From an uncultured Planctomycetales bacterium (GTDB taxonomy: Bacteria > Planctomycetota > UBA1135), in contig CAYFOM010000019.1 in the NCBI GenBank assembly GCA_964344765.1, positions 17,879-81,878 of the forward strand: 64,000 nt of DNA. Reading direction: 5' to 3'. Numbering within the stretch: the first letter of the stretch is position 1; every line of letters starts with the position of its first letter. The position numbers were made by a program, and so were the translations under genes. Positions 1-64,000 of the stretch are shown one piece after another. Under the pieces are notes generated by a model, which saw only the letters and a program-made list of their open reading frames with translations, had not been told where the DNA came from and ran no database searches.

Positions 1-398
1 AGCAAAACACCGGCGACGAAACCGATTGCCGAGATCAACATCGTGATCGGGGCAAGGGCGAGTCCGGCACCAATATAGGTTGCTAATCCTTTGCCACCCT
101 GAAAGCGGAAGTAAATAGGCCAAATATGGCCGCAGAAGGCTCCGAGTCCGGCAGTCACCGCTGAGACATAGTCATCTGCTAGGTACATCCACAGCAGCAC
201 CGGCAGCAATCCTTTGACTGCATCCAAAAACCCAACCAAAGTGCCGACTTTTCGGCCCATCAGACGGCCGGCGTTGGTTGCGCCGGGGTTGCCACTACCG
301 GAACCACGAATATCGACGCCCTTGAGCCGTGCCAGCAGCAAAGCAAAGGAAAAAGCGCCTAAAAAGTAGCCGCTGAAGAAGCCGAGTAGAGGTGCCAT
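1..398 (-). CDS. plsY: Glycerol-3-phosphate acyltransferase PlsY (partial; 3' end lies beyond the window start)
   Basis: Absent from the ORF track because there is no stop inside the window. My reverse-complement translation from ATG at 398 reads [45 protein letters not shown]...[20 protein letters not shown]. It carries the PlsY hallmarks GSGNxGATN and GGKG-x-AT. Confidence 0.85.
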
Positions 399-543
399 GG
401 CAGCGCGAAGTCGGGGGCGAAGGCCGCCGAAGCTACAGGATAGCCAAGCGGTTTTAGGAAATACCTTGACCTCTGCGAGGGCGCGACTAAGAAGGTGGCA
501 ACAGAAACCGGGAGCCCCCCCGTGCTCTCAAGAAGATACTGAC

Positions 544-810
544 ATGACGTACGTCATTACCGAACCCTGCGTCAACACCAAAGACACCGCTTGCGTGGAC
601 GTCTGCCCTGTTGAATGCATTTACGAAGCCGAGCCGCAGCCAGGAACGCTGGAGCTCCCCATGTTCATTCACCCGGACGAGTGCATTGATTGCGGCGCCT
701 GCGAGCCGGAATGCCCAGTTGACGCAATTTTCGTCGAGGAAGAGGTTCCCGATAAGTGGAACGCCTTCGTCCAGGCCAACTCCGATTTGGCCGCTGAGTT
801 CGACGGCTAA
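544..810 (+). CDS. Ferredoxin, 7Fe/2x[4Fe-4S]-type (FdxA-like)
   Basis: [28 protein letters not shown]...[19 protein letters not shown] shows the CxxxxxxCxxxCP and CxxCxxCxxxCP cluster motifs. ATG 544 is chosen over the track start 397, which overlaps the plsY start. Confidence 0.85.
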
Positions 811-856
811 TTATTGATTCGGCCTCAATCCAGGCTACAAGTCGACCTCCTTCCCA

Positions 857-888
857 CCCCACGGTTCTCTGCGCAGGGAGCCGTGGGG
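857..888 (+). terminator. Possible terminator hairpin after the ferredoxin gene
   Basis: CCCCACGG (857-864) pairs with CCGTGGGG (881-888). The tail TGTGGCTGTTTC is only moderately T-rich. Confidence 0.4.
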
Positions 889-940
889 TGTGGCTGTTTC
901 AGGAAAAGTTTCCCGCGGGGATCGCCAATAGTGTCCGGGC

Positions 941-974
941 AAAAAAAACCGGACCAGGTATTAACCTGATCCGG
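941..974 (-). terminator. Rho-independent terminator downstream of tRNA-Gly
   Basis: The minus strand reads CCGGATCAGG-TTAATA-CCTGGTCCGG followed by T8, a 10-bp stem with one mismatch. Confidence 0.65.
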
Positions 975-980
975 ATGATC

Positions 981-1056
<76 letters not shown>

Positions 1057-1109
1057 GCTTTCAGAGGGCGAGAAGGATAATTGCCTGCGGGCTAAGTGTC
1101 AACGCCCGA

Positions 1110-2171
1110 TCAGGATTTTCTTTGCATCCGCTTTGGGATCTCGCCTTCGGCAGCCTCAACCAACGGCACCGGCTCGACTCCTTCGACGCCAAACAGCTTC
1201 AACGCACGAGTGCGAATTTTGTCGATGACCTCGTCTAGGGCGACGTCGGTCAACGGCACTTGGCCGCCGGCCATGCGTCCATGCCCCCCGCAGGCACCTT
1301 GTCCACCGAGGATGTAGCGCAACGCAGGGTAGGCGTCGGCACCGGGCACGTCGGTGCGTAGCGAAACTTGGTAACGGCCATCGCAAGCGCCGCCTGCCAA
1401 CGACCATTGTTGGCCGTCGAGGCGCACGAACCAATCGGCGACCTCGGCAACGGACTCGGGGCTGGATACATCGCCCATCAACGCCAACAACGCAAAGCCG
1501 TAGATTTCACACGAATCGATGGCTTGGGACATTTGACCGAAATAGGCGCGCGGCAACGACGGGCTATCAATGCTTTGCAACATTTGCCGATCGGCCAAGC
1601 GCTGTAATTCAAAGTACGAGTCCTCGTCACCGCTGGTCGAATCCTGCGCCAAGTCGTGGGTGTCATAACGAATGCCGCAAAACAGAGCCGTGGCGGTTCG
1701 ACGACTGGGTTTCAAATCGAAAGTACGCATCAAGTGATGCACCATCGTCGATGTCGCACCAAAGCCGGAATCCACCCACGAGAATGCCGGATCCAAACGT
1801 TCACTACATGGCTCTTCCGCACCTTCATGGTGGTCAAACACGGCAAGCAACGGCAAGCCGCCCGGCGGATGCGTGTGTGAAAAGCCCGGCTGGCTATCGA
1901 CCAAAATCAGCCCTTGGTAATCAGCCGGATCCACTCCCCCCTTGGGGATGGAATGGATTCCTAGCAACTGGCGCATGGCGACGTTTTCGGCACGGCGGAT
2001 TCGTCCTTCCAACACCAAGTCGCTGTCCAAACCGAATCGATCCTTTAGCAATTGTTGCAATCCAACCAACGCACCCAAGCCATCCGGATCGGGGTGGCGG
2101 TGGGTACACAGCAGAATCCGGCCTTCGGATGGCAGGACGTCTGCGAATCGGGCGAGATCCGGCAGGCTCAT
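1110..2171 (-). CDS. DHH/DHHA1-family phosphoesterase (NrnA-like oligoribonuclease/pAp phosphatase)
   Basis: 353 aa with THRHPDPDGLGA, FDHHEG (DHH motif) and the C-terminal GGGHGRMAGG (DHHA1 GGGH motif). Confidence 0.8.
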   Translation of the reverse strand: MSLPDLARFADVLPSEGRILLCTHRHPDPDGLGALVGLQQLLKDRFGLDSDLVLEGRIRRAENVAMRQLLGIHSIPKGGVDPADYQGLILVDSQPGFSHTHPPGGLPLLAVFDHHEGAEEPCSERLDPAFSWVDSGFGATSTMVHHLMRTFDLKPSRRTATALFCGIRYDTHDLAQDSTSGDEDSYFELQRLADRQMLQSIDSPSLPRAYFGQMSQAIDSCEIYGFALLALMGDVSSPESVAEVADWFVRLDGQQWSLAGGACDGRYQVSLRTDVPGADAYPALRYILGGQGACGGHGRMAGGQVPLTDVALDEVIDKIRTRALKLFGVEGVEPVPLVEAAEGEIPKRMQRKS

Positions 2172-2193
2172 TCAGGGGTGCGCAAGGCGCGAG

Positions 2194-3090
2194 TCAACGG
2201 ATGCCGAAGGCCGCTAGCGTGTCGCGAGCGGCGGGCAGGGACCCCATAGGATAAACGGGAGCCGCGGTAAGCACACGGGTTGCGTCGCGCGGCAAATATT
2301 CGGCCAGCAACTGGAAGTCGACTACGCCCTCCCCCGGCAGCAGCAAATCGCGGCCTTCGGCCCAGTCCTGGAGGGAGGTTCCAGCGAGAGTCGCCCCGGC
2401 CGCGTCGAGCCAATCTCCTGGTTGCTCCAAACCAAATGCGGCGCGCGTTTGTGCTGCACCGCAATCGTGCCAGTAGCCCAGCCGATCTAGGCCGGCGTCA
2501 TTGCGCAACAGCGAGAGGTGGGATGGGCGTAGCAGCGCCGCCGGCGATGCCTGAGCTCGCAGCGCAACCTGCAGCCCTGGGGCGTGCTGGCGGATTGAAT
2601 GCACGAACCTTGCCACCGCTTCCAACTGACGCTCAGTTTGACCGCTGTCAGCGTTGCGTAGCGGCTCAAGGGCTTCCATGCCGGGATCGATGCTGCCGGC
2701 CTCCTCTAGGGCGCTGAGCAGCTTCTCGCCGCGCTCCTCCGCCCCGGTGGCGGCTTGGCAGCCCAAATCCAGAATCAAAGTGGACGCCCCAACCGCCCTG
2801 AGACCGGCGAAGACCAGCGGCCACTGTGCGGCGGCACGCTGCCAGCTCTGCGGATCCATTGCCGACGGCGCGCTGGCGGGGTCGTCGGGGCTTGAAGCGG
2901 GCAAAAAACTGTCCCAAGATGCAGCAATGGTTCGGCCGTGAAGGTGGCTCGGAAGCTCGTTCAAGGGCTGCTCGGCTAAATCGCCGGAATCGAGCCCGGC
3001 AATCCCTCGAAAACCGAGTTCAGCGGCCTGATCCAGACAGGCATCAAGCTTGCCCGCCGAAGCGCCGAAACAAGTCAGAGACAGGTTCAT
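2194..3090 (-). CDS. Sugar phosphate isomerase/epimerase-like TIM-barrel protein
   Basis: MNLSLTCFGAS..., GYWHDCGAAQ and LLPGEGVVDFQLL resemble the xylose-isomerase-like TIM barrel family. This is motif level only. An alternative start is at 3123. Confidence 0.5.
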   Translation of the reverse strand: MNLSLTCFGASAGKLDACLDQAAELGFRGIAGLDSGDLAEQPLNELPSHLHGRTIAASWDSFLPASSPDDPASAPSAMDPQSWQRAAAQWPLVFAGLRAVGASTLILDLGCQAATGAEERGEKLLSALEEAGSIDPGMEALEPLRNADSGQTERQLEAVARFVHSIRQHAPGLQVALRAQASPAALLRPSHLSLLRNDAGLDRLGYWHDCGAAQTRAAFGLEQPGDWLDAAGATLAGTSLQDWAEGRDLLLPGEGVVDFQLLAEYLPRDATRVLTAAPVYPMGSLPAARDTLAAFGIR

Positions 3091-3206
3091 TCGAATTAGC
3101 GATTTCTTGTTATTTGCAGGCAAGAAAGAAGTGCCAAGGGCGCAGTTTAATCGTTAAGCTAGAACCTGCGAGCAATCGCTCCAATTCCATTGTCCGAAAA
3201 GTCATC

Positions 3207-4778
3207 ATGTTGAGCATTCTTACCTCAGTACTGTTGCTGTTTCCTGCTTTGCCGCAGGAGCCGGCACCTAGCTGCCCTTCGCAGCAAGCCGAAGCCTGTC
3301 AGGAAGCCGCCAAAGCTGCCTGTGATTCCAAAGTTGCCGATTGCGATTCCAAAGTCGCCGCCTGTGATTCCAAAGTTACCGATTGCGAAACTCAGGTTGC
3401 AGCTTGCGATTCCAAGCCGATGAGCATGGACTACGCGCTGGCCAGCATCACTCTCAAGTTGGACGCTCAAGAGCCGGAATGCTCGAGCAAGGCCAAGTCG
3501 GAGTGCAGCACTGATGTGGTCTGCGATTCCAAGGCTAGCTACACCGTGGTGATGAACCAGATTGATGACTGCTTGGAGCAGTCCGGTTGCGACAGCAAGA
3601 AGAGTGAGTGCAGCAGCAACACTTTGGTCGTCTCGAACGCCAAAGCTGATTGCTCGACCGAAGCTGCTTGCGACACCAAGTCCGATTGCGACACCAAGGC
3701 TGACTGCCAAGAGCCGTGCCCGAGCGAAGCTCAGCCGACTGCTCGCGTCGTCCGCTTGGTCGCCCCGCAGCAAGGTGCATGCGGCGAAGTCCAAGCTCAG
3801 GATTGCAAGCCTAGCGATTGCGACACCAAGTCTGACTGCGACACCAAAGCTGAGTGCAGCGAAGTTTCGTGCGAAGTCAACACCGTCGTGACCTTGGTCA
3901 ACGATGCCCAAGCTGAATGCAGCGAAGACAAAGAAGTTCTTTGCGAAGTTGAAGTCGTCTGCGAAGAAAGTGCTTCGGCTTGCAACGACGTCACCGTTGC
4001 TTCGGCTTGCTCCGACGAGAAGGCCGCTTCCGGTTGCTGCGACGAAAAGGCTGCATCGGCATGCTGCGACGAGAAGGCCGCTTCGGCTTGCTCCGACAAA
4101 GCTAGCGAGTGCGTGGAAGTCGTCGCCTGCGAAGAGACCACCGAATGCAGCGAAGAGATCGCTTTCGATTGGGTTCAGGCAACTAACGCCGAGTGCAACG
4201 AATTGGTTCTTAGCGAACTAGACGGCAAGCAGATCGCCATGGTTGTGCGCGTTGAAGGTGACGTCGACAACTTGGACGGTCAGATTCAGCAGTTGATTCA
4301 GCAGATCGATATGAAGGAGCACGGCAAAGGCATGGCGATGATTCGCGTAGCCGGTGCCGAAGGCAAGACTCATAAAGGAATTCGCCTGAACGCTCCGTCC
4401 GAAGGCGTGCACATGATTCGCTTGGCGGACTTGAACGTGGAATGCGGTGAAATCGCTGACTGCGGTGACAAGTCCGACTGCGCTGATCTTGCTGCTGCCT
4501 GTGGCGACAAAGCTGATTGCAACACCAAAGCCTCGGATTGCGGCGACAAGGCTGCCTGCGACGATGACCGCGGCGCCAAGAAGGTGATCCAAAAGCGCAT
4601 TCGCCTCACCGATGGAGCTCAGGACTACGTCTTCGAGGCCCATGGCGCACACGGCGAACATGGTGGCCATGGCCACGACGCTCACGCCAGCCATAACATG
4701 GAGCATCGCCTCGCCGAGTTGGAAGCACGCTTGGCTCGCATCGAGAGCATGCTGGAGCGCTTGGAGCGTCGCCTCTAA
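3207..4778 (+). CDS. Cys-rich tandem-repeat protein with His-rich, coiled-coil C-terminus (unknown function)
   Basis: ATG 3207 is in frame with track ORF 2826..4778 and gives MLSILTSVLLLFPALPQEP..., a hydrophobic N-terminus. About 45 Cys in 523 aa by my count, mostly in C-[DES]-[ST]-K-x-x-x units. The tail is HGAHGEHGGHGHDAHASHNMEH followed by RLAELEARLARIESMLERLERRL. A strong terminator follows. Confidence 0.75.
   Translation: MLSILTSVLLLFPALPQEPAPSCPSQQAEACQEAAKAACDSKVADCDSKVAACDSKVTDCETQVAACDSKPMSMDYALASITLKLDAQEPECSSKAKSECSTDVVCDSKASYTVVMNQIDDCLEQSGCDSKKSECSSNTLVVSNAKADCSTEAACDTKSDCDTKADCQEPCPSEAQPTARVVRLVAPQQGACGEVQAQDCKPSDCDTKSDCDTKAECSEVSCEVNTVVTLVNDAQAECSEDKEVLCEVEVVCEESASACNDVTVASACSDEKAASGCCDEKAASACCDEKAASACSDKASECVEVVACEETTECSEEIAFDWVQATNAECNELVLSELDGKQIAMVVRVEGDVDNLDGQIQQLIQQIDMKEHGKGMAMIRVAGAEGKTHKGIRLNAPSEGVHMIRLADLNVECGEIADCGDKSDCADLAAACGDKADCNTKASDCGDKAACDDDRGAKKVIQKRIRLTDGAQDYVFEAHGAHGEHGGHGHDAHASHNMEHRLAELEARLARIESMLERLERRL
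3321..3416 (+). repeat. 21-bp tandem repeat (about 4.5 units) encoding CDSKVxx heptads
   Basis: The units are tgtgattccaaagttgccgat / tgcgattccaaagtcgccgcc / tgtgattccaaagttaccgat / tgcgaaactcaggttgcagct / tgcgattccaag. Confidence 0.9.
4008..4100 (+). repeat. 27-bp tandem repeat (about 3.5 units) encoding C(S/C)DEKAAS(G/A) nonamers
   Basis: The units are tgctccgacgagaaggccgcttccggt / tgctgcgacgaaaaggctgcatcggca / tgctgcgacgagaaggccgcttcggct / tgctccgacaaagct... Confidence 0.85.
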
Positions 4779-4801
4779 TCGCCAAGCCTGAAGGCTCAAC
4801 C

Positions 4802-4840
4802 AAAAGGGCACCTGGAGTCATCCAGGTGCCCTTTTCCTTT
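4802..4840. terminator. Bidirectional rho-independent terminator between convergent genes
   Basis: AAAAGGGCACCTGGA (4802-4816), loop GTCA, TCCAGGTGCCCTTTT (4821-4835), then CCTTTT. This is a perfect 15-bp stem with A/T runs on both sides. Confidence 0.85.
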
Positions 4841-4861
4841 TGAGGTCGTCGTGACCAAGTC

Positions 4862-6301
4862 TTAGACGCTCACTTCACCGGCGGCAGCTTTGACCTCACT
4901 GCGCTGCTCCAAACATGGCATCACATGCTCGCTGAGGAAGTCGTCGACTTGTTCGGCAGCGCGACCGACGAATGCCCGCGGATCGACCAGTTCGTCAATT
5001 TGATCTTTAATCGCGGTGAAGGCTTCATCGGCAGCGATTCGATCGAGTAGATCGTTAACGCCATCCTCAGTCTTCATGCGTTTGGCCGCAGCATGGCTGT
5101 GAACCCGAATGCGCTCGTGCAAATCTTGACGGTCACCGCCGGCTTGCACCGCTGCCATCAACAAAGTCTCGGTTGCCATGAACGGCATCTCCTTGGCCAA
5201 GTTTGCTTCAATCACTCGCGGGTATGGAACCAAGCCCGAGGAAACGTCTTGCACCAAAAGCAAAATGGCGTCGGCAGCGAGGAAGGACTCGGGGATTGCG
5301 ATGCGGCGGTTAGCCGAGTCATCCAACGTACGCTCCAACCATTGATGGGCGGCGGTTTCGCCGGCGTTGGGTGCCATATTCATCAAGTACCGAGCCAAAG
5401 CACCGATGCGCTCGGAACGCATCGGGTTGCGTTTGTACGGCATCGCCGACGATCCGATTTGCTTTTTGCCGAAGGGTTCTTCCAGCTCGCGGCGGTGCGC
5501 AAGTAGGCGGATATCGGTTGCAAACTTCGCAGCCGACATGGCGATACCGGCAACCACCTGCAACACCATGGCGTCCCACTTGCGCGGATAAGTTTGGCCG
5601 CAAACCGGAACCGCCCGGGTGAAGCCCATGCGCTGGGTGACGTCGGCTTCTAGCTCCCGAACCTTTTGATGGTCGCCCTCAAAAAGCTGTAAGAAACTTG
5701 CTTGAGTACCGGTGGTCCCTTTGACGCCGCGGAACGGCAACGCCTCGATAAGTCGCTCGACCTCTTGCAAATCGAGCAAGAAGTCCTGCAGCCACAAACT
5801 GCCGCGCTTGCCCAAGGTCACCGGTTGCGCCGGCTGGAAATGAGTAAAGCCCAAGATCGGAAGCGCTTTTTGCTCGTCACAAAATTCGGCCAGTGCTCGA
5901 ATTGCAGCAACCAGTCGGTCGCGCAGTATCAACAACCCTTCCTTCATTTGAATCAGGTCGGATCCGTCGGCCACGTAACAAGAAGTCGCCCCGAGGTGAA
6001 TGATCGGCTTCGCCGACGGCGCAACCTCACCGTAAGCATGTACATGAGCCATTACATCGTGGCGCAATTGGCGCTCCAGTTCGGCCACGCGATCAAAGTC
6101 GATGTTTTCGCGTTCGGCGCGGAGTTCATCGATCTGCTGCTGGTTAATGTCGAGGCCGTGCTCCTTTTCAGCTTCGGCCAAGGCAATCCACAGGTCGCGC
6201 CAAATCAAGCTGCGCCGCCGGTAGGAAAAGTTTTCCTGCATCGCCGGGCTGGCGTAACGAGCGGCCAACGGAGAGACGTATCGATCGTGAGTTTGAGTCA
6301 T
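4862..6301 (-). CDS. purB: Adenylosuccinate lyase
   Basis: Carries the fumarate-lyase signature GSSAMPYKRNP. The N-terminus MTQTHDRYVSPLAARYASPAMQENFS is typical of PurB. ATG 6301 is chosen because the track start 6364 would overlap the upstream gene. Confidence 0.9.
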   Translation of the reverse strand: MTQTHDRYVSPLAARYASPAMQENFSYRRRSLIWRDLWIALAEAEKEHGLDINQQQIDELRAERENIDFDRVAELERQLRHDVMAHVHAYGEVAPSAKPIIHLGATSCYVADGSDLIQMKEGLLILRDRLVAAIRALAEFCDEQKALPILGFTHFQPAQPVTLGKRGSLWLQDFLLDLQEVERLIEALPFRGVKGTTGTQASFLQLFEGDHQKVRELEADVTQRMGFTRAVPVCGQTYPRKWDAMVLQVVAGIAMSAAKFATDIRLLAHRRELEEPFGKKQIGSSAMPYKRNPMRSERIGALARYLMNMAPNAGETAAHQWLERTLDDSANRRIAIPESFLAADAILLLVQDVSSGLVPYPRVIEANLAKEMPFMATETLLMAAVQAGGDRQDLHERIRVHSHAAAKRMKTEDGVNDLLDRIAADEAFTAIKDQIDELVDPRAFVGRAAEQVDDFLSEHVMPCLEQRSEVKAAAGEVSV

Positions 6302-6311
6302 TTTCTCGGGG

Positions 6312-6827
6312 TCAGGGCCCAACGGGGACGAAGGGTAGCGGTGGATCGGGGGCATAAACCACAACCAAATTCCAACTCACTCCAATCCAAACCTGGGTGC
6401 TAATTAATACAGCAGTCTGCCAGGGTTTGCGGGCTTTGGAAAACCACAAAGCCAAGATCAAAATATGCACGGCTCCCATTACATCGGAGCAAACGTCATT
6501 CATTCCGGAACCGCGATTGCGAAAGCTTTGATTCCACTCATCAAGAATTCCCATCAAGGCAACGAGGGTAGGCATCCAAACCCAAACCACTCGTTGGTAT
6601 AGGCTCTGCCGAGGCAAAACCAGTAACAGCGTCAGCGCAAAGTAGCCATACAGAAACTGATGGCCAAGGTTGTAAGTGAACTCAATTTCAAACGGGATCG
6701 CCGCTTTGCCGGCATCGGGGGGATTCCCGATGCGCATCGAAGTGCGATACAGGACGTAGAGGGACAAAGCAAAAGCCCCCCAACGCAAACTTGCGGGAAT
6801 TCGATAAAGCTTAAGAAACAGGTTCAT
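6312..6827 (-). CDS. VanZ-like integral membrane protein
   Basis: 171 aa with several hydrophobic helices. LDEWNQSFRNRGSGMNDVCSDVMGA resembles the VanZ DExxQxxxxxRxxxxxDxxxNxxG motif. Confidence 0.55.
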   Translation of the reverse strand: MNLFLKLYRIPASLRWGAFALSLYVLYRTSMRIGNPPDAGKAAIPFEIEFTYNLGHQFLYGYFALTLLLVLPRQSLYQRVVWVWMPTLVALMGILDEWNQSFRNRGSGMNDVCSDVMGAVHILILALWFSKARKPWQTAVLISTQVWIGVSWNLVVVYAPDPPLPFVPVGP

Positions 6828-7674
6828 CGAAGAGGAATGACAAATCCAATGCCGGCGCCGAATGGGTCAGCGCCCCCAACGAAACGCGGGTCACCCCCCA
6901 TTCCGCCAACTGCTCCAGGTCGGCTGGAGTCAAACCGCCGCTTAGCTCAATTTCTGCGTCCGGGAATTGCTTGCGAATATCGGCGATGTCCTGCGCAAGC
7001 GTGCTGCGCTCAAAGTTATCCAACATTACGTAGTTGGCACCTGCGGCCAAAGCTTGAATGGCTTGCTCTAGGGTTTGCGCCTCCGCTCCAACAATTTTGC
7101 CACCACCCACGGCGACAGCTCGCGCAACGGTTTCACCGTAACCTAAGCCAGCCAACGCAAAATGATTCTCCTTCAACAGGATTTGGTCTTCCAAATCCCG
7201 ACGATGATTGGTTCCGCCGCCAACTGCAACCGCAGCCTTTTGTGCATCGCGTAATCCAGGCGTGGTCTTACGCGTATCCATCACTTTGAGCCCAGCACCT
7301 ACGGCTACAGCTTGTGCAGTCAAGGTTGCTACCCCGCCAAGCTGTTGCATGAAATTTAAGGCGGTGCGTTCGGCGGCCAGCAAGCCTCGCGCCGATCCTT
7401 GGCACTCCAATACCACCATCCCGGGCTTCACACGATCGCCATCGGCCGCCTTCCACTGAAAGACACCGCTGGGCGTACAAAGCTCAAAAGCAGCTTCGGC
7501 ATATGCGCGGCCCGCTAGCACGCCATCCGCTTTGGCGACGATTTGGCCGGAGGCCTGGGCGTCTTCAGGCACTACAGCCTGTGAGGTGGCGTCTTGCCAA
7601 GCGTGATCTTCGCGCAGCGCTTCTCGAACCTGCTCTTCGATGCTCTTTGCCAGTGGTGGCTCCAGATCCTGCAT
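6811..7674 (-). CDS. nadC: Nicotinate-nucleotide diphosphorylase (carboxylating) / quinolinate phosphoribosyltransferase
   Basis: 287 aa with MDTRKTTPGLR, LLKENH and a C-terminal (E)LSGG...L block typical of NadC. Confidence 0.9.
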   Translation of the reverse strand: MQDLEPPLAKSIEEQVREALREDHAWQDATSQAVVPEDAQASGQIVAKADGVLAGRAYAEAAFELCTPSGVFQWKAADGDRVKPGMVVLECQGSARGLLAAERTALNFMQQLGGVATLTAQAVAVGAGLKVMDTRKTTPGLRDAQKAAVAVGGGTNHRRDLEDQILLKENHFALAGLGYGETVARAVAVGGGKIVGAEAQTLEQAIQALAAGANYVMLDNFERSTLAQDIADIRKQFPDAEIELSGGLTPADLEQLAEWGVTRVSLGALTHSAPALDLSFLFDEPVS

Positions 7675-7683
7675 CGCAGCATT

Positions 7684-8070
7684 CTACTTCGGCGGTGGAA
7701 CTCCCCCATACGGGATAGCCATGTCCTGGCGATCCGGAACCACCTCTCCCGACCTGTGACGCAACCAATTGATTGGAATCCCATCCACCGTTCCCTCACC
7801 CACACTGGGCAATGCCGACAGGTTGCCCAAATGCAACGGAAAGCCCAAGCGCACACGCTCGAGGGCAATCCGCCGAGCCGTCTGCGCTCCGATGCCGGGC
7901 AACCAGGCGATTTCCGGCCACGAAGCCGTCGCCAGATCAATGGTTTGTCCCGGAAGTGATGCCACTCCCTCCCATTTCTTCCGAGATTGCGATAGCCCCC
8001 AACAGCTATGTACCGCGGCCAATGCCACCAGCACTGCGGCGGTTCGTAGTTGCAGCCACTCCCTCGTCAT
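7684..8070 (-). CDS. ComEA-like helix-hairpin-helix DNA-binding protein
   Basis: N-terminal membrane/signal segment, then IDLATASWPEIAWLPGIGAQTARRIALER, an HhH motif LPGIGxxxAxxI. Confidence 0.7.
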   Translation of the reverse strand: MTREWLQLRTAAVLVALAAVHSCWGLSQSRKKWEGVASLPGQTIDLATASWPEIAWLPGIGAQTARRIALERVRLGFPLHLGNLSALPSVGEGTVDGIPINWLRHRSGEVVPDRQDMAIPYGGVPPPK

Positions 8071-8099
8071 ACCCGGAAGACGGGTTCGACCACCAATGG

Positions 8100-8831
8100 T
8101 TACTCGGATTCCAGCGAAACTTTGCGATGACGCAAAACACTGTCAATCGCTAAATCGCGGTCGAGGGCCCGATTCAAATCCAAAACGCGAAACCGCTCCT
8201 CACCGTCGGGCACGGACATCAACAAGCCTGATTCGCCTTGGTGGAGCGATGCAAAAGGACCTTCGCTATTCACCAACGTCAGCGGCCATAGCCCGCCCTG
8301 CAATTTGACCTTTCGTCCACCCCGCCCGGCCGCCGCCAACATGCGCTGCAAAAACCGACGATCGTGGGCACCTAAATCCTCCACCCAAGCATCGGCCGGA
8401 GACGGCTCGGCGGATGGGAAGCACAGCTCCAGCTTCCAATCCAGCACGTCGCCGTGAATTTGGTAGCCACGCACAGCCGTTGTTTGAGCGAAAAAGCGTA
8501 AGCGAGCGAAGTCCTCCACGCACCAACTTCGGCTTAACAAGATCAGTCTTGGCTCGCGACCGCGTCGGTAAATCGGATCGGCGCCTTCCAATCCTTCCCG
8601 GAACGAGGTAATGACCTCTAAAGCCCAGTCATATGCCGAAGGCCCCATTTGCTCGAACATTCCGAACAAACACGGCCGCCCTAACAAGTCGATGCCATGC
8701 AAGCCAATCTCGGCACCCGATCGCAACGGAATAGCAAGATCTTGCAACAGCAATCCAGGTTCGACCCGCGCCGGCTTGGCGAGCAGGAATTCCACCAAAC
8801 TGGATTGTTCCACAGGGTCCAGAGCGCTCAT
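8100..8831 (-). CDS. Hypothetical protein translationally coupled to ruvC
   Basis: ATG 8831 overlaps the ruvC stop (ATGA, 8828-8831). The product is 243 aa starting MSALDPVEQSSLVEFLLAKPARVEPGLLLQDL...GIDLLGRPCLFGMFEQ. The longer track ORF (to 9122) would lie inside ruvC and was trimmed. Confidence 0.5.
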   Translation of the reverse strand: MSALDPVEQSSLVEFLLAKPARVEPGLLLQDLAIPLRSGAEIGLHGIDLLGRPCLFGMFEQMGPSAYDWALEVITSFREGLEGADPIYRRGREPRLILLSRSWCVEDFARLRFFAQTTAVRGYQIHGDVLDWKLELCFPSAEPSPADAWVEDLGAHDRRFLQRMLAAAGRGGRKVKLQGGLWPLTLVNSEGPFASLHQGESGLLMSVPDGEERFRVLDLNRALDRDLAIDSVLRHRKVSLESE

Positions 8832-9406
8832 TGCATCGACGCCCCCGGCGGAAGGTTGGAGCCCTTGCCCCGACGCCCCATCGTTATAGCCGAGTCCATT
8901 CCAGGAACCGTTTCCGCGCGGTGCTGCAAATCCAATCCGCACAGGGCAACCGCCAGTGCATCGGACTCGTCGAACGAGGCGAATTGGTGGCCATCCGGCA
9001 GTCCTAAACGCAACGCCACCAATCGCGCCATTTGCTCTTTGGTGGCCGATCCGGCACCTGCGATGCGGCGCTTTATCACCGCCGGAGGCAATTCCACCAC
9101 GCTTAAACCCAGCTCGGCGCAAGTCACCATAACCACTCCACGAGCTTCGCCAATTCGCAAAGCACTGCGCGCATTTTTGCCGAAAAACGCTGCTTCCAGC
9201 GTTAACTGGCCAGGCTTGTGCTGGTGTAGCAGCTGTAGCAATTCCTCGCGCAACCGTCGCAATCGCTCGGCGATGGGGTCACTGGACCGCCCCACCCTCC
9301 ATGTGCCGCTACCTAAGCACAGGGGCACACCTTCGGCCTGGGCCTCCAAAACCGCCCATCCAACCTCCCGCGTACCAGGATCAATGCCCAGGATTCGATG
9401 TTGCAC
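8828..9406 (-). CDS. ruvC: Crossover junction endodeoxyribonuclease RuvC
   Basis: MQHRILGIDPGTREVGWAVLE... and ...ESDALAVALC are the conserved RuvC catalytic Asp/Glu contexts. Confidence 0.9.
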   Translation of the reverse strand: MQHRILGIDPGTREVGWAVLEAQAEGVPLCLGSGTWRVGRSSDPIAERLRRLREELLQLLHQHKPGQLTLEAAFFGKNARSALRIGEARGVVMVTCAELGLSVVELPPAVIKRRIAGAGSATKEQMARLVALRLGLPDGHQFASFDESDALAVALCGLDLQHRAETVPGMDSAITMGRRGKGSNLPPGASMQ

Positions 9407-9441
9407 CCCTTCATGCTATCAGGATTGCTAGACTTCCCGCC

Positions 9442-10137
9442 ATGAACGCCGACGTCACCGCCGTCGTGCTCGCTGCCGGTCAGGGCCGCCGTATGGGCGG
9501 TACCAATAAGGCTTTACTTGCCCTAAACAACCGTCCGGTACTGGCTTATTCGCTCCAAGCCTTCCGCCGCAGCGCTGCTGTCGGCCAGCTGGTCGTGGTG
9601 ATGAACGACCACGATGTCGAGGAGCTGCAAAAGCACTGGCAGCTCTCGCCGGCCGATTTGGGTGCGGATTTGGTAGTCGCCGGCGGCGCCGAACGATGGC
9701 TATCGAGCCAAAACGGCTGTCAAGCTGCGGAATTGCCGCTGGTTTTGGTTCATGACGCCGCTCGCGCCATGGTGACCACTGAAACCATCGATGCCGTCAT
9801 CCGTGCCACCCGCAGCAACGGCGCGGCACTGGCCGCCCTGCCCTTGGCGGATACGTTGAAACGCGAAGCCGCCGGCGGCCGTGTTGGCGAAACCGTGCCT
9901 CGTGAAAATTTGTGGTGCGCGCAAACTCCGCAGGGCTTCCAACGTGATTTGTTGCTGCAGGCGTTTGAAAACTGGCAGCAGAACTACACCCACCTCCCCA
10001 CCGACGAAGCAATGTTGGTCGAGGCCATCGGCACCGCGCCGATGCTGGTCCCTGCGCCGTCGTCGAACTTTAAACTGACCACCCCTGCCGACATGAAGCT
10101 CGCCGAGAGCATGCTGGCACTCACTGAAAATGGCTGA
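9442..10137 (+). CDS. ispD: 2-C-methyl-D-erythritol 4-phosphate cytidylyltransferase
   Basis: MNADVTAVVLAAGQGRRMGG...VLVHDAARA...TPQGF. ATG 9442 is chosen because the track start 9301 overlaps ruvC. Confidence 0.9.
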   Translation: MNADVTAVVLAAGQGRRMGGTNKALLALNNRPVLAYSLQAFRRSAAVGQLVVVMNDHDVEELQKHWQLSPADLGADLVVAGGAERWLSSQNGCQAAELPLVLVHDAARAMVTTETIDAVIRATRSNGAALAALPLADTLKREAAGGRVGETVPRENLWCAQTPQGFQRDLLLQAFENWQQNYTHLPTDEAMLVEAIGTAPMLVPAPSSNFKLTTPADMKLAESMLALTENG

Positions 10138-10639
10138 CTCGCTACCCTCGCTGCCCAATGTCCCGCGCATAGGTATAGGTACCGACCGCCATCGCCTAGT
10201 TGCGGGACGTCCTTGCATTCTTGGCGGCGTCACCATCCATTGCCCGGTTGGCCCGCTTGGACATTCCGATGCCGACGCCGTGCTTCACGCAGTCTGCGAT
10301 GCGCTGCTCGGCGCTGCCGGTTTGGATGACATCGGAACTTTGTTTCCGGATAGCGATCCTCAATGGCAAGGTGCGAGTTCTGCAGCTTTACTCGCCGACG
10401 TCATAAGTCGCGTTCAAAATTCTGGATTACGGGCGGCTTCGTTGGACATCACCGTGCATTGCGATCGCCCCAAAATCGGTCCTCACCGGGCCGCCATCCG
10501 CAGTCAGTTGGCTTCGTGGCTGGAATTGCCGGTCGATCGCGTCAACGTCAAAGGCAAGACTTTGGAAGGCGGCGGTGGTGAGCAAGAATACGTAGACGTA
10601 ATTGCAGTCTGTTTGCTTACCAGCTCAGTGGAATCTTGA
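10130..10639 (+). CDS. ispF: 2-C-methyl-D-erythritol 2,4-cyclodiphosphate synthase
   Basis: RIGIGTDRHRL...GHSDADAVLHAVCDALLGA. There is an 8-nt overlap with ispD. Confidence 0.9.
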   Translation: MADSLPSLPNVPRIGIGTDRHRLVAGRPCILGGVTIHCPVGPLGHSDADAVLHAVCDALLGAAGLDDIGTLFPDSDPQWQGASSAALLADVISRVQNSGLRAASLDITVHCDRPKIGPHRAAIRSQLASWLELPVDRVNVKGKTLEGGGGEQEYVDVIAVCLLTSSVES

Positions 10640-13600
10640 GGTGATGCAGCGAGGGCCGCGGTGAAGACAAATCGACACCGTCTAATTCGGCATCGAGGTC
10701 AAACAAGATTTGGTATCGAAGAAAGCGCAGGCCTTCGAGTTCGCCGAGGTCGGAAGTCCATTTGGCCGGTCCCGGTAGCGGATCACCCGGCGAGTTGAAA
10801 TCGAGCGGGGAAACTTCAGCGCCCTGGAATTGGATGTAAACCGCCGAATCGCTGCCGAGAACGTCGATCGCACCGCTGGTTGCAATGCGGAAGAAATGCG
10901 GTTGCAACGACCAATTCCTGCCGGCAGTAACCAGCAAGTTGCCATCCGCCGGGTCGGTGAGCAACGTCAGGATGTCGCTGTTGCGGTCATAAGCCGCACC
11001 CACCACACGGTGAGAATGGCTGCGTTCCGAATTGGGCTGGAATCCATATCCGCGCAACAAGTTGGGTTGATAAAGCAAATGAGGATGGGCGAGGAATGCC
11101 GAGCTTGCCGACGGAATGCGTAACTCAAACTCATGCATGTTCAACGCCGCCGTAGCGCCACTTGTCACTTGGAAAAGCTTTTGAACACGATCATTTTCGG
11201 TTAACACACGACCGGTTTGCGGATCAATGCCTTCCAATCGAAATACCGGGTCCGCGTAATTGGGATAATCCACTCCCGAACCGGTGCCCGGCTGGCGGAT
11301 TTCCGCGACCCCGGTATCAATCCATTTGCTTCGCACCATCGATTGGGCAGAGAAGGTGGAAACCAAGGAATACGGTTGCGGTGCGGCGAATATGCGGAGC
11401 ATCTCTTCCACGCGATCGCGATTGAGGGGATTAAGCCCAGGGTTTCCGTCGTAAAGATAGCTTTGAATCTCGGCCGCACGGTTACTCGGCCACACGATGT
11501 CGGTGGCCGGATTGGGGACGTGGATTTGAATGACCCCATTGCCGCCGGCACCGCCACGTCCCACTGCATAGGTATCGTTTCCGTCATAGTCGACGCCTCC
11601 GGTGCCATTTAATTGGGTCGAGTTCACCTGCGACATGGCCCACCCGCGGCGCCCGCCTATGGCCTGGAACACTTCGGTGAAATAAACGCCGGCAATCGGG
11701 ATTTCGTAGTAGCCACCCCCTTGAATGGTCCAGTTCTGATCTCCATTCTGATTGCCGTCGGTTATTTCGATTGCCGACAAATCCAATTTAGCCGCCGTTC
11801 CAATGACGATGTGTCCACCCGAACCGCCGCCTGAACCGCTGACTTGACCGCGCGTCCAACCAATAGACTCGCCGCCGACGCCATCGCCACCGTTCGCCAA
11901 AACGCGGCCGGCAGCACCAATGGTGATGTTGCCGATGGCTTGGATCATCACCTGACCCCCGCCACCGCCACCAGGCCCGCCTTTGCGATAAACCTGAGTG
12001 GTTCCATTTGGGAATTGAGGATCCGGGAACGAATCCACGACTGGATCATTGCCGCCGTCTCCGCGCACATAAAGCGCCATATCGCCCGAAGCGCCGCCCC
12101 CGGCTCCAGCCCACGGCACCAGTAATTCGCCGCGCGATACCGAGCCATCATTGTTTACCCGAACGCCCCAAAAGTCGTTGCCGGTATTGCCATCAAGCGT
12201 GAAGATCGACGGACCTCCTAGGCCACCGTCGGCACCGCGGGTTGGGTGGCCGAGCATACGTGGATATTCATTCCGATCATCCACAGCCATTGTTTCCCCA
12301 GCCAGCACGTTATTGCTAAACGGGTTGGACTCCAAAACCGGGTCATCCCAGGGTTCCGAAAAGCGCTGGTTAAAAGTGTTGTTATTGCCGTCTTTGTGTC
12401 CGTCTTGACTGTTGCCGGTCAGTGGATCCCAAATGAACTCGATTTGCTCATCTTCCATTCCATAAACACCATTGGGGCGAAGCGGATCAGTTTCGGCAGA
12501 CCCCCATGAACCGCCGCGCATGCCCGCCTCGCCACCGTGGACTGCGTATACAAACCGCTGCCCTGGCAAGCGCGGATCCGTGGCAGTATTCCAATCCAAA
12601 TTGTGGTCCATGGTGTAATTGCGATCCACACCTTCCATGCGATCATCCTGCCCCCATCGCGTCCAATAAACGGCGACGTTTTCAGTACGCGCAAAAGTTC
12701 CACCGCCGCCCCCGGCCGAGGTGTTGCAAACCGACTCCTTTTCATAATTGCTCGATTGATGGACAAAGCGTTGTTGGTTAAAGCCACCCTCGCCACCCTG
12801 GCCACCGCTGCCGGCGAAGCCCCAAGCGCCTTCGCCCGACATGCCACGCAAGGTTTCGCGCGTGGTTTCCTGTGACGAAGTTCCGCCACGCCCACCCCCG
12901 CACTCGCCGTGTGCGCCACCTTCGGGTCGGGTTGGTGAACCTAAGCCGGTGGGCCAAACCGCATCGTTGCCTGACACGTTGATTACGCCATTAATCTCGA
13001 CCTCTCCGGTTGCATAAATCACCAGTGGGTTATCGCCGCGACCGCGGATTTCGCTAGCGGCATCGAGGTAGAAATTTCGGCAATTCAATACGCCGTTGAT
13101 CACCGTGTGGGTGGTGTTGTTTGCGTCAGTTACAAAGACTTGCGCATTGGTGCGCATTTCCAGGACGCCGTTATTCCAATAAAAGTCTTTGGTTGTAAAC
13201 TCGCCGGGGAAACCGAAACTGGCTTGCACAAAGCCATCTTCAACATCTGCGAAGGGCAAGGGCATGGCATCGGTCAGGTCTAAGCCGATGCTGCTTTCGA
13301 AAAACTCCGGGATTTCGTCCGCGACGGCCGTTTGGCTCCAATTGACTTGATCCATTTGTAAGACTTCAGCCAGCGTTGGCGTGGCGAAGGCTGGAGGCCG
13401 GAGATCGGCAAAGTTTCGTTGGCCGACCAAGTCAGTCAGTTCCCGAGCGACCACTGCTTGCAGTTTGCGGTTGGGCGGCAAGACTCCAGCAACCTCAAGA
13501 ACAATGATGGCTCCCTCTTCCACGCAGTTGCGCTCAACGCGCAAATGGCCGGGCAATTTGTTGTCGCTAGGAAAGGTGTTCTCGGAACTGCTACCGACCT

Positions 13601-14282
13601 CACCATCGGCATAAAGTACATAAAGGTTGTCGCTATTTAAATTGCGCCTGCGCACGTCCAAAGCCTGATTGAATTGAAAACGCACCTGGGCGCCGTGGTC
13701 GCTCATGAAGTTCAAGCCCCACGGCCATTGCAATCCGTCGACGGGGTGCAATTGCGGCGGACCGTCGATGTAATCCACAAATAGACCGCCCCCCACTTCC
13801 TTAGGTGTGGTGAAATTTCGAACGACACCCTGCTGCAAACCGCGGCCATCGCGATCGCGAATCACCGCTGCCCCAAACGCGCTTGAAGACGGTAACGTCA
13901 TCGAATAGGCCACCCCTCCGGGTAAAAACCCGCCATTGTCGTTCCCTTCCGAGTTGGGACAGGAGGGACGGAAATACAACAGTGTGGGATCTTCGCCATC
14001 GACTTCGAAGGATCCAGTCACTGGCAGATTGGTATCGGCCGAATGAAAGATAACCGTGGCGAACGACACCGAGTCCATATCGATGGCGTGATAAAATTTG
14101 AGCTCGATTAACTTGTTCAGCTGCCAAACCGCCCCGTCGCCGAGGTTCGTGCTTTCCAGGACGAAGTAGCCGGTGTTGTTTTGCTGACTGCTACCGTTTG
14201 CGCCGGATCCGCCGCAAGAATTGAGCAAGACGATTGCGCCAAAAACCAGCGCCTTCCATAGGTTGGGTTTGTGCAAGAACAT
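10617..14282 (-). CDS. Giant Gly-rich surface lipoprotein, paralogue A (Ig-like N-domain plus beta-helix-like core)
   Basis: 1221 aa. The N-terminus KALVFGAIVLLNSCGGSG is a signal followed by Cys. The N-terminal block VSFATVIFHSADTNLPVTGSFEVDGEDPTLLYFRP looks like an SbsA/Big_5-type Ig domain. Many GGxGGxGG motifs follow, for example GGPGGGGGGQVMIQAIGNITIGAAGRVLANGGDGVGGES. It is colinear with the next gene. Confidence 0.8.
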   Translation of the reverse strand: MFLHKPNLWKALVFGAIVLLNSCGGSGANGSSQQNNTGYFVLESTNLGDGAVWQLNKLIELKFYHAIDMDSVSFATVIFHSADTNLPVTGSFEVDGEDPTLLYFRPSCPNSEGNDNGGFLPGGVAYSMTLPSSSAFGAAVIRDRDGRGLQQGVVRNFTTPKEVGGGLFVDYIDGPPQLHPVDGLQWPWGLNFMSDHGAQVRFQFNQALDVRRRNLNSDNLYVLYADGEVGSSSENTFPSDNKLPGHLRVERNCVEEGAIIVLEVAGVLPPNRKLQAVVARELTDLVGQRNFADLRPPAFATPTLAEVLQMDQVNWSQTAVADEIPEFFESSIGLDLTDAMPLPFADVEDGFVQASFGFPGEFTTKDFYWNNGVLEMRTNAQVFVTDANNTTHTVINGVLNCRNFYLDAASEIRGRGDNPLVIYATGEVEINGVINVSGNDAVWPTGLGSPTRPEGGAHGECGGGRGGTSSQETTRETLRGMSGEGAWGFAGSGGQGGEGGFNQQRFVHQSSNYEKESVCNTSAGGGGGTFARTENVAVYWTRWGQDDRMEGVDRNYTMDHNLDWNTATDPRLPGQRFVYAVHGGEAGMRGGSWGSAETDPLRPNGVYGMEDEQIEFIWDPLTGNSQDGHKDGNNNTFNQRFSEPWDDPVLESNPFSNNVLAGETMAVDDRNEYPRMLGHPTRGADGGLGGPSIFTLDGNTGNDFWGVRVNNDGSVSRGELLVPWAGAGGGASGDMALYVRGDGGNDPVVDSFPDPQFPNGTTQVYRKGGPGGGGGGQVMIQAIGNITIGAAGRVLANGGDGVGGESIGWTRGQVSGSGGGSGGHIVIGTAAKLDLSAIEITDGNQNGDQNWTIQGGGYYEIPIAGVYFTEVFQAIGGRRGWAMSQVNSTQLNGTGGVDYDGNDTYAVGRGGAGGNGVIQIHVPNPATDIVWPSNRAAEIQSYLYDGNPGLNPLNRDRVEEMLRIFAAPQPYSLVSTFSAQSMVRSKWIDTGVAEIRQPGTGSGVDYPNYADPVFRLEGIDPQTGRVLTENDRVQKLFQVTSGATAALNMHEFELRIPSASSAFLAHPHLLYQPNLLRGYGFQPNSERSHSHRVVGAAYDRNSDILTLLTDPADGNLLVTAGRNWSLQPHFFRIATSGAIDVLGSDSAVYIQFQGAEVSPLDFNSPGDPLPGPAKWTSDLGELEGLRFLRYQILFDLDAELDGVDLSSPRPSLHHLKIPLSW

Positions 14283-14338
14283 GCCAAAAGAAGTTCATGA
14301 ACTTGATGAACCCGCAGTTATTCATCGCATTGCTACTT

Positions 14339-14353
14339 GCAAACGGCGTTCCA
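14339..14353 (-). promoter_or_regulatory. Sigma-54-like -24/-12 element upstream of paralogue A
   Basis: The minus strand reads TGGAAC-GCCGT-TTGCA, with GG-N10-GC spacing and one mismatch to TGGCAC-N5-TTGC. It lies 55 nt before ATG 14282. Confidence 0.4.
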
Positions 14354-14423
14354 TAGGCTGAGCGACGCAAATGCAAGGAAATTGAGCGTTGCCGCGCACA
14401 GCTGCGCGGATCCTTACCGGGCA

Positions 14424-14459
14424 TAAAAAAACTACCCCTCGCAACAATGCGAGGGGTAG
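14424..14459 (-). terminator. Rho-independent terminator between the two giant paralogues
   Basis: The minus strand reads CTACCCCTCGC-ATTGTT-GCGAGGGGTAG followed by T7/T8. Confidence 0.8.
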
Positions 14460-14479
14460 CAAAGGAGGAAGCGTGATTC

Positions 14480-17400
14480 CTACCAGGTAAACGGCACCTT
14501 GAAGTACGACATCAGCGGACGCGGCGTCGACAAGTCAAGGCCGGTTCCGTTGGCGTCGATGTCAAACAGCACCTGATAGCGAATGAAGCGGTAGCCCTCA
14601 AGCTGGCTTAGATCCGAGGTCCAGGTGTTGGAACCAGGGAAAGGCGTGCCGGGCTCGTTGGAACCTGCTGCGGACTGTTCAGCTCCTTGGAATTGAATGC
14701 GAACCGCAGTGCCATCCGGCAATGAATCCTGCAGACTACTGGTGGCCATGCGGAAGAAGCGCGGTTGAATCGCCCAGGTTGCCCCTGCACCGACAAGCAA
14801 CGAGCCATCGGATGGGTCAGTGAGCAAGGTCAACACGTCGGTGCTTGCGTTGTACGAAGCACTGACGACGGTACGCGTAGTCGTGAACGAAGTGTTGGAC
14901 TGGAATCCGTAACCCAACAACAGGTTGGGCTGCACCAAGAAGTGGTCGACGCTGGCGAAAGCATTCGATGCGTTGTTAATGCGCGCCTCGAACTCGAACA
15001 GGTCAACCTCGGTGGAAGAGCCGCTTGTAATCGCGGTCAGCGCAGTCACCATTCCGGATGTAGTCTGGATCGAACCGTCGCCGGTGTTGATACCAGCCAA
15101 GCTAATGATCGGGCTGTTGTAATCCGGGTAGTCAACGCCGGTACCAGTAGTAGGCTGACGTAGCTCAGCCAAACCGGTATCAATCCACTTGCTGCGGAAC
15201 ATCGACTTCGACGAGAAGATGGGCACCAGGGCGTATGGCTTCGGTGCAGCGAAGATGCGCAACATTTCTTCGAGGCGATCACGATCCAGATCGTTGTTGA
15301 TCACATCGCCGTTGTGCATGTAATCCTTCATCTCGCTGGAGCTCGCCGTCGGCCACAAGATGTCCGTAGTCGGATCGGGCACGTGGATTTGAATGACGCC
15401 GTTACCGCCGGCACCACCGCGACCCACTGCATAGGTTTCGTTACCGTCATCCTTGAAGCCGGTGCCCAAGTCAACGTTGTTCACCTGCGACATGGCCCAA
15501 CCACGACGGCCGCCAACGGCAACGAATACTTCGGTGAAGTATGCGCCGGTGATCGGAATCTCGTAGTAATCCTTATCCGCAATGGTCCAGTTACTATCAC
15601 CATTCTGGTTTCCGTCCAGAATATCGATGGCCGACAGATCCAACTTTCCAGCGGTGCTCAGAACAATGTGACCACCGGAGCCGCCGCCCGAGCCGGAGAC
15701 CTGACCGTAGGTCCAGCCAATGGACTCACCGCCCATGCCGTCGCCACCACGGGCCAAAACTTGACCGGCCGAGCCGATGATGATGTCGCCGATGGCCATG
15801 ATCAAAACCTGACCACCACCGCCACCACCAGGAGCACCTTTGCGGTATCTCGCAATGTTGCCGTTCGGGAAGTTGGGCTCCGGGAAGCTGTCTTCCAGCG
15901 GTTCTTCGCCGTTGGTGCCCATGCGGTAGTAAATCACCATGTCACCCGATGCACCGCCACCGGAACCGGCCCATGGGACCAGCAATTCGCCGGCGGTTAC
16001 GGAACCGTCGTTGTTCAGACGGACACCCCAGAAGTCATTACCAGTATCGGCGTCGTTCGAGAAGATTGACGGACCGGCCAGACCACCATCGGCACCGCGC
16101 GTCGGGTGACCCAACATTCGCGGGTACTCGTTCGTCGTGTCAACCGCGGTAGTGTGGTCACTGTGGTTACTGAACGGGTTCGGATCGCCGACCGGATCGG
16201 TCCACGGTGTCGAGAACCGCTCATTAAAGGTTCCACCACTGCCGTGCTTCCAACCATCTTGGGCCTCGCCGGTCAGCGGGTCGTAGATGAAGTCCGGGCT
16301 TTCATCTTCCATACCAAACACGCCAACGATCTTCAGCGGGTCGGTCTCGGTCGTGCCCCAACTACTGCCGCGGATACCGGCTTCACCACCGGCCACGGTG
16401 TAGACGAAACGGTCACCGGACAACTGCGGATCGGTCGCAGTGTTCCAGTTCAAACGGTGGTCCATCGAGTAGTTGCGGTCGACGCTCGGCATGCGGTCGT
16501 CTTCGGTCCAACGCGTCCAATAAATGGCGACGTTATCAGTCAGCGCGAAAGTACCGCCGCCACCGCCTGCTGCAGTGTTACTGACGGACTCTTTGGGGTA
16601 GCTACCGTCGTTACCTTTCTCTTGGTTAAAGCCGCCTTCACCGCCTTGGCCGCCGTTACCGGAGAAACCCCAAGCTCCATCACCGGACGAACCGCGATAA
16701 GTTTCCTGGAACACATCTTGCGAGGAAGTACCGCCGGCACCGCCACCGCATTCACCTTTGGCACCACCTTCGGGACGCTGCGGCGAGTTCAGACCGGTCG
16801 GCCAGATCGCGTTGTTACCCGAAACATTAATGGTGCCTTCGATAGTGATGTCGCCCGAAGCGTAAATCACCAATGGGTTGGCGCCGCGTGCACGCAAGGT
16901 GCTACCGGCAGCAACTGTGAAGTTGCGACAGTTAATCACACCATTCAAGATGGTGTGAGTGGTGTTGCCCGAGTCGGTGAAGAAGTTTTGCGAGTTGGTG
17001 GAAACTTCGGAGTAGCCTGAATCCAGCACAAAATCCTTGGTCGTGAAATCGCCAGGGAAATCGAAGCTCGCTTGGACAAAACCGTCCTCCATCGTTGCGC
17101 CCGGCAACGGAAGTGCCGAAGCCAAGTCAACGTTGGTGGAGTTATCGAAGAATTCTTGGAATTCATCGGGAACCTCTTTGCTCGACCAATCGGTGGACGA
17201 GTCCCCCAATGCAACAGCCAAAGTCGGGGTGACGTGCGCCGCAGGACGGATGTCGGCGAAGTTGGATTGACCGGCAATGTCGGTGAACTCGCGCTTAATG
17301 ATCGCCTGAAGTTTGCGATTCGGCGGCAACAGACCGGCAACCTCAAACAAAACCACAGCACCGGTTTCCACGCAGTTTTGTTCAATCCTTAGCGTACCGG

Positions 17401-18133
17401 GAAGCTTATTGGTGGTCGGGAAGACGTCTTCGTTTGCAGTTCCTATTTCTCCGTCGGCATAGAGAATGTAAAGGTTCAGCAGGTTGAGGTTCAGATCGCG
17501 CGCATCAATAGCCTGGTTGAAGTGGAAGCGAATGAACGGGTCGGGATCGTTGTAAAAGTTCAAGCCTTCCGGCCACTCGATCGACGGCGAGGCAATCAGC
17601 TTCGGCGGCCCATCGACGTAGTCCAAGAACAGGCTGGAACCGGCACCAGTCGGCGTGCGGAAAGTGCGCGATACGCCTTGCGCCAGGGCACGACCTTTGG
17701 TGTCGCGCAGCACTTCGGCACCGAAGGCGGTCGAGCTTGGAATGGTCAGGCTGTAACTATTGCCACCGGGGACAAAGCCGCCGTTGGAGTTGTCGTTTGC
17801 AGTCGGACAAGTCGGGCGGAAGTAAATGGTGCGCGCGTCATCGGCGTCGACTTCAAACGAACCGGTCACGGGCTGCATGACGTCGTCCGAGGAGAAGATC
17901 ACCGTGCCGAAGTGCACCGTGTCCATATCCACCGGGTTGTTAAAAGTCAGCTGGATCAGCTTGTTCAGCTCCCAGGTGACTCCGTCGCCCATGTTGGTCG
18001 TTTCCAGCAAAAAGTTACCGGAGTTGTTCTGGCCACCGACGCTGGTGGCTGAACCACCACCGCAACCAGGCACCAGTAGCAGGGCACCGACCAGGCCGAC
18101 GGCACCAAGGCTTCTGAGATTATTGCTCACCAT
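14480..18133 (-). CDS. Giant Gly-rich surface lipoprotein, paralogue B
   Basis: About 1217 aa from ATG 18133 (MVSNNLRSLGAVGLVGALLLVPGCGGGS). The track start 18163 is a GTG only about 20 nt from the putative -12 element. It aligns along its whole length with paralogue A, roughly 55-65% identity by eye. Confidence 0.8.
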   Translation of the reverse strand: MVSNNLRSLGAVGLVGALLLVPGCGGGSATSVGGQNNSGNFLLETTNMGDGVTWELNKLIQLTFNNPVDMDTVHFGTVIFSSDDVMQPVTGSFEVDADDARTIYFRPTCPTANDNSNGGFVPGGNSYSLTIPSSTAFGAEVLRDTKGRALAQGVSRTFRTPTGAGSSLFLDYVDGPPKLIASPSIEWPEGLNFYNDPDPFIRFHFNQAIDARDLNLNLLNLYILYADGEIGTANEDVFPTTNKLPGTLRIEQNCVETGAVVLFEVAGLLPPNRKLQAIIKREFTDIAGQSNFADIRPAAHVTPTLAVALGDSSTDWSSKEVPDEFQEFFDNSTNVDLASALPLPGATMEDGFVQASFDFPGDFTTKDFVLDSGYSEVSTNSQNFFTDSGNTTHTILNGVINCRNFTVAAGSTLRARGANPLVIYASGDITIEGTINVSGNNAIWPTGLNSPQRPEGGAKGECGGGAGGTSSQDVFQETYRGSSGDGAWGFSGNGGQGGEGGFNQEKGNDGSYPKESVSNTAAGGGGGTFALTDNVAIYWTRWTEDDRMPSVDRNYSMDHRLNWNTATDPQLSGDRFVYTVAGGEAGIRGSSWGTTETDPLKIVGVFGMEDESPDFIYDPLTGEAQDGWKHGSGGTFNERFSTPWTDPVGDPNPFSNHSDHTTAVDTTNEYPRMLGHPTRGADGGLAGPSIFSNDADTGNDFWGVRLNNDGSVTAGELLVPWAGSGGGASGDMVIYYRMGTNGEEPLEDSFPEPNFPNGNIARYRKGAPGGGGGGQVLIMAIGDIIIGSAGQVLARGGDGMGGESIGWTYGQVSGSGGGSGGHIVLSTAGKLDLSAIDILDGNQNGDSNWTIADKDYYEIPITGAYFTEVFVAVGGRRGWAMSQVNNVDLGTGFKDDGNETYAVGRGGAGGNGVIQIHVPDPTTDILWPTASSSEMKDYMHNGDVINNDLDRDRLEEMLRIFAAPKPYALVPIFSSKSMFRSKWIDTGLAELRQPTTGTGVDYPDYNSPIISLAGINTGDGSIQTTSGMVTALTAITSGSSTEVDLFEFEARINNASNAFASVDHFLVQPNLLLGYGFQSNTSFTTTRTVVSASYNASTDVLTLLTDPSDGSLLVGAGATWAIQPRFFRMATSSLQDSLPDGTAVRIQFQGAEQSAAGSNEPGTPFPGSNTWTSDLSQLEGYRFIRYQVLFDIDANGTGLDLSTPRPLMSYFKVPFTW

Positions 18134-18184
18134 TAGTTTGTTACAGGCTTCACGCGGAAACACACGATTCCCACAAAGTAGACC

Positions 18185-18199
18185 GCAAATGCTGTACCA
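18185..18199 (-). promoter_or_regulatory. Sigma-54-like -24/-12 element upstream of paralogue B
   Basis: The minus strand reads TGGTAC-AGCAT-TTGCG with GG-N10-GC spacing, 50 nt before ATG 18133. Confidence 0.4.
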
Positions 18200-18317
18200 G
18201 CTTAGCTCGGCCCTGTACGCGTAGGAAAGGCGCGAATCCGCGCTGTCTGTTCGCTATCGAACAGCTCACGAGGGATGTGGCAGCGGCGTGGGTAAACACC
18301 GGCAGCCAATCTCCAGT

Positions 18318-18974
18318 TTAGTGCTTGCCGCGGCTCTGCAAGGACATATGACGGTCGGAATCGATGACAACCTGAAAATTCGAGATTCCGGCCTCAGAAG
18401 CCTGTTTTTCCAGCTCGTCCGGGGTCAGCGCCGCCCGCAGGCTGTCGTAAAACAGCTTTTGGCTATACGGTTCTTCGTCGGAGGCGTGCAAATCGACCAA
18501 TTCCTGCGTTTTTTCAGGTGATTCGGGGCGGAATAAATCGCGGATCAGCAGCACGCCACCGGGTTTCAACACGCGCCATGCCTCGGCCAAAAAGGGTCGC
18601 GGATCGGGGATGTGGTGCAGGATTGTGTTCGAGCAGACGGCGTCTAAGCTGGCATCGGGGAAATCCAGTCCTTTGGCGTCGGCCAATTGGAATTCAACGC
18701 GCTCGGCGTAACCGCTTTGCATGCGGTGGTTTTCGGCCAATTTAAGCATCTCGCTCGAGAGGTCGACGCCGACCACCCGGCAGCTCTGGTGCAGCGAGCA
18801 CAGCAGCAGCGGGATGGTTCCGGGTCCAGTGCCGATGTCCAAAACCAATCCATCGGCTTCGAGTTCGAGCAAGCGGTCGACGAAATTTCGGTTCGCCTCG
18901 CTGTGATCCATGGCGTCGTAAGCCGTGGCATCCTCGACCGTATCCATCACTTCCGGTTCCAGTACGCGTTCCAT
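18318..18974 (-). CDS. Class I SAM-dependent methyltransferase
   Basis: 218 aa with motif I LVLDIGTGPGTIPLLL and post-I/II blocks (VVGVDLS, LKPGGVLLIRD). Confidence 0.8.
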   Translation of the reverse strand: MERVLEPEVMDTVEDATAYDAMDHSEANRNFVDRLLELEADGLVLDIGTGPGTIPLLLCSLHQSCRVVGVDLSSEMLKLAENHRMQSGYAERVEFQLADAKGLDFPDASLDAVCSNTILHHIPDPRPFLAEAWRVLKPGGVLLIRDLFRPESPEKTQELVDLHASDEEPYSQKLFYDSLRAALTPDELEKQASEAGISNFQVVIDSDRHMSLQSRGKH

Positions 18975-18997
18975 GACCGCTAGCGTACACTCCCGCG

Positions 18998-19714
18998 ATG
19001 CGCCTCCAGCAGATCAGCGATGAGCTGGCCGATCAAGTCGACGCCATGAGCTTCGGGCCGCCCGTGACCTGGGTTTACAACCCGTTGCGCTACGCCCGTG
19101 AGTTGCATCATGCTTTCCTAGACCTGGCTCAGCCCAAGCCTGACGCCTTGTTACTCGGCATGAATCCCGGCCCTTGGGGAATGGCCCAGACTGGTGTGCC
19201 ATTCGGCGAGGTCATGGCGGTGCGGGAATGGCTGAAAATTCGCGGCAAGGTTCAGCCGCCTGCCGAGCAGCATGAAAAGCGCCCGATTTTGGGCCTGGAT
19301 TGCTCCCGATCCGAAGTTTCCGGTCGCCGTTTGTGGGCTTGGGCCGAGCAGCGCTACCGCACGCCCAAGCGCTTCTTCCGACAGTTTTTCGTCTACAACT
19401 TCTGTCCGCTGGCTTTTCTGGAAGAAACCGGTCGCAATCGCACGCCGGACAAATTGCCGGTCGACGAAAAGAAACCATTGTTCGAGACCTGCGACCAAGC
19501 CCTACGCCGTTTTGTTGAGGAATTGCAACCCAAGCGCGTCATTGGGATTGGTCGTTTTGCCGAGCAACGGGCCAAGATTGCCTTGAAGGGCATGGACATT
19601 CCCACTGCCACCATCCTGCACCCCAGCCCGGCCAGCCCGATCGCCAATCGCGGTTGGCAGCCGCAAATCGAAAAGCAACTGGCGGACATGGGTCTGCCGT
19701 GCCCCACTGCGTAA
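18998..19714 (+). CDS. Family-3 (SMUG1-type) uracil-DNA glycosylase
   Basis: GMNPGPWGMAQTGVPFGE and ILHPSPASPIANRGW match the SMUG1 motifs GMNPGPxGMxQTGVPFG and HPSPxxP. Confidence 0.8.
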   Translation: MRLQQISDELADQVDAMSFGPPVTWVYNPLRYARELHHAFLDLAQPKPDALLLGMNPGPWGMAQTGVPFGEVMAVREWLKIRGKVQPPAEQHEKRPILGLDCSRSEVSGRRLWAWAEQRYRTPKRFFRQFFVYNFCPLAFLEETGRNRTPDKLPVDEKKPLFETCDQALRRFVEELQPKRVIGIGRFAEQRAKIALKGMDIPTATILHPSPASPIANRGWQPQIEKQLADMGLPCPTA

Positions 19715-20500
19715 ATGCGAATCGTCTCCGTCAACGTCAACGGCCTTCGTGCGGCCGTCCGCAAAGGATTTCTGGATTGGGTCGGCACCATCGACGCCGA
19801 CGTCATCTGCTTGCAGGAAATCCGCATTCAAGAACACCAGCTGACCCAAGCAATGAAGCAGCCTGGTGGAATGGACGCCGTGTATTTGCCGGCAGAGAAG
19901 CCGGGGTACAGCGGCGTCGCGCTTTACTTCAAAAAGCAGCCCGATGCGGTTCAGCTGGGCATGGGTGTGCCTGAATTCGATCACGAAGGGCGTGTGATCA
20001 CCGCCGATTACGGCAAGCTCCGCGTAGTCAGCCTTTACCTTCCGTCCGGCACCTCGGGCGACCCGCGCCAGGACTACAAGTACAAGTTCATGGATGCGTT
20101 TTTGCCGTGGATGGACCAGCAGCGCGCTGAAGCGGAGCACGTCATCGTTTGCGGTGATTGGAACATTGCCCATCGCAAGATCGATTTGAAAAACTGGCGC
20201 GGCAACCAAAAGAACTCCGGCTTTTTGCCGGAAGAGCGTGCTTGGATGGACCATTTGTTCGGCGAAGCCGGTTGGGCCGACGCTTATCGCGGCCTTCACC
20301 CCGAAGCCGAAGGCGAGTGTTACACCTGGTGGTCCAACCGCGGTCAGGCATGGGCCAACAACACCGGATGGCGAATCGATTATCAAGTATGCACGCCTTC
20401 GACGGCATCCCTAGCCAAGGAAGCGTGGGTTTTCAAGGACGAGCGCTTTTCCGACCACTCGCCTCTGATCGTCGACTATGACCTAAATCTGCTAGGGTAA
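19715..20500 (+). CDS. xth: Exodeoxyribonuclease III (AP endonuclease)
   Basis: MRIVSVNVNGLRAAVRKGF...CLQE...GDWNIAH...SDHSPLIVDY. The ATG directly abuts the TAA of the upstream UDG gene. Confidence 0.9.
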   Translation: MRIVSVNVNGLRAAVRKGFLDWVGTIDADVICLQEIRIQEHQLTQAMKQPGGMDAVYLPAEKPGYSGVALYFKKQPDAVQLGMGVPEFDHEGRVITADYGKLRVVSLYLPSGTSGDPRQDYKYKFMDAFLPWMDQQRAEAEHVIVCGDWNIAHRKIDLKNWRGNQKNSGFLPEERAWMDHLFGEAGWADAYRGLHPEAEGECYTWWSNRGQAWANNTGWRIDYQVCTPSTASLAKEAWVFKDERFSDHSPLIVDYDLNLLG

Positions 20501-20536
20501 GGGTCCCCCCTGGACCACTTCTCCCCCTAGAACCTG

Positions 20537-21490
20537 ATGAAGAGCATTCGCATTCTTGCCATTTCCTCGCTGCTGTCTGCCGGCGCCCTCGCTGTCGACG
20601 CATCTGCACAGACCCAGTATTCGATGGATCTGGACGTCACCCAGTGCAATTTCAACTTTGACGGCGATACCAACATGGGTCGCATTGCCGGTAAGCCGCC
20701 GCGCTTCGACATGGACGGCACCATGGACATGATCCTGACTCCAGGTGGCGGTCCTTTCACCACCGGTGAAGTCAACGGTGGCGTAATGTTCACCGATCCG
20801 GCACGGATTAAGGCAGAGATCCCGAACGTCTTTGGTTGGCTGCCGCCGCTGGCAACCATCTACATCGACGATGCTGAATACACCGCATCGACGCCGCAAT
20901 TCGCCGTCGATGGCGCCGGCAACTTCACCACCGACATCGTGCTGACCCCGATCGGCGGCACCGTTACCGTCATTCCGTTGGTTGGCAGCACCGAAGTCAC
21001 TCCCCTGGCCGATTACGATCCGACCGACCCCACTCCGATTTCCGGCAACATCTCCGAGTCGGGTGGCACCGTGACCTTGTCGTCGGCAGTCGACGTAACT
21101 TTCTCCAGCGACGACGGCATGGGCAACTGGGTAGAGCTCAACATTGATGGCGACTTGATCGCCTACGCCCCCACCCAGAGCGGCATGAGCCTGACCTCCG
21201 GTGCAGTCATCTCCGGTCAAATGGCCATCTTCTCGGTCGCCGGCGGCGCACCGAACTCCGGCACTTTCTTGGCTTACGGCCTGTCGATGGGCTCCACCCC
21301 AGTTCCGCCGTTGGGCGTGACCTTGGACATCGCCGGCGCCACTCAGGTCGGCTCGATGAAAATGACCGACGGCACCGGCCACTGCTCGTGGAACGAAATG
21401 GTTCCGGCAGGCACGTCCGGCCTGACGGTGTACATGCAGTCCTGCCAGAACGGCCTGACTTCGAACGTACTTACCGTGAACATTCAGTAA
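20537..21490 (+). CDS. Secreted hypothetical protein
   Basis: Signal peptide MKSIRILAISSLLSAGALAVDASAQ. No recognisable catalytic motif. The C-terminal ~100 aa resemble the C-terminus of the PD40 protein at 54883..56514. Confidence 0.6.
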   Translation: MKSIRILAISSLLSAGALAVDASAQTQYSMDLDVTQCNFNFDGDTNMGRIAGKPPRFDMDGTMDMILTPGGGPFTTGEVNGGVMFTDPARIKAEIPNVFGWLPPLATIYIDDAEYTASTPQFAVDGAGNFTTDIVLTPIGGTVTVIPLVGSTEVTPLADYDPTDPTPISGNISESGGTVTLSSAVDVTFSSDDGMGNWVELNIDGDLIAYAPTQSGMSLTSGAVISGQMAIFSVAGGAPNSGTFLAYGLSMGSTPVPPLGVTLDIAGATQVGSMKMTDGTGHCSWNEMVPAGTSGLTVYMQSCQNGLTSNVLTVNIQ

Positions 21491-21510
21491 GTCCGAGGAC
21501 TTACTTTTGG
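21487..21510 (+). terminator. Rho-independent terminator; a second, related hairpin follows at 21510-21527
   Basis: GTAAGTCC-GA-GGACTTAC then TTTTGG. It is followed by GTAAGTC-TGCG-GACTTAC, which overlaps the stop codon of the convergent arsR-type gene. Confidence 0.6.
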
Positions 21511-21523
21511 TAAGTCTGCGGAC

Positions 21524-21913
21524 TTACATCCCAACCCAGGTCGGCGATGTCGGCCTGGGTTGCTCTTTTTCCGCCATGCGGGCGGCACGATCCTGGAAGC
21601 TGCGCTTCAGCGCACGACGGACCTGGGCACAGGCTTCACCCACCTCGGGGCAGGCGAGCTCAACAAACAGGAAGCGCCCGGCGCGTCGAGTGGTTACTAA
21701 TCCAGCCGCCTGCATCTTGCTCAAGTGCTGAGAAAGACTTGGCTTAGGAATACCGGTCAGCTTTAAAAGCCGAGCCGAAGCTACTTCACCGCGCTCCTGA
21801 CAAAGCGCGTCAAGGATCTGCAAGCGAATGGGGTGGCCCATGGTCTTGCAAAATTCGGCCTGGATGCGATAGCCATCCAAGTCGCTTTCGTTGGGAAATC
21901 CGGTCAGGTTCAT
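21524..21913 (-). CDS. ArsR/SmtB-family transcriptional regulator
   Basis: From ATG 21913: MNLTGFPNESDLDGYRIQAEFCKTMGHPIRLQILDALCQERGEVASARLLKLTGIPKPSLSQHLSKMQAAGLV. This is a typical winged-helix ArsR core (HPxRLxIL...SxHLxxL). The upstream part of the track ORF was trimmed. Confidence 0.8.
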   Translation of the reverse strand: MNLTGFPNESDLDGYRIQAEFCKTMGHPIRLQILDALCQERGEVASARLLKLTGIPKPSLSQHLSKMQAAGLVTTRRAGRFLFVELACPEVGEACAQVRRALKRSFQDRAARMAEKEQPRPTSPTWVGM

Positions 21914-22050
21914 GGTGTCGAATGTTGCGCTACTCTCTAACTCCCAGCGAACATCCCGCAAGTCGAGTTTTGCAACAACCGGCCGGTGTAGTACGCTGCC
22001 GCAACACCGCCGACGGCATCCCGTCGGCACGATTGAATCCTTCACAACCG

Positions 22051-22554
22051 ATGAAATCCATCTTCCTAGCCGCCATTGCCGGCATGCTGCTTCTGCCGTC
22101 TTGCCAGACCACCCAGCAACACCTGAAGCCCGGCATGACGCGTACTGCGATCGCATTCTCCTACTCCGATATGGACACTCCGGCCGGCGACAGCTCCAAT
22201 CTGATGTTGGATGCGGCGTACGGCCAATTCTTCGAGGCCAATCAGGAAATTGGTTTTAAGGCTGGTTACAACGATGCCGAATTGGGCGGGTCGTCCAGCG
22301 AAGCTTGGTCGCTGGCGCTTTATGGTCGCTACTACACCGCCACCCAAGAAGCCTTGCTTCCATGGGTTGAGGTCGATCTTGGTTACGTCGACAACGACGC
22401 CGGCGGCGGTGCTCTGGTTTCGGCGGGCGTCGGCCTGACTCAGTTCGTCACCCAAGGCGGGGCGATTGAGGCCGGTTTGGATTACCAGTACATGACCGGC
22501 GATGCCGACACCAACGGTTTCCGCGCACTGATCGGCTACGCCATCTTCTTCTAG
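22051..22554 (+). CDS. Small outer-membrane beta-barrel lipoprotein (paralogue 1)
   Basis: MKSIFLAAIAGMLLLPSCQT is a lipobox-like signal. Alternating amphipathic strands follow, with the C-terminal ...ALIGYAIFF ending in an aromatic residue. Confidence 0.55.
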   Translation: MKSIFLAAIAGMLLLPSCQTTQQHLKPGMTRTAIAFSYSDMDTPAGDSSNLMLDAAYGQFFEANQEIGFKAGYNDAELGGSSSEAWSLALYGRYYTATQEALLPWVEVDLGYVDNDAGGGALVSAGVGLTQFVTQGGAIEAGLDYQYMTGDADTNGFRALIGYAIFF

Positions 22555-22701
22555 ACCGAACCGAACTCAACCGGTTACGGCCCGGCTTCGAGTGTCTAGT
22601 AGACCCTCCACCAGGAGCGGGCGCTTTCCACAGCAGACCCGCTCCGCTATAGTCCCCCCTCACGCTCCGATCCCGAGCGACACACCAAACATCCCGCGAC
22701 G

Positions 22702-23343
22702 ATGAAGAACCCCCTTCTCCTCCTTGCCCTGGCGGCAGTGGCCACCGGCGGTTGCCAAACAGCCTCCAAGTTCGAAGCCGGGATGGACCGGTTGAACTTC
22801 GCGATCGGCTTTGCTTCGGTCGACAGTGACGGCGCCGCTTACACCTCGGCTGCCGGCGGCGTTCCTTCCCTCACCGACAACGAGCTGAACGACGTCACCA
22901 CTGCGGAAACCACCGCGGTCGACCTGTCCGCTAGCTACGGTGTTTTCCTGTCGGACAGCATTGAAGTAGGCACCCGCGTTGGCCTCGGCTTCGGTTCCAC
23001 CGATGACCTGACCAGCAGCACCACCGACTTCGATGGCGACGGTTTCAACGACCGCGGCCTCGCTGCTTCGGCCACTTCGGTCGACGACACTTGGTTCACC
23101 CTGGGTGGTTACTCCCGCTGGTACGTCGGCGTTTGCCCGCTGACCGGCACCAACCCTTGGCTGCAAGCTGACTTTGGTTACGCCATGGGCGACTGGAGCG
23201 GCATGTACTTGGGCGGTTCCTTGGGCACCACCATCTTCATGGACGAAGATTCCGCTTTGGAAGTTCGCCTCTTCGCCGAGACCGTATATGACGATGACGA
23301 CCGCACCGGCGGCGGCATCGAAATCGGCTACTCGATGTTCTAA
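22702..23343 (+). CDS. Small outer-membrane beta-barrel lipoprotein (paralogue 2)
   Basis: MKNPLLLLALAAVATGGCQT and a C-terminal ...IEIGYSMF. It carries Asp-rich inserts (TDFDGDGFNDRG, YDDDDRTGGG). Confidence 0.55.
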   Translation: MKNPLLLLALAAVATGGCQTASKFEAGMDRLNFAIGFASVDSDGAAYTSAAGGVPSLTDNELNDVTTAETTAVDLSASYGVFLSDSIEVGTRVGLGFGSTDDLTSSTTDFDGDGFNDRGLAASATSVDDTWFTLGGYSRWYVGVCPLTGTNPWLQADFGYAMGDWSGMYLGGSLGTTIFMDEDSALEVRLFAETVYDDDDRTGGGIEIGYSMF

Positions 23344-23368
23344 GCGAAACCGGCTTCCCTCGGCCTAA

Positions 23369-23405
23369 CCGACCCCGTGCTTCGGCGCGGGGTCGGCTTT
23401 TTTTA
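23369..23405 (+). terminator. Rho-independent terminator
   Basis: CCGACCCCG (23369-23377) pairs with CGGGGTCGG (23388-23396), followed by C and T7. Confidence 0.8.
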
Positions 23406-23472
23406 TGGCTAGAGGTTGGGTGGAGTGCTTTTTGATTGGCAGCCACCCATTGGGCCTTTAGGTTTCAACCTG

Positions 23473-24999
23473 ATGGCTTCTTCCATAGTCGATCCCCCCT
23501 ATCTCCTGGTCCTCGACCAAGGCACGACCAGCACTCGCGCAATTCTTTACAGCGGCGATGCTCGGCCAATTGCGCAGCACCAAATCGAGTTGCCGCAGCA
23601 CTTCCCCCAACCTGGTTGGGTGGAGCACGATGCCGAGCAGATCTGGCAGCACAGTCTGCAATGTTTGCAGCAAGCGCTGCAAAAGGCCGACGTAGCCGCC
23701 ACTGAAGTCGCTGGAATTGGGATTACGAACCAACGCGAGACCGTCGTTCTATGGGACCGTCAAACCGGGACTCCGGTGCATCACGCACTGGTTTGGCAAG
23801 ATCGGCGCACCGCAGATACTTGTGCAAAATTAAAAGCCGACGGCCACGAAGCCGCGTTGAGTGCAAAAACGGGTCTGCTCTTGGACCCATACTTTTCCGC
23901 AACCAAGCTGACGTGGCTGTTGGATCACGTCGACGGTGCGCGGGCGGCAGCGGAACAAGGACGTCTGGCCGCGGGCACCATCGATAGTTATTTATTGTGG
24001 AAGCTGACGGATGGGAAACAACATCGCACCGACGCTACCAACGCATCACGCACCTTACTATTCGATATTCATAGCCGCCAATGGGATGAAGACTTGCTGC
24101 AACTCTTTCAAATCCCAGCTTCAGTGTTGCCGGAAGTCTGTGATTCGATTGCCTCATTTGGAGATATAAACCCCCAGCTCCTCGGCGCGCCAATTCCAGT
24201 TCTCGCCATCGCCGGCGATCAACAAGCTGCGGCTTACGGTCAAGGCTGTCGACGCCCGGGGCTGATGAAGAGCACTTACGGCACCGGCTGCTTCACTTTG
24301 CTGCATTGCGGCGACTCGGTGCCGGTTTCGCAGAACCGATTGTTAGCCACCATCGCTCTGCAAGAAAATGGCAAAGCGACTTACGCGTTAGAGGGGAGTA
24401 TTTTCAACGCCGGCACCGTGGTGCAATGGCTACGCGATGAAGCCGGGTTTTTGAAGTCGGCGGAGCAATCGGAACAGCTCGCCCAGCAGGCCAACCCGCT
24501 AAGCGAGGTGATGTTTGTTCCTGCTTTCACTGGGCTCGGCGCCCCCCATTGGAGTGCGCACGCCCGCGGCACTTTGTTCGGGTTGTGCCGCGACACCAGC
24601 GCCGCCGACATCGTGCGCGCCGGTTTAGAAGCAATTGCGTGGCAAACCTGGGATTTACTCGACGCCACCCGCGAAGACGTCGGCCGCCTGCCGGACACCC
24701 TGCGCATCGACGGCGGAATGGCGCAAAACAATTGGTTTGCCCAATTCCTTGCCGACGTGTTGCAAATCCCGGTGCAACGGCCGTTGGATACGGAGACTAC
24801 AGCACTTGGGGCGTGCTTGCTTGCCGGCCGCGGAGCCGGATTTTTTACCAGTGAAACAAAACTGGATCAGTGTTGGCGCGAAGATCGAAGCTTTCAACCA
24901 AGCATGGAACCAGAACTGCGTTTGAACCGTCTTCAAAAATGGCGGTTAGCCGTGGAATCCGTCGTAAAAATTGCTGATACCGACCTCGGTTTGGCATGA
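23473..24999 (+). CDS. glpK: Glycerol kinase
   Basis: YLLVLDQGTTSTRAILY, GITNQRETVVLWD and IAGDQQAAAYGQGC. ATG 23473 is chosen within the track ORF. Confidence 0.9.
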   Translation: MASSIVDPPYLLVLDQGTTSTRAILYSGDARPIAQHQIELPQHFPQPGWVEHDAEQIWQHSLQCLQQALQKADVAATEVAGIGITNQRETVVLWDRQTGTPVHHALVWQDRRTADTCAKLKADGHEAALSAKTGLLLDPYFSATKLTWLLDHVDGARAAAEQGRLAAGTIDSYLLWKLTDGKQHRTDATNASRTLLFDIHSRQWDEDLLQLFQIPASVLPEVCDSIASFGDINPQLLGAPIPVLAIAGDQQAAAYGQGCRRPGLMKSTYGTGCFTLLHCGDSVPVSQNRLLATIALQENGKATYALEGSIFNAGTVVQWLRDEAGFLKSAEQSEQLAQQANPLSEVMFVPAFTGLGAPHWSAHARGTLFGLCRDTSAADIVRAGLEAIAWQTWDLLDATREDVGRLPDTLRIDGGMAQNNWFAQFLADVLQIPVQRPLDTETTALGACLLAGRGAGFFTSETKLDQCWREDRSFQPSMEPELRLNRLQKWRLAVESVVKIADTDLGLA

Positions 25000-25036
25000 T
25001 AGGCTAGCTTGCAGGGTCTAGAACCCACCTACTTCC

Positions 25037-26092
25037 ATGAAGAACATTCTTTCTCTCTCTGTGCTTACTGCACTGGCACTTGCGCTGATGGGCGCACCAG
25101 CCGGCGCTGCTCCGCAGTGATGCCCGACCAGAGGAGGGGGCGGTGCTCCCTCGTACGGCGGACCTAGTGACGGCGTTGGTCCTGGAGCCGGTGGTGCTCC
25201 GGCACCTGCTGCGACTCCAACTCCTGGTGCTGCACCACCAGTCCCCGGCGTGGGCCCTGGTGCGGTAACTCCGGGCGGCGGCACAGGTGGCCGCGGTGGT
25301 GGCGCAGTCTTGGTTGTAAACCACGGCAAGACCGCCAAGAAACTGTTGCGTATGCAGTGGGATTATCCGGTCTTCCAAAAGAAGATTGTTCCCGGCGAAG
25401 TAACCGATACCGCTAAAGATGACGACACGGTTGCGGTGGCACAAATGCAAGCTCTTCCGCGCGAAGAAGCTTTCTTGTTTGTTGCCGGCGATGACCCACG
25501 TCCGCTGTTGTTGTTGCGTGAATGCGAATTCTGCAACGGCACCGACAACGCTTTGCTCAGCAAGACCGAAGGCAACGAAAAGACGTTGTTGATGGCACGC
25601 TGGTTCCACTGCGTCAAGCTTCCGACTCACGTGCTGAAGGAAGAGCACCCGTTCACCAAACTGTTCACGGACTTCCCGGGCAAAAAAGTTCCGCACCTGT
25701 TCTTGAGCAGTCGCGACGGCTTGTTGACCATCCCGCTGAAGGGTGACCAGTCGCCTGGCGAACTGTGGCGTCACATGGAGAAGATCCTTGCTTACGACTA
25801 CAACAAGAAGCCTAAGAAGTCTTTGAAGGAAGTCGGCAAGATCTTGATTCAGTACGACAACTTGGATGCTGAAGAGTCGATCGTGGAAGAACGCATGCAG
25901 CTTGAACTCGAAGAGAACGGGCCGAAGTCCAAGAAGCTGAAGAAGCTTCGTAAGGAACTTGCTCGTATCGAAACGGATCGCAAGAAGCTGAAGTCTCAAG
26001 AAGCGAAGTGGATGGACCTGGACCTGAAGCGTAAGAAAGTAGAGAAAGACATCGTTCACTCTTCCAAGGAAATCTCCGCTACCGAAAGCTGA
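25037..26092 (+). CDS. Secreted thioredoxin-fold-like (CxxC) protein interrupted by an in-frame TGA at 25118 (candidate selenoprotein, or a pseudogene/assembly error)
   Basis: ATG 25037 gives the signal peptide MKNILSLSVLTALALALMGAPAGAAPQ, then TGA. The same frame continues without a stop (CPTRGGGGAPSYGG...) into track ORF 25250..26092, which contains LLLRECEFCNG...WFHCVKLP...VPHLFL and a K/E-rich tail. Confidence 0.5.
25134..25152 (+). promoter_or_regulatory. SECIS-like stem-loop 13 nt downstream of the in-frame TGA
   Basis: A 7-bp stem GAGGGGG (25134-25140) / CUCCCUC (25146-25152, one G-U pair) with the loop CGGUG. It was hand-folded only and lies in a GGN-rich region. Confidence 0.3.
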
Positions 26093-26101
26093 TTCAGAAA
26101 A

Positions 26102-27325
26102 ATGAGATCTGCCCTAATCGGGTTGGGTCTGCTTCTTCTTGCAAGTCCTCCTGCTTCTGCCCAGAAGCAGGAGGATTTGCCTAAGTGGAAGCTAGATCCG
26201 TATACCAACAACGAGCCTGAACGCTATAAGGCTGCCGGATACGAGGCTTACCATCGCATGATGGTGACCGATGAACTGGGCACAACCGAAATCATGCAAG
26301 CCTTGGGCGACTTGGAAATGATTTGGGTGGAAACCGAGCATTTCAAGATCGGCTCGACCTTGGGCGGCCAGAAAATTCCGGCCGACAAGATTTCCAAGAA
26401 ACGCATCTTGGAAGAGATTGAAGAGCTACGGCCGAAGTTCACTGACTTCCCGAAGAAAATCAAGAAGCTGGATCCGTGGCTGCGCGTGCACCTTTATGCG
26501 CTGCGCTTGGAGAAAGAATACGACTACATCCAAGAGCTGCTTGGCGTCACCGATGCTGACTTCCCAAAGGCCGCTGGCGAGTGGGTCAAAGGAAAGTACA
26601 TGGGCGAAGGCCCGTACATGGGGCAGAAAAATAAGTTCGTTGTATTGCTGACGACAAAAAAGTCGACTTTACACCGATTTGCGCAGCGCTGGTGCGACGG
26701 CAACTTCACGCCGGAAAGCCCAATCGCGCACAACTTCCAACAAGCCGGGTGCTTGATTTACGGAACTTCGCCCGAGTTGGCCGACGGTTACTTTCACGAA
26801 GACGCTCGCTTGCATACCAACTTAGCATTCGGTGTCGCCGTCAACATGGTGCTTGGTTACAAGGGCTACATGTTCGATACGCCGGTTTGGATTAAAGAAG
26901 GCATCGCGCATCACTACGTCGTCGAAGTCGATGACCGCTACCACAACTTTTCGTTCATTAAGGACCAGTTTCCGAATGAAAAGAAGCTGTGGAAGTGGGA
27001 GCCGCGGGTGCGCAAGTTGGTCAAAAACGAAGCAACGATGCCGATGGCAACCATCATGGGTTGGAAGACGCCGGATAACTTCCGCATCGGCCACCACATG
27101 AACCTGTGGTCACGCGTCGATTACTTAATCAAGACCGACCGCAAGCGCTTCGCCAGCTTCGTCGGCGAGGTCAAAGACTACCTGCGCTCAGCGGACGGCA
27201 GAGTCACGATCGACATGGTCATGGAACGTCAGGCAAAAGCCTTCAAGCACGTCTACAACATGACCCCCGAAGAGTTCGACGCCAAATGGTCCGCGTGGGT
27301 GATGGAGACCTACGCTAAGAAGTAA
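26102..27325 (+). CDS. Secreted hypothetical protein (possibly a degenerate DUF1570/zincin-like fold)
   Basis: Signal peptide MRSALIGLGLLLLASPPASAQ. PVWIKEGIAHHY resembles the W-x-x-EG-x-A segment of MA-clan peptidase-like proteins, but no HExxH is present. It starts 9 nt after the preceding gene. Confidence 0.55.
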   Translation: MRSALIGLGLLLLASPPASAQKQEDLPKWKLDPYTNNEPERYKAAGYEAYHRMMVTDELGTTEIMQALGDLEMIWVETEHFKIGSTLGGQKIPADKISKKRILEEIEELRPKFTDFPKKIKKLDPWLRVHLYALRLEKEYDYIQELLGVTDADFPKAAGEWVKGKYMGEGPYMGQKNKFVVLLTTKKSTLHRFAQRWCDGNFTPESPIAHNFQQAGCLIYGTSPELADGYFHEDARLHTNLAFGVAVNMVLGYKGYMFDTPVWIKEGIAHHYVVEVDDRYHNFSFIKDQFPNEKKLWKWEPRVRKLVKNEATMPMATIMGWKTPDNFRIGHHMNLWSRVDYLIKTDRKRFASFVGEVKDYLRSADGRVTIDMVMERQAKAFKHVYNMTPEEFDAKWSAWVMETYAKK

Positions 27326-27956
27326 TAGTTTCTGAGTGTTTCACTTTTTGAAATACGTAGGGTCCCTTTTCCGCGCCCCAAGCTTGAGTGTGATTATCGG
27401 TCCAGCCTCTATCCCAGCTGGTGATTGTGCCGGGAAGAAGGGTGACTTCGGAGGTGGCGTAGGCGGCGTCGCCTAGATTGGATTCGCAGCCTTTGCCTTC
27501 GGTGGAGCCAACGTATTCGCCAGGTCCTTTGTGGACTAGGGTGATGGAGCAGCCTTCGCGTAGGGTCAGGTTGCTGGGCTGGATGGCGTTGATGACGGCG
27601 GGTTTCTCCCACACGTGCACGTATTCGAGCGGGTTGCCGGGCAGCGTGTAGACGTCGCTGCGGAAGCGGCCGTTGCCTAGGTCGACTAAGTTGTAGACGC
27701 GTTGGCGATAGGGCTTGTGCAGATTTGATGCGGCGGCTTGTTCGACGTAGAGCCATGGACCGTCGCTGCGGAATTCCCAGATGGGTTCCATCACTAGCTG
27801 GATGTCGAAGAAGTTGTCCGGATCCGCTTCGGCTTGGGCGGCGGAGCTAAATGTGCCGGTGAGAGAGGCGGCTAAGTCATTGACGCAGGGTTCGGCGTCG
27901 TGGGTCGTACTGGCGCAGCCGCCTAGCAGAGCGAAAAGGATCAGCAGTCGCTTCAT
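27315..27956 (-). CDS. CpcT/CpeT-family (DUF1001) beta-barrel lipoprotein
   Basis: MKRLLILFALLGGCAS is a lipobox. LTGTFSSAAQAEADPDNFFDIQLVMEPI, LYVEQAAASNLHKPYRQRVYNL and GKGCES...SWDRGW...GPYVFQK align block for block with cyanobacterial CpcT as I remember it. Confidence 0.75.
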   Translation of the reverse strand: MKRLLILFALLGGCASTTHDAEPCVNDLAASLTGTFSSAAQAEADPDNFFDIQLVMEPIWEFRSDGPWLYVEQAAASNLHKPYRQRVYNLVDLGNGRFRSDVYTLPGNPLEYVHVWEKPAVINAIQPSNLTLREGCSITLVHKGPGEYVGSTEGKGCESNLGDAAYATSEVTLLPGTITSWDRGWTDNHTQAWGAEKGPYVFQKVKHSETITS

Positions 27957-30900
27957 TGCCGAAGAATAGCACCTTCGGGGGTAATGATTGTCACCGGGCC
28001 GAACAAGCCGGACTTCATCAACGGCGGGATTTCGGTGTAGACCGGGCGGTCCTTGCCGCGCGGCGTTGCGCCGTACCAGCTGTCCGAAGTTGGATCGGTT
28101 TGCATGCGGTCGAGATTGCTGCGCGTGTGGCGTTGATCCTCGGGGAGTAAGGAATCGCCATTCAGGCGGTTGGCCCAGAGATTGGCGACGCGCACTTGGA
28201 GGTGGTTGTTGCCGGGCTGGATGGCGTCGGTGATTTCAATCCGGAACGGCGGCAGCCAAACACAACCAAGCGATTGACCGTTCAGACTGACTTCGGCGAT
28301 TTCGGCAAGGTCGCCTAGTTGGAGGAATAACCGTTCTTGCTGCAACAACTCGGGTGATAACTCAAAGGACTTTTTGTAGGTAGCAATGCCGGAGAAGAAG
28401 CGGATGCCGTCATCACTGGATTCGGTCCAGCTTTGCAGCGTCGGGAAAGTGGTTTGCGGGGGCGCCCCCCATCCTTGCGGGAATTCAACTTGCCATGGGC
28501 CTTCTAGGGTCAATCGCAGTGGTGCCTGCGCGGCTGGGAAGGTCTCGGTTGCCAATGCATCCAACGCGTTGGGGGCAGTTTGCAAATTCGAGGCGCCAGC
28601 GGCTAGGTCGGATTCCGCCTGTTGATCTCGGAAGACAACGAACACCGATGCAAGCGGCGAAAGCTCAAGATCAAGCTCGGTATAGCCGCCGGCACTTCGC
28701 CAATTGGTGCAAGTCGATCGCTTGCCCGTTTGCGGCCACCAGAATTCCGGCACTTGGCCATTGGCTTTGGCGTCGACTCGGAAACGGCATATCAACGACT
28801 GCCCATTTCGCGTCTTGTTGCGCACGAAATAAAAGTCGTCGGTACGAGTACGGCGGTGGATGAAATCCAATGGCCCGATGTCACCGGGCTCGCGGCCAAC
28901 GACCTGGAAGTCTTCGCCGACACCCAGCTGGCGTAGAGCCGCACTGCGATCCGTCGTCAGCGTCAGGCCGCCCTTAACCCTAGATCCGGGCCCACGCCCC
29001 CACAGTTCATCGGCGATTCGCAGCATTTCCGCTGTTTGCTTTTCCGAGTCATGAAGGCCGGGAGTATGCGTGGGTTTTTGATTCGCGATGACCGTCGCAC
29101 CTTCGGCGAGCAACTCACGAATGCGTTGCAATACCAAAAGTGGAATGTGTTTCTGATCGGGCAAGACCAACGCGGCATAACTCATGCCGTCGGGCAAAAC
29201 GATTCGGCCGTCGGCGACACGCATGCGCTCCAAAATGACTTGCGATGAACAAACGTCGTAGTCGTAACCGGCATTCAACCCTTCCAGCAATGGGTGCTCC
29301 GGCACGTTGCACAATGGCGGATAAAAGTTTGGCGCTTGGTCGCCGTAGTAATAGCAAACGTCGGCAACAAACCAGCCTTGGCGCAGCATGTAAGAGCAGC
29401 GGGCCAAATAATCCAGAAACGCGCCCGCCATCGGCCACCAGGTCGCGGTTGGGTTGATGTCGGTACCGGCGTGATAAGCCCACCCCGGCAAACCGGCTTC
29501 GGGCGGCGAGCTGGCGAAGGTGTGAAGGGAGAAGTTATTCAATCCTTCGCACAGTGCACGGTCGGCATGATCTTTGTGATTCAGCGGTCCATCCACCCAG
29601 CGCCGCCAAGTAGTAAACGCTTCGGCGTCAACCAATCGCTTGCCGTAAACATGCGCGGCCGACGCAATTTCTTTGACCAAAAATATGCCGCGATGACGAA
29701 TCCAAAATTCGCCGCGCGGAATATCCACCGCCCCCAACGCTTTGACCCCGTCGACCGGATTCGACGCCCAAATCGGCGGCCCCGGTCCACCCGATTCGGC
29801 GATCAACTTGACGCCATAACGATTCAAAAACGTGCGCCCGGTGACGTAATGTGCGTCGATCAATCGATCGCTAACTAGCTTGCGCCAGTCGTATAAGAAT
29901 CGTTCGTTCTGCTTTGAGTCGGCCAACTTCCAACCAAGCAATAGCGGCAAGTACGGGATCACGTCGTAACCGACACGGCGCTGGAAGGCGTCGGCCATCG
30001 AGTTGTTCCACGGAGTGAAGCCGTCCAGCTCCATGCTGTCGAATTCCATCGTTTGGAAGCTGGTACCGACAAAAGACTCGCGGCCCAGTTCGTTCAAAAT
30101 CGTAGAGACAATGTGATGGAGGTGAAACTCGGTCGCTGCCGGATCAAAAAAGTCGATCATCGGTCCGCCCGAATTCGGACTAGGGACAATCAACTGTTGG
30201 CCATGGTTGCTGCAAACAAAGCGCAACACCGTCCAATCACCCGCTGGAGCCTTCCAGTGCAGCTTGCCGGCTGCGTCGACCTTCGAGGTTAAATCGATGA
30301 CCTGATTGACGCCGCCGATGACCTGCTCACTGCTCGACGGCACCGCCAATACCGCGACCTCATGTAGATAAATCGGTTTACCGTCGCCGTCGCGCGGGCA
30401 GTTGCGTGGCAATTCCGGCAACGGCAAGTCCACAATCAACGGCTTCGCTTTCTTTCCGCCCAATGACCCGGATCCGCTCACGCTCGTGGCCGAGACATAA
30501 AGCCCCTTGCCAGCATGTTGCGGCGAAATCCACGAACCGCCTGCATTCCAACCACTGGAAGCCACCAAGCCGATTTCTAAACCCAATCGATCCGCTTCAC
30601 GAATGGCATGTGCAATCAGCCGCGTCGACTCCGGGCCCAAAAACTCCGGTCCGGCGGGCACGCGCCCATCCGGATCCGCATGAGCCGCCACATCCCAAAT
30701 CTCGCCGCCGCGCATACCGCCGCGCTTCATCTCTTCCAAATCACGCGTGATCTGCTCCTCGCGAATCGACCCATTCAGCCAATCCCAAAACGACCCCGGT
30801 CGCGCGTGCAAAGGGGGAGCGGCAAACAATTCTGGCGAGAGTTGATCGTCGGCACGCGATTGAGGAATACCGGTTCTGGCCTCAAAGGATTCCTCGGTGG

Positions 30901-31000
30901 CATCTACGACCGATTTGGAATGGGTCGAGCAACTCACACCCAAAAAGGCGGTCACCAGCAGAGCAATTGTGGAGCGTTTGGCCGTTGGGGCAGCGGTCAT
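27953..31000 (-). CDS. Large glycoside-hydrolase-like lipoprotein (GH106-like N-terminus, jelly-roll sugar-binding C-terminus)
   Basis: From ATG 31000: MTAAPTAKRSTIALLVTAFLGVSCS. FWDWLNGSIREEQITRDLEEMKRGGMRGGEIWDV resembles the GH106 rhamnosidase-family N-terminal block. The C-terminal VSLNGQSLGCVWLPPFRIEITDAIQPGNNHLQVRVANLWANRL is typical of the GH2-type sugar-binding domain. The track ORF's upstream 92 codons run through tRNA-Pro and were trimmed. Confidence 0.6.
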   Translation of the reverse strand: MTAAPTAKRSTIALLVTAFLGVSCSTHSKSVVDATEESFEARTGIPQSRADDQLSPELFAAPPLHARPGSFWDWLNGSIREEQITRDLEEMKRGGMRGGEIWDVAAHADPDGRVPAGPEFLGPESTRLIAHAIREADRLGLEIGLVASSGWNAGGSWISPQHAGKGLYVSATSVSGSGSLGGKKAKPLIVDLPLPELPRNCPRDGDGKPIYLHEVAVLAVPSSSEQVIGGVNQVIDLTSKVDAAGKLHWKAPAGDWTVLRFVCSNHGQQLIVPSPNSGGPMIDFFDPAATEFHLHHIVSTILNELGRESFVGTSFQTMEFDSMELDGFTPWNNSMADAFQRRVGYDVIPYLPLLLGWKLADSKQNERFLYDWRKLVSDRLIDAHYVTGRTFLNRYGVKLIAESGGPGPPIWASNPVDGVKALGAVDIPRGEFWIRHRGIFLVKEIASAAHVYGKRLVDAEAFTTWRRWVDGPLNHKDHADRALCEGLNNFSLHTFASSPPEAGLPGWAYHAGTDINPTATWWPMAGAFLDYLARCSYMLRQGWFVADVCYYYGDQAPNFYPPLCNVPEHPLLEGLNAGYDYDVCSSQVILERMRVADGRIVLPDGMSYAALVLPDQKHIPLLVLQRIRELLAEGATVIANQKPTHTPGLHDSEKQTAEMLRIADELWGRGPGSRVKGGLTLTTDRSAALRQLGVGEDFQVVGREPGDIGPLDFIHRRTRTDDFYFVRNKTRNGQSLICRFRVDAKANGQVPEFWWPQTGKRSTCTNWRSAGGYTELDLELSPLASVFVVFRDQQAESDLAAGASNLQTAPNALDALATETFPAAQAPLRLTLEGPWQVEFPQGWGAPPQTTFPTLQSWTESSDDGIRFFSGIATYKKSFELSPELLQQERLFLQLGDLAEIAEVSLNGQSLGCVWLPPFRIEITDAIQPGNNHLQVRVANLWANRLNGDSLLPEDQRHTRSNLDRMQTDPTSDSWYGATPRGKDRPVYTEIPPLMKSGLFGPVTIITPEGAILRQ

Positions 31001-31086
31001 GGCAAGCGAGGCAAGGGAGTCAATGCTCGACCTTACGAAACGCTTCCTGCGTCGGCATCCAAATCGCCGGATTCCCTGAATAAAAA

Positions 31087-31164
31087 TGGTCGGGGCGAGA
31101 AGATTCGAACTTCCGACCTCTGCAACCCCATTGCAGCGCGCTAGCCAGGCTGCGCCACGCCCCG
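31087..31164 (-). tRNA. tRNA-Pro (anticodon GGG), CCA encoded
   Basis: The reverse complement is CGGGGCGTGGCGCAGCCTGGCTAGCGCGCTGCAATGGGGTTGCAGAGGTCGGAAGTTCGAATCTTCTCGCCCCGACCA. Acceptor CGGGGCG/CGCCCCG, D stem GCGC/GCGC, anticodon stem CTGCA/TGCAG with loop ATGGGGT, and T loop TTCGAAT. Confidence 0.9.
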
Positions 31165-31288
31165 ACCGAAGGGCGCATAGTCTAGCAATGCTTCTCCAGC
31201 ATGCTAGTCCCAACTGGTAAAGACCCGTTTCGGTGCTTATCCTCTGGGAATTGCCCTGGGATTTCCATCCTGGCACTCTGGTTTAGCT

Positions 31289-33022
31289 GTGAACATTTCC
31301 TCCATCGCACTCAGGCTGGCCGCTTTCAGCCTTCTCATGGTCCCGTTGGCTTCGGCCCAAAGCCAGCTACCCACCGAAGACCCGCCCATCGATCAGCTAC
31401 ACCCAATGTTGGCCGAAACCATTGAGGCAGGGCCCTATCAGGCGAGCTGGGCATCGCTGACCACCCACCCACTGCCGGCTTGGTTCCAACGCGACAAGAT
31501 AGGGTTGAGCGCGCACTGGGGGCCGTATGCCGTGCCGGGTTGGACTCCGCGCAAGGACACGCCTTATGGAGTGGCTTATGCCGAATGGTATTGGCAGTGG
31601 ATGCGTAGCAATCAAGCGGTCAAGGACTACCACAAGCAGACCTACGGCGACGTGCCGTACGACGCGTTCATTGACGGCACGAAGAATTTGACCACCGGCG
31701 AGATTGATGGTTTCTTCACCAAGGATTTCGATGCCGACAAGTTGATGAAGGAATTCAAAAACGCCGGCGTGCGCTACTTTTTTATCACTTCAAAACACCA
31801 CGACGGTTTCTGTTTATGGGATTCCAAATACACCGATCGCAACTCGGCCAAGATGGGACCGAAGCGCGATCTTTTACGCGAACTCACCGACGCTGCGCGC
31901 GCGCATGACATCCGCATTGGCTTTTACTATTCGTTCTATGAGTGGTTCAATCCGATCTACCGCGGCGAGGATGATTTGTCGAAATACAAGGGAATTAAAG
32001 CGCTCAGCGATGAGGATGGCGACGGCAATTCCAACGAGTACGTCGACGACTTCATGATCCCGCAAATCAAAGAGTTGATCGACAACTATCAGCCCGACTA
32101 CCTGTGTTTTGACGGCGAATGGGATCACGGTTACCCCTATTGGCGCGCACGTCAAATCGCCGCGTACTACTACAACCAAGCGGCGGCGCGCGGACAGGAG
32201 GTGGTGTTGAATGACCGCTATGGTCAAAAGAAGGAAGGTACTTCCGATACACGCGGCGTCTACGGCGACTTATATCACGTCGAATATCACGCCAACATCG
32301 ACCGCGCCAAGCCTTGGGCAATGTGGCGCGGCTTCGGCAATAGCTACGGCTACAACCAGAACGAGCATCCGGACAACATCCTCAGCATCGGCGATACGTT
32401 GCGCATGGTGGTTGATGTAGTCGCCGAAAACGGTAACGTAGAATTCAACCTAGGCCCCAAAGCCGACGGCACCTTGGCCGCGTTTGAAAGCGAGCGATTG
32501 GCGGCGATGGGCGCGTGGTTGAGGGTCAACGGCGAAGCGATTTACGGCACAACAAAAAGTCCGATCGGCGTGCTGCCCAACGGACGCGTGACTCACAAGG
32601 CTTCGAATAACACGCTTTACTTCCACGTTTATGACTGGCCGAAAAACGGTGTGGTGGAGCTTCCCGGCGTCAAAAATCAAATCCTTGGCGCCCATTTACT
32701 CGCCGATCCAACGGCCAAGTTGTCGTGGAGCTATCCCAAGGACGGAGTGGTTCGCATTCAAGTGCCGGTGCCGGCAATAAACCCGCACATCAACGTGATT
32801 GCATTGCAATACGAAGGCAAGCTGGATGCTGCACCCTATGTCCCATCCATCAGCGCAGACGACCAAGGCACATTCCATCTCCAAGCCGCCGAGGCAAGCA
32901 TTCACGGCAAACGCCTAGTGCTTGAAAGCCACACCAACGCGCTCGGCGTTTGGTACGACTCGTCCGATTACCCCGAGTGGATTCTTGATGTTGAAAAAGC
33001 AGGCAAATCACCGTCGAATTGA
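31289..33022 (+). CDS. Alpha-L-fucosidase (GH29), C-terminal binding module cut off by an apparent frameshift
   Basis: GTG start and a signal-like N-terminus. GLSAHWGPYAVPGW, AEWYW and FFITSKHHDGFCLWDSKYT are GH29 signatures. It ends ...EWILDVEKAGKSPSN* in the middle of a CBM-like domain. Confidence 0.85.
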   Translation: MNISSIALRLAAFSLLMVPLASAQSQLPTEDPPIDQLHPMLAETIEAGPYQASWASLTTHPLPAWFQRDKIGLSAHWGPYAVPGWTPRKDTPYGVAYAEWYWQWMRSNQAVKDYHKQTYGDVPYDAFIDGTKNLTTGEIDGFFTKDFDADKLMKEFKNAGVRYFFITSKHHDGFCLWDSKYTDRNSAKMGPKRDLLRELTDAARAHDIRIGFYYSFYEWFNPIYRGEDDLSKYKGIKALSDEDGDGNSNEYVDDFMIPQIKELIDNYQPDYLCFDGEWDHGYPYWRARQIAAYYYNQAAARGQEVVLNDRYGQKKEGTSDTRGVYGDLYHVEYHANIDRAKPWAMWRGFGNSYGYNQNEHPDNILSIGDTLRMVVDVVAENGNVEFNLGPKADGTLAAFESERLAAMGAWLRVNGEAIYGTTKSPIGVLPNGRVTHKASNNTLYFHVYDWPKNGVVELPGVKNQILGAHLLADPTAKLSWSYPKDGVVRIQVPVPAINPHINVIALQYEGKLDAAPYVPSISADDQGTFHLQAAEASIHGKRLVLESHTNALGVWYDSSDYPEWILDVEKAGKSPSN

Positions 33023-33255
33023 TGGTGGCTTGCTTGCCCGCCGAAGCCGGAGGGCATTTCCAAATCCAAATCAACGGCAAGTCGGTCGGACCCAAAATCA
33101 AAGTTGCAAGCACCGGAAGTTGGATTGACTTCGCACCGATTCAAATGAGTCCGTTGGACCTACCTGCCGGCAAAACCAGCCTGCGCGTCCGCAGCTTTAA
33201 AGCCAACAGCCCGCTGATGAACCTGCGCAGCGTGCGCTTAAGCCCGCTCGATTAA
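33019..33255 (+). pseudogene. Detached C-terminal part of the fucosidase carbohydrate-binding-like module (shifted frame)
   Basis: This frame is open from 32995 and reads ...ITVELMVACLPAEAGGHFQIQINGKSVGPKIKVASTGSWIDFAPIQMSPLDLPAGKTSLRVRSFKANSPLMNLRSVRLSPLD. It continues the AGK-(Y)TVEL... pattern expected after the upstream ORF. Confidence 0.6.
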
Positions 33256-33269
33256 GTCCAACGCAAAAA

Positions 33270-33761
33270 CTACTTCTTGTAGCGATAAACGCCGCGCTGC
33301 CCCGGCGATTCTTCGGTCGACAACATCAGCTCCAACACCTCGACGTCAGGTAGCTGCTCGGCAATGCGCTTCAACAGCTCTTTGCCCAACCAACCGCTGA
33401 GGTTCTCGACCGAGATGTTGTTCAACGGCAGCACGATGCAATCCCCAATCGGCGCGGCGTAATAACTTTCGCGGTAGCGCACTTCCATGACGCCATCTTC
33501 GCGGGCGTTGTACGTCAGTACCGGGTGCTCGCCGGGAATAACAAAGTGCTGATCCATCTCGTCGCAGATCCGCTTCAAAATCGGCTTGATCACGTTGAAA
33601 TCAATGACCAATCCATATTTGCTCAGAGCACAATGAATCTCGGCGCGAATGCGGTAGTTATGCCCGTGCAACCGCTCCTGACTTCCGTCGGGAAAAATCA
33701 GAAAGTGAGCAATGGCGAAGTTGAAGTACTCCTTCTCGAGCTGAATGGACCAAGTTTGCAT
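33270..33761 (-). CDS. queD: 6-carboxy-5,6,7,8-tetrahydropterin synthase / 6-pyruvoyl-tetrahydropterin synthase family
   Basis: FNFAIAHFLIFPDGSQERLHGHNYRIRAEI is the PTPS/QueD His triad context. 163 aa. Confidence 0.8.
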   Translation of the reverse strand: MQTWSIQLEKEYFNFAIAHFLIFPDGSQERLHGHNYRIRAEIHCALSKYGLVIDFNVIKPILKRICDEMDQHFVIPGEHPVLTYNAREDGVMEVRYRESYYAAPIGDCIVLPLNNISVENLSGWLGKELLKRIAEQLPDVEVLELMLSTEESPGQRGVYRYKK

Positions 33762-33790
33762 GGCGACGACCTATGACTGCAAGTGCGGGA

Positions 33791-34678
33791 TTAAAACTGG
33801 ATCGACGACAGCGGGAAGACCGGCCCTTCTTGGCAGGTCCGCGCCCACGGCCATTTGCCTAATGGACCATCCGGATGTGTGGCAACCGGGCAGCCATTGC
33901 AGACGCCATAGCCACAGCCCATGTAAGTTTCCAAACTCAATTCGGCGTCGAGGTTTTGGGCACGCGCGTAATCGGCAAAGCCGTGCAGGAAGCCGGCCGG
34001 ACCGCATGCGCAGTACAGCGCACCATCGGGAATGTTGCCGGCGGCGCGTTGTGCTTCCAGGTTTTGAATCACATTGCCGCTGAAGCCATGGCTACCGTCG
34101 TCGGTGGACAGCAGCGTTTGCACGCCGCAATCCAAAAACGCCTCGTGGTCGTACAACCGCACCTTGGTGCGCCCGCCGAGGAAGAACCACGTGCGTTCAC
34201 TCGCCCCCGCCGCCAAGCGTTGGCGCGCGTACATCAAAAACGGCGCCGAGCCGACGCCGCCGGCCAACAGCACCACCGGGCGATCTATGTCGGGCAAGGT
34301 GAAACCGTTGCCCAGTGGGAAGGTCATGTCCAAAACCGAGCCCGGTGCCATCTTGCCTAGCGCTTTGGTTCCCACACCCAGTTCCTGAATCAGAAAGCTG
34401 ATGCGGTTTTCGCCAATCACGTCGTACAAACTGAACGGCCGCGGCAACACCGGTCCACTGCCATCGGCCGGCGACAGCATTGCAAACCAACCAGGGCTGC
34501 AAGTCGCGACGGAACTGCCGTCGGCGGCGGGAACAGGCGTGCAACCGACGATGGGCTCGGCAGTTTCCACTTCGAGCACAAAGGCGTCGGGCCCGCAGCG
34601 GCGGCTGGCGACCACGGTTGCGGTTTGGGTTACGGCGATTTTGCCGTTGGAAGAAGGCGAGGCGGTTGGGGTTGCCAT
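33791..34678 (-). CDS. PyrK-like FAD/NAD(P)-binding oxidoreductase with a C-terminal 2Fe-2S motif
   Basis: RPFSLY (FAD), LLAGGVGSAPF (NAD), YCACGPAGF, and C-terminal MGCGYGVCNGCPV, as in the dihydroorotate dehydrogenase electron-transfer subunit family. Confidence 0.7.
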   Translation of the reverse strand: MATPTASPSSNGKIAVTQTATVVASRRCGPDAFVLEVETAEPIVGCTPVPAADGSSVATCSPGWFAMLSPADGSGPVLPRPFSLYDVIGENRISFLIQELGVGTKALGKMAPGSVLDMTFPLGNGFTLPDIDRPVVLLAGGVGSAPFLMYARQRLAAGASERTWFFLGGRTKVRLYDHEAFLDCGVQTLLSTDDGSHGFSGNVIQNLEAQRAAGNIPDGALYCACGPAGFLHGFADYARAQNLDAELSLETYMGCGYGVCNGCPVATHPDGPLGKWPWARTCQEGPVFPLSSIQF

Positions 34679-34704
34679 CGGCCAAATTCTACACTTGTGG
34701 AGTC

Positions 34705-35160
34705 ATGGCACCTCCCCCTACCGCAGCTTCCGGAACAACTACCGACCCCGTGCTCGCCGCCGGCGTGGTTTTGTGGTCCGGCAGCGTCGAGCAACCGCGT
34801 TTTTTGTTGCTGCAGAACTCGCTGCACCAAACCTGGGGATTGAGCAAGGGTCACCTCAACAGCGGCGAAGAATTGATCGCCGGTGCGCTGCGCGAAACCG
34901 AGGAAGAAACCGGCTACGTGCTCACCGCCGAAGACCTGCGCGGTGATTTTTCCGACACCTCGATTTACCAACCTAAAGAGGGCTTGTGGAAGCGGGTCGT
35001 CAACTTCCTCGCCGCGCAGCCGGTCGACATCGACGCATTGCAAGTATCCGACGAGCATCAAGACGTGCGCTGGCTGGCGCTGGAAGAGGCGCTGCAAATC
35101 GTCGAGCACGATGCGCTGCGCCGCACGCTGATCCGCGCCGCCTATCGATTGAACCGCTAG
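34705..35160 (+). CDS. NUDIX hydrolase
   Basis: Nudix box GHLNSGEELIAGALRETEEETGY. ATG 34705 is chosen within the track ORF. Confidence 0.8.
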   Translation: MAPPPTAASGTTTDPVLAAGVVLWSGSVEQPRFLLLQNSLHQTWGLSKGHLNSGEELIAGALRETEEETGYVLTAEDLRGDFSDTSIYQPKEGLWKRVVNFLAAQPVDIDALQVSDEHQDVRWLALEEALQIVEHDALRRTLIRAAYRLNR

Positions 35161-35201
35161 CAAACCGCTTCCAACTCACCTTCCCATCCGCATTCCCCGC
35201 T

Positions 35202-35822
35202 TTGACGTCCACCATTCTCAGTCCGCAAGCCGCGCTCGAGCTGCTGGAACAACACTCGCCGCCGGGCGAGACGTGGCCGACCCATTGCCGCCAGGTCGCG
35301 CGCGTGGCCCGAACCCTGGCCGACGCGGTCGCCGCTGCCGGCGCTCCCATCGAACCGGCCGACGTCGAGGCGATGGCGCTGGTGCATGACATCGGCCGCA
35401 GCGTTGAGCACAGTTACTTGCATGGCTGGCAGGGTTTTGTGCTGATGCGCGATTTGGGTCATGCAGCGACCGGGCGAGGCTGCATTACTCATTGGCTAAA
35501 AGGCCGCAGCGAGGCCGAGTTGTTGGAAAGTCGCATTCCCAATGATTTCCTCGAAGAGGTGCTTTGCTGCCTGCAGCCGCGCGAGTGGACGCTGGCCGAC
35601 AGCATTATTTCGGTAGCCGACTCCAGCGTGGCCGGCGTCGAAATCGTGCCATTGGAAGAGCGCCACGCCGATTTGGCACGGCGATACGGCAAGTCGGATT
35701 GGCTGGACCGTCACGAGCAGCTCGCCGCGCAGCAATTAGCGCAAATCGGCACGGTGGTAGGCAATGGCGATGAAGCCGCCCGAGCGTTGATCGCTCCGTT
35801 GTACGGCATCCGAAACTGCTAA
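35202..35822 (+). CDS. HD-domain phosphohydrolase-like protein
   Basis: H...ALVHDIGR is an HD motif. The start is uncertain: TTG 35202 is the first plausible start after the NUDIX stop, and no in-frame ATG lies upstream of the HD motif. Confidence 0.55.
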   Translation: MTSTILSPQAALELLEQHSPPGETWPTHCRQVARVARTLADAVAAAGAPIEPADVEAMALVHDIGRSVEHSYLHGWQGFVLMRDLGHAATGRGCITHWLKGRSEAELLESRIPNDFLEEVLCCLQPREWTLADSIISVADSSVAGVEIVPLEERHADLARRYGKSDWLDRHEQLAAQQLAQIGTVVGNGDEAARALIAPLYGIRNC

Positions 35823-35857
35823 TCTGTGCGGCAAACCGGATTCACCGACCCCTGAAA

Positions 35858-37591
35858 ATGTCGCAAATCGCAGAACACGGCCTGGCTCCTTTCGCCCGCC
35901 GCATCACCGACGCCGTTGCCGCCGCGTTGGACCTTCCGGCCGAACAAGTGCTGCTGGAGCGGCCGCGCAACGAGGAACACGGGGAGTTTGCGCTGCCCTG
36001 CTTCCGCTTTGCCAAAGCCGCCAAGGCCAATCCTGCTGAGCTGGCCGGCAAATTGGCCGCTGAATTGGAAATCGCCGACGTCACCGCCAGCAACATCGGC
36101 CCGTTTCTGAATTTCCGCCTCGACGACACCGCGCTGGCGGCACAAATCGTCGCCGATGCACGGCGCGAAGACTTCGGCCGCGGCGTCAGCAATGAACGCA
36201 CCTTGGTCGAGTATTCGTCGCCGAATATCGCCAAGCCGATGCATATCGGTCACCTGCGCACCACGGTGATTGGCGCGGCGCTGGCTCGCATGTTTGATCA
36301 CCTGGGTCACGAGGTGGTTCGCATCAATCACCTCGGTGACTGGGGCTCGCAATTCGGCAAGCTGCTGGCTGCGTTTCGTCGCTGGGGCAGTGAAGACAAG
36401 CTCGAACAAGATCCAATTGGTCACTTGCTCGAGCTGTACGTGCGCTACCACGCCGAGGAAAAAGAAGACGCGGCGCTCGACGCCGAAGCCAAAGCCGAGT
36501 TTTTGTCGCTGGAATCCGGCGAAGAAAACGACGCCCGCCGCGATTGGAAGCGCTTCACCGATTTATCGCTGCGCGAATTCCAAACCACCTTCGATCGCTT
36601 GGATGCACGCTTCGATCTCGTGCGCGGCGAATCATGGTACGAGGACAAGCTCGAAGACCTGGTGCAGTGGCTCGACGACGCCGGCGTGCTCGAGCTCAAC
36701 GACGGTGCCATCATCGTCGACTTGGAAAGCGAAGACATCAAAACGCCGTGTTTGGTCAAGACTTCGCGCGGTACCACGCTGTACGCCACTCGCGATTTGG
36801 CGGCGGCTAAGTCGCGCTGGGATGAATTCCAATTCGACCGCTGCCTTTACGTCGTCGGCGCCGAGCAGTCGCTGCACTTCAAGCAGTTCAAAGCGGTATT
36901 GAAGCGCTGCGGCACCGATTGGTGGGATCGCATTGAGCACATTCCGTTTGGATTGGTGCGCTTCACCGAAGGCAAGCTGTCGACGCGCGAAGGTCGCGTA
37001 TTGAGCTTGCAGGAAGTGCTCGACCGCGCCGTCGAATTGGCGCGTGAAATCGTCGAAGAAAAGAATCCGGAGCACGCCGATAAAGATCAGGTCGCCGAGC
37101 AGGTCGGCATCGGCGCGGTGATCTTCCACGACTTGAAGCACCAGCGTCAAAAAGACGTGGTCTTCAACTGGAAGGAAGTGCTGTCGTTCGAGGGCGACAC
37201 CGGCCCCTACTTGCAGTACACCCACGCGCGCTGCTGCTCGATCCTGCGCAAAGCCGGCCGTCGCAATGCCGACGGCACCGCCACCGAGGACCACGCCAAC
37301 GCCAAAGCCGCCGACCCCGCCTTGCTCGCCGATGGCCGTGATCTGTGGGTGCAACTGGGTCGCTTCCCCGCCGCGGTACGCGAAGCCGCCGACAAGCGCG
37401 AGCCGATGCTGCTGGCCCAGGCGCTGCTGAAAATCGCCGCCGCCGGAAATTCCTTCTACCGCGAGAAGCGCGTGTTGGGCGGCGACGATCCAGCCCTGGA
37501 AAACGCGCGTTTGGCGGCTATTGATTGTCTGCGCAATACGCTGGCCAGCGGCCTGCACATGCTCGGCGTGCCCACCCCTGAAGAAATGTAG
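35858..37591 (+). CDS. argS: Arginine--tRNA ligase
   Basis: SSPNIAKPMHIGHLRTTVIG is the class I HIGH region. 577 aa with the typical C-terminal anticodon-binding end ...GVPTPEEM. Confidence 0.95.
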   Translation: MSQIAEHGLAPFARRITDAVAAALDLPAEQVLLERPRNEEHGEFALPCFRFAKAAKANPAELAGKLAAELEIADVTASNIGPFLNFRLDDTALAAQIVADARREDFGRGVSNERTLVEYSSPNIAKPMHIGHLRTTVIGAALARMFDHLGHEVVRINHLGDWGSQFGKLLAAFRRWGSEDKLEQDPIGHLLELYVRYHAEEKEDAALDAEAKAEFLSLESGEENDARRDWKRFTDLSLREFQTTFDRLDARFDLVRGESWYEDKLEDLVQWLDDAGVLELNDGAIIVDLESEDIKTPCLVKTSRGTTLYATRDLAAAKSRWDEFQFDRCLYVVGAEQSLHFKQFKAVLKRCGTDWWDRIEHIPFGLVRFTEGKLSTREGRVLSLQEVLDRAVELAREIVEEKNPEHADKDQVAEQVGIGAVIFHDLKHQRQKDVVFNWKEVLSFEGDTGPYLQYTHARCCSILRKAGRRNADGTATEDHANAKAADPALLADGRDLWVQLGRFPAAVREAADKREPMLLAQALLKIAAAGNSFYREKRVLGGDDPALENARLAAIDCLRNTLASGLHMLGVPTPEEM

Positions 37592-37595
37592 TTCG

Positions 37596-38132
37596 ATGAC
37601 GGAACGCACCAAGCCTGATTACTACTCCGCGATTCGCGATGTGCCCGACTTCCCCAAGCCCGGCATTTTGTTCAAAGACATCACGCCGTTGCTGAACGAC
37701 GTCGAGCTGTTCACCGCGGCGATCGACGAAATGGCCGAGCAGGTCCGCCACCTACGCCCCACTCACTTCGCTGCGATTGAATCGCGCGGTTTCATTTTCG
37801 CCGGCGGCATGTGCGAGCGCCTCGGTGCCGGATTCATTCCGGTGCGCAAGCCAGGCAAGCTGCCGTGGAAGGTTTATTCCGAGTCGTACGAGCTGGAATA
37901 TGGCACCGATCAACTGCAAATCCACACCGACGCCTGTGGCCCCAATGATCGCGTCGTGCTGGTCGATGACCTGCTCGCCACCGGCGGCACCGCGGCGGCG
38001 GCGGTCAACTTGGTGCGCAAAACCGGAGCGGAGGTCGTCGCCGCTAGTTTTGTCGTCGAATTAGCCGCTTTGAACGGCCGCAGCAAGTTGCACGGCTTCG
38101 AAATTCACAACTTGATGAGTTTCGCCGACTGA
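37596..38132 (+). CDS. apt: Adenine phosphoribosyltransferase
   Basis: IRDVPDFPKPGILFKDITPLL and the PRPP motif VVLVDDLLATGGTA. Confidence 0.9.
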   Translation: MTERTKPDYYSAIRDVPDFPKPGILFKDITPLLNDVELFTAAIDEMAEQVRHLRPTHFAAIESRGFIFAGGMCERLGAGFIPVRKPGKLPWKVYSESYELEYGTDQLQIHTDACGPNDRVVLVDDLLATGGTAAAAVNLVRKTGAEVVAASFVVELAALNGRSKLHGFEIHNLMSFAD

Positions 38133-38195
38133 TTCCATAAACCCGGGCTACACTTCTACTCGACGCGAGGATTCCGATCTTCCTAGAATGCTGCT

Positions 38196-38972
38196 ATGCC
38201 AGATCAAGGCAACGCCAACCCACAAGCCGAAAAGGAAACTGAAGATCTCTGGAAAGAGTTCAAAGAGACCGGCTGCGTCGAGATCAAAAAGGAACTGATC
38301 CGCCGCTACCAGGCGCTGGTCCGTTACACCGCCGAGCGCATGGCGGCGTCGCTGCCGAAGTCGGTCGACGTCGACGATCTTGGCCAGGAAGGCAATTTCG
38401 GCCTGATGGACGCGATCGAGAAATTCGATCCGGGGCGCGGTATCAAGTTCAAAACTTATTGCTCGACCCGCATCCGCGGCGCCATTCTCGACGCGCTGCG
38501 CAGCCAAGACTGGGTTCCGCGTCTGGCCCGTACTCGCGCCAATCAGGCCGAGAAGGTGCGCCAGAAGTTCTTGTCGGAAGAAGGTCGCGAGCCGACCGAC
38601 AAGGAATTGGCCGACCATCTCGACCTCGACGTCAGCGCGTTGAATAAGGCGCGTGCGCGTTCGATGCTCAACCTCAGCGACCGCCGCCCGGATTCGTCGG
38701 AGCGCCGCTCCAGCATCGATACGCTCAGCGAGTCCAGTATTTCGAACCCGTTCGACTTGGTGAATCGCAAAGACATGATGTCGGTGATCACCCGTTCGCT
38801 GAGCGAAAAGGAAAAATCGATCTTGTATATGTATTACATCGATGGATTAAACCTACGCGAAATCGGCGAGCGCATGGCGTTGACCGAATCGCGCGTTTGC
38901 CAAATCCATGGCAACGTCATTCGCCGTCTGCGGGATCGTTTGAAGGGGTCTGCCGATAACTTCGAAATCTGA
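38196..38972 (+). CDS. fliA: FliA/WhiG-type (group 3) RNA polymerase sigma factor
   Basis: Region 2 is DLGQEGNFGLMDAIEKFDPGRGIKFKTYCSTRIRGAI. Region 4 is LREIGERMALTESRVCQIHGNVIRRLR. Confidence 0.75.
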   Translation: MPDQGNANPQAEKETEDLWKEFKETGCVEIKKELIRRYQALVRYTAERMAASLPKSVDVDDLGQEGNFGLMDAIEKFDPGRGIKFKTYCSTRIRGAILDALRSQDWVPRLARTRANQAEKVRQKFLSEEGREPTDKELADHLDLDVSALNKARARSMLNLSDRRPDSSERRSSIDTLSESSISNPFDLVNRKDMMSVITRSLSEKEKSILYMYYIDGLNLREIGERMALTESRVCQIHGNVIRRLRDRLKGSADNFEI

Positions 38973-38994
38973 ATCCGCCTTCCGGCCGGACGAT

Positions 38995-39822
38995 TTGCTG
39001 CGCCTATTGCCGGCGCGGCGCGAATTGGCGGAAGAAATTGTGGTGCTGGATTACTGCCGCAGCACCCACCAGCTGCTGCGCCGCCACGTAGACGAGGTCT
39101 GCGCGCTGCAAAAAGAGCTGCCGCCGAGCATGCTCTACCTGACCGAAATGCAGCTCGAAGGCAAAGGCCGACGCGGTCCGGGATGGTGGTCGGGCTCGTG
39201 CTGCCAAAATTTGGCCGCGAGTTTGTTGCTCAAAAACCCGACGCAGCCGCCGGAAACCATCGGTCTACACGCGGCTTGTGCGGTAGCCGATGCGCTGTCG
39301 CCATTGCTGCAACAACCGCAAGATTTGGCGCTGAAGTGGCCGAATGACGTGCATTTGGCCGGCGCCAAGGTCGGCGGCGTGCTGGTTGAGGTCAGCGAGC
39401 GCCACGGGCAGCAGTTCGCGATGGTCGGCGTCGGCTTGAACCTGCTCCAAGCGCCGCCGGAAGACGTCGCCACCTATCGGACCACTGCGGTTGTTGATCA
39501 TGGAATCGAACCGGATCCTGAAGAGGTATGCCAGCCGCCTTCACGGGGTATTGATCGCACGCGATTGGTGGCGGCTTGGGTGTGGGCGTTGGAAAAACGG
39601 TTGCGCTGGGCGCGGCTCAACGGTCATCAGCAATTGGAGCGCGATTTTCTTCAATACCTGCGTCGCTGGGCACCGCACGGCGTGCTGGATCCAGCCACCG
39701 GACACGGCGGACCTTTGGTAGAATTCTCGGTTCAGCGCGGCCTGACCTGGGGTGAAAAGGGAAACACGGACACCCGCCCACTGGGTTGGATTCCGTCGCT
39801 GGATGCCATTGAGAAGCCATGA
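38995..39822 (+). CDS. birA: Biotin--[acetyl-CoA-carboxylase] ligase (no N-terminal HTH)
   Basis: GKGRRGPGWWS (GRGRxGRxW motif), LKWPNDV and GGVLVE. The start TTG 38995 is taken from the track and is uncertain. Confidence 0.75.
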   Translation: MLRLLPARRELAEEIVVLDYCRSTHQLLRRHVDEVCALQKELPPSMLYLTEMQLEGKGRRGPGWWSGSCCQNLAASLLLKNPTQPPETIGLHAACAVADALSPLLQQPQDLALKWPNDVHLAGAKVGGVLVEVSERHGQQFAMVGVGLNLLQAPPEDVATYRTTAVVDHGIEPDPEEVCQPPSRGIDRTRLVAAWVWALEKRLRWARLNGHQQLERDFLQYLRRWAPHGVLDPATGHGGPLVEFSVQRGLTWGEKGNTDTRPLGWIPSLDAIEKP

Positions 39823-40544
39823 CTCGTTACGACGGCCGCAAAGACGACGAACTTCGCCCGACTCGCATCACCCGCAATTTCCTCGATTCATCCGAGGGCG
39901 CGGTGTTGGTTGAGGTCGGCAATACGCGGGTGCTGTGCACCGTTTCAGTGACCCCCGGCGTGCCATCGTGGAAGCGTGGCAGTGGCGAGGGCTGGCTGAC
40001 CGCCGAGTACGCGATGCTCCCAGGCTCGGTCCAAGGACGCAAACGCCGCGAAACCAGCAAGCGCGACGGCCGCAGTGTTGAAATTCAGCGTCTCATCGGT
40101 CGTGCGCTTCGCGCCGTGGTCGATTTACGTGCCTTCCCCGACTTCACCCTGGCGGTCGATTGCGATGTGCTGCAGGCCGACGGCGGCACGCGTTGTGCAT
40201 CAATTACCGGCGCGATGGTCGCGCTGCACGACGCGGTGCAAACGCTGGCGGCGCGCGAAAAGCTGCTGCATTGGCCGATCCGCGATTGGGCGGCGGCGGT
40301 TTCCGTCGGCGTGGTGCGCGGCATTGAGGTGCTGGATTTGAACTACCGCGAGGATTTTGAAGCCGACGTCGACATGAATATCGTGGCGACGGCGAGCGGC
40401 AAGATTATCGAGGTGCAAGGCACCGCCGAAGGCGATCCCTTCGAGCGCGAGTCTTTTACCAAGATGTTGGATTTGGGTTTGAAGGGCGCGGTGGAATTGA
40501 CCGAGCTGCAAAAGCAAGCGGTTGCCGAAGAAGCCACCGCTTAA
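39819..40544 (+). CDS. rph: Ribonuclease PH
   Basis: RYDGRKDDELRPTRITRNFLDSSEGAVLVEVGNTRVLCT. 4-nt overlap with birA. Confidence 0.9.
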   Translation: MTRYDGRKDDELRPTRITRNFLDSSEGAVLVEVGNTRVLCTVSVTPGVPSWKRGSGEGWLTAEYAMLPGSVQGRKRRETSKRDGRSVEIQRLIGRALRAVVDLRAFPDFTLAVDCDVLQADGGTRCASITGAMVALHDAVQTLAAREKLLHWPIRDWAAAVSVGVVRGIEVLDLNYREDFEADVDMNIVATASGKIIEVQGTAEGDPFERESFTKMLDLGLKGAVELTELQKQAVAEEATA

Positions 40545-40570
40545 ACGACTGTTCCTACTACTCCGAAGCC

Positions 40571-41257
40571 ATGCAACGCATCCTCGTCGCCTCCGGAAAC
40601 GCGAAAAAGCTGCACGAACTACGCACGCTTTGCGCCGATCTGCCGGTTGAGATTTTGGCGCCGACCGACATCGGCGCCGAGCTGCCCGATGTCATTGAGG
40701 ACGGCGACACCTTCTCAGCCAATGCGCGCAAAAAAGCGTTGGAGTTCGCCGAATTCGCCGCCCAACACCTTGGCACCGACGTCTGGGCCTTGGCCGATGA
40801 CTCCGGCTTGTCCGTCGACCACCTCGGTGGTTTGCCTGGCGTGCATTCCGCCCGTTACGCCGAAATGTATAGCGACGGTTTCACTGCCGACGATGCCGAT
40901 CGAGTCTTGCCGCAATTTGAAGGAGTCGACGGCGATAACAATGTTTTGCTGTTGCAGCGCCTGCACGACGTCGCCGATGCCGATCGCGGCGGCGCTTTCC
41001 ACTGCGTGATTGCCGTCGCCCATGCCGGCGAGGTCAAGATTGAGGTCGAAGGCGAGGTGCGCGGCCGCATTTTGCGCGAACCGCAGGGCGGCGCCGGATT
41101 TGGTTACGACCCGTTGTTTTTTCACGAACCCAGCGGCGTGGCTTTCGCCGAATTGAGCCTGGAACAGAAATCGCAAGTGAGTCACCGCGGAATCGCCGTC
41201 GGCAAATTGCGTCAGGCATTAAAATCTCTGCTGCAAACGCCGCCCAGCCACCGATGA
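40571..41257 (+). CDS. rdgB: Non-canonical purine NTP pyrophosphatase (dITP/XTP)
   Basis: ILVASGNAKKLHEL, GFGYDPLFF and SHRG. Confidence 0.85.
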   Translation: MQRILVASGNAKKLHELRTLCADLPVEILAPTDIGAELPDVIEDGDTFSANARKKALEFAEFAAQHLGTDVWALADDSGLSVDHLGGLPGVHSARYAEMYSDGFTADDADRVLPQFEGVDGDNNVLLLQRLHDVADADRGGAFHCVIAVAHAGEVKIEVEGEVRGRILREPQGGAGFGYDPLFFHEPSGVAFAELSLEQKSQVSHRGIAVGKLRQALKSLLQTPPSHR

Positions 41258-43062
41258 GCAAGAACTTTCCTCCACAGCGCATTCGCAATTTTTCGATTAT
41301 TGCGCACATCGACCACGGCAAGTCGACGCTGGCGGACCGCTTCCTCGAGATCACCGGGGCGGTGGATTCGCGCAAGAAGCAGGACCAGATGCTCGATTCG
41401 ATGGATCTGGAGCGCGAGCGCGGCATCACCATCAAGGCGGCTGCGGTTTCGCTGACCCACGTGATCGACGGCGAGGAATACTTGCTGAATTTGATCGATA
41501 CGCCGGGTCACGTCGACTTTGCTTACGAGGTCGAAAAATCGCTGCAAGCATGCGAAGGCGCGTTGCTGCTGATCGACGCGGCGCAGGGAATTCAAGCGCA
41601 AACCGTCGCCAACGCCATGCTGGCGATGGATCAGGAAATGTCGGTGATCCCAGTGTTCAACAAGATGGACTTGCCGCACGCGCGGCCCGAGGAAATCAAA
41701 GACGAACTGGAAAACACGCTGCTGCTGGAGCGCGATTCGGCGCTGTCGTGTTCAGCCAAAACCGGCATGGGATTGGATGATGTGTTGCACGCCATCGTCG
41801 AAGACATCGCCCCACCCGAAGGCGATCCGAACAAACCGCTGCGCGCGCTGATTTTTGATGCCAAGTACGACGAGTACCGCGGCATCATCGTTTACTTGCG
41901 CATGGTCGACGGCCAGTTGAACAAAGGCGACTGGATTCACATGGTCGGCGCCGATGCCGATTACGAAGCGATTGAGATCGGCAAGTTCATGCCGAAGCCG
42001 GTCCCCCATCAGCACCTGGGTGTCGGCGAGGTCGGATATTTGATCTCGAACATCAAGCGCTTGGAAGACGTGCGCGTCGGCGACACCGTCACCATCATGA
42101 AGGGTGAACGCGCCGAAGTGCTGGAGGGTTACCGCGAACCCGAGCCGATGGTTTGGTGCGGCATTTACCCTGTGAACAGCGGCGATTTCGAAAACTTGCG
42201 CTCGGCTTTGAAGGCGCTGAAGTTGAATGATTCGTCGATCATTTTTGATCCCGAATCCAGTGATGCACTCGGCTTTGGCTTCCGCTGTGGGTTCCTCGGG
42301 CTGCTCCACATGGAGATCGTGCAGGAACGCTTGGAGCGTGAAAGCGGAATCGACATCGTGCAAACTGCGCCAACGGTGCCGTACGAAGTGCAGATGAACG
42401 ACGGTGAAACGAACGTCATTCACTCACCGGGTGAACTTCCCGACCCCACCCAATGGTCCGAGGTTCGCGAACCGATGGTCACCGTGCACATTCTTGTGCC
42501 GACGGAATCCATCGGCCCGATGATGAAGCTGTGCACCGAGCGCCGCGGCATTTTCTTGCGTCAAGAGCACCTGTCGGCGTCGCGCGTGATGCTGACTTGG
42601 GATATGCCGTTATCGGAGATCATTTACGACTTCTACGACAAGCTGAAGTCCGGCACCAAAGGCTACGGCACGATGAACTTTGAAGAGCCGCGCTTCGAAG
42701 CGGCCAACTTGGTCAAGCTGCGCATTTTGGTCAACGGCAACGAGGCCGATGCGCTGTCGCTGATCTGCCACGCCGATTCGGCGCAACGCCGCGGTCGCGC
42801 GGTGCTGCAGAAACTGCGCAAGGAAATCCCGCGCCACCAATTCCAAATCCCGCTGCAAGCAGCCGTCGGCGGCAAGATTATGGCGCGCGAAAACATCCGC
42901 GCACTGTCGAAAAACGTCACCGCCAAGTGTTACGGCGGCGATATTACCCGTAAGCGCAAGCTGCTCGAGAAGCAGAAAGAGGGTAAAAAGCGGATGAAGT
43001 CGATCGGCAATGTGGAAGTGCCGCAAAAAGCCTTCTTGGCAGTGCTATCGACCGACGAATAA
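41254..43062 (+). CDS. lepA: Elongation factor 4
   Basis: IRNFSIIAHIDHGKSTLADR, LIDTPGHVDF and NKMDL. 602 aa with a LepA-specific C-terminus. Confidence 0.95.
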   Translation: MSKNFPPQRIRNFSIIAHIDHGKSTLADRFLEITGAVDSRKKQDQMLDSMDLERERGITIKAAAVSLTHVIDGEEYLLNLIDTPGHVDFAYEVEKSLQACEGALLLIDAAQGIQAQTVANAMLAMDQEMSVIPVFNKMDLPHARPEEIKDELENTLLLERDSALSCSAKTGMGLDDVLHAIVEDIAPPEGDPNKPLRALIFDAKYDEYRGIIVYLRMVDGQLNKGDWIHMVGADADYEAIEIGKFMPKPVPHQHLGVGEVGYLISNIKRLEDVRVGDTVTIMKGERAEVLEGYREPEPMVWCGIYPVNSGDFENLRSALKALKLNDSSIIFDPESSDALGFGFRCGFLGLLHMEIVQERLERESGIDIVQTAPTVPYEVQMNDGETNVIHSPGELPDPTQWSEVREPMVTVHILVPTESIGPMMKLCTERRGIFLRQEHLSASRVMLTWDMPLSEIIYDFYDKLKSGTKGYGTMNFEEPRFEAANLVKLRILVNGNEADALSLICHADSAQRRGRAVLQKLRKEIPRHQFQIPLQAAVGGKIMARENIRALSKNVTAKCYGGDITRKRKLLEKQKEGKKRMKSIGNVEVPQKAFLAVLSTDE

Positions 43063-43175
43063 GCGCCGATTCGGGCTTAACTAGAAAGTCATAAGTCATT
43101 TCGCGCCGTTGTTTATGATTGATGGCCGTGCCGGTGGTTGCTCCCCAGACCTCCCAAACGCCCGGCCCCAATCCA

Positions 43176-45086
43176 ATGAATCTTGTCGCCCGATGTGCAC
43201 TCGCGCTGCTACTGACCGCCAGCGGTGCATGGAGCCAGCAGTATTACGTTTCCCCATTCGGTGACGACGCAACCGGCGATGGCAGCGCTGATTTGCCGTG
43301 GCGCTCCGTCACCAAAGCCATGCAGGCGGCAACGGTTGGCGATCAAATCAATGTAGGCGCCGGCAGTTATGACGCCTTCCATGGCGAGGCCTTCCCGTTG
43401 GTCGTCAAAGATGGAGTCAGCCTCGTCGGGCCGGGACCCGGACTAGGAACAGCAACGCTGAACGGCGCTAACGTTTTTGTGCCGCTGTTGGTGGTCACCG
43501 ATAACGTCGAGCCAACAGTGATTCAGTTCCTGCGCATGGATGGCGAGGTCAACATCATCGAGGTCTCGGGCAATCCCACCGATTTAACCGTCGCCGATTG
43601 TGTGTTCCTTGGCGGCCAAAAAGCGCTGAATCACGAAGCTGCCGGCGATGAAGCGGCGCTGCAATTCCTGCGCAATACCGCAGTGAATATGGATGTGGAC
43701 GGACTGACCTGGGTGGCAACCGGCGGCGCCAATTTGGAACACAGGCTGATCATTCGCGACAACCATTTCGTCGGCGCGTCCGAATCGGGGAATGGCGTGC
43801 GCATCGGTGCGGTTGGCGACGTCACCGTCAACCTGACCTTGCGCAACAATTACGTCGAAAACTTTTCGGTCGGCTACGACCTTGCCGCCACTGCTAGTGG
43901 ATCGACGGCTTCGCTCACAGGCGTAATTCGCGGCAATGAAGCCTACAAGTGCAATGGCGACGGCGTGAGCTGCACACTAACCGCCAGTGGATTGGGCCCG
44001 TCGGTTGCGGCTTTTGACGCGTCGTTTTTCCAAAACGCTTTCGCTCGCAACGACGGCGATGGCATGGAGGTTTATTCGTCGGCGCTAGGCCCGGATAACA
44101 GCACTGAATTTCATTCTTCACTGTGGGCGAATGAATTCCGCCGCAATGAGAAGAATGGCGTCTACATCCGCGAGTTTGGCGTAGCCGGCGGCGTTTGCGA
44201 TACCCAACCCGATTTTGGCGGTGGCCCGTGGGGTTCGTGGGGAGGCAATACTTTTGAGCGCAACGATGAGGAATACGTCACCGGCGCGCACTACGACATG
44301 CGCCTGGAATCGGCCACCAACGTTTTTGCGCAAAATAACTGGTGGGGTGAGCTGGATCTGTTGCTCGCCGATTCAATCATTGAGTCGCACATCTTTCACC
44401 AAGTCGACGACCCGCTCGCCGGTTTAGTGGACTTCAGCCGACGCCGTCCCGATCTGCTGACCTTCGCGCCGACGCAAAACCGCACCAAGGTCCACACCCA
44501 AGAATCCATCACCTTGCTCGCCGAAGCGGACACTGTATTTGTTGAGCGCGCAGGCTCGACTCCGCTTTCGGTGACCGTTGGAGAGGTGCTCTCCCCATTG
44601 GTGACCGTGGCTCCCAACGGTCAATCCCTGACTTTCAAAATGCCTGATCTCAGGGCAACCGGCGGCGGCACCCTACCCATCGAGATCACCGATCCCAACG
44701 GTCGCAACGGCTTGTCGTCGATCATTGTGCAAGGGGACGGCAATGGCGATGGCTTCTGTTTCGTCGCAACGGCCACTTACAACCATCCCGACGCACCCGA
44801 AGCTCTGACCCTGCGTCGCTGGCGCGATCATTACTTGGCCGATCATGCCGCCGGCCGCGCATTCATCCGCACTTATTACCACCACTCGCCGCGGCTCGCC
44901 GGCTGGATTGCCGAAAACCCGCGCTGGCGTGGCCTCAGCCGTGCCGCGCTGGCACCGGTGGTTTGGAGTGTGCGCATTTGGATGGATCACATCTGGTTCT
45001 ACTGGCTGATCCTGCCACTGCTCTTTGCGCGCAAACCGCTGCGCAAACTCATTCGCCTCAACCGGTCTCCCCAAACCAGCTCGTAG
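43176..45086 (+). CDS. Secreted DUF1565-type right-handed beta-helix protein with a CF(I/V)ATA-box C-terminal membrane anchor
   Basis: Signal MNLVARCALALLLTASGAWSQ. YYVSPFGDDATGDGSADLPWRSVTKAMQAATVGDQINVGAGSY is a DUF1565-like start. The C-terminus is GFCFVATATYNHPDAPEALTLRRWRDHYL...IWFYWLILPLLFA. Confidence 0.65.
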   Translation: MNLVARCALALLLTASGAWSQQYYVSPFGDDATGDGSADLPWRSVTKAMQAATVGDQINVGAGSYDAFHGEAFPLVVKDGVSLVGPGPGLGTATLNGANVFVPLLVVTDNVEPTVIQFLRMDGEVNIIEVSGNPTDLTVADCVFLGGQKALNHEAAGDEAALQFLRNTAVNMDVDGLTWVATGGANLEHRLIIRDNHFVGASESGNGVRIGAVGDVTVNLTLRNNYVENFSVGYDLAATASGSTASLTGVIRGNEAYKCNGDGVSCTLTASGLGPSVAAFDASFFQNAFARNDGDGMEVYSSALGPDNSTEFHSSLWANEFRRNEKNGVYIREFGVAGGVCDTQPDFGGGPWGSWGGNTFERNDEEYVTGAHYDMRLESATNVFAQNNWWGELDLLLADSIIESHIFHQVDDPLAGLVDFSRRRPDLLTFAPTQNRTKVHTQESITLLAEADTVFVERAGSTPLSVTVGEVLSPLVTVAPNGQSLTFKMPDLRATGGGTLPIEITDPNGRNGLSSIIVQGDGNGDGFCFVATATYNHPDAPEALTLRRWRDHYLADHAAGRAFIRTYYHHSPRLAGWIAENPRWRGLSRAALAPVVWSVRIWMDHIWFYWLILPLLFARKPLRKLIRLNRSPQTSS

Positions 45087-45091
45087 TCGTC

Positions 45092-46360
45092 ATGCCCCTA
45101 CTCATCACACTACTGGCTGCCGCCGCGCCTCTGCCTCAAGACCAACCTGCTCGGCGTCCGGCGAAGCCATTGATCCGATTGGAGCGAGTTCAGGAGCCGG
45201 AGCAAGCACCGCCCCCGGTCGAAGCGCTCGAAGAAGCCGATGCCGACGCCGACGCCGACCTTTGGACCGAGGAGTTCGAGCTGAAGTTTTCCGGCAAGTT
45301 GGAGAATGATTGGTCGTTTTATTCAGCCGACCGCGAGCTGGAAATGCAACACGGCGAGTTCGACAGCGGCACCGAGTTCCGCCGTGCGCGTTTTGGCATG
45401 AAGGGTGGATACGGGGAATGGCTGGCGTTTAAGGCCTCTTACGATCTACAAGGCGACGGTTCCGGATTCAGTGACTTGTATTCCGAATTCGAGGGCCTGC
45501 CCAACAACGCCAAGTTGAAGTTCGGACACTTCAAAGAACCGTTCAGCCTGGAAACGCTGACCAGTTCCACCAATCTGACCTTCATGGAGCGATCGCTGGT
45601 CAAAGGATTCGCGCCCAGCCGCAACGTCGGCATTCAGGTGCGGGATTCGGCGTTCAAAAAGAAGATGACCTGGGCAGCCGGCTTGTTCCGCGAAACCGAC
45701 GCCGGCGCTTTTGGGGTCGACGAATCCGGCCAGTTGGAATTTGCGCTGACCGGCCGCGTGACTTGGCTGCCGATCCGCGACAAGGATGAGCAACAGCTGC
45801 TCCACCTCGGATTGGCCGCGAGCTACCGCAATCCGGATGAAGCCGAAGCGCGTTTCCGCAGTCGTCCGGAATCGCACCTCGCCCCCTACTACTTGGACAC
45901 CAGTAAATTCCTCGCCGATGACGTCATCCTGATCGGCACCGAAGCCGCTTACGTCCACGGCCCGGCCACGCTGCAAGCCGAATATGCCCAGGCGATGGTC
46001 AGTCGCCCGGCCGGAGCCAGCGACGTCAGCTTTTCCAGCGGCTACATCCTGGGTTCGTGGATTTGGACCGGTGAATCGCGCGAGTACAACCGCAGCAAAG
46101 GCTATTTCGGCGGCGTCATTCCCGCCCACCCGTTCGGCGGCAATGCCGACGGCCCCGGCGCCTGGGAAACTGCGCTGCGTTATTCCTTCGCCAATTACAA
46201 CGATGACAACATTGGTGGTGGTGAAGGCCGCATGCTGATGGCTGCCCTGAATTGGCATATGACTGAACACTTGCGCATTTCGCTGAACTACGGCATTGCC
46301 GATTTGGTCACCCATGGCAACGCACACATTCTGCAGCTACGCTTCCACCTCGATTGGTAA
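45092..46360 (+). CDS. OprO/OprP-family (phosphate-selective type) porin
   Basis: EFRRARFGMKG...KLKFGHFKEPFSLETLTSSTNLTFMERS matches the Porin_O_P core. It ends ...LQLRFHLDW. It starts 5 nt after the previous stop. Confidence 0.7.
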   Translation: MPLLITLLAAAAPLPQDQPARRPAKPLIRLERVQEPEQAPPPVEALEEADADADADLWTEEFELKFSGKLENDWSFYSADRELEMQHGEFDSGTEFRRARFGMKGGYGEWLAFKASYDLQGDGSGFSDLYSEFEGLPNNAKLKFGHFKEPFSLETLTSSTNLTFMERSLVKGFAPSRNVGIQVRDSAFKKKMTWAAGLFRETDAGAFGVDESGQLEFALTGRVTWLPIRDKDEQQLLHLGLAASYRNPDEAEARFRSRPESHLAPYYLDTSKFLADDVILIGTEAAYVHGPATLQAEYAQAMVSRPAGASDVSFSSGYILGSWIWTGESREYNRSKGYFGGVIPAHPFGGNADGPGAWETALRYSFANYNDDNIGGGEGRMLMAALNWHMTEHLRISLNYGIADLVTHGNAHILQLRFHLDW

Positions 46361-47742
46361 TGAGTTTCACACCTAAGTGCGCCGCTATTCACGCCGCCGC
46401 TGACCCGGTCCGTGAAGCACTGCAGTCTCTGAGTCGGAATCCCGACGAAATCATCCGCCGCTTCAATCCGGCGTGGATGGCTTGGAACGGCCAACCGGAT
46501 TCGATCTTGAGCGTGGAAGTTTTGCGCGTGCATTACAAGCCGCAGCATCGCGCGCGCATGGTGATCTTATTGCGACTAAAACCACTCGAACCCGGCGGCG
46601 AACCGGTCAATACACGCGTCTATTTACAGTTTTATCCCGATGTGGAAACGGCGCTGCAACGGCAAGTTGCATATCGCCAGAAGCCGTCTAAACCGGCGGC
46701 CGGCCCACCGTCGTTCATCCTTCATGATCTGTGTGCGATTGGCTACACCTTGCCCAACGGCCCGCGCCTGCGCCGATTGGCAATGCTGATGGACGGCGAA
46801 TCCTTTCACAGTTTTTTGAGCAAAAAAGAACTGACCGACTACGCCGCCGACCCGGGTCATAAAAAGCTGCGCGTACTGCGCTACATTCCGCGCAAGCGAG
46901 CCTTACTTTATTTCAAACCGCGCACGCCGGGATTGGCCGCAGCTTATATCAAGCACTTCTGCGTCGATGATTATTTGATCGCCAAAGCGCTGCACAATCG
47001 AATGAATCGAGCGGCAGCCGATGGAGATTTTCAATTTCAACTTCCGCGCGTGTTAGCCCAGGGCAAATTGCGCCGCGTCATCATGCTGGAAGAGTTGCCG
47101 GGCGCGTTGCTCACGAATAGCTACGCCCAGCCCAATGCCGATGCCTGCCATGCAGTTGGCCGGGCGATTGCGTCGCTGCATCAGTCTTCGGTCAAACCCA
47201 AAATCAAGTGGTCTCACAAGCGGGAATTGGCTTGGTTCGACAAAGCTGCCGACGAGATCGTCACCGCGCTTCCCCACCTCAAAGACTCATTGCAGCGCAT
47301 TCATGATTGGCTGGAGGCGAACCGATCGAAATCTAAGGATTACCAACGGCGCCCGATCCATGCGAATTTGTTCGGCGATCAGATTTTGGTGGACGGGAAG
47401 AACGTCGGCATCGTGGATTGGGATGATCTTTCGAAGGGTGACCCCTGCTTTGATGTCGGCCGACTTTTGGCCCATCACTTATATGTCACTCGATGCGTGG
47501 AGCCTAAATCCAATTGGGACAAGACTTTCCAGCATTCCATCCTGAGTGGATACCAGGCAGAGGGCGGCGACAAATTACCGGCGGCGCGGCTGCTTTGGCA
47601 TATAGTTTGTGCGTTACCTCTGCGGGCCAAGATTTCGGCGTTGCGCCAGCTGCCGGAGCAGTGGCCCGCCCACATTGACCGAGCATGTCAATTGGCCGAG
47701 CATCTGATCGCCAACGGCATGCCGGGCCAGGACGATGACTGA
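46360..47742 (+). CDS. Aminoglycoside-phosphotransferase-fold kinase-like protein (atypical catalytic loop)
   Basis: IMLEELPG and PIHANLFGDQILVDGKNVGIVDWDDLSKGDPCFDVGRLLAH show the APH/choline-kinase fold layout. The Brenner motif reads H-A-N instead of H-x-D. ATG 46360 shares one base with the porin TAA. Confidence 0.6.
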   Translation: MSFTPKCAAIHAAADPVREALQSLSRNPDEIIRRFNPAWMAWNGQPDSILSVEVLRVHYKPQHRARMVILLRLKPLEPGGEPVNTRVYLQFYPDVETALQRQVAYRQKPSKPAAGPPSFILHDLCAIGYTLPNGPRLRRLAMLMDGESFHSFLSKKELTDYAADPGHKKLRVLRYIPRKRALLYFKPRTPGLAAAYIKHFCVDDYLIAKALHNRMNRAAADGDFQFQLPRVLAQGKLRRVIMLEELPGALLTNSYAQPNADACHAVGRAIASLHQSSVKPKIKWSHKRELAWFDKAADEIVTALPHLKDSLQRIHDWLEANRSKSKDYQRRPIHANLFGDQILVDGKNVGIVDWDDLSKGDPCFDVGRLLAHHLYVTRCVEPKSNWDKTFQHSILSGYQAEGGDKLPAARLLWHIVCALPLRAKISALRQLPEQWPAHIDRACQLAEHLIANGMPGQDDD

Positions 47743-49456
47743 ACTCACGGCAAGGGAGCAGAAGAAGCGCATTCATGACCGCTGGCGGCGGATTCTGAAA
47801 GCGTTTTTACCCTTTGCCAAGCGTCATCGTCCGCAATTTTTGACCAGCATTCTGTTTGGCCTTGGAGTGGTCGGTTTGCGCTTGGCCCTACCGTGGCCGA
47901 TTCGCAGTCTGCTCGGCCCGTGGCTATCCGCCGATCCGGCCGCCACCGAACCGATGCCCACCGCCGAGTGGTATAGCGATCCATGGGTCGTCGGCGTTCT
48001 GTTGATGGCCATCGTTGTTGGTCTAGGCTTATTTGAATTCCGCCAACGCGTGCACGTGGCCCGCTTTGCCATTGCCTGGGTGCGCGACATCCGCGCCGAC
48101 GCATTTTTTGCCGCCAACCGCATCGATCCACGCGCTCTGCAAACCACATCGGGTGACCTTGTAGCACGACTGGTCGGCGACACCGCGCGCCTGAAAGCCG
48201 GGCTCAAAGGCACGATGACGCACGTCGTGACCAATGGAATTTTCTTCCTCGGGGTCGGCATTCTGATGCTGTGGATCAGCCCACTTCTGGGCGCGATCTT
48301 TTTGGTTGCCGGCGTATTGGTTTTCTTCATCACCTTGCGCGGCGCCGAGAAGCTTTATTTGCAATATTTGCGCTTGCGGAAGAAAGAAGGCAAGCTGGCG
48401 ACGCGCATCGAGCAGGCGGTTTACGCCGGCGATCAGAGCGCTTCGTTCACAAAGGTCAATTACTCCAGCGGTAAACACGAGACCAATGTGGTGCGCATTC
48501 AAGGGCGCACAACTTTGACCTCGCATGCAGTCTTAGGTGTGGCAACGTTGATTGCGCTGGTCATTGGTTTCCAACAACTCGAAGCCAAAGCCATTGACCC
48601 CGGCCATATGTTGATTGCGTTCATTTATATGATCGAATTGCATCGGCCGCTGGTGCGATTGTGCCGCCAAGGCACGCGCATTGGCAAAATGATGGCTTGC
48701 GGCAATCGTTTGGAACGCATTTTGCGCGCCGCCGACAACCCCAAGTACGCGCTTAGTGAGCTACCCGCACTCAGCAAGAAAGTTCGCCTCAAAGCCGCCC
48801 GACTTGAGGACCACGGACGGATTCGGCTGCAGGCGGAGGACGTGCGCTTTTATCGGCGCAAATGCAGCGTGATCATCGGCGCGGCGGGTGCCGGTAAAAC
48901 CACTGCGCTGGACGTTCTTTCCGGCCAGCTTGAGTTGAGTGAAGGCAAGGTGTTGTGGGACAAGCTCAATCTAAGCAAGATGTCGACGCTCGAGATGGCG
49001 AAGCGCATCGCTTACCTCACGGATCAGCCGCAATGGCCGCAACAAAGCTTGCGTAGCTTGCTTGACTTGAAGGACGACCAGCAAGCCAAGTCCGAGGTAT
49101 TTGAACTTTGCGGCCTGCAAAACTGGTTCGCCCAACTATCAAATGGCTTGGACAGCCCGGTTTCGGCGAGTGAATTATCCACTCAACAACGCCACGGATT
49201 AGCACTGGCCAAGCTCCTTCATCAAAACGCCGATTTGGTTTTGTGGGACGACCCCTTCCGTCATTGGTCTGAACCGCAGGTAGTTGCTGCATTAAAGCAC
49301 CTGCGCAACGAATCGCGAGCGATTGTCCTGACCGCCGGCACCGCCCCCACTTTGGAAGGCGTATCCGACCTTCGCCTGCTTCAAATAGAAGCCGGCCTTC
49401 TAACCGAAGCCACCGCCGCCACACCTACTCAACCCGACTCAGCACCTCCTGCTTAG
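47735..49456 (+). CDS. ABC exporter-type fused TMD-NBD protein with degenerate ATPase motifs
   Basis: The N-terminal ~300 aa are multi-helix. Walker A is GAAGAGKTT, the signature-like block is LSTQQRHGLALAKLL, and Walker B is DLVLWDDP (D where the catalytic E is expected). I could find no H-loop His. 8-nt overlap with the kinase-like gene. Confidence 0.7.
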   Translation: MTELTAREQKKRIHDRWRRILKAFLPFAKRHRPQFLTSILFGLGVVGLRLALPWPIRSLLGPWLSADPAATEPMPTAEWYSDPWVVGVLLMAIVVGLGLFEFRQRVHVARFAIAWVRDIRADAFFAANRIDPRALQTTSGDLVARLVGDTARLKAGLKGTMTHVVTNGIFFLGVGILMLWISPLLGAIFLVAGVLVFFITLRGAEKLYLQYLRLRKKEGKLATRIEQAVYAGDQSASFTKVNYSSGKHETNVVRIQGRTTLTSHAVLGVATLIALVIGFQQLEAKAIDPGHMLIAFIYMIELHRPLVRLCRQGTRIGKMMACGNRLERILRAADNPKYALSELPALSKKVRLKAARLEDHGRIRLQAEDVRFYRRKCSVIIGAAGAGKTTALDVLSGQLELSEGKVLWDKLNLSKMSTLEMAKRIAYLTDQPQWPQQSLRSLLDLKDDQQAKSEVFELCGLQNWFAQLSNGLDSPVSASELSTQQRHGLALAKLLHQNADLVLWDDPFRHWSEPQVVAALKHLRNESRAIVLTAGTAPTLEGVSDLRLLQIEAGLLTEATAATPTQPDSAPPA

Positions 49457-49458
49457 CC

Positions 49459-51339
49459 ATGCGCCCTGTTGTCTGGATCGTCTTAGTCCTATACACCGTG
49501 ACCGCCGCGGTTTGGTTTTGGGTGTTTCCGCTATCGAAGAACTTTAGCGCGGTAGACATCACCACCGAGAGCTTGCTGTTCATCGCAGCAATGGTTTCGT
49601 ATGGAATCGTGTTGCGCCACCGCGTCACCATTTTGGAAATCGGTTGGCCGATTTACGGTTATGGCGTGCTGTTCGACTTGCTCGACGAATTCACTCGCGA
49701 CCGAGACTTCTTTAACGATCCGCTTGAAGACGTCTTAAATTCGTTCGGCTTGATTCTGGTTGCCTATGGCTTCTACACGGCATTCCGTGATCGCACTGCC
49801 GAACGCGATGCTCAAATCCAGGCCAAGAGCGCACTAGAAACCGAACGTGGCCGCCTCGACACGATTTTGGGTTCCATCGGCGAGGGCGTTATCGCAACAT
49901 CGGCCGATCAGAAGATCCTGTTTTTGAATTCATCTGCGGCGCAAATTTGTGGTTCGGAACCCGAGGGTTGGGTTGGCCGCCGGATTCAAGAGTTCTTCCC
50001 TTTCGATGAGGTTGGCCGCGCAATGCTGCAAACCGAACTGAAACAGTTCTTCACCGCCCAGCACGAGGCCAGTGCAACCGCAACTCAGTCCTTCCAAATT
50101 GAGCTGAATCAGCGCAAGCGATCCCTGGAGGTAGTTTCCGGCCCCTTACCCAGCAGCGGCGGGGAAGTCGGCAATGCGCTGTATGTATTCCGCGACATCA
50201 CCAGCCGCATGCGCCAGGAACAGGAACTGCTAGATGCCAGCAAAGCCGAATCGATGAAGCTACTCGCAGGTGGAGTCGCTCACGACTTCAACAATGTGCT
50301 GGCTGCCATTCAAAATTGGGTGGCTTTGGGCAAGCTGCATGGCGACAACAAAAAAGACGGCCCCAACGTGATGGAGAAGATCGAATCTGCGTGCAAGCGC
50401 GGCAAGCGATTGGGCACTCAACTCATGTCGCTGGCCAAAGGTGGAGATCCGATCAAAGCACCGGTTGCAATGGAGCAGCTGGTTCGCGACGAAGCCGAGT
50501 TTGCCTTACGCGGATCCGGCGTTCGCGTCTATTTTGAGTTTGAAGACGGCCTGTGGAGCGGCGACGTCGATGCCGGCCAAATCAGCCAGGTCGTCCATAA
50601 CTTGCTGATTAACGCGCGCCAATCCATGCCCGATGGTGGCAAGGTGTGGGTGGAAATGCACAATCACACCGTCACCGAAGACACTGCCGAGGTGGCCGCT
50701 GGGAAGTACATCCAATTGATTGTGCGCGACAACGGCCCGGGAATCCCACTTGAGTTACGCGCGGACATTTTTGAGCCTTATTACACCACCAAAAAGACTG
50801 GATCGGGTTTGGGCTTGGCGGTGAGCAAAACCATCGTCACTCGCCATGGAGGAACCATTCAGGTACGGAGTCCGCAAGGGGGAGGCACTCACTTTGAATT
50901 GCTGTTGCCGGTTAGTTCGGTGGCCGCTGCCAGCGCCCCGGAGAGGCCGCGAACCAAGCCGTTAGGCGGACGCTTATTGCTGGTTGACGATAGCTTCGAT
51001 ATTCGCGAACCGCTTGCCATCAGCTTGCGTGAATGCGGCTATGAAGTTGACGTTTGCGACAGCGGACGACGCGCGGTTGAGCACTACCGCCAGTTCCTTG
51101 CCCTAGGCACCAAAATCGATTTGGTCATCATGGATTTGACCATGCCGGGCGACATCGGCGGCAAAGAGGCGATGGCGCGCATTTTGGCCATTGATCCGAA
51201 CGCCAAAGGCGTCATTGCAAGTGGCTATCACCAAGATCCGGTGATGGCCCAGTTCCGCGAGCATGGATTTCAAGGGGTCATTACCAAGCCATTCCGCTTG
51301 GATTCCCTTATCGACCTGATTGAACGTACCACCCGTTAG
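49459..51339 (+). CDS. Hybrid sensor histidine kinase/response regulator (membrane, PAS, HisKA, HATPase, REC)
   Basis: N-terminal TM helices and a PAS-like region (LDTILGSIGEGVIATSADQKILFLN). H-box GVAHDFNNVL, G-boxes DNGPGI and GSGLGLAV, and a C-terminal REC (LLLVDDS...DLVIMDLTMPG...K). Confidence 0.85.
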   Translation: MRPVVWIVLVLYTVTAAVWFWVFPLSKNFSAVDITTESLLFIAAMVSYGIVLRHRVTILEIGWPIYGYGVLFDLLDEFTRDRDFFNDPLEDVLNSFGLILVAYGFYTAFRDRTAERDAQIQAKSALETERGRLDTILGSIGEGVIATSADQKILFLNSSAAQICGSEPEGWVGRRIQEFFPFDEVGRAMLQTELKQFFTAQHEASATATQSFQIELNQRKRSLEVVSGPLPSSGGEVGNALYVFRDITSRMRQEQELLDASKAESMKLLAGGVAHDFNNVLAAIQNWVALGKLHGDNKKDGPNVMEKIESACKRGKRLGTQLMSLAKGGDPIKAPVAMEQLVRDEAEFALRGSGVRVYFEFEDGLWSGDVDAGQISQVVHNLLINARQSMPDGGKVWVEMHNHTVTEDTAEVAAGKYIQLIVRDNGPGIPLELRADIFEPYYTTKKTGSGLGLAVSKTIVTRHGGTIQVRSPQGGGTHFELLLPVSSVAAASAPERPRTKPLGGRLLLVDDSFDIREPLAISLRECGYEVDVCDSGRRAVEHYRQFLALGTKIDLVIMDLTMPGDIGGKEAMARILAIDPNAKGVIASGYHQDPVMAQFREHGFQGVITKPFRLDSLIDLIERTTR

Positions 51340-51341
51340 GA

Positions 51342-52751
51342 ATGACCTCTCCCTCCGATCCTGGCGCACGCATTCTGCTGGTAGAAGACAATGATCTACT
51401 CGCCGAGGCTTTGTCGTTTCAATTAAGCCACGAAGGCTATCCGTGCAGCATCGCGCCTTCGTTGCGTTCCGCGCGCAGCAAACTGCAAGACCAACCCTTC
51501 GATTTGGTTTTGCTCGACGTCAATTTGCCCGATGGCAACGGCTTTGAATTACTGAGGGAAATCCAACAGCGCTTCGAGGGCGAATTGCCGGTGGTATTGC
51601 TGACCTCATTCGCCAAGGTGGAAGATGCTGTGAGGGCTCTGAAGGAAGGTGCGGCGGATTACATAGTTAAGCCCGACAATCCGCAGGAGGCGATTGCAGT
51701 TCTCAAACGCGTTTTGACCGAATCGGAACGCAATCGGTTACTGAATCTGGCACGAAAACGAGAACAGCAAGGCAAGCCACGCAGCAAAATCCTCGGCGAC
51801 TCGGCACCGATGCGCCGAGTGAAGGATGAAATTCGTCAAATTGCTTCGCTGAACTTGCAGGGCAATGGAACCCGTCCAACTGTTTTGATCCTCGGCGAAA
51901 CCGGCTCCGGCAAAGGCTTGGCGGCTCGTGGAATTCATCACAAGAGCCAGGGCAGTCATGATCGTCCGTTTATCCACGTCGACTGTTCCTCGCTGCCCGA
52001 TACCTTGATCGAATCCGAGCTATTCGGTCATGAAAAAGGCGCATTCACTCAAGCCGACCGCACTCGCACCGGACTGATTGAAGCTGCTGAAGACGGCACC
52101 ATCTTCCTGGATGAGATAGGTGAAGTCTCGCTACCGATGCAGGCCAAGTTGTTGTCGGTGCTCGATCGCCGCATGGTTCGCCGCGTAGGCTCCGACTTGG
52201 AGCGGCCGGTGCGCGCCAGCTTCGTCGCAGCCACGAACCGCGACTTGGAGCAAATGGTGAAACAAGGCGAATTCCGCGCCGACCTGTTTTACCGCCTCAA
52301 CGTCATCACCTTGAATCTGCCGCCGCTGCGCGACCGGGGCGACGACATCCTCCTGCTCGCCCAGCAATTCGCGACGAATGTCGCCCAGCGTTACGCGCTG
52401 GAGCCGCTGATGTTCTCCGAGCGCGCTCAGCGTGCATTGTTGGAATACCGCTGGCCAGGAAACGTGCGTGAACTCAAGCACGTGGTGGAACGAGCGGTGC
52501 TGCTCAGTCCTGGCCAGGACTTTCCGATTCAGCTGCTGGACTCTGCCGATTCATCGGCAATAGAAGGCAAAGATAAGCCTGCTGACTTTGACCTTAAATC
52601 GCACGAAAAGGCGCTGATTCTCGCTGCACTCGAGGCTGAATCCTTCAACATCAGCAGGGCAGCTAAGAAGTTGGGAATTAGCCGGGGCTCGCTGCGCGGC
52701 AAGCTGGTCAAACACGGAATTCAGGTGGACGGCGGCCAGCATGGTGGCTGA
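51342..52751 (+). CDS. Sigma-54-dependent response regulator (NtrC/Fis family: REC, AAA+, HTH)
   Basis: ILLVEDNDLL...LVLLDVNLPDGNG (REC), GETGSGKGLAARGIH (Walker A), ESELFGHEKGAFT (GAFTGA-type sigma-54 contact loop), and C-terminal NISRAAKKLGISRGSLRGKL (Fis-type HTH). Confidence 0.9.
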   Translation: MTSPSDPGARILLVEDNDLLAEALSFQLSHEGYPCSIAPSLRSARSKLQDQPFDLVLLDVNLPDGNGFELLREIQQRFEGELPVVLLTSFAKVEDAVRALKEGAADYIVKPDNPQEAIAVLKRVLTESERNRLLNLARKREQQGKPRSKILGDSAPMRRVKDEIRQIASLNLQGNGTRPTVLILGETGSGKGLAARGIHHKSQGSHDRPFIHVDCSSLPDTLIESELFGHEKGAFTQADRTRTGLIEAAEDGTIFLDEIGEVSLPMQAKLLSVLDRRMVRRVGSDLERPVRASFVAATNRDLEQMVKQGEFRADLFYRLNVITLNLPPLRDRGDDILLLAQQFATNVAQRYALEPLMFSERAQRALLEYRWPGNVRELKHVVERAVLLSPGQDFPIQLLDSADSSAIEGKDKPADFDLKSHEKALILAALEAESFNISRAAKKLGISRGSLRGKLVKHGIQVDGGQHGG

Positions 52752-52778
52752 ATTCAGCCACTTCGGCTAAATTTAGCC
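52745..52778. promoter_or_regulatory. Two perfect palindromes: candidate enhancer (UAS) for the sigma-54 activator
   Basis: TGGCTGAATTCAGCCA (52745-52760, 16 bp, overlapping the activator stop codon) and GGCTAAATTTAGCC (52765-52778, 14 bp). They share the half-site GGCT(G/A)AA, their centres are 19 bp apart, and they lie about 95-115 bp upstream of the -24 element. Confidence 0.55.
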
Positions 52779-52863
52779 AGCAATTTTCCCACCCCTCCAT
52801 ATATAGAACTACCATATCCCCCTACTCCAGGGCGATTTACGAATTCGTGAATTTAGGCGGTAT

Positions 52864-52880
52864 TTGGCATGAATGTTGCC
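52864..52880 (+). promoter_or_regulatory. Sigma-54 (-24/-12) promoter
   Basis: TTGGCATGAATGTTGCC compared with the consensus YTGGCACGrNNNTTGCW. GG (52866-67) and GC (52878-79) have the canonical spacing. It is immediately upstream of the nucleotidyltransferase gene. Confidence 0.65.
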
Positions 52881-52899
52881 TGTAAAGAACTGGCGCCCC

Positions 52900-53751
52900 A
52901 TGCGCAAAGCTATGAGCTTTACTCCCCCCCTCTCCCAATCAGCGCTGGATTCCCCTGTCCCTAAGCAGGCCATTATTTTGGCTGCGGGGACAGGTTCCAG
53001 GCTGGGGCCGTCAGCGTTGGAGAAGCCCAAGTGTTTGTTGCCTTTGGCGCATAAAACTCTGCTCGAGATTCAAATCGAGACCTATCGCAGCCTGGGTGTA
53101 CAGGAAATCTGCGTAGTTGTCGGCTACCGCAAGGAACTGGTCGAACCGGTAGCTCAGCGCTACCCCAATATCACGATCATCGAAAACCCGATTTACGACG
53201 CATCCAACAGCTTGTATTCGCTGTGGCTGACTCGTGATTGGATCCGCGGCGCTTTTGCAGTCTCCAACGCCGATGTGGTTGCCGACCCCGAGATCTTCCG
53301 CCGCATTTTGAGTGCGCCGATGACCTCGCTAGGTGTGGATACCGGCACCGGCTACCACGAAGAGCACATGAAGGTGGAGATCAAAAACGATCGGGTGCGC
53401 TCGATCAGCAAGGGTTTGCCGCCACGCCGCACTCACGGGGAAAACGTCGGCATTTTGTCCATCGCTCAAAACGATGCACGCCCCTTCCTCGAAACCATCG
53501 ATGAAATCGTGCGCCACGGCGGAGAAAACCTGTGGGTTCCCGCCGTCCTCCATCGAATGGTTACCAGCAACCTGATTCAGGTTGCCGCACAAGACATCAC
53601 CGGCCTGCCATGGATCGAAATTGATTTCTGTGGCGACCTGAAAGATGCGCGCAAGGACATCTGGCCGGCCATTGCCCCACAAACTCAGTCTTTACAGGCG
53701 TACCCCACGCCTACTACCCCGCCCCACTTCGCTTCCTCCAAAGCGTCTTAA
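52900..53751 (+). CDS. MobA/LicC-like nucleotidyltransferase (NTP_transf_3 type)
   Basis: AIILAAGTGSRLGPSALEKPKCLLPL is the nucleotidyltransferase G-loop. The track start 52873 lies inside the promoter, so ATG 52900 or 52912 is more plausible. Confidence 0.7.
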   Translation: MRKAMSFTPPLSQSALDSPVPKQAIILAAGTGSRLGPSALEKPKCLLPLAHKTLLEIQIETYRSLGVQEICVVVGYRKELVEPVAQRYPNITIIENPIYDASNSLYSLWLTRDWIRGAFAVSNADVVADPEIFRRILSAPMTSLGVDTGTGYHEEHMKVEIKNDRVRSISKGLPPRRTHGENVGILSIAQNDARPFLETIDEIVRHGGENLWVPAVLHRMVTSNLIQVAAQDITGLPWIEIDFCGDLKDARKDIWPAIAPQTQSLQAYPTPTTPPHFASSKAS

Positions 53752-53763
53752 TCATCTCCCCTC

Positions 53764-54861
53764 ATGACTCAGCCACTCCGAGTTCTGTTTACCGGTTACG
53801 CACCGGTTCACTTCGTTTGCTTCATGCCGCTGTACAAACAATTGGTACAGGAACCCGGCGTTGAACTTCACGTCGCCGGCGGTTTGCGCGAAAAGCGCGA
53901 GGACGGCAACCACCGGTTCCATCTTCACGAGATGTATCGCCCGTTTGGCGTGCCCACTGACCGCATGCTAACCATGGACGAAATCGCCAACCGCGACTTC
54001 GACATCTTGTTCGGCGCCAACACCAAGATGTTGATGCCGCGTAGCGTCAAAAAGAAGATTCAGATCTTCCACGGCGTGTCTTTCCGCAACCGCGCGATTC
54101 GCAAAGAGAACCTTGGTGCCGATTATTTCTTCATGGCCGGCAATTACATGCGCCGCCGCTTCGAAGAAGCCGATTTGCTCGAACCGAACGACCCGCGCGC
54201 CATCAACGTCGGCTTCTTGAAGACCGATGGTTTGGTCGACGGCTCGCTGGACCGCCAATCGCTGCTCGCCAGCTACGGTTTCGACGGCTCGCGTCCGGTG
54301 TTGCTGTACGCACCGACTGGTCAGAAGCACTGCTCGATGGAAACCATGGGTATGGATTTCATCCGCGCCGTTCAAGCAACCAATAGGTACGACTTACTGG
54401 TCAAGCTGCACGATCATCCACACGGCTGCACCGAGAACTGGGCTGCCAAGATCGCCGAACTCGAAAACCAACACACCCGTTTGGTGGAATCGTTCGACGT
54501 CACTCCGTTGCTGTTCCTCAGCGACCTGCTGATTACGGATGCCTCCTCCGTTTCCAGCGAATTCTCACTACTGGACCGCCCGATGGTCTTCCTCGATGTG
54601 CCGAAGCTGCTGAAGAAAGCCGCCAAGAAGGATGGTTCGATGATGGACCTCGCCACTTGGGGCCGCAATGGCGGCGAAATCGTGCCCGATCCGGAAGCTG
54701 CCATCGCCGCCATTGATCACGCTCTGGCGAACCCGGCGGCAAAGTCCGAAATTCGTCGCGAATCGGCGCAGGACCTGTTCTTCAACCCCGGTGCATCGGT
54801 CGACTTCGCGATGGACTGGCTGCGGGACAATTTCATCAATCAGCCGGCGCTCGTTTCCTGA
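53764..54861 (+). CDS. CDP-glycerol/CDP-alcohol glycerophosphotransferase (TagB/TagF family)
   Basis: PVLLYAPTGQK... and LLITDASSVSSEFSLLDRPMVFLD match the TagF-family C-terminal catalytic blocks (LYAPT, ITDYSS-type). Confidence 0.7.
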   Translation: MTQPLRVLFTGYAPVHFVCFMPLYKQLVQEPGVELHVAGGLREKREDGNHRFHLHEMYRPFGVPTDRMLTMDEIANRDFDILFGANTKMLMPRSVKKKIQIFHGVSFRNRAIRKENLGADYFFMAGNYMRRRFEEADLLEPNDPRAINVGFLKTDGLVDGSLDRQSLLASYGFDGSRPVLLYAPTGQKHCSMETMGMDFIRAVQATNRYDLLVKLHDHPHGCTENWAAKIAELENQHTRLVESFDVTPLLFLSDLLITDASSVSSEFSLLDRPMVFLDVPKLLKKAAKKDGSMMDLATWGRNGGEIVPDPEAAIAAIDHALANPAAKSEIRRESAQDLFFNPGASVDFAMDWLRDNFINQPALVS

Positions 54862-54882
54862 GCGCCATTCCCCTCGCTGGCA

Positions 54883-56514
54883 ATGCCTTCCCTACTTCAA
54901 ATCATCCTCCCCGCCGCCGTCGCCGCAATGTTGGTCGACGGCGCAATTGCGCAGCAAACCACTCGCATTAGCGAATCGACGGCCGGCGTTCAGTCCGACC
55001 GCGCAAGCAACCGCCCCGATATCAACGATAACGCGGCATGGGTTTGCTACGAATCGCAATCCACCAATGTCGTTCCCGACGACACCAACTTCGTGCAGGA
55101 TGTTTTCTTAGTCGATTTGGCGACGGGGACGAATGAACGCATCAGTGTGGCGACCGGTGGCATTCAAGCGAATGGCGAAAGCAAGCGCCCGGTGATTTCC
55201 GGCGACGGCAACTTCGTCACCTTTACCAGCATTGCCAGCAACTTCGATCCGCTGGATTTCAACCTGACCTACGACATTTTTGTCCGCGACATCACGTTGG
55301 GAACCACCACGTTGGTCAGCCGCAGCTTGTCGACCTTGTCCGGCAATGGATTGTCGACGCGCCCATCGATTAGCACTGATGGCAGTTACATCGCCTTCCG
55401 CAGTTTGGCCAGTGATTTGGTGATTGGCGACACCAACATGATCGACGACATCTTCGTTTGGACCTGCGCCACCGGTGCTTTGGAGCGGGTTAGCGTGGGT
55501 GCAGGCGGAGTCGAAGGCAACGCCACCAGCGACCGCCCGAGCATTTCCGGCGACGGCAACTTGGTTGCGTTTTGGAGTGACGCCACCAATCTGGTCGCCA
55601 GCGACCTCAACCTGATGCGCGATGTCTTCGTGCATGACCGCACCACCGGCGTGACCAGCTTGGTCAGCGTCAGCAGCGCCGGCGTACAGGGCAACGGACC
55701 TTCTACACGCCCTGACTTCTCCAATGATGGTCGCTACGTGGTCTTCGCAAGCTCGGCATCGAACTTGGTCACCGGCGACGTCAACGGCGTCAAAGACATC
55801 TTTGTACGCGACCTGCAATTGGGCACCACTGAACTGGTGTCGAAGAGTACCAGCGGCGAGATTGCCGACGACCTTTGCAGTGTGCCGCGCATCTCTGGCG
55901 ACGGCCGCTACGTCACCTTTCGCAGTATCGCCGGCAACTTGGTCGCAGGTGATAGCAACAATGCCGAGGACGTCTTCTTGCACGACCGCCAAACCGGCGT
56001 GACCACGATCCTCAGCCGTTCGACTGCCGGCAACCAAGGCAATGGTCACTCCAGCCGCCCGGCGATTAGCGCCGACGGCCAAGTCACTGTCTTCCAGAGC
56101 TTCGCCACCAACATGATTGCCGGCGACACCAACCTCGAGGAAGACGTCTTCCTCCACGAAGGAACGGGCTGGAGCGGTCCTCCGGTATTCGACTCCATCC
56201 TGCTGACCGGTCCTGCCACCGCACTTTCCGGCACGCAGGCGGTCTTTAGCTGGGAAGGCGCACCGGCCAACTCCACCTACTGGCTGGTTTACAGCTTCAC
56301 GTTGAATGGCATGACGGTTATGGGTCATCCGTTTGAAATTGGTGCGCCGTACACCGTGCTCGACAATGGCGTCTGCACGGCAACGGGCACCGGAAGCTAT
56401 ACCTCTATCCCGCTGCCGCCAGCAGCGATCGGGCTGACCGTGTACCTGGAGTTGGGTGCGCTGGATGCCGGCGCGTTGAGTGATTCCAACGCGATTTCAT
56501 TGACGATCCTTTAG
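54883..56514 (+). CDS. Secreted PD40/TolB-like beta-propeller repeat protein with a distinct C-terminal beta-rich module
   Basis: Signal-like MPSLLQIILPAAVAAMLVDGAIAQ. At least eight ~48-aa repeats of the form RPxISGDGxxVAFxSxAxNLVxGDxNxxxDVFVxDxxTGxTxLVS. Confidence 0.7.
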   Translation: MPSLLQIILPAAVAAMLVDGAIAQQTTRISESTAGVQSDRASNRPDINDNAAWVCYESQSTNVVPDDTNFVQDVFLVDLATGTNERISVATGGIQANGESKRPVISGDGNFVTFTSIASNFDPLDFNLTYDIFVRDITLGTTTLVSRSLSTLSGNGLSTRPSISTDGSYIAFRSLASDLVIGDTNMIDDIFVWTCATGALERVSVGAGGVEGNATSDRPSISGDGNLVAFWSDATNLVASDLNLMRDVFVHDRTTGVTSLVSVSSAGVQGNGPSTRPDFSNDGRYVVFASSASNLVTGDVNGVKDIFVRDLQLGTTELVSKSTSGEIADDLCSVPRISGDGRYVTFRSIAGNLVAGDSNNAEDVFLHDRQTGVTTILSRSTAGNQGNGHSSRPAISADGQVTVFQSFATNMIAGDTNLEEDVFLHEGTGWSGPPVFDSILLTGPATALSGTQAVFSWEGAPANSTYWLVYSFTLNGMTVMGHPFEIGAPYTVLDNGVCTATGTGSYTSIPLPPAAIGLTVYLELGALDAGALSDSNAISLTIL

Positions 56515-56543
56515 GCTAAATTCCAGTGCCCTTGGGCGCGATC

Positions 56544-56582
56544 TCAGCCTGCTAAGCTTCGGCTTCAGCAGGCTGATTTTTT
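56544..56582 (+). terminator. Rho-independent terminator
   Basis: TCAGCCTGCT (56544-56553) pairs with AGCAGGCTGA (56567-56576), followed by T6. Confidence 0.8.
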
Positions 56583-56633
56583 GCCCGGCCGGCTGGATTC
56601 GCAGCGGCCAAGGCCTCTGCTACCATTTGCACC

Positions 56634-58100
56634 ATGTCAGCCGACACCAAGCCCGCCAAAGCCGCCAAGGGCAAGAAGGCCAAAAAGGAGAAATCCACCC
56701 ACCCCTTCCGCGACAACATCGAAGTGATCGTATTTGCGATCGCAATGTCGCTAGGGCTCAAAGTATTTGCCCTCGAGGCTTATCAAATCCCGACTGGCTC
56801 GATGCAGCCGACGCTTATGGGCACCGATTTGCTCGAAAGCGGGCAACCAGTAGGCGGCGTGCACGACCGTGTTTTGGTCGACAAGATCTGCTACATGATT
56901 CGCGAACCCGAGCGCTGGGAGGTCATCGTTTTCCGCTATCCATTGGCGGCGACGAATAACTATGTCAAGCGTTTGCTGGGTTTGCCCGGTGAAGATTTGT
57001 GGGTGCAGAACGGCGATATTTGGACGCGCGCGGGCGGCACCGCCGACGAGTTTGTCATTCAAACCAAACCCGACAACGTGCAGGACTCACTGTGGAAACA
57101 GGCCTATCCAACCGCCGGCCTCAGTGGCATTGAATGGGTCAACTGGAAGCTGATCGGCGTCCCCAAACCCGGCGACGATGGCCTCGCCAAAATGAAGACC
57201 GGCAGCGTGATCTCCTATCCGGCGTTAACGCGCGGAGTCACGAATGAATATCGTCACGGTTACCACGAGGACATTCTCACCAAGATCCCGATCGCGCAAT
57301 CCAGCTTCGGCTCAAATACGCCGGTGTCCGATTTGCGCTTTGAAATGGACGTGACGATGAACGACGGCAGCGGACCGCTAATCGTTGAGGGTGAATTTGG
57401 CCCATACCCGATCAAGCTGACCCTGCTGCCCGGCGGCAATGGTGAGTTGGAATTGCCGGATGGCAGTTTGCGCACCATCGAGTACACGCCCGAAGCCGGC
57501 GAGACGTTCCACTTGGATTTTGCCTTCTGGGATCACCACTATCGCCTGCGATTGGGCAAGGAAGAATGGGCTGAAGACCTGAAGTTGGAATCGCATCCGG
57601 CCGGCCGTAATGGACTGGTGGTGCGAAGCGAAGGATCTTGGACCATTAGCCCGGTGACAATCTCGCGCGACATTCACTACATTCCGTCGATCAGCGGTAC
57701 CGTCGGCCTTTATGAGATTCCGGAAGATCACTACTTCATGATGGGCGATAACACGCAGAATTCGCTGGATTCGCGTGATTGGACGGCGCGGACTTACCGC
57801 TTCGATCCGCCGTGGAATGGGCATTCCATCCTGCGCGGCGACAACCTGCCGAACGGCCACGATCCGCTGTACAACAACCCGCGCCAAAACTCGGATCGCA
57901 CCGTCACCACCTTCCGCGATGAATGGGGCGATCTGCACCAGATCCCGCGCGAGGAATTGCTGCGCGCCAACGCCGACGGAACCGCCGAAGAGATGGCCGC
58001 TCATTTTGTGCCGCGCCGCTACATCCAGGGCAAAGCATTGGCTGTTTTCTTGCCCATCCCGCCGTTTGCACCAGTATGGCGCATTGGCTGGGTGCACTAA
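56634..58100 (+). CDS. lepB: Signal peptidase I (unusually long, 488 aa)
   Basis: IPTGSMQPTL (catalytic Ser box), YVKRLLGLPGEDL (Lys box) and MMGDNTQNSLDSRDW. Confidence 0.85.
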   Translation: MSADTKPAKAAKGKKAKKEKSTHPFRDNIEVIVFAIAMSLGLKVFALEAYQIPTGSMQPTLMGTDLLESGQPVGGVHDRVLVDKICYMIREPERWEVIVFRYPLAATNNYVKRLLGLPGEDLWVQNGDIWTRAGGTADEFVIQTKPDNVQDSLWKQAYPTAGLSGIEWVNWKLIGVPKPGDDGLAKMKTGSVISYPALTRGVTNEYRHGYHEDILTKIPIAQSSFGSNTPVSDLRFEMDVTMNDGSGPLIVEGEFGPYPIKLTLLPGGNGELELPDGSLRTIEYTPEAGETFHLDFAFWDHHYRLRLGKEEWAEDLKLESHPAGRNGLVVRSEGSWTISPVTISRDIHYIPSISGTVGLYEIPEDHYFMMGDNTQNSLDSRDWTARTYRFDPPWNGHSILRGDNLPNGHDPLYNNPRQNSDRTVTTFRDEWGDLHQIPREELLRANADGTAEEMAAHFVPRRYIQGKALAVFLPIPPFAPVWRIGWVH

Positions 58101-58150
58101 GCCCTGGCCTTTGCTCGCCCACGGATAAGGCTTTGTTAAGCTGACCGCGC

Positions 58151-58891
58151 ATGCTGCTTCGCACCGAATCGCTCTGCAAGTCGTACAAAGGACGCAAGGT
58201 CGTCGATCAGGTCAGCTTGCACGTGAATCCGGGCGAGATCGTCGGCCTGCTCGGGCCCAACGGCGCCGGCAAAACCACGACCTTCCGCATGTGCATGGGC
58301 ATGGTCAAGCCGGATTCCGGCCAGATCATGATTCAAAAGCGCGACGCGACCAAGCTGCCGATTTACCGCCGCGCGCATTTGGGGTTGGGTTATTTGGCAC
58401 AGGAGCCGTCGGTGTTCCGCAAGCTGTCGGTGGAAGACAATCTGCTGGCGGTGCTGGAGATCAGCAAAAAGGACAAGGCCGAGCAGAGGCGTCGTGCCGA
58501 TGAGCTGCTCGAGGAGTTCAGCTTGTCGCATTTACGCCAGAGCCGCGGCGAGGTGTTGTCCGGCGGTGAGCGGCGGCGCCTGGAGATTGCCCGCGCGCTG
58601 GCCACCGAACCCAAGCTGATTCTGCTCGACGAGCCGTTTTCCGGCGTTGATCCGGTCGCCGTGGAAGAGATTCAGGGCATTTTGCAGCAGTTGCAACAGC
58701 GCGGAATCGCGATCCTGCTGACCGACCACAACGTGCGCGAAACGCTGTACATCACCGACCGCACCTACATCCTCGCCGAGGGCAAAATCCTCGCCGAGGG
58801 GCGCGCCGAAGAGTTGGCCGCAAACGAAACTGTGCGCAAGGTCTATCTGGGTCAGAGATTCACTTTGGCCGACGGCTCTACCCCTTCCTAG
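58151..58891 (+). CDS. lptB: LPS export ABC transporter ATP-binding protein
   Basis: LLGPNGAGKTTTF, LSGGERRRLEIARAL, ILLDEPFSGVDP and the LptB-type C-terminus VRKVYLGQRF. Confidence 0.9.
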   Translation: MLLRTESLCKSYKGRKVVDQVSLHVNPGEIVGLLGPNGAGKTTTFRMCMGMVKPDSGQIMIQKRDATKLPIYRRAHLGLGYLAQEPSVFRKLSVEDNLLAVLEISKKDKAEQRRRADELLEEFSLSHLRQSRGEVLSGGERRRLEIARALATEPKLILLDEPFSGVDPVAVEEIQGILQQLQQRGIAILLTDHNVRETLYITDRTYILAEGKILAEGRAEELAANETVRKVYLGQRFTLADGSTPS

Positions 58892-58978
58892 CGGGCGGTG
58901 AATTAAGTCATTTCGTCTTCGGCTGGGATGGCATGGCGGCCCTACAATACGCCGTCATTCCCCAGCAAGGAGACTGCT

Positions 58979-59728
58979 GTGAAGATCAGTGTTTGCGTAA
59001 AACGCGTCCCGGCCACGACCACCCGCGTTGTCGTCGGCGACAATAATCGGATCGACCCGAACGGGGTCGAGTTTGTCCTCAACCCCTACGATGAGTTTGC
59101 CGTCGAGCAGGCTCTGCAAGTCAAAGAAGCCGGCGAAGGCACCGTATCCGCTTTCTGTTTCGGCACCAGTGATTCGCAGAAAGAACTGCGCACGGTGCTG
59201 GCCAAAGGCGCCGACGACGTCACGCTGCTACAAAACGACGACGCGCCGCACGCCGATGGCGCCACCACCGCCAAGGTGTTGGCCGACGCGATGCGCGATG
59301 GTGGTTACGACTTGATTTTCTTCGGTAAGCAAGCCGTCGACCGCGACCAGCATGGCGTCGGTCCGGCTGTTGCGACGATGCTTGGTATTCCGTGCATTAC
59401 CGAAGCGATTTCGTTTGAGCTGCAAGGCGACAAGGTCGTGTGCGAGCGCGAAGTGGAAGGTGGTCGCGAGACCGTCGAAGCTCCGCTGCCGTGTGCTGTC
59501 ACTTGCATGAAGGGTTTGAATGAACCGCGCATTGCCAGCTTGAAGGGCATTATGGCCGCCAAGCGCAAGCCGCTGGAAACCGTCGACGTTGCGCTGGATG
59601 GTGCTGCTGTTGAGGTGGTGGAAATGACCATGCCGCCGGAACGTCCGGCCGGTCGCATAGTCGGCGAAGGCGCCGCTGCCGTTCCTGAGTTGGTCGCTGC
59701 GCTGCGCGACGAAGCCAAAGTCCTCTAG
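58979..59728 (+). CDS. etfB: Electron transfer flavoprotein beta subunit
   Basis: GTG 58979 is preceded by AAGGAG (58967-58972). VKISVCVKRVPATTT...LNPYDEFAVEQAL. Confidence 0.9.
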   Translation: MKISVCVKRVPATTTRVVVGDNNRIDPNGVEFVLNPYDEFAVEQALQVKEAGEGTVSAFCFGTSDSQKELRTVLAKGADDVTLLQNDDAPHADGATTAKVLADAMRDGGYDLIFFGKQAVDRDQHGVGPAVATMLGIPCITEAISFELQGDKVVCEREVEGGRETVEAPLPCAVTCMKGLNEPRIASLKGIMAAKRKPLETVDVALDGAAVEVVEMTMPPERPAGRIVGEGAAAVPELVAALRDEAKVL

Positions 59729-59741
59729 CCCCTCGCGAATC

Positions 59742-60698
59742 ATGACTGACGTACTTGTAGTTTTGGAAACCCGCGACGGCGCGCTGCGCCCCGCTTCGTT
59801 GGAAGCTGTTGGTGCCGGCCGCATGGCTGCCGACGCCAGTGGTGGCGGAACCGTTGTTGCTGTTGCCACCGAAAACGCTGACGTGGATGCTGCCGCTTTG
59901 GGCGCTGCCGGTGCCGACAAGGTGCTGGTCGCCGACGCTGGCGCACACTCGCCGGATGGCGCTGCTGCAACCGCCGTTGCTGCCGCGAAAGAATGCGGCG
60001 CTGGTTTGGTGCTGATGGCTGCCACCGTTCGCGGCCGCGACATGCTGGCTCGCGTGGCTGCTGGTTTGGAAACTGGCTTCGCTGCCGACTGCACCGGAAT
60101 GGAATTCGCCGATGGCGGTTTTGTGTTCACCCGTCCGGTTTACGCCGGCAAGGCGATCACCAAGGTCAAGGTCAATGGCGCTGTTGCCTGTGCTTCGATC
60201 CGCGGCAATCACTTCCCGCTAGCGGGTCGTGACGGCGCTGCTGAAATGGGCACCATTGGTGCTGCCGAAGGCAAAGGTGCTGTTACTGGTATCTCGTCGA
60301 AGACCGGGGGTCGTCCCGACGTCGCCGAAGCCTCGCGCGTGGTCGCCGGCGGTCGCGGCATGGGCGCTGAAGACAACTGGAACATGATCGAAGCCGTCGC
60401 CGACGCTCTTCCGGGTGCGGCATTGGGTGCTTCGCGTGCCGTCGTCGATAACGGCTGGCGTCCGCACAGCGAGCAAGTCGGTCAAACCGGCAAGGTGGTT
60501 TCGCCTGAGCTGTACATCGCTGCCGGTATCTCCGGTGCGATTCAGCACTTGGCCGGTATGAACTCGTCGAAGGTGATTGTTGCTGTCAACAAAGACGCTG
60601 ATGCGCCGATCTTCCAGCATGCTTCCTACGGCATCGTTGGCGATGTGAACGAGGTGCTGCCGGTGTTGGCTGAGGAGTTGGCAAAGGTTACCGGCTAA
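59742..60698 (+). CDS. etfA: Electron transfer flavoprotein alpha subunit
   Basis: [19 protein letters not shown] is the ETF-alpha FAD-binding signature. 318 aa. Confidence 0.9.
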   Translation: MTDVLVVLETRDGALRPASLEAVGAGRMAADASGGGTVVAVATENADVDAAALGAAGADKVLVADAGAHSPDGAAATAVAAAKECGAGLVLMAATVRGRDMLARVAAGLETGFAADCTGMEFADGGFVFTRPVYAGKAITKVKVNGAVACASIRGNHFPLAGRDGAAEMGTIGAAEGKGAVTGISSKTGGRPDVAEASRVVAGGRGMGAEDNWNMIEAVADALPGAALGASRAVVDNGWRPHSEQVGQTGKVVSPELYIAAGISGAIQHLAGMNSSKVIVAVNKDADAPIFQHASYGIVGDVNEVLPVLAEELAKVTG

Positions 60699-60750
60699 AG
60701 GCATCGCCCAAACAAGACGGCGGATGGATTCCAGAGATCCATCCGCCGTA
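60534..60750 (+). repeat. Direct repeat copy A: last ~54 codons of intact etfA plus its terminator core
   Basis: 60537-60698 aligns codon for codon with 62600-62761. Over 53 codons plus TAA I count 11 mismatches, all synonymous third-position changes. The hairpin core GGCGGATGGAT is also shared. Confidence 0.85.
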
Positions 60751-60760
60751 AGTTTGTCTT
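60717..60760 (+). terminator. Terminator-like hairpin after etfA
   Basis: ACGGCGGATGGAT (60717-60729) pairs with ATCCATCCGCCGT (60737-60749). The tail AAGTTTGTCTT is only moderately T-rich. Confidence 0.5.
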
Positions 60761-60808
60761 AGCTGTACGGGCAAATTGCTATTAACTTTCCTGAATCAGA
60801 TCACCAAG

Positions 60809-62326
60809 TTATCTGATTGAAATAAAATCAATGGTTCCATTCATGCCGATATCTCCAAACCGAAGTTCAGTGGTGTTAGGTGGAGTGGCAACGTGAAAAT
60901 CAACTGTGAAGCGGTCTCGCTCAGACGCAACATACCAAACCATTGGCGAGCCCGAGACTGCATCGATTCCGTTAAATGTTGAAAGGGTTTCGCATTCCAA
61001 TAACCCAGGATAATCAATGGCGGAAGCAAGAACCGTACATGTATCTGTAACGTGATTACAAAGCATCAAATCACCGTCAGTCTTGTCCAAGAAGACTACA
61101 TAGGATGGCCATTCCACTGATGAAAGTAGCGATATTGCAGCCCCAAATCCCGTTCCCTTGTACTCGGTTGTTATTGCCCAACTCGCATTTCCGCCTGCCA
61201 TGTCGAGCTTAATTTGGAGCAACCAGCCTTCAAAGCTTGTAACGTCGTACCCTGCGACCGCCAATACGCCAGTTGGGAACATCATGGGCAAGGACAAATC
61301 GGTCAACTGGAACCCGGGCAACTCAACTTCAAAGTCTAGCTCTTCAACAATCTCTTGTCCTCCATACATGAATTCAAACTCAATTCTATTCTCCGACGGA
61401 ATCGACCGAATCCTTCCCTCACGACCGATTCCAGGGTAAAAGGCTGGAGATGTAAAGTCAGGGAAAATACTTGGACTAATTGGGTTGCAGGGTCCCTCTA
61501 CTGTTCCGCAGGGGCCACAAGCAGGCTTGGTCCCCTCAGGGCACCGCTTACACCAGTTGCTTGTTGCATATTTGATCAAATGACAGGCTAGCTCTTGAAC
61601 CGTGGTTCCTTGATTGTCGATTTCTAACGAAGGATCGCAAGCTGCAAGCGCACAGAGCCATTCGATTTGGGCGGCATAAGCTCCGCTCTCGACTTCGCAG
61701 ACACTTGAAATACCTGGAGGAGACGAGGGAGGATTCAATGCATGGTGCATTTCATGAATCAGGGTGGAGGCTACATTGATCATCCCCTCAACACCCAACC
61801 CGATCTGGGAATTTAACCACGCACCATTTAGCTGCGTTCCGCTGCCAATCCTCATATTTGTGCATGTGTTACCATTTGAATCAGTAAACTGCCACATTTG
61901 AGTGCCGTCGGATGTTCTGGCGAAGCCTATATGCCGTCCACCATTTTCACGGTCCCTGAGATTTCCTTGAGTTTCCGTACAAAGCTTGGACTTCCAAGCG
62001 TCCAAGAGTTCACTCGCGGTCCTAGTCTCGGATGGTTCTTGTGATTCAGGCTCCCCTGGAAGTGATCCATCAAACCTGGGCAAATCCGGACATTGCTGCT
62101 CAAGGTTGGCCAAAAGCGCTGCTACATCGTCGATAAAATTACTCTGTGCCTGGGTAAGGCCGGTCCCAGTGGAAATGTATCGCGTGGCGATCTCCTCGGA
62201 GGATGTTCCGTCAGTCACAACCTCCGAATGCATAAAGCAATTCCCAGAGAGGGCTGCTGGCGAAGGCGCTATCGGAATCGATAAGGCACCTGCACAAATG
62301 AGGGCACTTATTCCAATGAAGGTCAT
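60809..62326 (-). CDS. Secreted HExxH-motif protein (putative zinc metalloprotease), likely horizontally acquired
   Basis: 505 aa. N-terminal signal MTFIGISALICAGALSIPIAPSPAALS. TLIHEMHHAL carries the HExxH, with CEVESGAYAAQ downstream as a possible third ligand Glu. A Cys-rich segment CKRCPEGTKPACGPCGTVEGPC is present. The protease call is motif level only. Confidence 0.55.
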   Translation of the reverse strand: MTFIGISALICAGALSIPIAPSPAALSGNCFMHSEVVTDGTSSEEIATRYISTGTGLTQAQSNFIDDVAALLANLEQQCPDLPRFDGSLPGEPESQEPSETRTASELLDAWKSKLCTETQGNLRDRENGGRHIGFARTSDGTQMWQFTDSNGNTCTNMRIGSGTQLNGAWLNSQIGLGVEGMINVASTLIHEMHHALNPPSSPPGISSVCEVESGAYAAQIEWLCALAACDPSLEIDNQGTTVQELACHLIKYATSNWCKRCPEGTKPACGPCGTVEGPCNPISPSIFPDFTSPAFYPGIGREGRIRSIPSENRIEFEFMYGGQEIVEELDFEVELPGFQLTDLSLPMMFPTGVLAVAGYDVTSFEGWLLQIKLDMAGGNASWAITTEYKGTGFGAAISLLSSVEWPSYVVFLDKTDGDLMLCNHVTDTCTVLASAIDYPGLLECETLSTFNGIDAVSGSPMVWYVASERDRFTVDFHVATPPNTTELRFGDIGMNGTIDFISIR

Positions 62327-62347
62327 TTCAGCTTTCAGCTTTCAGCT
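62327..62347 (-). repeat. 3 x 7-bp tandem repeat (AAGCTGA on the coding strand) abutting the start codon of the HExxH gene
   Basis: The plus strand reads ttcagct ttcagct ttcagct directly after CAT (62324-62326). Confidence 0.8.
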
Positions 62348-62596
62348 TATGGCTTAGTGTCATAGTCTACTCTGATAATCCAATATTTTTGGGTTAATCA
62401 AGCCCTATTTTGCTGATTCCTCTCGCGATTTTCAGGGTTTCCATGAGCATCATTCACTGCATCCCAAACAAGGATTGAAGGTGGCGGGCGCCGCATTGAG
62501 TTTTGGCAGGAGCTAAAGGAATTGCACCGGCCATACGGTTTGATTGTGCTTTCCCCGTACACCTTAAAGCTTGGATGGGAGCTTGCTAGACTCCCG

Positions 62597-62761
62597 GGTG
62601 CGATTCAGCATTTGGCGGGTATGAACTCGTCGAAGGTGATTGTTGCAGTCAACAAAGACGCTGACGCGCCGATCTTCCAGCATGCTTCCTACGGCATCGT
62701 TGGCGATGTGAACGAGGTTCTGCCGGTGTTGGCGGAAGAGTTGGCTAAGGTGACGGGATAA
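62597..62761 (+). pseudogene. Displaced etfA 3' fragment (direct repeat copy B)
   Basis: It encodes [54 protein letters not shown], identical in protein to the etfA C-terminus. Upstream sequence is unrelated to etfA. Track ORF 62522..62761 fuses it to a non-homologous leader. Confidence 0.8.
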
Positions 62762-62775
62762 ACTATCCCTTCATC

Positions 62776-62822
62776 GAACAGGGCGGATGGATCGCAAGAT
62801 CCAACCGCCCTGTTCTTTTTCC
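62776..62822. terminator. Strong bidirectional terminator (probably the original etfA terminator)
   Basis: GAACAGGGCGGATGGATC-GCAA-GATCCAACCGCCCTGTTC is an 18-bp stem with one mismatch, followed by T5. It sits between the etfA fragment and the convergent FG-GAP gene. Confidence 0.75.
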
Positions 62823-62830
62823 GTCCTAGT

Positions 62831-64000
62831 CTAGGGGACGAATTCCAATCGCAATACGGCGGAGCTATACCTCGGCATACCGCCTTGTGGAAATGCCACG
62901 GCTGCAAGGTAGCAAGTGGTTCCGATGGCACTGGAGTAAAACCCTGTGGGCGCACCGAAGGAAGCCGTGGCCTTGGCGTTTAAATCCAATACTCCATGCA
63001 TATCGGTGGAGTGGGTAGCAGCGTAAAGGCCGCGGATACTGCGATGAGTTTGGCGGTCCCAGGTCAATGGAATCTTCACCCCCATTTCAAAAGGACCTAT
63101 GCCAGTACTGGAAACCAATACCCGGTATGAGTAATGCGCGGCTTCTTCTGGGAAGGAAAGGTATAACTCTACATTCGATGCTGCCATTGCCGGAATCTGT
63201 TGTTGAGACGAAGTCAGGTATGGCAGGTAATCAAGCAGCACAACAGTTCCCGCAGCGTGATCTCCACCGACCTCGGCATAGTAGGAAGCGGCCAACAGTT
63301 CAGCTCGACCATCACCATCAATATCACCTGCAGATGCCACTGCATTGCCAAAATAACCATGCTCCTTAGTGCCGGAGAAGGTGTGCAAGAGCGATCCATT
63401 GGCACCTGAATAAATGCGAACCTCTCCGGATTCAGCAATCCCATTTGCATTGGCATGGTCTGCGCCGATAAGTAAGTCTACAACTCCATCGCGATCCACA
63501 TCGCCGGCAGGGGCAACGGAACTGCCTAGCATCATGTAATACGCTTCACCTTCGAAGCGATAAATCAAGTCGCCAGTGGCGCCAGAATAAACTTCGGCGG
63601 CACCGCAATATTGCTTGTTGCCCACCGTTGCGTTGCGACCTCCCACGATGAAGTCGGCATAGCCATCTTGGTCGATATCACCCACCCCAGAAACATCTTC
63701 GCCACATTTTTTGAAAGCTAAACTGCCGATAACTTGATGGAGCAATGTCCCATCTAAACCGGAAAGTACGAACGCGGCCCCATCTTGCCCAGTGCCCATA
63801 CCTCCCTGACCAAAAAAGGTCGACCCAATGATGATGTCGTCAAAACCATCTTGATTGACGTCGCCAAGTCCAGCGACGGAGTCACCGAAATAATCGATTT
63901 CGTCACCTCCAAAATCGAAGGTCCGATGAACGCGTATCAGTGTGCCATCGGCACCGGAATAAAGATAGGCGCCTCCCCCACTGGTGGAAATTCCAAAGCC
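62831..64000 (-). CDS. FG-GAP (integrin-alpha/VCBS-like) repeat protein, partial (5' end beyond the window)
   Basis: Repeats GDIDQDGYADFIVGG, GDVDRDGVVDLLIGA and GDIDGDGRAELLAAS. My translation upstream of the track start (63799) stays open to 64000 (...GDVNQDGFDDIIIGSTFFGQGG-MGTGQDG...). Confidence 0.75.
   Translation of the reverse strand, partial: GFGISTSGGGAYLYSGADGTLIRVHRTFDFGGDEIDYFGDSVAGLGDVNQDGFDDIIIGSTFFGQGGMGTGQDGAAFVLSGLDGTLLHQVIGSLAFKKCGEDVSGVGDIDQDGYADFIVGGRNATVGNKQYCGAAEVYSGATGDLIYRFEGEAYYMMLGSSVAPAGDVDRDGVVDLLIGADHANANGIAESGEVRIYSGANGSLLHTFSGTKEHGYFGNAVASAGDIDGDGRAELLAASYYAEVGGDHAAGTVVLLDYLPYLTSSQQQIPAMAASNVELYLSFPEEAAHYSYRVLVSSTGIGPFEMGVKIPLTWDRQTHRSIRGLYAATHSTDMHGVLDLNAKATASFGAPTGFYSSAIGTTCYLAAVAFPQGGMPRYSSAVLRLEFVP

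Follow-up and report, generated by a model that had tools for sequence, protein, structure and literature searches.

A putative secreted selenoprotein of Planctomycetota with selenocysteine predicted at the tip of an N-terminal arm

The DNA analysed here is a 64,000-nt stretch from an uncultured Planctomycetales bacterium (the window), which carries on its forward strand a reading frame that opens with a signal peptide, meets a TGA at once after it and then continues as C-P-T-R-G-G-G-G and onward to the next stop, the TGA at 26090-26092, for a total of 352 codons (Table 1). Within the window TGA also serves as a normal stop, terminating 14 of the 40 long ORFs. The initial annotation had read this arrangement as a secreted selenoprotein in which Sec and Cys are vicinal. 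The signal peptide opened by ATG 25037, the TGA at 25118-25120 and the open frame beyond it are all where it had placed them; the downstream ORF has GTG 25250 as its first listed start, as it had said; the RECEFCNG segment with its CxxC and the WFHCVKLP and VPHLFL segments are present in the translation; and the next gene, 9 nt downstream, does start at 26102 with a signal peptide of its own.

Table 1. Features of the candidate selenoprotein gene and its neighbour (positions within the window)
Feature	Position	Strand	Remarks
Complete coding sequence of the predicted selenoprotein	25037..26092	+	351 residues, Sec at codon 28; open frame but for TGA 25118; architecture common to 72 homologous genes
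Signal peptide MKNILSLSVLTALALALMGAPAGAAPQ	25037..25117	+	opened by ATG 25037; probable signal peptidase I site after A-G-A
TGA, predicted to be read as selenocysteine	25118..25120	+	TGA in 72/72 homologous genes; Cys here in full-length relatives
TGC, Cys adjoining the predicted Sec	25121..25123	+	second TGA at this codon in 42/72 relatives
Gly/Pro/Ala-rich disordered linker	25124..25327	+	pLDDT ~50, model residues 1-65; G 31%, P 21%, A 18%
Candidate bacterial SECIS hairpin	25134..25152	+	stem 25134-25141 / 25145-25152; apical loop GGU 25142-25144; UGA-to-loop distance 21 nt
Linker motif Y-G-G-P-S-D (Y-x-G-P-[GS]-D)	25154..25171	+	38/72 genes, 6-19 residues past Sec
Predicted thioredoxin-fold domain	25328..25798	+	invariant CxxC; WFHC; P-H-L-F before strand 3; AlphaFold2 pLDDT >90
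Predicted Lys/Glu-rich antiparallel coiled-coil hairpin	25811..26014	+	helices 231-266 and 271-298, pLDDT ~98
Partner gene, secreted 407-aa protein	26102..27325	+	gluzincin (collagenase or aminopeptidase N)-like fold, no HExxH

The signal peptide is under purifying selection, to judge from the nine synonymous differences against a single non-synonymous one that separate its codons from those of the homologue at locus L001. Its cleavage site was placed by the -3/-1 rule, not by a prediction tool, and probably lies after A-G-A, which would leave A-P-Q-U-C as the mature N-terminus. Counted from the Sec position, Ala at -6 and -4, Pro at -2 and Gln or Gly at -1 are conserved over the 72 homologous genes. 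A lipoprotein, with the Cys directly after the signal peptide, was considered and rejected: the lipobox L-[AS]-[GA]-C is absent, the residues ahead of Sec or Cys being A-P-Q, V-P-G or x-A-Q, and Gln or Gly-after-Pro at -1, together with the A-x-A site, fits signal peptidase I, not signal peptidase II.

In the AlphaFold2 model the two cysteines of the CxxC (C135, encoded at 25523-25525, and C138, at 25532-25534) follow a strand formed by residues 129-133 and stand at the start of helix 1; both are invariant in 108 aligned sequences. The beta-alpha-beta-alpha-beta-beta-alpha core of thioredoxin-fold oxidoreductases is present in this model, and the top Foldseek matches of the domain in the PDB are all to thioredoxin, DsbD-gamma, ERp19 or AGR2, with probabilities up to 0.96 and weak E values of 0.02 or higher, so that the thioredoxin-like domain postulated earlier is backed by both the predicted structure and its structural neighbours. 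Searches of Pfam-A, NCBIfam and PDB sequences gave no match that would make the protein a member of the curated Trx, Dsb, TlpA or redoxin families. The coiled-coil hairpin behind the domain matches the coiled coils of Kif21A and SerRS in Foldseek.

The partner lies directly downstream of the selenoprotein gene in 75 of the 78 related loci compared, and has been duplicated together with it, every copy of the selenoprotein gene having its own copy of the partner. Its model (pLDDT 93) resembles Vibrio collagenase (8jt1, 7wss; probability 1.0, TM 0.40), 4fca and aminopeptidase N, and the conserved residues are E77, H80, H130, R135, E137, G267, H270 and H332. Since it lacks HExxH, the motif for zinc binding and catalysis, we have not filed it as a peptidase; Pfam, NCBIfam and PDB sequence searches with it found no match. 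Beyond this pair of genes, the survey of conserved neighbours turned up only glpK and housekeeping genes, with neither DsbD/CcdA nor sel genes among them.

The central evidence comes from the comparison of the 78 related loci, 72 of whose genes form the main group of a family that amounts to 372 clusters at 50% identity. All 72 have a signal peptide followed by TGA at the same codon, and never by TAA or TAG; the context before it in these Planctomycetota genes is [A/T/V]-P-[Q/G]. The codon that follows is a second TGA in 42 of them, Cys in 23 (TGC 13, TGT 10), Gly in 5, Arg in 1 and Pro in 1, so that the stops at the two positions taken together are TGA in 114 cases out of 114. From the first TGA to the RECxxC motif the distance varies between 74 and 127 codons, and the two are in frame at every locus despite the variable linker. 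The genes come from independent assemblies of many studies, among them the complete genome of a cultured strain (L067); the cultured and fully sequenced Engelhardtia mirabilis Pla133 has the UGA-UGA form, at about 1,534,253 of NZ_CP036287.1, with a predicted mature N-terminus such as A-P-G-U-U-T-P-P-S-K. Because of this comparison, and not of the hairpin in the window alone, the TGA of the window is almost certainly a real selenocysteine codon, and the orthologues speak likewise for the vicinal Sec-Cys pair that had been proposed.

The initial annotation had kept an assembly error and a pseudogene as live alternatives. A single base change does turn TGC or TGT into TGA, whether by a sequencing or assembly error or as the recent lesion of a Cys or other sense codon, and another apparent 1-nt lesion had been mentioned elsewhere in the window. 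These alternatives are excluded because the TGA is conserved across the homologues: the same codon would have to be struck in 72 independent assemblies, the complete genome of L067 included, with a hairpin behind it in about 80% of the genes, and purifying selection acts on the coding sequence that flanks the codon. A lesion at this codon is thus scarcely credible.

Relatives that have Cys aligned to the Sec position (P0029, P0108, P0312 and about 25 others, with (A)Q-C after the signal peptide) provide the sense-codon version of the gene. P0029 and P0108, like about 26 of 33 longer representatives, are uninterrupted ORFs in which a signal peptide is followed by AQC, and P0312 reads GAPAGAAPQ-C, the window gene's own context. 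Cys-form paralogues occur at L019, L027, L045, L063 and L051. The earlier question of whether the orthologues have TGA, TGC/TGT or nothing at this codon is therefore answered by TGA throughout the main group and by TGC or TGT in the Cys forms. Some distant members, P0338 and P0344, have lost the CxxC and kept the N-terminal Cys; the N-terminal arm can thus do without the CxxC in some cases, which counts against a redox relay between the two.

The hairpin of the window begins 13 nt past the TGA, and its arms, GAGGGGGC and GCUCCCUC, form 8 bp with one G-U pair. The 7-bp stem with loop CGGUG described at first is the same hairpin with its closing C-G pair opened, and the 13-nt offset given for it was right. 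Taken by itself it is weak evidence and not significant: the fold of the window sequence has a dG of -22.8 kcal/mol and z = -1.73, with 9 of 200 shuffled sequences equal or better, in keeping with the initial warning that such stems arise easily. Published criteria for bacterial SECIS elements (PMC13188914) ask for a loop of 3-9 nt with G in one of its first two positions, an upper stem of 4-16 bp, a distance of 16-37 nt from the UGA and a dG of -7.5 kcal/mol or lower, and the 8-bp stem, GGU loop, 21-nt spacing and dG of the window hairpin all lie within them.

Across the 72 homologous genes the pattern goes far beyond chance. The loops seen in the family are GGU, GUG, AGUU(C) or GGUC; in 63 of 70 genes the loop has a GU whose G lies 22, 25 or 28 nt after the U of the first UGA, that is, in 3-nt steps. 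Stems of at least 6 bp stand at the expected spot in 80% of the genes, against 4% of shuffled sequences and 6% of the linker 60 nt further on, and the positional profile from -90 to +260 has a single peak, with 56 of 72 loci at +18 to +29 over a background of 0-5 per bin. The 5' stems are of 62 distinct kinds among 70, and the pairing is maintained by compensatory changes: in all three loop classes 85-89% of the cells are paired, compared with 52-62% after shuffling (none of 500 shuffles was as high), with double changes in 6-8 of the 8 stem pairs. In 14 of the 70 genes a simple ungapped search did not recover a stem of 6 bp or more whose loop GU is correctly spaced; bulged stems or different loop sequences may explain some of these cases. 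No hairpin was found in the five Cys-form genes examined at the DNA level. The covariation looked for by the initial annotation is thus present, at a fixed distance from the UGA and in the genes with TGA.

Run on an ordinary MAFFT alignment of the 54 nt that follow the TGA, RNAalifold found no structure, because the loop lengths of 3, 4 and 5 nt shift the 3' arm out of register; the hairpins were accordingly analysed by loop class in place of such an alignment. Against Rfam, only two tRNAs reached the gathering threshold, and on 25080-25220 no SECIS family appeared even with E values of up to 10 allowed. A covariance model built from the hairpin has just 21 positions, too few for specificity: its best matches in the window (57927-57947 and 59051-59071 on the minus strand, and 25182-25202) have E values of 0.1-0.4, and the two on the minus strand have no upstream TGA. 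A scan of the window for further ORFs with TGA plus hairpin found nothing convincing as a second selenoprotein.

The same arrangement could in principle yield two products, a 27-codon leader with a true stop and a domain whose translation begins internally, for instance at GTG 25250, in which case the hairpin would be an attenuator or an element of translational coupling. Gene callers do give the homologues as proteins of 230-300 aa from varied internal M or V codons, and a GC-rich Gly/Pro linker may be stop-free by chance. The called starts, however, vary between proteins, no internal start being conserved, while the leader is a classical signal peptide that shares the reading frame of the domain at every locus, and a thioredoxin-fold protein with a secreted partner would be left with no export signal. 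The Cys-form relatives, moreover, encode precisely the fused product; a true stop should sample TAA and TAG, which it does in none of 114 cases; and the hairpin has the loop and spacing of a SECIS element and is gone where the codon is Cys. We regard separate products as very unlikely indeed. Public databases systematically mis-annotate the genes of this family as N-terminally truncated hypothetical proteins lacking a signal peptide.

In other systems, structures 3' of a stop codon are known to stimulate its read-through, which counts in favour of a selenium-free version here, with the UGA read by a near-cognate tRNA for Trp, Cys or Arg and the hairpin assisting. Searches for selA, selB, selD and a tRNA-Sec, using tblastn with the E. 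coli SelA, SelB and SelD proteins and ARAGORN for the tRNA, found none of them in the 64-kb window and about 0.8 Mb of sequence from the 78 related loci; the only SelB matches are weak (22-26% identity over the first ~210 residues) and are probably to other translational GTPases. Against such decoding stand the specific alternation of this position with Cys in the relatives and the fit of loop sequence and spacing to the SelB-type SECIS model. Four related contigs, furthermore, bear genes of known selenoproteins in which TGA stands for the catalytic Cys and a hairpin of the same type is present, namely an MsrA with GUFWG (L051; Pfam PMSR, E = 9e-39) and a UxxC redoxin with TGA (L031, L032 and L078), and the full Sec machinery has been published for some Planctomycetes (PMC4807772). 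We consider selenium-free decoding very unlikely.

We therefore favour, with a probability of about 0.87, the reading that 25037-26092 is a single gene for a selenoprotein secreted by way of its Sec-pathway signal peptide. SelB and Sec-tRNA(Sec), steered by the hairpin at 25134-25152, would insert selenocysteine at UGA 25118, and removal of the signal peptide would leave the vicinal Sec-Cys at the end of a disordered Gly/Pro arm, roughly 65 residues long and tethered to the predicted thioredoxin-fold domain with its invariant CxxC and then to the coiled-coil hairpin. Most relatives would have a Sec-Sec pair in its place, from UGA-UGA ahead of one hairpin. The terminal selenol/thiol pair (or diselenide) may be a mobile redox or soft-metal-binding centre; the arm might undergo exchange with the CxxC of the same protein, with the co-encoded protein of collagenase-like fold as its target or its site of action.

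Several known systems share part of this design. The thioredoxin-like selenoproteins of bacteria (thioredoxin, DsbA/DsbG-like, TlpA-like and redoxin, with UxxC or CxxU) have in common with it an in-frame UGA with a SelB-type hairpin in the coding region, Cys homologues and the thioredoxin fold, and several of those families are exported as well. Their Sec, however, replaces a Cys of the in-fold CxxC active site, whereas in the family described here the CxxC stays Cys-Cys and the predicted Sec is borne outside the fold by a disordered arm, 2-4 residues in from the mature N-terminus, an unusual placement. The closest analogy is the Gly-Cys-Sec-Gly tail of mammalian thioredoxin reductase, which resembles the arm in mechanism only and not by homology: adjacent Cys and Sec are carried on a flexible terminal extension that could be serviced by a dithiol centre elsewhere in the enzyme. 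A pair of this kind can form an eight-membered selenenylsulfide ring. That tail is C-terminal, has the order Cys-Sec and belongs to a cytosolic flavoenzyme with a eukaryotic 3'-UTR SECIS, while the arm is N-terminal, with Sec-Cys or Sec-Sec, on a bacterial protein that is secreted and lacks a flavin domain.

Adjacent Sec and Cys (CU or GxUC) are found also in SaoL, SaoC, HgcA, MbdU, a CopZ-like 2Fe-2S family and KCU-star, which have other folds and contexts, mostly in organometallic or metal handling in Firmicutes and Deltaproteobacteria; in the present family the order is U-C, at the mature N-terminus. Such proteins lend some weight to a different role for the same selenoprotein, in which the Sec-Cys or Sec-Sec pair would serve mainly as a ligand for a soft metal or metalloid (Hg, Cu, Zn, As), or like a 'cysteine switch' for a metal site in the partner, and would not cycle between redox states: the organometallic and metal-handling SaoL, HgcA, MbdU and CopZ-like family are among the CU/GxUC motifs of a 2026 catalogue of prokaryotic selenoproteins, the N-terminal Cys persists in members without CxxC, each selenoprotein gene copy has a partner to itself, and E77, H80, H130, E137, H270 and H332 of that partner are (nearly) invariant on a metallopeptidase-like fold. 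There is, however, no sequence homology to SaoL, HgcA, MbdU or the CopZ-like family, nor any sequence match to the wider group; the metal site of the partner is only putative, with no HExxH; and the CxxC, invariant throughout the 108 aligned members, speaks for a thiol-disulfide chemistry that most of the family would share. A role chiefly as a metal ligand is thus conceivable and somewhat unlikely.

The 2026 catalogue comprises 119 prokaryotic selenoprotein families, none of which has an adjacent-Sec (UU) motif, and our searches of the literature on adjacent or tandem Sec in bacteria and on selenoproteins of Planctomycetota found no description of the family to which the window gene belongs. 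It appears to be a previously uncatalogued family of secreted thioredoxin-fold selenoproteins of Planctomycetota, and as such would be a widespread addition to the prokaryotic selenoproteins in a phylum scarcely represented among them. The strict pairing with an uncharacterised protein of collagenase fold hints at a putative new extracytoplasmic activity dependent on selenium.

Two Sec residues near enough for a diselenide are known from the eukaryotic SelL (UxxU), from bacterial UxxU metal-binding and FmdB-family proteins and from TsoB (UxxxxU). In the bacterial examples the UGA codons are a few codons apart, whereas here they are directly adjacent in 42 of 72 genes, with one hairpin downstream. 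The SECIS of E. coli fdhF, with its loop G23-U24, likewise has a hairpin right after the UGA and a GU in the apical loop; the loop G of this family is at position 23, 26 or 29 from the U of the first UGA, the first of these being the fdhF position. No bulged U was identified in the family hairpins. Unlike the fdhF element, one hairpin would have to serve two consecutive UGAs in the Sec-Sec members.

We lean, with some reserve, towards the view that both adjacent UGAs are in fact decoded as Sec by means of the single hairpin in most members, including that of Engelhardtia mirabilis Pla133, giving an N-terminal Sec-Sec capable of forming a diselenide, and that this protein works with its dedicated collagenase-fold partner as a new two-protein, selenium-dependent extracytoplasmic system; by the 2026 catalogue and our literature searches this would be the first natural case of adjacent Sec-Sec in a prokaryote. 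One SECIS would then recruit SelB twice, to consecutive codons 3 nt apart. The UGA-UGA members offer a natural test of how tight the spacing between SelB and SECIS must be and of whether one hairpin can serve two codons, questions usually approached by engineering, and since E. mirabilis Pla133 is cultured and fully sequenced, the family is directly testable.

The gene of interest is very probably a Sec-Cys member of an apparently undescribed, widespread selenoprotein family of planctomycetes. It encodes a single exported polypeptide with a conserved UGA at codon 28, accompanied by a co-varying SECIS, and judged from its sequence it qualifies by computational criteria as a bacterial selenoprotein; we put the probability of its being a true selenoprotein gene at about 0.87. 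The ATG, signal peptide, TGA, open frame, hairpin and secreted downstream gene all lie where the initial annotation had placed them. The product begins MKNILSLSVLTALALALMGAPAGAAPQ, and beyond the TGA the frame remains open across a stretch rich in Gly and Pro and across the ORF listed with start GTG 25250, as far as a TGA at 26090-26092 (352 codons in total). The ATG of the next gene, whose secreted, collagenase-fold product is here called the partner, is in frame with this stop (26090-26104, TGA TTC AGA AAA ATG), probably by chance; the sequence downstream of the stop forms no more than a weak 6-bp hairpin.

Positions of the features discussed, in the window or in related loci (L numbers)
Feature	Sequence	Position	Strand	Remarks
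Start codon of the window gene	window	25037	+	ATG
Candidate Sec codon	window	25118-25120	+	TGA; next codon TGC
Hairpin	window	25134-25141 (GAGGGGGC) / 25145-25152 (GCUCCCUC)		one G-U pair; loop GGU; 13 nt after TGA
Linker motif Y-x-G-P-[GS]-D	window	25154-25171		
Second SECIS-like hairpin	window	25182-25202 (CUGGAGCC-GGUGG-UGCUCCGG)		64 nt after TGA
Partner gene start	window	26102	+	own signal peptide present
tRNA-Pro(GGG) gene	window	31087-31164	minus	
MsrA TGA	L051	11991	minus	
Redoxin TGA	L031	11403	minus	
Redoxin TGA	L032	4549	minus	
Redoxin TGA	L078	8851	minus	

A protein search returned 140 homologues, none with a Pfam domain; nearly all of those bearing an organism name are labelled as Planctomycetota or Planctomycetes MAGs, and all are hypothetical or unnamed except one labelled 'ribosomal protein L29' (P0008). 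Nearly all of the called proteins begin at differing internal Met or Val codons, while P0029 and P0108 are full-length, with a signal peptide followed by Q-C-[PN]-G-G-G. In public databases (e.g. P0001-P0013) gene callers have cut the Sec forms short at arbitrary internal starts, so that neither the signal peptide nor the Sec residues appear in the deposited sequences. Seventy-eight genomic loci were retrieved, one per GTDB species and including the complete genome of the cultured Engelhardtia mirabilis Pla133, and the region preceding the conserved RECxxC motif was translated in that motif's own frame. Seventy-two genes have a signal peptide leading through [A/T/V]-P-[Q/G] to a TGA, followed by a second TGA in 42, Cys in 23 (TGC 13, TGT 10), Gly in 5, and Arg and Pro in one each; as read from the codons, two adjacent candidate Sec codons (UGA-UGA) are the majority form of the family. 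Not one of the 114 stop codons at the two positions is TAA or TAG, and the spacing from TGA to RECxxC varies from 74 to 127 codons, yet the frame is always maintained. Misassembly, pseudogene decay or a reassigned code could also put a TGA in frame, but these are excluded because the TGA is conserved, because TGA is an ordinary stop in the window (it terminates 14 of the 40 long ORFs), and because the signal-peptide changes are mostly synonymous (nine synonymous codon changes and one non-synonymous relative to locus L001). The gene pair, otherwise strictly planctomycetal, also occurs in MAGs labelled Myxococcota, Candidatus Paceibacteria and Paracoccaceae (L060, L064, L072), which are probably binning contaminants.

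A-x-A is conserved at -6 and -4 upstream of Sec, and by the -3/-1 rule signal peptidase I would likely cut three residues before Sec, giving the mature start A-P-Q-U-C; the same rule gives Q-C as the probable mature N-terminus of the Cys forms, in which the ORF is uninterrupted. A profile search of 1.84 billion representatives put the family at 372 clusters at E <= 0.001 and 237 at E <= 1e-10. About 26 of the 33 longer representatives fetched consist of a signal peptide, (A)-Q-C-[P/S/N/H], a Pro/Gly-rich linker and the domain, and one of them, P0312, reads GAPAGAAPQ-C-H, the window's own context with Cys replacing Sec; on their sequences, these relatives represent classical Sec/Cys alternation. 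In five loci the selenoprotein gene and the partner gene have been duplicated together in tandem. Four of these (L019, L027, L045 and L063) each pair a Sec-form copy with a Cys-form copy that has a poly-Pro linker (…QCGGYGGPPPPPP), while both copies at L028 have the TGA; a TGA version of the poly-Pro type (ADL-U-PGSGHGGPPPPPP) occurs at L053.

The window hairpin by itself proves little, because the 48 nt from the TGA, folded alone (-22.8 kcal/mol; z = -1.73), are matched in stability by 9 of 200 shuffles; the caution of the initial annotation about a lone hairpin was justified. Family hairpins were sought by a simple ungapped search requiring GU in the loop. In 63 of 70 genes the loop G lies 22, 25 or 28 nt past the U of the first UGA, and therefore moves in frame. 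A stem of 6 bp or longer is present in 80% of genes, versus 4% of shuffled sequences and 6% when the linker is scanned 60 nt further downstream, and the 5' stem sequences are highly varied (62 distinct among 70 genes). The profile from -90 to +260 has one peak, with 56 of 72 loci at +18 to +29 and 0-5 in the other 6-nt bins. MAFFT plus RNAalifold did not succeed on the family hairpins because loop lengths vary, and covariation was assessed on ungapped alignments split by loop class. Since these were preselected for hairpins the percentages of paired cells are partly circular: 85.9% versus 61.9% shuffled for 5-nt loops (n = 31; double changes in 8 of 8 pairs), 88.8% versus 61.8% for 3-nt GGU loops, the window included (6 of 8), and 85.2% versus 52.4% for 4-nt loops (8 of 8). 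In each class none of 500 shuffles reached the observed pairing, and shifting the 3' pairing partner abolished the signal; the shuffle and downstream-linker stem controls and the positional profile are free of that circularity.

The element fits the published bacterial SECIS model, which calls for a loop of 3-9 nt, G within its first two positions, a stem of at least 4 bp, a distance of 16-37 nt from the UGA and dG <= -7.5 (PMC13188914). Both codons of the UGA-UGA members lie within the allowed distance, at 18-25 nt, of one hairpin. The comparison of orthologues suggested in the initial annotation shows that the hairpin goes together with the TGA, since it is absent from all five Cys-form genes examined as DNA. 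A second SECIS-like hairpin in the window, a covariance-model match, has no conserved position across loci (1 locus per bin, +60 to +71).

The AlphaFold2 model of the window protein, built on 108 sequences (mean pLDDT 81.5), consists of a disordered arm of ~65 residues, a thioredoxin fold and a long antiparallel coiled coil. Within the fold (pLDDT >90) the invariant C135-x-x-C138 directly follows strand 1, W-F-H-C lies on strand 2, and P-H-L-F precedes strand 3; all of the top hits from Foldseek against the PDB are thioredoxins, DsbD-gamma, ERp19 and AGR2, but with E values no lower than 0.02. The initial reading as a secreted selenoprotein is thus upheld by the conserved TGA, the co-varying hairpin, the Cys forms and the thioredoxin fold with its CxxC. 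Of the 72 genes, 38 have a short conserved peptide, Y-x-G-P-[GS]-D, 6-19 residues beyond Sec, just past the hairpin in an otherwise low-complexity linker; it may serve for docking or processing. At a similar place, a further subclade has W-[GA]-P-x-D.

Insertion of Sec at codon 28 would be SelB-dependent. The predicted vicinal Sec-Cys (window) or Sec-Sec pair on the mobile N-terminal arm may form a redox or soft-metal centre. It might undergo exchange with the CxxC in the same protein's thioredoxin domain and serve the partner with the collagenase fold. In mechanism the closest analogue is mammalian thioredoxin reductase, which carries a Gly-Cys-Sec-Gly tail. Our confidence in a specific biochemical role is much lower than in the selenoprotein identity. 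The CxxC is degenerate in some distant members (P0301, P0332, P0338, P0344, P0358, P0382; e.g. REGSDYGKGYD), several of which retain a Cys right after the signal peptide, so that the N-terminal residue seems the more persistent feature; for that reason a function as a ligand, either of the partner or of a metal, is a serious rival, if in our view the less likely one.

The partner (407 aa, to position 27325) is encoded directly downstream in 75 of 78 loci. Foldseek matches its model (pLDDT 93) to Vibrio collagenase, B. anthracis protein 4fca and aminopeptidase N, with probabilities up to 1.0 and TM ~0.4; HExxH is absent from its sequence, and E77, H80, W126, H130, R135, E137, G267, H270, H332 and W336 are invariant or nearly so.

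The 64-kb window and the related loci contain no tRNA-Sec and no homologue of E. coli SelA, SelB or SelD; full Sec machinery has been published for other Planctomycetes (PMC4807772). A scan of the loci for further TGA-plus-hairpin ORFs yielded members of known selenoprotein families: an MsrA with ATFALG-U-FWG, U being at the catalytic site (Pfam PMSR, E = 9e-39), and, in three loci, a secreted redoxin/AhpC-TSA-like protein with FWGTR-U-GG-C. Each of these genes has a GU-loop hairpin of the same type 21-23 nt after its TGA; they sit on contigs of family members and are absent from the window.

Searches of Pfam-A, NCBIfam (release 20, which contains selenoprotein models) and PDB sequences gave no match to a curated family. 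The motifs in a 2026 catalogue of 119 prokaryotic selenoprotein families include UxxC, CxxU, CU, GxUC and UxxU, but the catalogue has neither a UU motif nor a family whose Sec stands at the mature N-terminus; the text of that review does not mention Planctomycetes, and a literature search of incomplete coverage found no description of the family.

A survey of conserved neighbours in the loci found nothing else consistently linked to the gene pair. The window ORF at 27953-31276 (minus strand; 1107 aa as listed) spans a tRNA-Pro gene and must therefore really begin further downstream, and its tblastn matches in nine loci (70-96% identity) are probably due to translation of the tRNA region. tRNA-Pro is found in up to 17 related loci (18 calls including the window's), a recurrence that suggests conserved synteny.

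Follow-up and report, generated by a model that had tools for sequence, protein, structure and literature searches.

In the window (the whole 64-kb stretch of DNA analysed), the genes of a hybrid sensor histidine kinase and an NtrC-type enhancer-binding protein are followed by two predicted enhancer sites, a -24/-12 element and a three-gene operon (Table 1). The genes upstream of the kinase encode a DUF1565 beta-helix surface protein (CFI-box-CTERM), a phosphate-type porin O/P, an APH-family kinase and an MsbA-like ABC exporter. The sensor kinase consists of N-terminal hydrophobic segments, a PAS domain, an H-box (GGVAHDFNN), a HATPase_c domain and a C-terminal receiver domain; its top NCBIfam matches are AtoS-like, under the cut-off. 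Its gene lies immediately 5' of the activator gene, 2 bp away in the window, and this order is kept at syntenic loci. The activator has the Pfam domain order REC, sigma-54 AAA+ and HTH_8. Its receiver domain (Response_reg, 3.9e-25) contains the phospho-acceptor Asp59, which is invariant in the ortholog alignment and aligned to Asp55 of E. coli AtoC. The AAA+ domain (PF00158 Sigma54_activat, 3.6e-59) carries the Walker A motif GETGSGK at 185, and the C-terminal Fis-type HTH_8 (PF02954, 2.8e-10, residues 422-457) has the sequence LGISRGSLRGKLVKHGI. The protein is 40% identical to E. coli AtoC over its full length. These domains bear out the preliminary description of the upstream ORF as an NtrC-type activator preceded by a sensor kinase.

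Table 1. Features of the locus, in window coordinates.
Feature	Position	Strand	Basis or detail
Upstream cluster genes	43119..49456	+	Pfam, NCBIfam, synteny
Hybrid sensor histidine kinase	49459..51339	+	Pfam, sequence, hydropathy
NtrC-type enhancer-binding protein, 469 aa	51342..52751	+	Pfam, motifs, alignment
Enhancer site 1 (predicted)	52744..52761	.	18-bp perfect palindrome; core GGCT-N6-AGCC 52746-52759
Enhancer site 2 (predicted), GGCTAAATTTAGCC	52765..52778	.	Dyad GGCY-N6-RGCC
AT-enriched non-conserved spacer	52797..52856	.	Includes CCATATATAGAACTACCATAT (52797-52817)
Predicted sigma-54 -24/-12 promoter, TGGCATGAATGTTGCC	52865..52880	+	GG 52866-67, GC 52878-79
NTP_transf_3-type nucleotidyltransferase, first target gene, 279 aa from the favoured ATG 52912	52912..53751	+	Pfam, NCBIfam
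TagF/TarF-like CDP-alcohol (glycerol/ribitol-phosphate) phosphotransferase, second target gene	53764..54861	+	Pfam Glyphos_transf
Exported PD40/TolB-like beta-propeller with signal peptide, third target gene	54883..56514	+	Pfam, N-terminus, position conserved
Intrinsic terminator closing the three-gene operon	56544..56582	+	TCAGCCTGCT-13 nt-AGCAGGCTGA, then TTTTTT

The two perfect palindromes previously noted downstream of the activator were recovered at the same positions, with 19 bp between their centres, except that the first is in fact 18 bp long: TGGCTGAATTCAGCCA (52745-52760) is the inner part of GTGGCTGAATTCAGCCAC. Site 1 spans the TGA stop codon (52749-52751) of the activator ORF. The centres of sites 1 and 2 lie at approximately -138 and -119 relative to the predicted transcription start, and the dyad-symmetric sites fit the range of ~80-150 bp 5' of the promoter typical of upstream activating sequences (UAS) at all nine loci compared below. 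GGCT-N6-AGCC was seen three times in the window against 1.25 expected, two of the three being the adjacent sites 1 and 2. A 1.35-Mb background of unrelated activator loci contained 177 single GGCY-N6-RGCC dyads and no pair at a spacing of 17-21 bp. Neither the 64-kb window nor the ~20-kb syntenic loci yielded a further dyad pair, and thus no hint of autoregulation or of more local targets. An Rfam scan of 52600-53100 gave nothing close to threshold.

The element TTGGCATGAATGTTGCC (52864-52880) has the GG-N10-GC spacing of a sigma-54 promoter, in agreement with the preliminary description, and the same element is present in all nine syntenic lineages. An exact TGGCAY-N5-TTGC occurs once in the window, compared to 0.6 expected on both strands; this lone match is on the correct strand and in a 160-bp intergenic gap. 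When two mismatches are allowed, the search is at chance level (43 matches compared to 41 expected in the window). No sigma-70-like promoter was detected in 52000-53500. Transcription is predicted to start at ~52890-52892, on the basis of a start ~12 nt past the GC element. The gene for sigma-54, rpoN, was detected neither in the window nor in additional contig sequence upstream of it, and tblastn with E. coli RpoN gave no match there or across the other DNA examined; at the phylum level, rpoN is represented by RB6491 of R. baltica (PMC2754498).

The DNA between the dyads and the promoter had been proposed to hold an AT-rich bending site. The AT enrichment stands, with an excess of +15 to +28 percentage points at approximately -90 to -35 in eight loci, whereas an IHF site does not: the consensus WATCAANNNNTTR, with at most one mismatch, was found at one of the eight loci and nowhere in the window. 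An IHF site between UAS and promoter is optional and known mainly from Proteobacteria. The spacer is possibly an intrinsically flexible or bent looping region. A third palindrome, ATTTACGAATTCGTGAAT (52835-52852), is lineage-specific, shows no conservation in the alignment and was set aside.

The target ORF has in-frame ATG codons at 52873, 52900 and 52912. The first lies inside the promoter, and the earlier inference that the real start is one of the other two holds. Among the five closest lineages, the predicted transcription start is followed after 15-23 nt by an in-frame ATG, and the N-termini align (MSFTPPLSQ, MTLPPPLPS, MPTPSPFPS); this comparison favours ATG 52912, with ATG 52900 possible. 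The product of this gene is probably a cytidylyltransferase. The second gene has weak NCBIfam matches to TarL, TarF and TarB, and its position is kept at all syntenic loci, while the gene context past the PD40 gene differs in other lineages. Together, the operon probably directs a CDP-activated polyol- or alcohol-phosphate decoration of the envelope.

The decisive evidence for the proposed module is comparative and comes from nine syntenic planctomycete-like lineages, whose activators are 50-78% identical; the alignment covers eight of these loci. Sequences with the locus include assemblies GCA_021776925.1, GCA_964454065.1, GCA_003696625.1, GCA_014382465.1 and GCA_964643675.1, the 1.08-Mb JGI contig Ga0675948_0000014 and contig k127_23512 from a PRJEB17505 bin. 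Two GGCY-N6-RGCC dyads directly follow the activator gene in every lineage, with site 1 always GGCT-N6-RGCC. Their start-to-start spacing is 18 bp, except for 19 bp in the window and 20 bp at one locus. The promoter TGGCAY-N5-TTGC is also found in all nine (consensus TGGCAYG-N4-TTGCA), beginning 100-105 bp past the start of the second dyad. The only invariant columns of the eight-locus alignment are GGCT/GCC and GGC/AGCC of the dyads and GG and TTGC of the promoter, the intervening DNA not being conserved. With a background of 6e-5 per position for the loose promoter pattern, the probability of its falling in the same 6-nt window at eight loci by chance is ~3e-28. The earlier view of palindromes and promoter as a single module is thus upheld in sequence, order and spacing. 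All relatives of the activator recovered from the genome collection were at ≤49% identity (Methylophilaceae and others) and were rejected as orthologues because purT or other genes lie downstream of them and the sites are absent; these paralogues were used as a background set.

Adjacency is not proof that the activator reads the dyads. They could be bound by another enhancer-binding protein encoded elsewhere, the adjacent activator having other targets, and the same type of module does occur away from any activator gene at loci L112 and L117/L129, so a protein acting in trans can serve sites of this kind. Counting against this idea, the activator gene, sites and promoter are adjacent in nine of nine lineages even where the flanking genes are rearranged, and the window and the ~20-kb loci offer the activator no alternative dyad pair. 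Independent support comes from the recognition domain. The HTH signature LGxxRG[AS]LRx[KR][LM] picks out exactly the nine orthologues among the 120 homologues listed and is absent from 80 further activator loci, which likewise lack the site type. A DNA-pattern scan of metagenomes, in which 27 of 35 matches were chance occurrences in GC-rich DNA, recovered a separate group of activators (37-45% identical, with GAFTGA) that share the signature and are followed by the same module. The signature thus occurs only in activators followed by GGCY-N6-RGCC-type sites, in two independent groups, of which the second is unrelated to the first and was recovered from the DNA pattern alone. We consider binding by a different protein unlikely; the co-occurrence of signature and site type argues, as the preliminary description had supposed, for the adjacent activator as the probable cognate of the dyads.

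It is also conceivable that the palindromes act in RNA, as a hairpin or intrinsic terminator of the kinase-activator operon, instead of as protein sites. RNA 52735-52800 folds as a long hairpin (-22.6 kcal/mol, z = -4.25) with UUUU a few bases on in the window, and in three lineages site 1 and the stop codon share bases. However, tandem palindromes of any kind fold well as RNA, the T-run is absent after the sites in other lineages, and a terminator scan gave no match at the sites. The sites keep a position relative to the promoter that varies over a range of 5 bp, whereas at the eight loci measured their distance from the stop codon runs from -5 to +20, a range of 25 bp. With the stop distance variable, the promoter distance fixed and no T-run conserved, the sites do not behave as a terminator. 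In addition, it is the outer GGC/GCC that is conserved in sequence, while symmetry towards the centre is frequently lost (e.g. GGCTCGTTCAAGCC), and at L112 and L117 the same module stands without a nearby gene end. A role as terminator is therefore highly improbable, and the dyads are better regarded as predicted protein-binding sites.

The sigma-54 contact loop of the activator reads GAFTQA (residues 233-238) instead of the canonical GAFTGA, with F and T intact. GAFTQA is invariant in the nine orthologues bearing the motif, among the 120 homologues listed; no mention of it was found in the literature, and no experimental precedent was found for Q at position 5. The known variants at this position are D, which is functional, and E, A, H, N and S, which are putative, Q being absent from the list (Francke et al. 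2011). One might thus suppose that this altered protein, like TyrR, DhaR and HupR, cannot engage sigma-54, and that it instead regulates from the dyads in the manner of a sigma-70-type activator or repressor, the -24/-12 element being fortuitous; EBP-like proteins with a defective loop do work with sigma-70 (Francke et al. 2011). Another EBP-like gene found on the contig has no GAFTGA loop at all, which makes it uninformative on sigma-54. However, the critical F and T are kept, and FlgR of Campylobacter and Helicobacter, in which GAFTDA replaces G5 by D, is a functional sigma-54 activator (Francke et al. 2011). FlgR and the window activator are alike in being natural position-5 variants, and differ in having D and Q, respectively. 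FlgR either has no DNA-binding domain or UAS or can do without one. Moreover, GG and TTGC of the -24/-12 element are invariant at the eight aligned loci and hold a set position across nine lineages, which neither chance nor a sigma-70 mechanism would preserve, and the search for a sigma-70-like promoter was negative, as noted above. We regard a sigma-70-type regulator here as very unlikely. Chance could also have brought the palindromes and a consensus-like string together in the intergenic region, as the near-expected consensus counts inside the window alone would allow, but this is extremely improbable given the conservation in nine lineages, the value of ~3e-28 for promoter placement and the absence of dyad pairs from 1.35 Mb.

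Thus, we conclude with considerable confidence that region 52744-52880 is a functional sigma-54 enhancer-promoter of a three-gene cell-envelope operon. On receiving a signal, the membrane-anchored PAS hybrid kinase would phosphorylate Asp59 of the activator, whose dimers would bind the two abutting dyads TGGCT-N6-AGCCA and form an AAA+ ring. The AT-enriched spacer of ~95 bp would loop, and the GAFTQA loops of the ring would touch the sigma-54 holoenzyme poised as a closed complex on TGGCAT-N5-TTGC (52865-52879). ATP hydrolysis would then open the promoter, with transcription beginning at ~52891; the transcript would encode the nucleotidyltransferase, the TagF-like phosphotransferase and the PD40 propeller and end at the terminator.

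The regulon had been called unusually readable; its layout is not unusual, since that of E. coli atoSC-atoDAEB is nearly the same, with kinase, activator, UAS, promoter and operon on one strand (PMC3118216). Gene order and strand agree in the two systems, although in E. coli the kinase gene runs 4 bp into the activator gene. In both, the UAS opens within a few bases of the activator stop codon and is built of two dyad-related sites that abut, each 20 bp long in ato and 18 bp in the window system, followed by an AT-rich spacer of ~100 bp and TGGCAC-N5-TTGC or its equivalent; the distance from the start of site 2 to TGG is ~103 bp in E. coli and 100-105 bp at the planctomycete-like loci. The window activator is nevertheless not an AtoC orthologue, as it scores 369.5 bits in the equivalog model NF008469 (cut-off 714). 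The systems also differ in the sites (GCTATGCAGAAATTTGCACA in ato, TGGCT-N6-AGCCA in the window), in the contact loop (GAFTGA in AtoC), in the C-terminal receiver domain of the window kinase, in their targets (short-chain fatty acid catabolism in ato, envelope-type enzymes here) and in their enteric and planctomycete-like hosts.

In the NtrB/NtrC-glnAp2 system, a REC-AAA+-HTH_8 activator acts by looping from two strong sites near -140 and -110 to -120 on a -24/-12 promoter. Activator architecture, site positions and promoter type are common to the window system, whereas the NtrC sites (TGCACC-N5-GGTGCA) are ~32 bp apart instead of abutting at 18 bp, and the window activator scores 317.8 in the NCBIfam ntrC model (cut-off 558.6). 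The PrsK/PrsR PEP-CTERM system was itself defined by comparative genomics of a UAS motif and a -24/-12 motif (Haft et al. 2006, PMC1569441). It likewise places an NtrC-type regulator and a sigma-54 promoter over cell-exterior functions, and PrsR is the second-best NCBIfam match of the window activator. Identity with PrsR was rejected on the score (TIGR02915, 319.3 bits, cut-off 502.6) and on the motif: motif 1 of PrsR, placed ~63 nt from the promoter, includes TTTACA (PMC1569441), and the window is without PEP-CTERM or EpsH genes.

The module adds nothing mechanistic to the enhancer paradigm. What it may add is an undescribed pair of activator and DNA recognition, which we put forward tentatively, with doubt slightly outweighing belief. 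Tandem TGGCT-N6-AGCCA dyads with an 18-bp spacing, set at a constrained distance 5' of the -24 element with the second starting ~100 bp from the promoter, would be recognised by the HTH signature. This pair would be common to at least two activator orthogroups and to promoters elsewhere that are not linked to an activator gene. Among the planctomycete-like lineages, the pair would act through a natural GAFTQA contact loop and turn on a lineage-specific pathway of kinase, cytidylyltransferase and TagF-like enzyme for polyol- or alcohol-phosphate decoration of the envelope. The module suggests that position 5 of the GAFTGA loop can accommodate Q, and its dyads provide a new predicted activator-binding motif usable for finding regulon members. 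It draws attention to a conserved, uncharacterised nine-gene envelope cluster (DUF1565 protein, porin, APH kinase, ABC exporter, two-component system, nucleotidyltransferase, TagF-like enzyme and PD40 propeller), whose placement under this control would fit the view of sigma-54 as a controller of the cell exterior (PMC3162934). For a planctomycete-like lineage, in which gene regulation is almost unstudied, it offers a comparatively validated module of sensor, activator, operator, promoter, three-gene target and terminator.

The sigma-54 enhancer-promoter module proposed in the preliminary description, all of whose coordinates proved correct on checking the sequence, is confirmed as an observation, and its interpretation is supported by the retention of both dyads and the -24/-12 element in all nine lineages compared. 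The two palindromes lie 19 bp apart, centre to centre. The first does overlap the stop codon of the activator gene (TGA, 52749–52751) and can be extended to a perfect palindrome of 18 bp, GTGGCTGAATTCAGCCAC (52744–52761). The sigma-54 match has GG at 52866–67 and GC at 52878–79, the canonical GG-N10-GC arrangement. Statistics from the window alone are weak: the sigma-54 consensus with two mismatches is found 43 times against 41 expected (chance level), exact TGGCAY-N5-TTGC once against 0.6, and GGCT-N6-AGCC three times against 1.25, two of the three being the adjacent sites 1 and 2.

Features of the module, its surroundings and related loci (window positions unless a locus is named)
Feature	Position	Description
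ORF, 1221 aa	10617-14282(-)	no Pfam match; similar in size to the 1227-aa ORF
Sigma-54-like element	14338-14353(-)	TGGAACGCCGTTTGCA; precedes the 1221-aa ORF
Terminator	near 14418-14452	strong hairpin and T-run, between the 1221- and 1227-aa ORFs
ORF, 1227 aa	14480-18163(-)	no Pfam match
Sigma-54-like element	18185-18199(-)	TGGTACAGCATTTGC; precedes the 1227-aa ORF
DUF1565 beta-helix protein	43119-45086	cluster head; CFI-box-CTERM domain (NF041770, 7e-22), putative sorting signal
Other genes upstream of kinase		porin O/P, APH-family kinase, MsbA-like ABC exporter
PAS histidine kinase	49459-51339	C-terminal receiver domain, hydrophobic N-terminal segments; directly before activator ORF
Activator, NtrC-type enhancer-binding protein	51342-52751	REC, Sigma54_activat (3.6e-59), AAA_lid_14, HTH_8
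Palindrome 1	52745-52760	TGGCTGAATTCAGCCA
Palindrome 2	52765-52778	GGCTAAATTTAGCC
Third palindrome	52835-52852	ATTTACGAATTCGTGAAT; 11/12 complementary
Sigma-54 match	52864-52880	TTGGCATGAATGTTGCC
Downstream genes		NTP_transf_3 nucleotidyltransferase; TagF-like Glyphos_transf enzyme; PD40 propeller with signal peptide
Intrinsic terminator	56544-56582	clear; 10-bp stem then TTTTTT, directly 3' of PD40 gene
Second-activator module	L096 925-1059(-); L097 1157-1291(-); L122 12425-12558	tandem GGCT-N6-AGCC dyads, ~88-bp gap, sigma-54 promoter
Module without adjoining activator gene	L112 972-1105; L117 1477-1609 (= L129 9803-9935)	near-perfect copies
Second EBP-like gene	L132 15482-16468(-)	same contig, outside the window; 328 aa, Sigma54_activat and AAA_lid, no REC

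The window is part of a metagenome contig (PRJEB17505). A genome-collection scan with the activator recovered only paralogues (at most 49% identity) in different contexts. Closer relatives were found by protein search, the closest named ones being labelled Planctomycetes, and their contigs share a gene block encoding the porin, APH-family kinase, ABC exporter, histidine kinase, activator, nucleotidyltransferase, TagF-like enzyme and PD40 propeller. The comparison set comprises nine lineages, the window and the syntenic loci L085, L086, L088, L090–L093 and L095, with activator identities of 50–78%. In each, the activator gene is followed by a pair of GGCY-N6-RGCC dyads whose starts are 18 bp apart (19 bp in the window and 20 bp in L091), and the -24/-12 element (TGGCATGAATATTGC, CGGCCCGCTTTTTGC, TGGCACGGAAATTGC, TGGCACGCGGGTTGC, TGGTCCGAGATTTGC, CGGCACGGCCTTTGC, TGGCATCAGGATTGC, TGGCACCGGAGTTGC) begins 100–105 bp from the start of the second dyad. 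The only invariant columns in the eight-locus alignment are GGCT/GCC, GGC/AGCC, GG and TTGC, the spacer between dyads and promoter being unalignable. Unrelated activator loci (1.35 Mb) contain 177 single dyads and no dyad pair at 17–21 bp. The background frequency of a loose promoter pattern is 6e-5 per position, and eight matches in the same 6-nt window would arise by chance with a probability of ~3e-28. The conserved blocks form a clean phylogenetic footprint of a predicted enhancer and sigma-54 promoter.

The AT-rich tract had been put forward as a possible bending site. AT enrichment (+15 to +28 points) is present at about -90 to -35 in all eight loci examined, not at -110 to -95, and such a composition would suit a flexible loop. 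There is no support for a dedicated site of a bending protein, as the IHF consensus with at most one mismatch matched one of the eight loci and nothing in the window. The third palindrome, which lies between the enhancer and the promoter (about -56 to -39), is not shared by the other lineages.

The adjacent activator had been named as the likely cognate regulator. Its orthogroup carries the HTH signature LGxxRG[AS]LRx[KR][LM], which among the 120 best homologues picks out the nine syntenic proteins and no others; the 80 other activator loci lack both the signature and dyad pairs. The whole-module DNA pattern, run on metagenome contigs, gave 35 matches, ~27 of them by chance, and re-found two known lineages together with three contigs (L096, L097 and L122) on which a different activator, 37–45% identical, with a canonical GAFTGA loop and the HTH LGMGRGALRYRLEKHGI, ends just 5' of GGCTGAGATCAGCC-N5-GGCTGTCATCAGCC and GGCACGCAGGTTGC. 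Downstream are one or two unrelated small proteins beginning MSQRAVESILGRLITDEEF. Since HTH type and site type associate both ways, in two activator groups, predicted cognate binding is supported. The module copies without an adjoining activator gene (L112, dyads TGGCTAAATTTAGCCA twice; L117/L129, TGGCTGGATACAGCCA paired with TGGCTGTATCCAGCC) sit upstream of signal-peptide proteins and suggest that other phyla use the motif in trans; it is therefore possible that a foreign activator acts in trans on the dyads of the window. We consider it quite likely that the module functions as a sigma-54 enhancer-promoter and that the adjacent activator is the protein that serves it. Folded as RNA, the region gives a stable structure (-22.6 kcal/mol, z = -4.25), as is unavoidable for any tandem palindrome. 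Against the dyads being a transcription terminator stand the facts that the T-run after the sites is absent in other lineages, that a terminator scan called none at the dyads, that a site overlaps the stop codon in three lineages only, and that, over the eight loci measured, site-to-promoter distance has a range of 5 bp over ~100 bp while stop-to-site distance runs from -5 to +20.

The sigma-54 contact loop of the activator is GAFTQA (residues 233–238), not GAFTGA, and is invariant in the nine-member orthogroup. The nearest paralogue families have GAFTSA, GAFTNA, GAFTTA or GAFTDA, and just six of the 120 best homologues carry GAFTGA. At position 5, D is functional in FlgR, and E, A, H, N and S are putatively functional (Francke et al., PMC3162934); our literature search found no mention of GAFTQA or GAFTSA. 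That the -24/-12 element is strictly conserved beside these proteins argues for a functional GAFTQA variant. The second EBP-like protein of the contig lacks the GAFTGA loop wholly and is probably sigma-54-independent. No rpoN was found in the window or in further same-contig sequence upstream of it, and tblastn with E. coli RpoN gave no match in the window, other contig sequence or the loci compared; an rpoN gene (RB6491; PMC2754498) is present in R. baltica, the model planctomycete.

The -12 C at 52879 places the predicted transcription start at ~52891. The first ATG of the nucleotidyltransferase ORF (52873) does lie inside the promoter, and the earlier proposal of 52900 or 52912, the other in-frame ATGs, as the real start holds. 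Of these, 52912 is favoured because the N-termini align (MSFTPPLSQ, MTLPPPLPS, MPTPSPFPS, MQPNSPLPS) and an in-frame ATG lies 15–23 nt 3' of the predicted transcription start in the five closest lineages. The 5' leader always encodes a Pro/Ser-rich peptide (52900–52965 in the window), which extends the enzyme in frame at its N-terminus (MSFTPPLSQ...) in the window, L085, L086, L088 and L090. In L092 (1677–1727), L093 (11568–11645) and L095 (about 8080–8157) the peptide has an upstream ORF of its own, 16–25 codons long (MHPLP..., MRPSP...), whose stop codon and the main start codon overlap in ATGA.

The known system closest in architecture is E. coli atoS-atoC-atoDAEB, whose genes stand in the same order and on the same strand. 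In it, two inverted sites of 20 bp each form a 40-bp element that begins 12 bp past the atoC stop and is followed by an AT-rich spacer and by TGGCACtccccTTGCT, ~103 bp from the start of the second site (PMC3118216). The activator is 40% identical to E. coli AtoC and falls below every NCBIfam equivalog cut-off (AtoC, 369.5 versus 714; PrsR, 319.3 versus 502.6; NtrC, 317.8 versus 558.6). Given this E. coli counterpart, the regulon, readable in layout as had been claimed, is not unusual and represents a new, uncharacterised example of a textbook arrangement.

The terminator after the PD40 gene marks the end of the sigma-54 operon, beyond which lie the genes for an S26 signal peptidase, an ABC ATPase and ETF; the ATPase (ABC_tran and BCA_ABC_TP_C) is possibly LptB-like. 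In L091 and L093 the DUF1565 gene has moved and lies beyond the PD40 gene, on the other strand. L085 is the closest relative (78% identity); its nucleotidyltransferase gene (11521–12404) is called as two pieces (120 and 143 aa), owing either to a frameshift/pseudogene or to an error in the assembly.

The best match of the NTP_transf_3 enzyme, below threshold, is inositol-phosphate cytidylyltransferase. With the APH-family kinase and the TagF-like CDP-alcohol phosphotransferase, it suggests a three-step route in which an alcohol would be phosphorylated, the alcohol-phosphate converted to a CDP-alcohol, and the alcohol-phosphate transferred onto an envelope polymer; the ABC exporter, porin, PD40 propeller and surface beta-helix protein would be its partners. 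Such an envelope route agrees with the suggestion that the cell exterior is the central theme of sigma-54 regulons (PMC3162934). What is new is minor: the contact loop GAFTQA, a tightly spaced predicted recognition motif and a conserved envelope gene cluster of planctomycetes.

What the first reader, a model, noticed from the sequence alone, without database searches (positions are those of the whole stretch)
60534..62822. Low-G+C insertion carrying an HExxH protein, flanked by two etfA 3' ends that differ only at synonymous sites
The last ~54 codons of etfA plus the terminator core occur twice in direct orientation, at 60534-60750 and 62597-62816. Over the 53 aligned codons plus stop I count 11 nucleotide differences. 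All are third-position and synonymous, so the two encoded peptides are identical. A copy decaying in place as non-coding DNA should collect changes at all codon positions. The pattern therefore implies that both copies evolved as parts of functional etfA genes in different lineages and were brought together by recombination or integration. This is the situation seen when an element targets the 3' end of a gene and carries its own replacement end. Between the repeats lie ~1.85 kb of visibly lower G+C with a single opposite-strand gene. That gene encodes a 505-aa secreted Cys-rich protein with TLIHEMHHAL (HExxH). No integrase or transposase is present. So this is either a decayed integrative element, or a cassette captured by homology-facilitated illegitimate recombination using etfA as the anchor. 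Copy B retains the better terminator (18-bp stem plus T5), which suggests it is the original chromosomal end.
Basis: partly seen in the sequence, partly recalled or inferred. Interest (0 to 1): 0.65.

Follow-up and report, generated by a model that had tools for sequence, protein, structure and literature searches.

The report
Recombination scar duplicating the etfA end
The last 54 codons of etfA occur twice because two versions of a highly variable neighbourhood, from two related bacteria, were joined end to end by an irregular recombination event; this is a clear but ordinary trace of gene exchange, not a new kind of mobile element.

Summary
Windows 60534-60698 and 62597-62761 are direct copies of the last 54 etfA codons plus stop. 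They differ at 11 sites, all third-position and synonymous (P about 1e-7 to 1e-6 if one copy had drifted; dS 0.35, dN 0).

The decisive new fact is the joint. Directly 5' of copy B lies a 15-nt motif (62579-62593). Elsewhere it occurs only 8 nt upstream of the start codon of the S9/DPP-IV peptidase gene that follows etfA in related Planctomycetota. The 1.85-kb insert is therefore a second allele of the etfA-to-S9 interval: etfA end, hairpin, HExxH gene, S9 leader. It is fused illegitimately to etfA codon 265 of another allele, which carries the FG-GAP gene.

That interval is a low-G+C variable spot across the clade. It is empty, or holds FG-GAP(+), FG-GAP(+/-) or an HsdR fragment. I found no integrase, no recurrence of the duplication in 179 loci, and no empty site. 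Low G+C continues past copy B.

The best explanation is one homologous plus one illegitimate crossover between two haplotypes (HFIR, or Campbell-type integration of a circle). Which side was resident is unresolved. The HExxH protein belongs to a very rare, unnamed family. A 7-nt repeat at its start varies between samples.

The parts
59742..60698 (+). etfA (318 aa), the intact gene; preceded by etfB at 58928-59728
   Evidence: Pfam ETF and ETF_alpha match at E 1e-33. Orthologues with 83-94% aa identity occur in Planctomycetota MAGs with the same upstream synteny.
60534..60698 (+). Copy A: the last 54 codons plus stop of the functional etfA
   Evidence: Codon comparison. Repeat family D1.
60717..60749 (+). 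Hairpin A: 14-bp stem ACGGCGGATGGAT..ATCCATCCGCCGT with a poor T tail. It lies between the convergent etfA and HExxH genes. Homology to relative L001 ends here.
   Evidence: -31.8 kcal/mol, z -5.6.
60809..62326 (-). Cargo gene of 505 aa (515 aa in the 2-repeat variant). It has a signal-peptide-like N-terminus, an HExxHxxNP...E motif, a Cys-rich linker and a C-terminal beta-propeller-like domain. It belongs to a rare, unnamed family.
   Evidence: No Pfam match. Only itself was found among 5.8e9 proteins. Nine hits among 1.84e9 representatives, the best at 38% identity. Invariant residues H191, H195, N198, P199 and E213. AF2 with 8 sequences gave pLDDT 70.7, and Foldseek found weak propeller hits for about residues 290-505. 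GC3 is 0.476.
62327..62347 (.). Heptanucleotide repeat TTCAGCT x3, present as x2 in other samples, immediately 5' of the HExxH start codon
   Evidence: It is the only polymorphism in up to 13 kb between samples. Its effect on the frame of the upstream ATG at 62363 is shown.
62573..62593 (+). Remnant of the leader of the S9/DPP-IV peptidase gene: GGATGG followed by GAGCTTGCTAGACTC. This is the right-hand end of the imported or second haplotype.
   Evidence: The motif matches GAGCTTGTTAGACTC at 14 of 15 positions. In relatives that sequence lies 8 nt before the S9 ATG (0 of 300 shuffles). It occurs once in the window, against 0.06 expected at <=2 mismatches. In 2.3 Mb of loci it is found only at S9 leaders and at this joint.
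62594..62596 (+). Illegitimate joint: three nucleotides (CCG) that can be assigned to neither parent, between the S9 leader remnant and etfA codon 265
   Evidence: Direct reading. Homology to etfA starts exactly at 62597.
62597..62761 (+). Copy B: a detached etfA 3' end of 54 codons plus stop from a second allele. It lies inside a 79-aa ORF (62522-62761) that gene callers report.
   Evidence: The ORF has no Pfam match. A and B are each other's nearest relatives: 11 differences, against 22-33 to other lineages.
62776..62815 (+). Hairpin B: 18-nt arms with one mismatch, followed by TTCTTTTTCC
   Evidence: I4; -33.6 kcal/mol, z -7.2.
62831..64000 (-). 3' part of the FG-GAP repeat gene (572 aa in full; it runs off the window). 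This is the cargo of the second haplotype and is low in G+C. Its positional orthologue lies next to S9 in a relative.
   Evidence: Pfam FG-GAP. Full length seen in L081/L084. P0103 is 69% identical, 573 aa, on the minus strand directly upstream of S9 in the P0090 contig. It is only 37% identical to the FG-GAP(+) of L170.

Best explanation
**Setting.** The region is a recombination scar at a hypervariable spot. In this clade of uncultured Planctomycetota, etfA is followed by an S9/DPP-IV peptidase gene. The interval between them holds different low-G+C cargo genes in different lineages.

**The two haplotypes.** Two haplotypes of that interval, from two related bacteria (synonymous divergence about 0.35), have been joined in tandem.
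- Haplotype X: etfA end, hairpin, HExxH gene, S9 leader.
- Haplotype Y: etfA end, hairpin, FG-GAP gene, IS256-type element, and onward.

**The event.** One crossover was homologous. The other was illegitimate and fused the S9 leader of X (ending ...TAGACTC) through three unassigned bases to codon 265 of the etfA of Y. Three routes give this structure:
- A linear fragment taken up and integrated by homology-facilitated illegitimate recombination, with its anchor in etfA or upstream.
- The mirror event, with the anchor in S9.
- A circular by-product carrying the joint that integrated by a single crossover within the etfA end.

**What follows from this.**
- Each etfA end had spent its history inside a working gene, so the differences are all synonymous.
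- The detached copy B is a very young pseudogene fragment.
- No dedicated recombinase is needed.

**Shown:** the repeat, the synonymous-only pattern, the leader remnant at the joint, the variability and low G+C of the locus in relatives, and the absence of an integrase.

**Inferred:** the two-haplotype origin, the type of recombination, and the recency.

**Not resolved:** which haplotype was resident.
For: 1. All 11 differences are synonymous (P 1.6e-7 to 1.5e-6). dS is 0.354 and dN is 0. etfA in this clade has dN/dS of about 0.03, so roughly one non-synonymous change would be expected between two functional alleles, against about 20 if copy B had drifted.
2. A and B are each other's nearest relatives: 11 differences, against 20-33 to L001, L167, L170, L166 and L002. 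This points to two sister lineages, about half as diverged as the nearest sampled genomes (dS 0.62-0.74).
3. The S9-leader motif sits 3 nt from copy B. It is unique in the window, and elsewhere it occurs only 8 nt upstream of S9 start codons.
4. The locus varies between lineages:
   - etfA directly followed by S9 in L167-169, L002 and L166;
   - FG-GAP(+) between them in L170-173;
   - FG-GAP(+) and FG-GAP(-) in the P0090 contig;
   - an HsdR C-terminal fragment in L001/L175.
5. All cargo genes at this spot have 49-52% G+C, against 58-63% in the flanks.
6. The FG-GAP(-) gene has a positional orthologue (69% identity) next to S9 in a relative, so Y is a genuine haplotype of this locus.
7. There is no integrase, transposase, tRNA or Rfam element within 60300-63000, and the upstream genes are housekeeping.
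8. There are precedents:
   - HFIR is proposed for arrays of displaced gene ends and orphan modules (PMC5361080).
   - Single crossover of a circle carrying a gene-end fragment gives 109-950-bp duplications of that end in E. coli (PMC3240628).
Against: - No parental haplotype has been found, neither X alone (etfA-HExxH-S9) nor Y alone. The HExxH gene has no homologue in any relative of this clade.
- The S9 gene itself was not found in the window. All contigs stop in an IS256-type transposase, so I could not see whether Y ends in S9.
- The leader remnant is short: 15 nt plus GGATGG.
- The joint shows no clear microhomology and has 3 unassigned bases.
- Natural competence or any other uptake route is unknown for this organism.
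- The differences are unevenly spread (4, then a 53-nt identical block, then 7). At the variable sites, L001 matches A in the 5' part and B in the 3' part. This hints at a crossover inside the repeat rather than upstream, but with 8 informative sites it is not decisive.
Confidence: 0.65

Rival explanations
1. A decayed site-specific integrative element (e14/phage-21 type) that uses the etfA 3' end as its attachment site and brings a replacement end. Its integrase has been lost.
For: - The element is flanked by a direct repeat of a gene 3' end that differs only at synonymous sites. This is the pattern known for icd/icdC around e14 (PMC13626634).
- A 53-nt identical block could serve as a core.
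- The cargo is low in G+C.
- An IS256-type transposase lies 2.2 kb away.
Against: - No integrase or other recombinase lies between the repeats or nearby.
- The element-side flank of copy B is the leader of the neighbouring chromosomal S9 gene, which an attP would not carry.
- Among 179 loci holding an etfA end, including about 15 close relatives with 1-10 kb downstream, only this population's own contigs have a second truncated copy.
- The only provirus-like contig I tested with phage genes next to etfA has no second etfA end.
- The insert has no match in phage or plasmid collections.
Confidence: 0.08
2. An in-place tandem duplication of the segment from etfA codon 265 to the S9 leader, by unequal sister-chromatid exchange. 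One unit's cargo was later replaced, and the functional etfA was swapped for a diverged allele by homologous recombination.
For: - The novel joint S9-leader|codon 265 is exactly what a tandem duplication of that segment would create.
- The locus is evidently prone to cargo replacement.
Against: - It needs at least three events: duplication, cargo replacement, and allelic replacement confined to one copy. The two-haplotype explanation needs one.
- The two units share nothing beyond the etfA end and the hairpin core.
- The spacers between stop codon and hairpin differ by several indels, as between lineages, not as between recent duplicates.
Confidence: 0.15
3. Copy B is kept by selection because the 79-aa ORF (62522-62761) is translated into a functional small protein made of the EtfA C-terminus.
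For: - The ORF is open and was called as a gene in every assembly.
- An AGGAG lies 9 nt before its TTG start (direct reading).
- There are no non-synonymous changes.
Against: - No such fragment gene exists in any other of the 179 loci.
- The ORF has no Pfam match, and its first 25 residues are junction sequence.
- No promoter-like site was found in 60400-63000.
- The pattern is fully explained by divergence before the event plus a recent origin. The contigs from the different samples are identical over up to 13 kb apart from one repeat unit.
Confidence: 0.03
4. An assembly chimera that joins two co-occurring strains through the shared etfA sequence.
For: - The data are metagenome assemblies.
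- Logan contigs break exactly at the 53-nt identical block.
Against: - The longest identical stretch is 53 nt, far below k = 127.
- The X|B joint has no shared sequence at all, so a de Bruijn mis-join cannot create it.
- A Logan contig (L083) crosses that joint.
- The same structure was assembled from at least five samples with no SNPs.
Confidence: 0.03

Closest known systems
Homology-facilitated illegitimate recombination (de Vries & Wackernagel 2002; Prudhomme et al. 2002; Meier & Wackernagel 2003, as cited in PMC5361080), and its proposed products: arrays of orphan Rhs/CDI/T6SS modules
   Same: - One end of the incoming DNA recombines in a conserved gene and the other joins illegitimately.
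- New cargo is added, and the older module, with a fragment of the conserved gene, is pushed downstream.
- No dedicated recombinase is involved.
   Different: - The conserved anchor here is a housekeeping metabolic gene (etfA) or its neighbour S9, not a toxin gene.
- There is only one displaced unit.
- The joint lies in a 5' leader.
- The event was not observed experimentally, and the organism's competence is unknown.
Campbell-type single crossover of a circular molecule carrying a gene-end fragment, as in the E. coli lacZ-end duplications of 109-950 bp (PMC3240628)
   Same: - It produces a direct duplication of the 3' part of a gene flanking the inserted DNA.
- The duplication is of similar size (165-215 bp here).
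   Different: - That case involved an engineered plasmid.
- Here the circle would have to arise from a relative's chromosome by an illegitimate S9-leader/etfA joint.
- A crossover inside the repeat is only hinted at.
e14 and phage 21 integration into icd of E. coli, which leaves the icdC 3' pseudogene fragment
   Same: - A housekeeping gene keeps a complete reading frame.
- A displaced copy of its 3' end sits at the other side of the inserted DNA.
- The two ends differ mostly at synonymous sites.
   Different: - e14 is about 15 kb, encodes an integrase and excises site-specifically.
- Here the insert is 1.85 kb with one cargo gene and no recombinase.
- The flank of the displaced end is chromosomal leader sequence.
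Zincin-type (HExxH) secreted metalloproteases
   Same: - HExxH lies in a predicted helix, with an invariant Glu 18 residues after the second His.
- The N-terminus resembles a signal peptide.
   Different: - There is no match to any Pfam peptidase family or to any solved structure by sequence profile.
- Only about 9 relatives exist among 1.84e9 representatives.
- One member has HG in place of HE.
- Activity is untested.

Membership tests
Integrative element with an attachment site in a gene 3' end (e14/phage 21-icd type) | Direct repeat of the target gene's 3' end at both borders, with the target reading frame restored | tested here: met
   60534-60698 and 62597-62761 encode identical peptides, and etfA is intact.
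Integrative element with an attachment site in a gene 3' end (e14/phage 21-icd type) | A tyrosine or serine recombinase encoded within the element, usually next to an att border | tested here: not met
   Only one ORF over 100 aa is credible between the repeats, and it has no Pfam match. The neighbouring genes are housekeeping or FG-GAP.
Integrative element with an attachment site in a gene 3' end (e14/phage 21-icd type) | DNA on the inner side of both repeats belongs to the element, not to the host locus | tested here: not met
   The 15 nt adjoining copy B are the leader of the chromosomal S9 peptidase gene of relatives.
Integrative element with an attachment site in a gene 3' end (e14/phage 21-icd type) | The same site is used repeatedly in related genomes, and an empty site exists | tested here: not met
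   Among the 179 loci holding an etfA end, no locus outside this population has a second truncated etfA end. No same-species genome without the insert was available, so the empty-site part could not be tested.
Product of homology-facilitated illegitimate recombination, or one-sided homologous insertion | One border lies in sequence homologous but not identical between donor and recipient | tested here: met
   The two etfA ends have dS 0.35 and dN 0, and are each other's nearest relatives.
Product of homology-facilitated illegitimate recombination, or one-sided homologous insertion | The other border is a novel joint between unrelated sequences, with little or no homology | tested here: met
   The joint reads S9-leader ...TAGACTC / CCG / GGTGCG..., entering etfA at codon 265. 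Homology to etfA starts abruptly at 62597.
Product of homology-facilitated illegitimate recombination, or one-sided homologous insertion | Heterologous DNA is carried in between | tested here: met
   The HExxH gene has G+C 0.485, 4.8 SD below the window mean, and no homologue in relatives of the clade.
Product of homology-facilitated illegitimate recombination, or one-sided homologous insertion | DNA uptake (natural transformation or another route) and RecA-dependent anchoring in the host | not testable with these tools
   The organism is an uncultured Planctomycetota population known only from metagenome contigs.
Zincin metallopeptidase | A conserved HExxH with a third metal ligand downstream | tested here: inconclusive
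   H191, H195 and E213 are invariant in 8 family members, and E192 is present in 7 of 8. With only 8 sequences, and no structure of the site, the evidence is thin.
Zincin metallopeptidase | A significant match to a known peptidase family profile or fold | tested here: not met
Phase-variable (slipped-strand) contingency gene | A short tandem repeat, not a multiple of three, at the 5' end of the gene, whose copy number varies within a population and changes the reading frame or start | tested here: met
   TTCAGCT is present as x3 in the window and L084, and x2 in L081, L082 and L083. It is the only difference in up to 13 kb. Two copies put the upstream ATG in frame, giving 515 aa. The effect on expression was not tested, and there are only 2-3 copies.

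The most novel reading that the evidence does not exclude
The interval between etfA and the S9 peptidase gene may be a dedicated cassette-exchange site in this planctomycete clade. It would be bounded by two related hairpins: the etfA terminator and the S9 leader share the arm ACGGCGGATGGA. Low-G+C genes for secreted proteins (FG-GAP, HExxH/propeller) and defence fragments would be swapped there by an unrecognised hairpin-directed mechanism. On this reading the duplicated etfA end is an aberrant product of that mechanism rather than a one-off accident.
Probability: 0.1. Interest if true: 0.6.

Novelty: new member of a known kind. Interest (0 to 1): 0.35.

Why it matters
- **A natural example of a rare event.** Insertions made by one homologous and one illegitimate crossover are well studied in the laboratory. 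They are rarely documented in nature with both joints legible. Here the synonymous-only signature and the leader remnant allow the event to be reconstructed in an uncultured marine-type Planctomycetota lineage.
- **A caution for annotators.** A gene-end repeat with synonymous differences is usually read as the footprint of an integrase-borne element. This case shows that it need not be one.
- **A variable spot in the clade.** The interval next to etfA exchanges low-G+C genes for secreted proteins, and one of them belongs to a nearly orphan HExxH family with a possible on/off repeat.

None of this changes current understanding of recombination.

Tried and rejected
1. **Contig L083 is exactly 2063 nt, equal to the repeat period.** I considered a circle or a tandem array. 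It is a coincidence: the contig is the 2070-nt unitig between the 53-nt identical blocks, minus the 7-nt repeat unit.
2. **Deciding which copy is native from shared synonymous states.** L001 matches A at the 5' sites and B at the 3' sites. L170 matches A at the 3' sites, and L167 matches B. That leaves 8 informative sites on a near-star phylogeny, which is inconclusive.
3. **Sliding-window identity of the window against L001, L167 and L170 from lptB to the etfA stop, to find a left crossover.** No breakpoint is visible.
4. **Empty-site search.** Exact-protein look-ups of EtfA, the HExxH protein and the FG-GAP protein returned only contigs of one project (PRJEB17505), all with the insert. The GTDB-representative and JGI metagenome scans gave nothing closer than 94% aa identity. 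DNA of the informative JGI contig carrying P0090 was not retrievable.
6. **Pfam on the 27-aa terminal fragment.** No hit. tblastn against plasmids identified it as an IS256-family transposase.
7. **Do viruses carry etfA ends as attP?** Six IMG/VR contigs have EtfA C-terminal matches. Those I inspected are whole host etfA genes next to phage-like genes, or giant-virus fragments. The one contig tested has a single copy.
8. **Other searches that found nothing.** Rfam and tRNA scans of the region. Insert DNA against phage and plasmid collections.

Full report
**1. The observation**

The window carries etfB (58928-59728) and etfA (59742-60698) on the + strand. The last 54 codons and the stop of etfA (60534-60698) recur 2063 nt downstream at 62597-62761 (D1).

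A codon-by-codon comparison finds 11 differences, at nt 60548, 60554, 60584, 60602, 60656, 60671, 60674, 60683, 60689, 60692 and 60695. All are at third positions and all are synonymous. There are no indels, so the two peptides are identical.

- Only 24-30% of random substitutions in this stretch would be synonymous, so 11 of 11 has P = 1.6e-7 to 1.5e-6.
- Nei-Gojobori estimates are dS 0.354 and dN 0.
- Homology to etfA begins abruptly at 62597.
- After the stop codons the spacers align only with indels.
- Both copies end in a strong hairpin that shares the core GGCGGATGGAT: 60717-60749 at -31.8 kcal/mol, and 62776-62815 at -33.6 kcal/mol.

Between the copies lies one credible gene, at 60809-62326 on the - strand. 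It encodes 505 aa with 17 Cys and the motif LIHEMHHALNP.

The insert has G+C 0.485, against 0.580 +/- 0.020 for equal-sized windows elsewhere (minimum 0.52). GC3 of the gene is 0.476, against 0.60-0.81 for 20 other genes.

One correction to the finding: the low-G+C tract does not end at copy B. The FG-GAP gene beyond it has G+C 0.52 and GC3 0.488.

**2. It is not an artefact**

The same arrangement occurs in contigs assembled independently from at least five runs of ENA project PRJEB17505, by MEGAHIT (k127) and by Logan. Apart from one repeat unit, the sequences are identical over up to 13-14 kb.

The longest identical stretch between the copies is 53 nt (60603-60655). The joint to the left of copy B has no shared sequence at all. 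A de Bruijn mis-join therefore cannot explain it, and a Logan contig (L083) crosses that joint. The length of L083 equals the repeat period only by coincidence.

**3. What relatives show**

The organism is an uncultured member of the Planctomycetota. The nearest genomes have EtfA 94%, 88% and 83% identical, and about 87-89% nucleotide identity from lptB to etfA. The phylogeny of four lineages is nearly a star. The upstream gene order (signal peptidase, lptB, etfB, etfA) is conserved. What follows etfA is not:

| Lineage | What follows etfA |
|---|---|
| L167-L169, L002/L086, L166 | An S9/DPP-IV peptidase gene (+), about 95 nt downstream |
| L170-L173 | An FG-GAP gene (+), then S9 |
| JGI contig carrying P0090 | FG-GAP (+), FG-GAP (-, 573 aa), then S9 |
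| L001/L174/L175 | A C-terminal fragment of a type I restriction R subunit (-) |

- The window's FG-GAP gene (572 aa, -) is 69% identical to the minus-strand FG-GAP gene next to S9 in the P0090 contig. It is at most 45% identical to everything else, and 37% identical to the plus-strand one of L170. It is therefore a fast-evolving but locus-specific gene.
- Every cargo gene at this spot has 49-52% G+C, against 58-63% for etfA and S9.
- The etfA-S9 interval is thus a variable, compositionally odd spot across the clade.

**4. The joint**

In relatives the S9 gene has a conserved leader...ACGGCGGATGGACGC CCGC GAGCTTGTTAGACTC GCAAA ATG CGTCCCTCCGCCGT. It folds into a hairpin that encloses the start codon (-35.3 kcal/mol, z -6.6).

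In the window, the 15 nt at 62579-62593 (GAGCTTGCTAGACTC) match this leader at 14 of 15 positions. They are preceded by GGATGG, as in the leader.

- No shuffle out of 300 reached this score.
- The motif occurs once in the 64-kb window, with 0.06 expected at up to two mismatches.
- In 2.3 Mb of fetched loci it occurs only 8 nt upstream of S9 start codons and at this joint.

It ends 3 nt (CCG) before etfA codon 265 of copy B. The insert therefore runs from an etfA end to an S9 leader. That makes it a complete second copy of the variable interval with different cargo, fused head-to-tail to another copy by a joint between unrelated sequences.

**5. Explanation**

The simplest reading is that two haplotypes of the interval, from two related lineages, were joined.
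- Haplotype X: etfA end, hairpin, HExxH gene (-), S9 leader.
- Haplotype Y: etfA end, hairpin, FG-GAP (-), and onward.

They were joined by one homologous and one illegitimate exchange.

The two etfA ends are each other's nearest relatives: 11 differences, against 20-33 to any sampled lineage. Their dS of 0.35 compares with 0.62-0.74 between the window and L170 or L167.

With dN/dS of about 0.03 in etfA, roughly one non-synonymous difference is expected between two working alleles, so zero is unremarkable. Had copy B drifted for its half of the divergence, about 20 would be expected. The event must therefore be recent relative to the divergence. From zero changes at 123 non-synonymous sites, I estimate it at less than roughly 7% of that divergence.

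Three routes give the same structure:
- Uptake of a linear X fragment, anchored in or upstream of etfA, with the illegitimate joint at recipient codon 265. This is HFIR.
- The mirror event, with Y imported and anchored in S9.
- A circle carrying the leader|codon-265 joint that integrated by a single crossover inside the etfA end.

The uneven spread of differences (4, a 53-nt identical block, then 7) faintly favours the third route. So does the fact that L001 shares A's states in the 5' part and B's in the 3' part. With eight informative sites this is not decisive. Which haplotype was resident is not resolved.

Laboratory and comparative precedents exist for both HFIR and single-crossover duplications of a gene end (PMC5361080; PMC3240628).

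**6. Rivals**

- **A decayed integrase-borne element of the e14/icd type (PMC13626634).** It would give the same repeat. But there is no recombinase. The inner flank of copy B is chromosomal leader sequence. No locus outside this population, among the 179 with an etfA end, has a second truncated copy. The insert matches nothing in phage or plasmid collections.
- **An in-place tandem duplication.** It explains the joint, but needs later cargo replacement plus allelic replacement of one copy.
- **Selection on the 79-aa ORF that contains copy B.** This cannot be excluded but has no support.

**7. The cargo gene**

- The 505-aa protein has no Pfam match.
- It finds only itself among 5.8e9 clustered proteins.
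- It has nine hits among 1.84e9 representatives. The best (P0222) is 38% identical over the full length.
- In an alignment of eight members, H191, H195, N198, P199 and E213 are invariant, and E192 is present in seven.
- A profile search of PDB sequences gives nothing relevant.
- An AlphaFold model built from the 8-sequence alignment (pLDDT 70.7) shows a helical N-terminal half containing the motif and a beta-rich C-terminal half. The latter gives weak Foldseek matches to beta-propellers (E about 3e-4, TM 0.25-0.4).

A secreted zincin-like protease with a propeller domain is a reasonable guess, but it is not established.

P0222 lies in a 67-70% G+C organism. There it sits in a locally low-G+C island with a NotI-type restriction-modification pair, Fic and RadC/DUF2958 genes. 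This fits a horizontally moving cargo gene.

**8. Side observations**

- **The 7-nt repeat.** The only polymorphism among the samples is the copy number (3 against 2) of the heptanucleotide TTCAGCT at 62327-62347, immediately 5' of the start codon. Two copies put an upstream ATG in frame and add MTLSHKLKAE to the N-terminus (515 aa). Three copies make that ATG end in a TGA that overlaps the 505-aa start. This looks like slipped-strand switching.
- **The contig end.** All contigs end about 2.2 kb beyond copy B, inside the C-terminus of an IS256-family transposase. This explains why the assemblies stop there.

**9. Verdict**

The integrative-element reading is not supported. The recombination-capture reading is supported and refined by the leader remnant. 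This is a new, well-resolved instance of a known kind of event, of modest general interest.

Noticed in passing
window 62327-62347 (and the upstream ATG at 62363, - strand): The heptanucleotide TTCAGCT is present in 3 copies in the window and L084, and in 2 copies in L081, L082 and L083. It is the only difference in up to 13 kb between samples. The copy number decides whether an upstream ATG is in frame with the HExxH ORF (515 aa against 505 aa), which suggests slipped-strand phase variation.
   Followed up: partly
L084 14919-15002 (about 2.2 kb beyond window position 62816; outside the window): All contigs of this population end inside the last 27 codons of an IS256-family transposase gene, just upstream of the FG-GAP gene. 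tblastn hits only IS256-family transposases. A multi-copy IS probably breaks the assemblies and hides what follows.
   Followed up: partly
L167 4288-4343; L170 5010-5066; L002 6535-6590: The S9/DPP-IV peptidase gene of relatives has a conserved leader hairpin that encloses its own start codon (-35.3 kcal/mol, z -6.6). Its outer arm ACGGCGGATGGA is the same as the arm of the etfA terminator hairpins in the window (60717, 62779) and in L001. There is no Rfam match. It may be a translational control element, and it may be related to the terminator hairpins.
   Followed up: partly
L170 3284-4951; L175 6683-7762; window 60809-62326 and 62831-64000: Every gene found between etfA and S9 in this clade has 49-52% G+C, against 58-63% in the flanking genes. 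This holds whatever the gene is: FG-GAP in either orientation, the HExxH gene, or a truncated type I restriction R subunit.
   Followed up: partly
L180 10001-11689 (also L181, L182): The nearest homologue of the HExxH protein (P0222, 38% identity) is recorded in 65 blocks of the contig collection (24 contigs read), in a 67-70% G+C organism. It sits in a locally low-G+C island with a DNA methylase/NotI pair, Fic, RadC/DUF2958 and HTH genes.
   Followed up: no
L183 2-145 and L188 5001-5108 (IMG/VR giant-virus MAG contigs, 29-31% G+C): These contigs hold short stretches that encode EtfA C-terminus-like peptides (67-69% identity over 36-48 aa). L183's stretch lies at the contig start and L188's inside the contig.
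   Followed up: no
L175 6683-7762 and L001 11139-11969: In the lineage nearest to the window, etfA is followed by a 359-aa ORF that corresponds only to the C-terminal domain of a type I restriction R subunit (Pfam T1RH-like_C, E 3e-76). It is either a remnant or a stand-alone domain gene.
   Followed up: no
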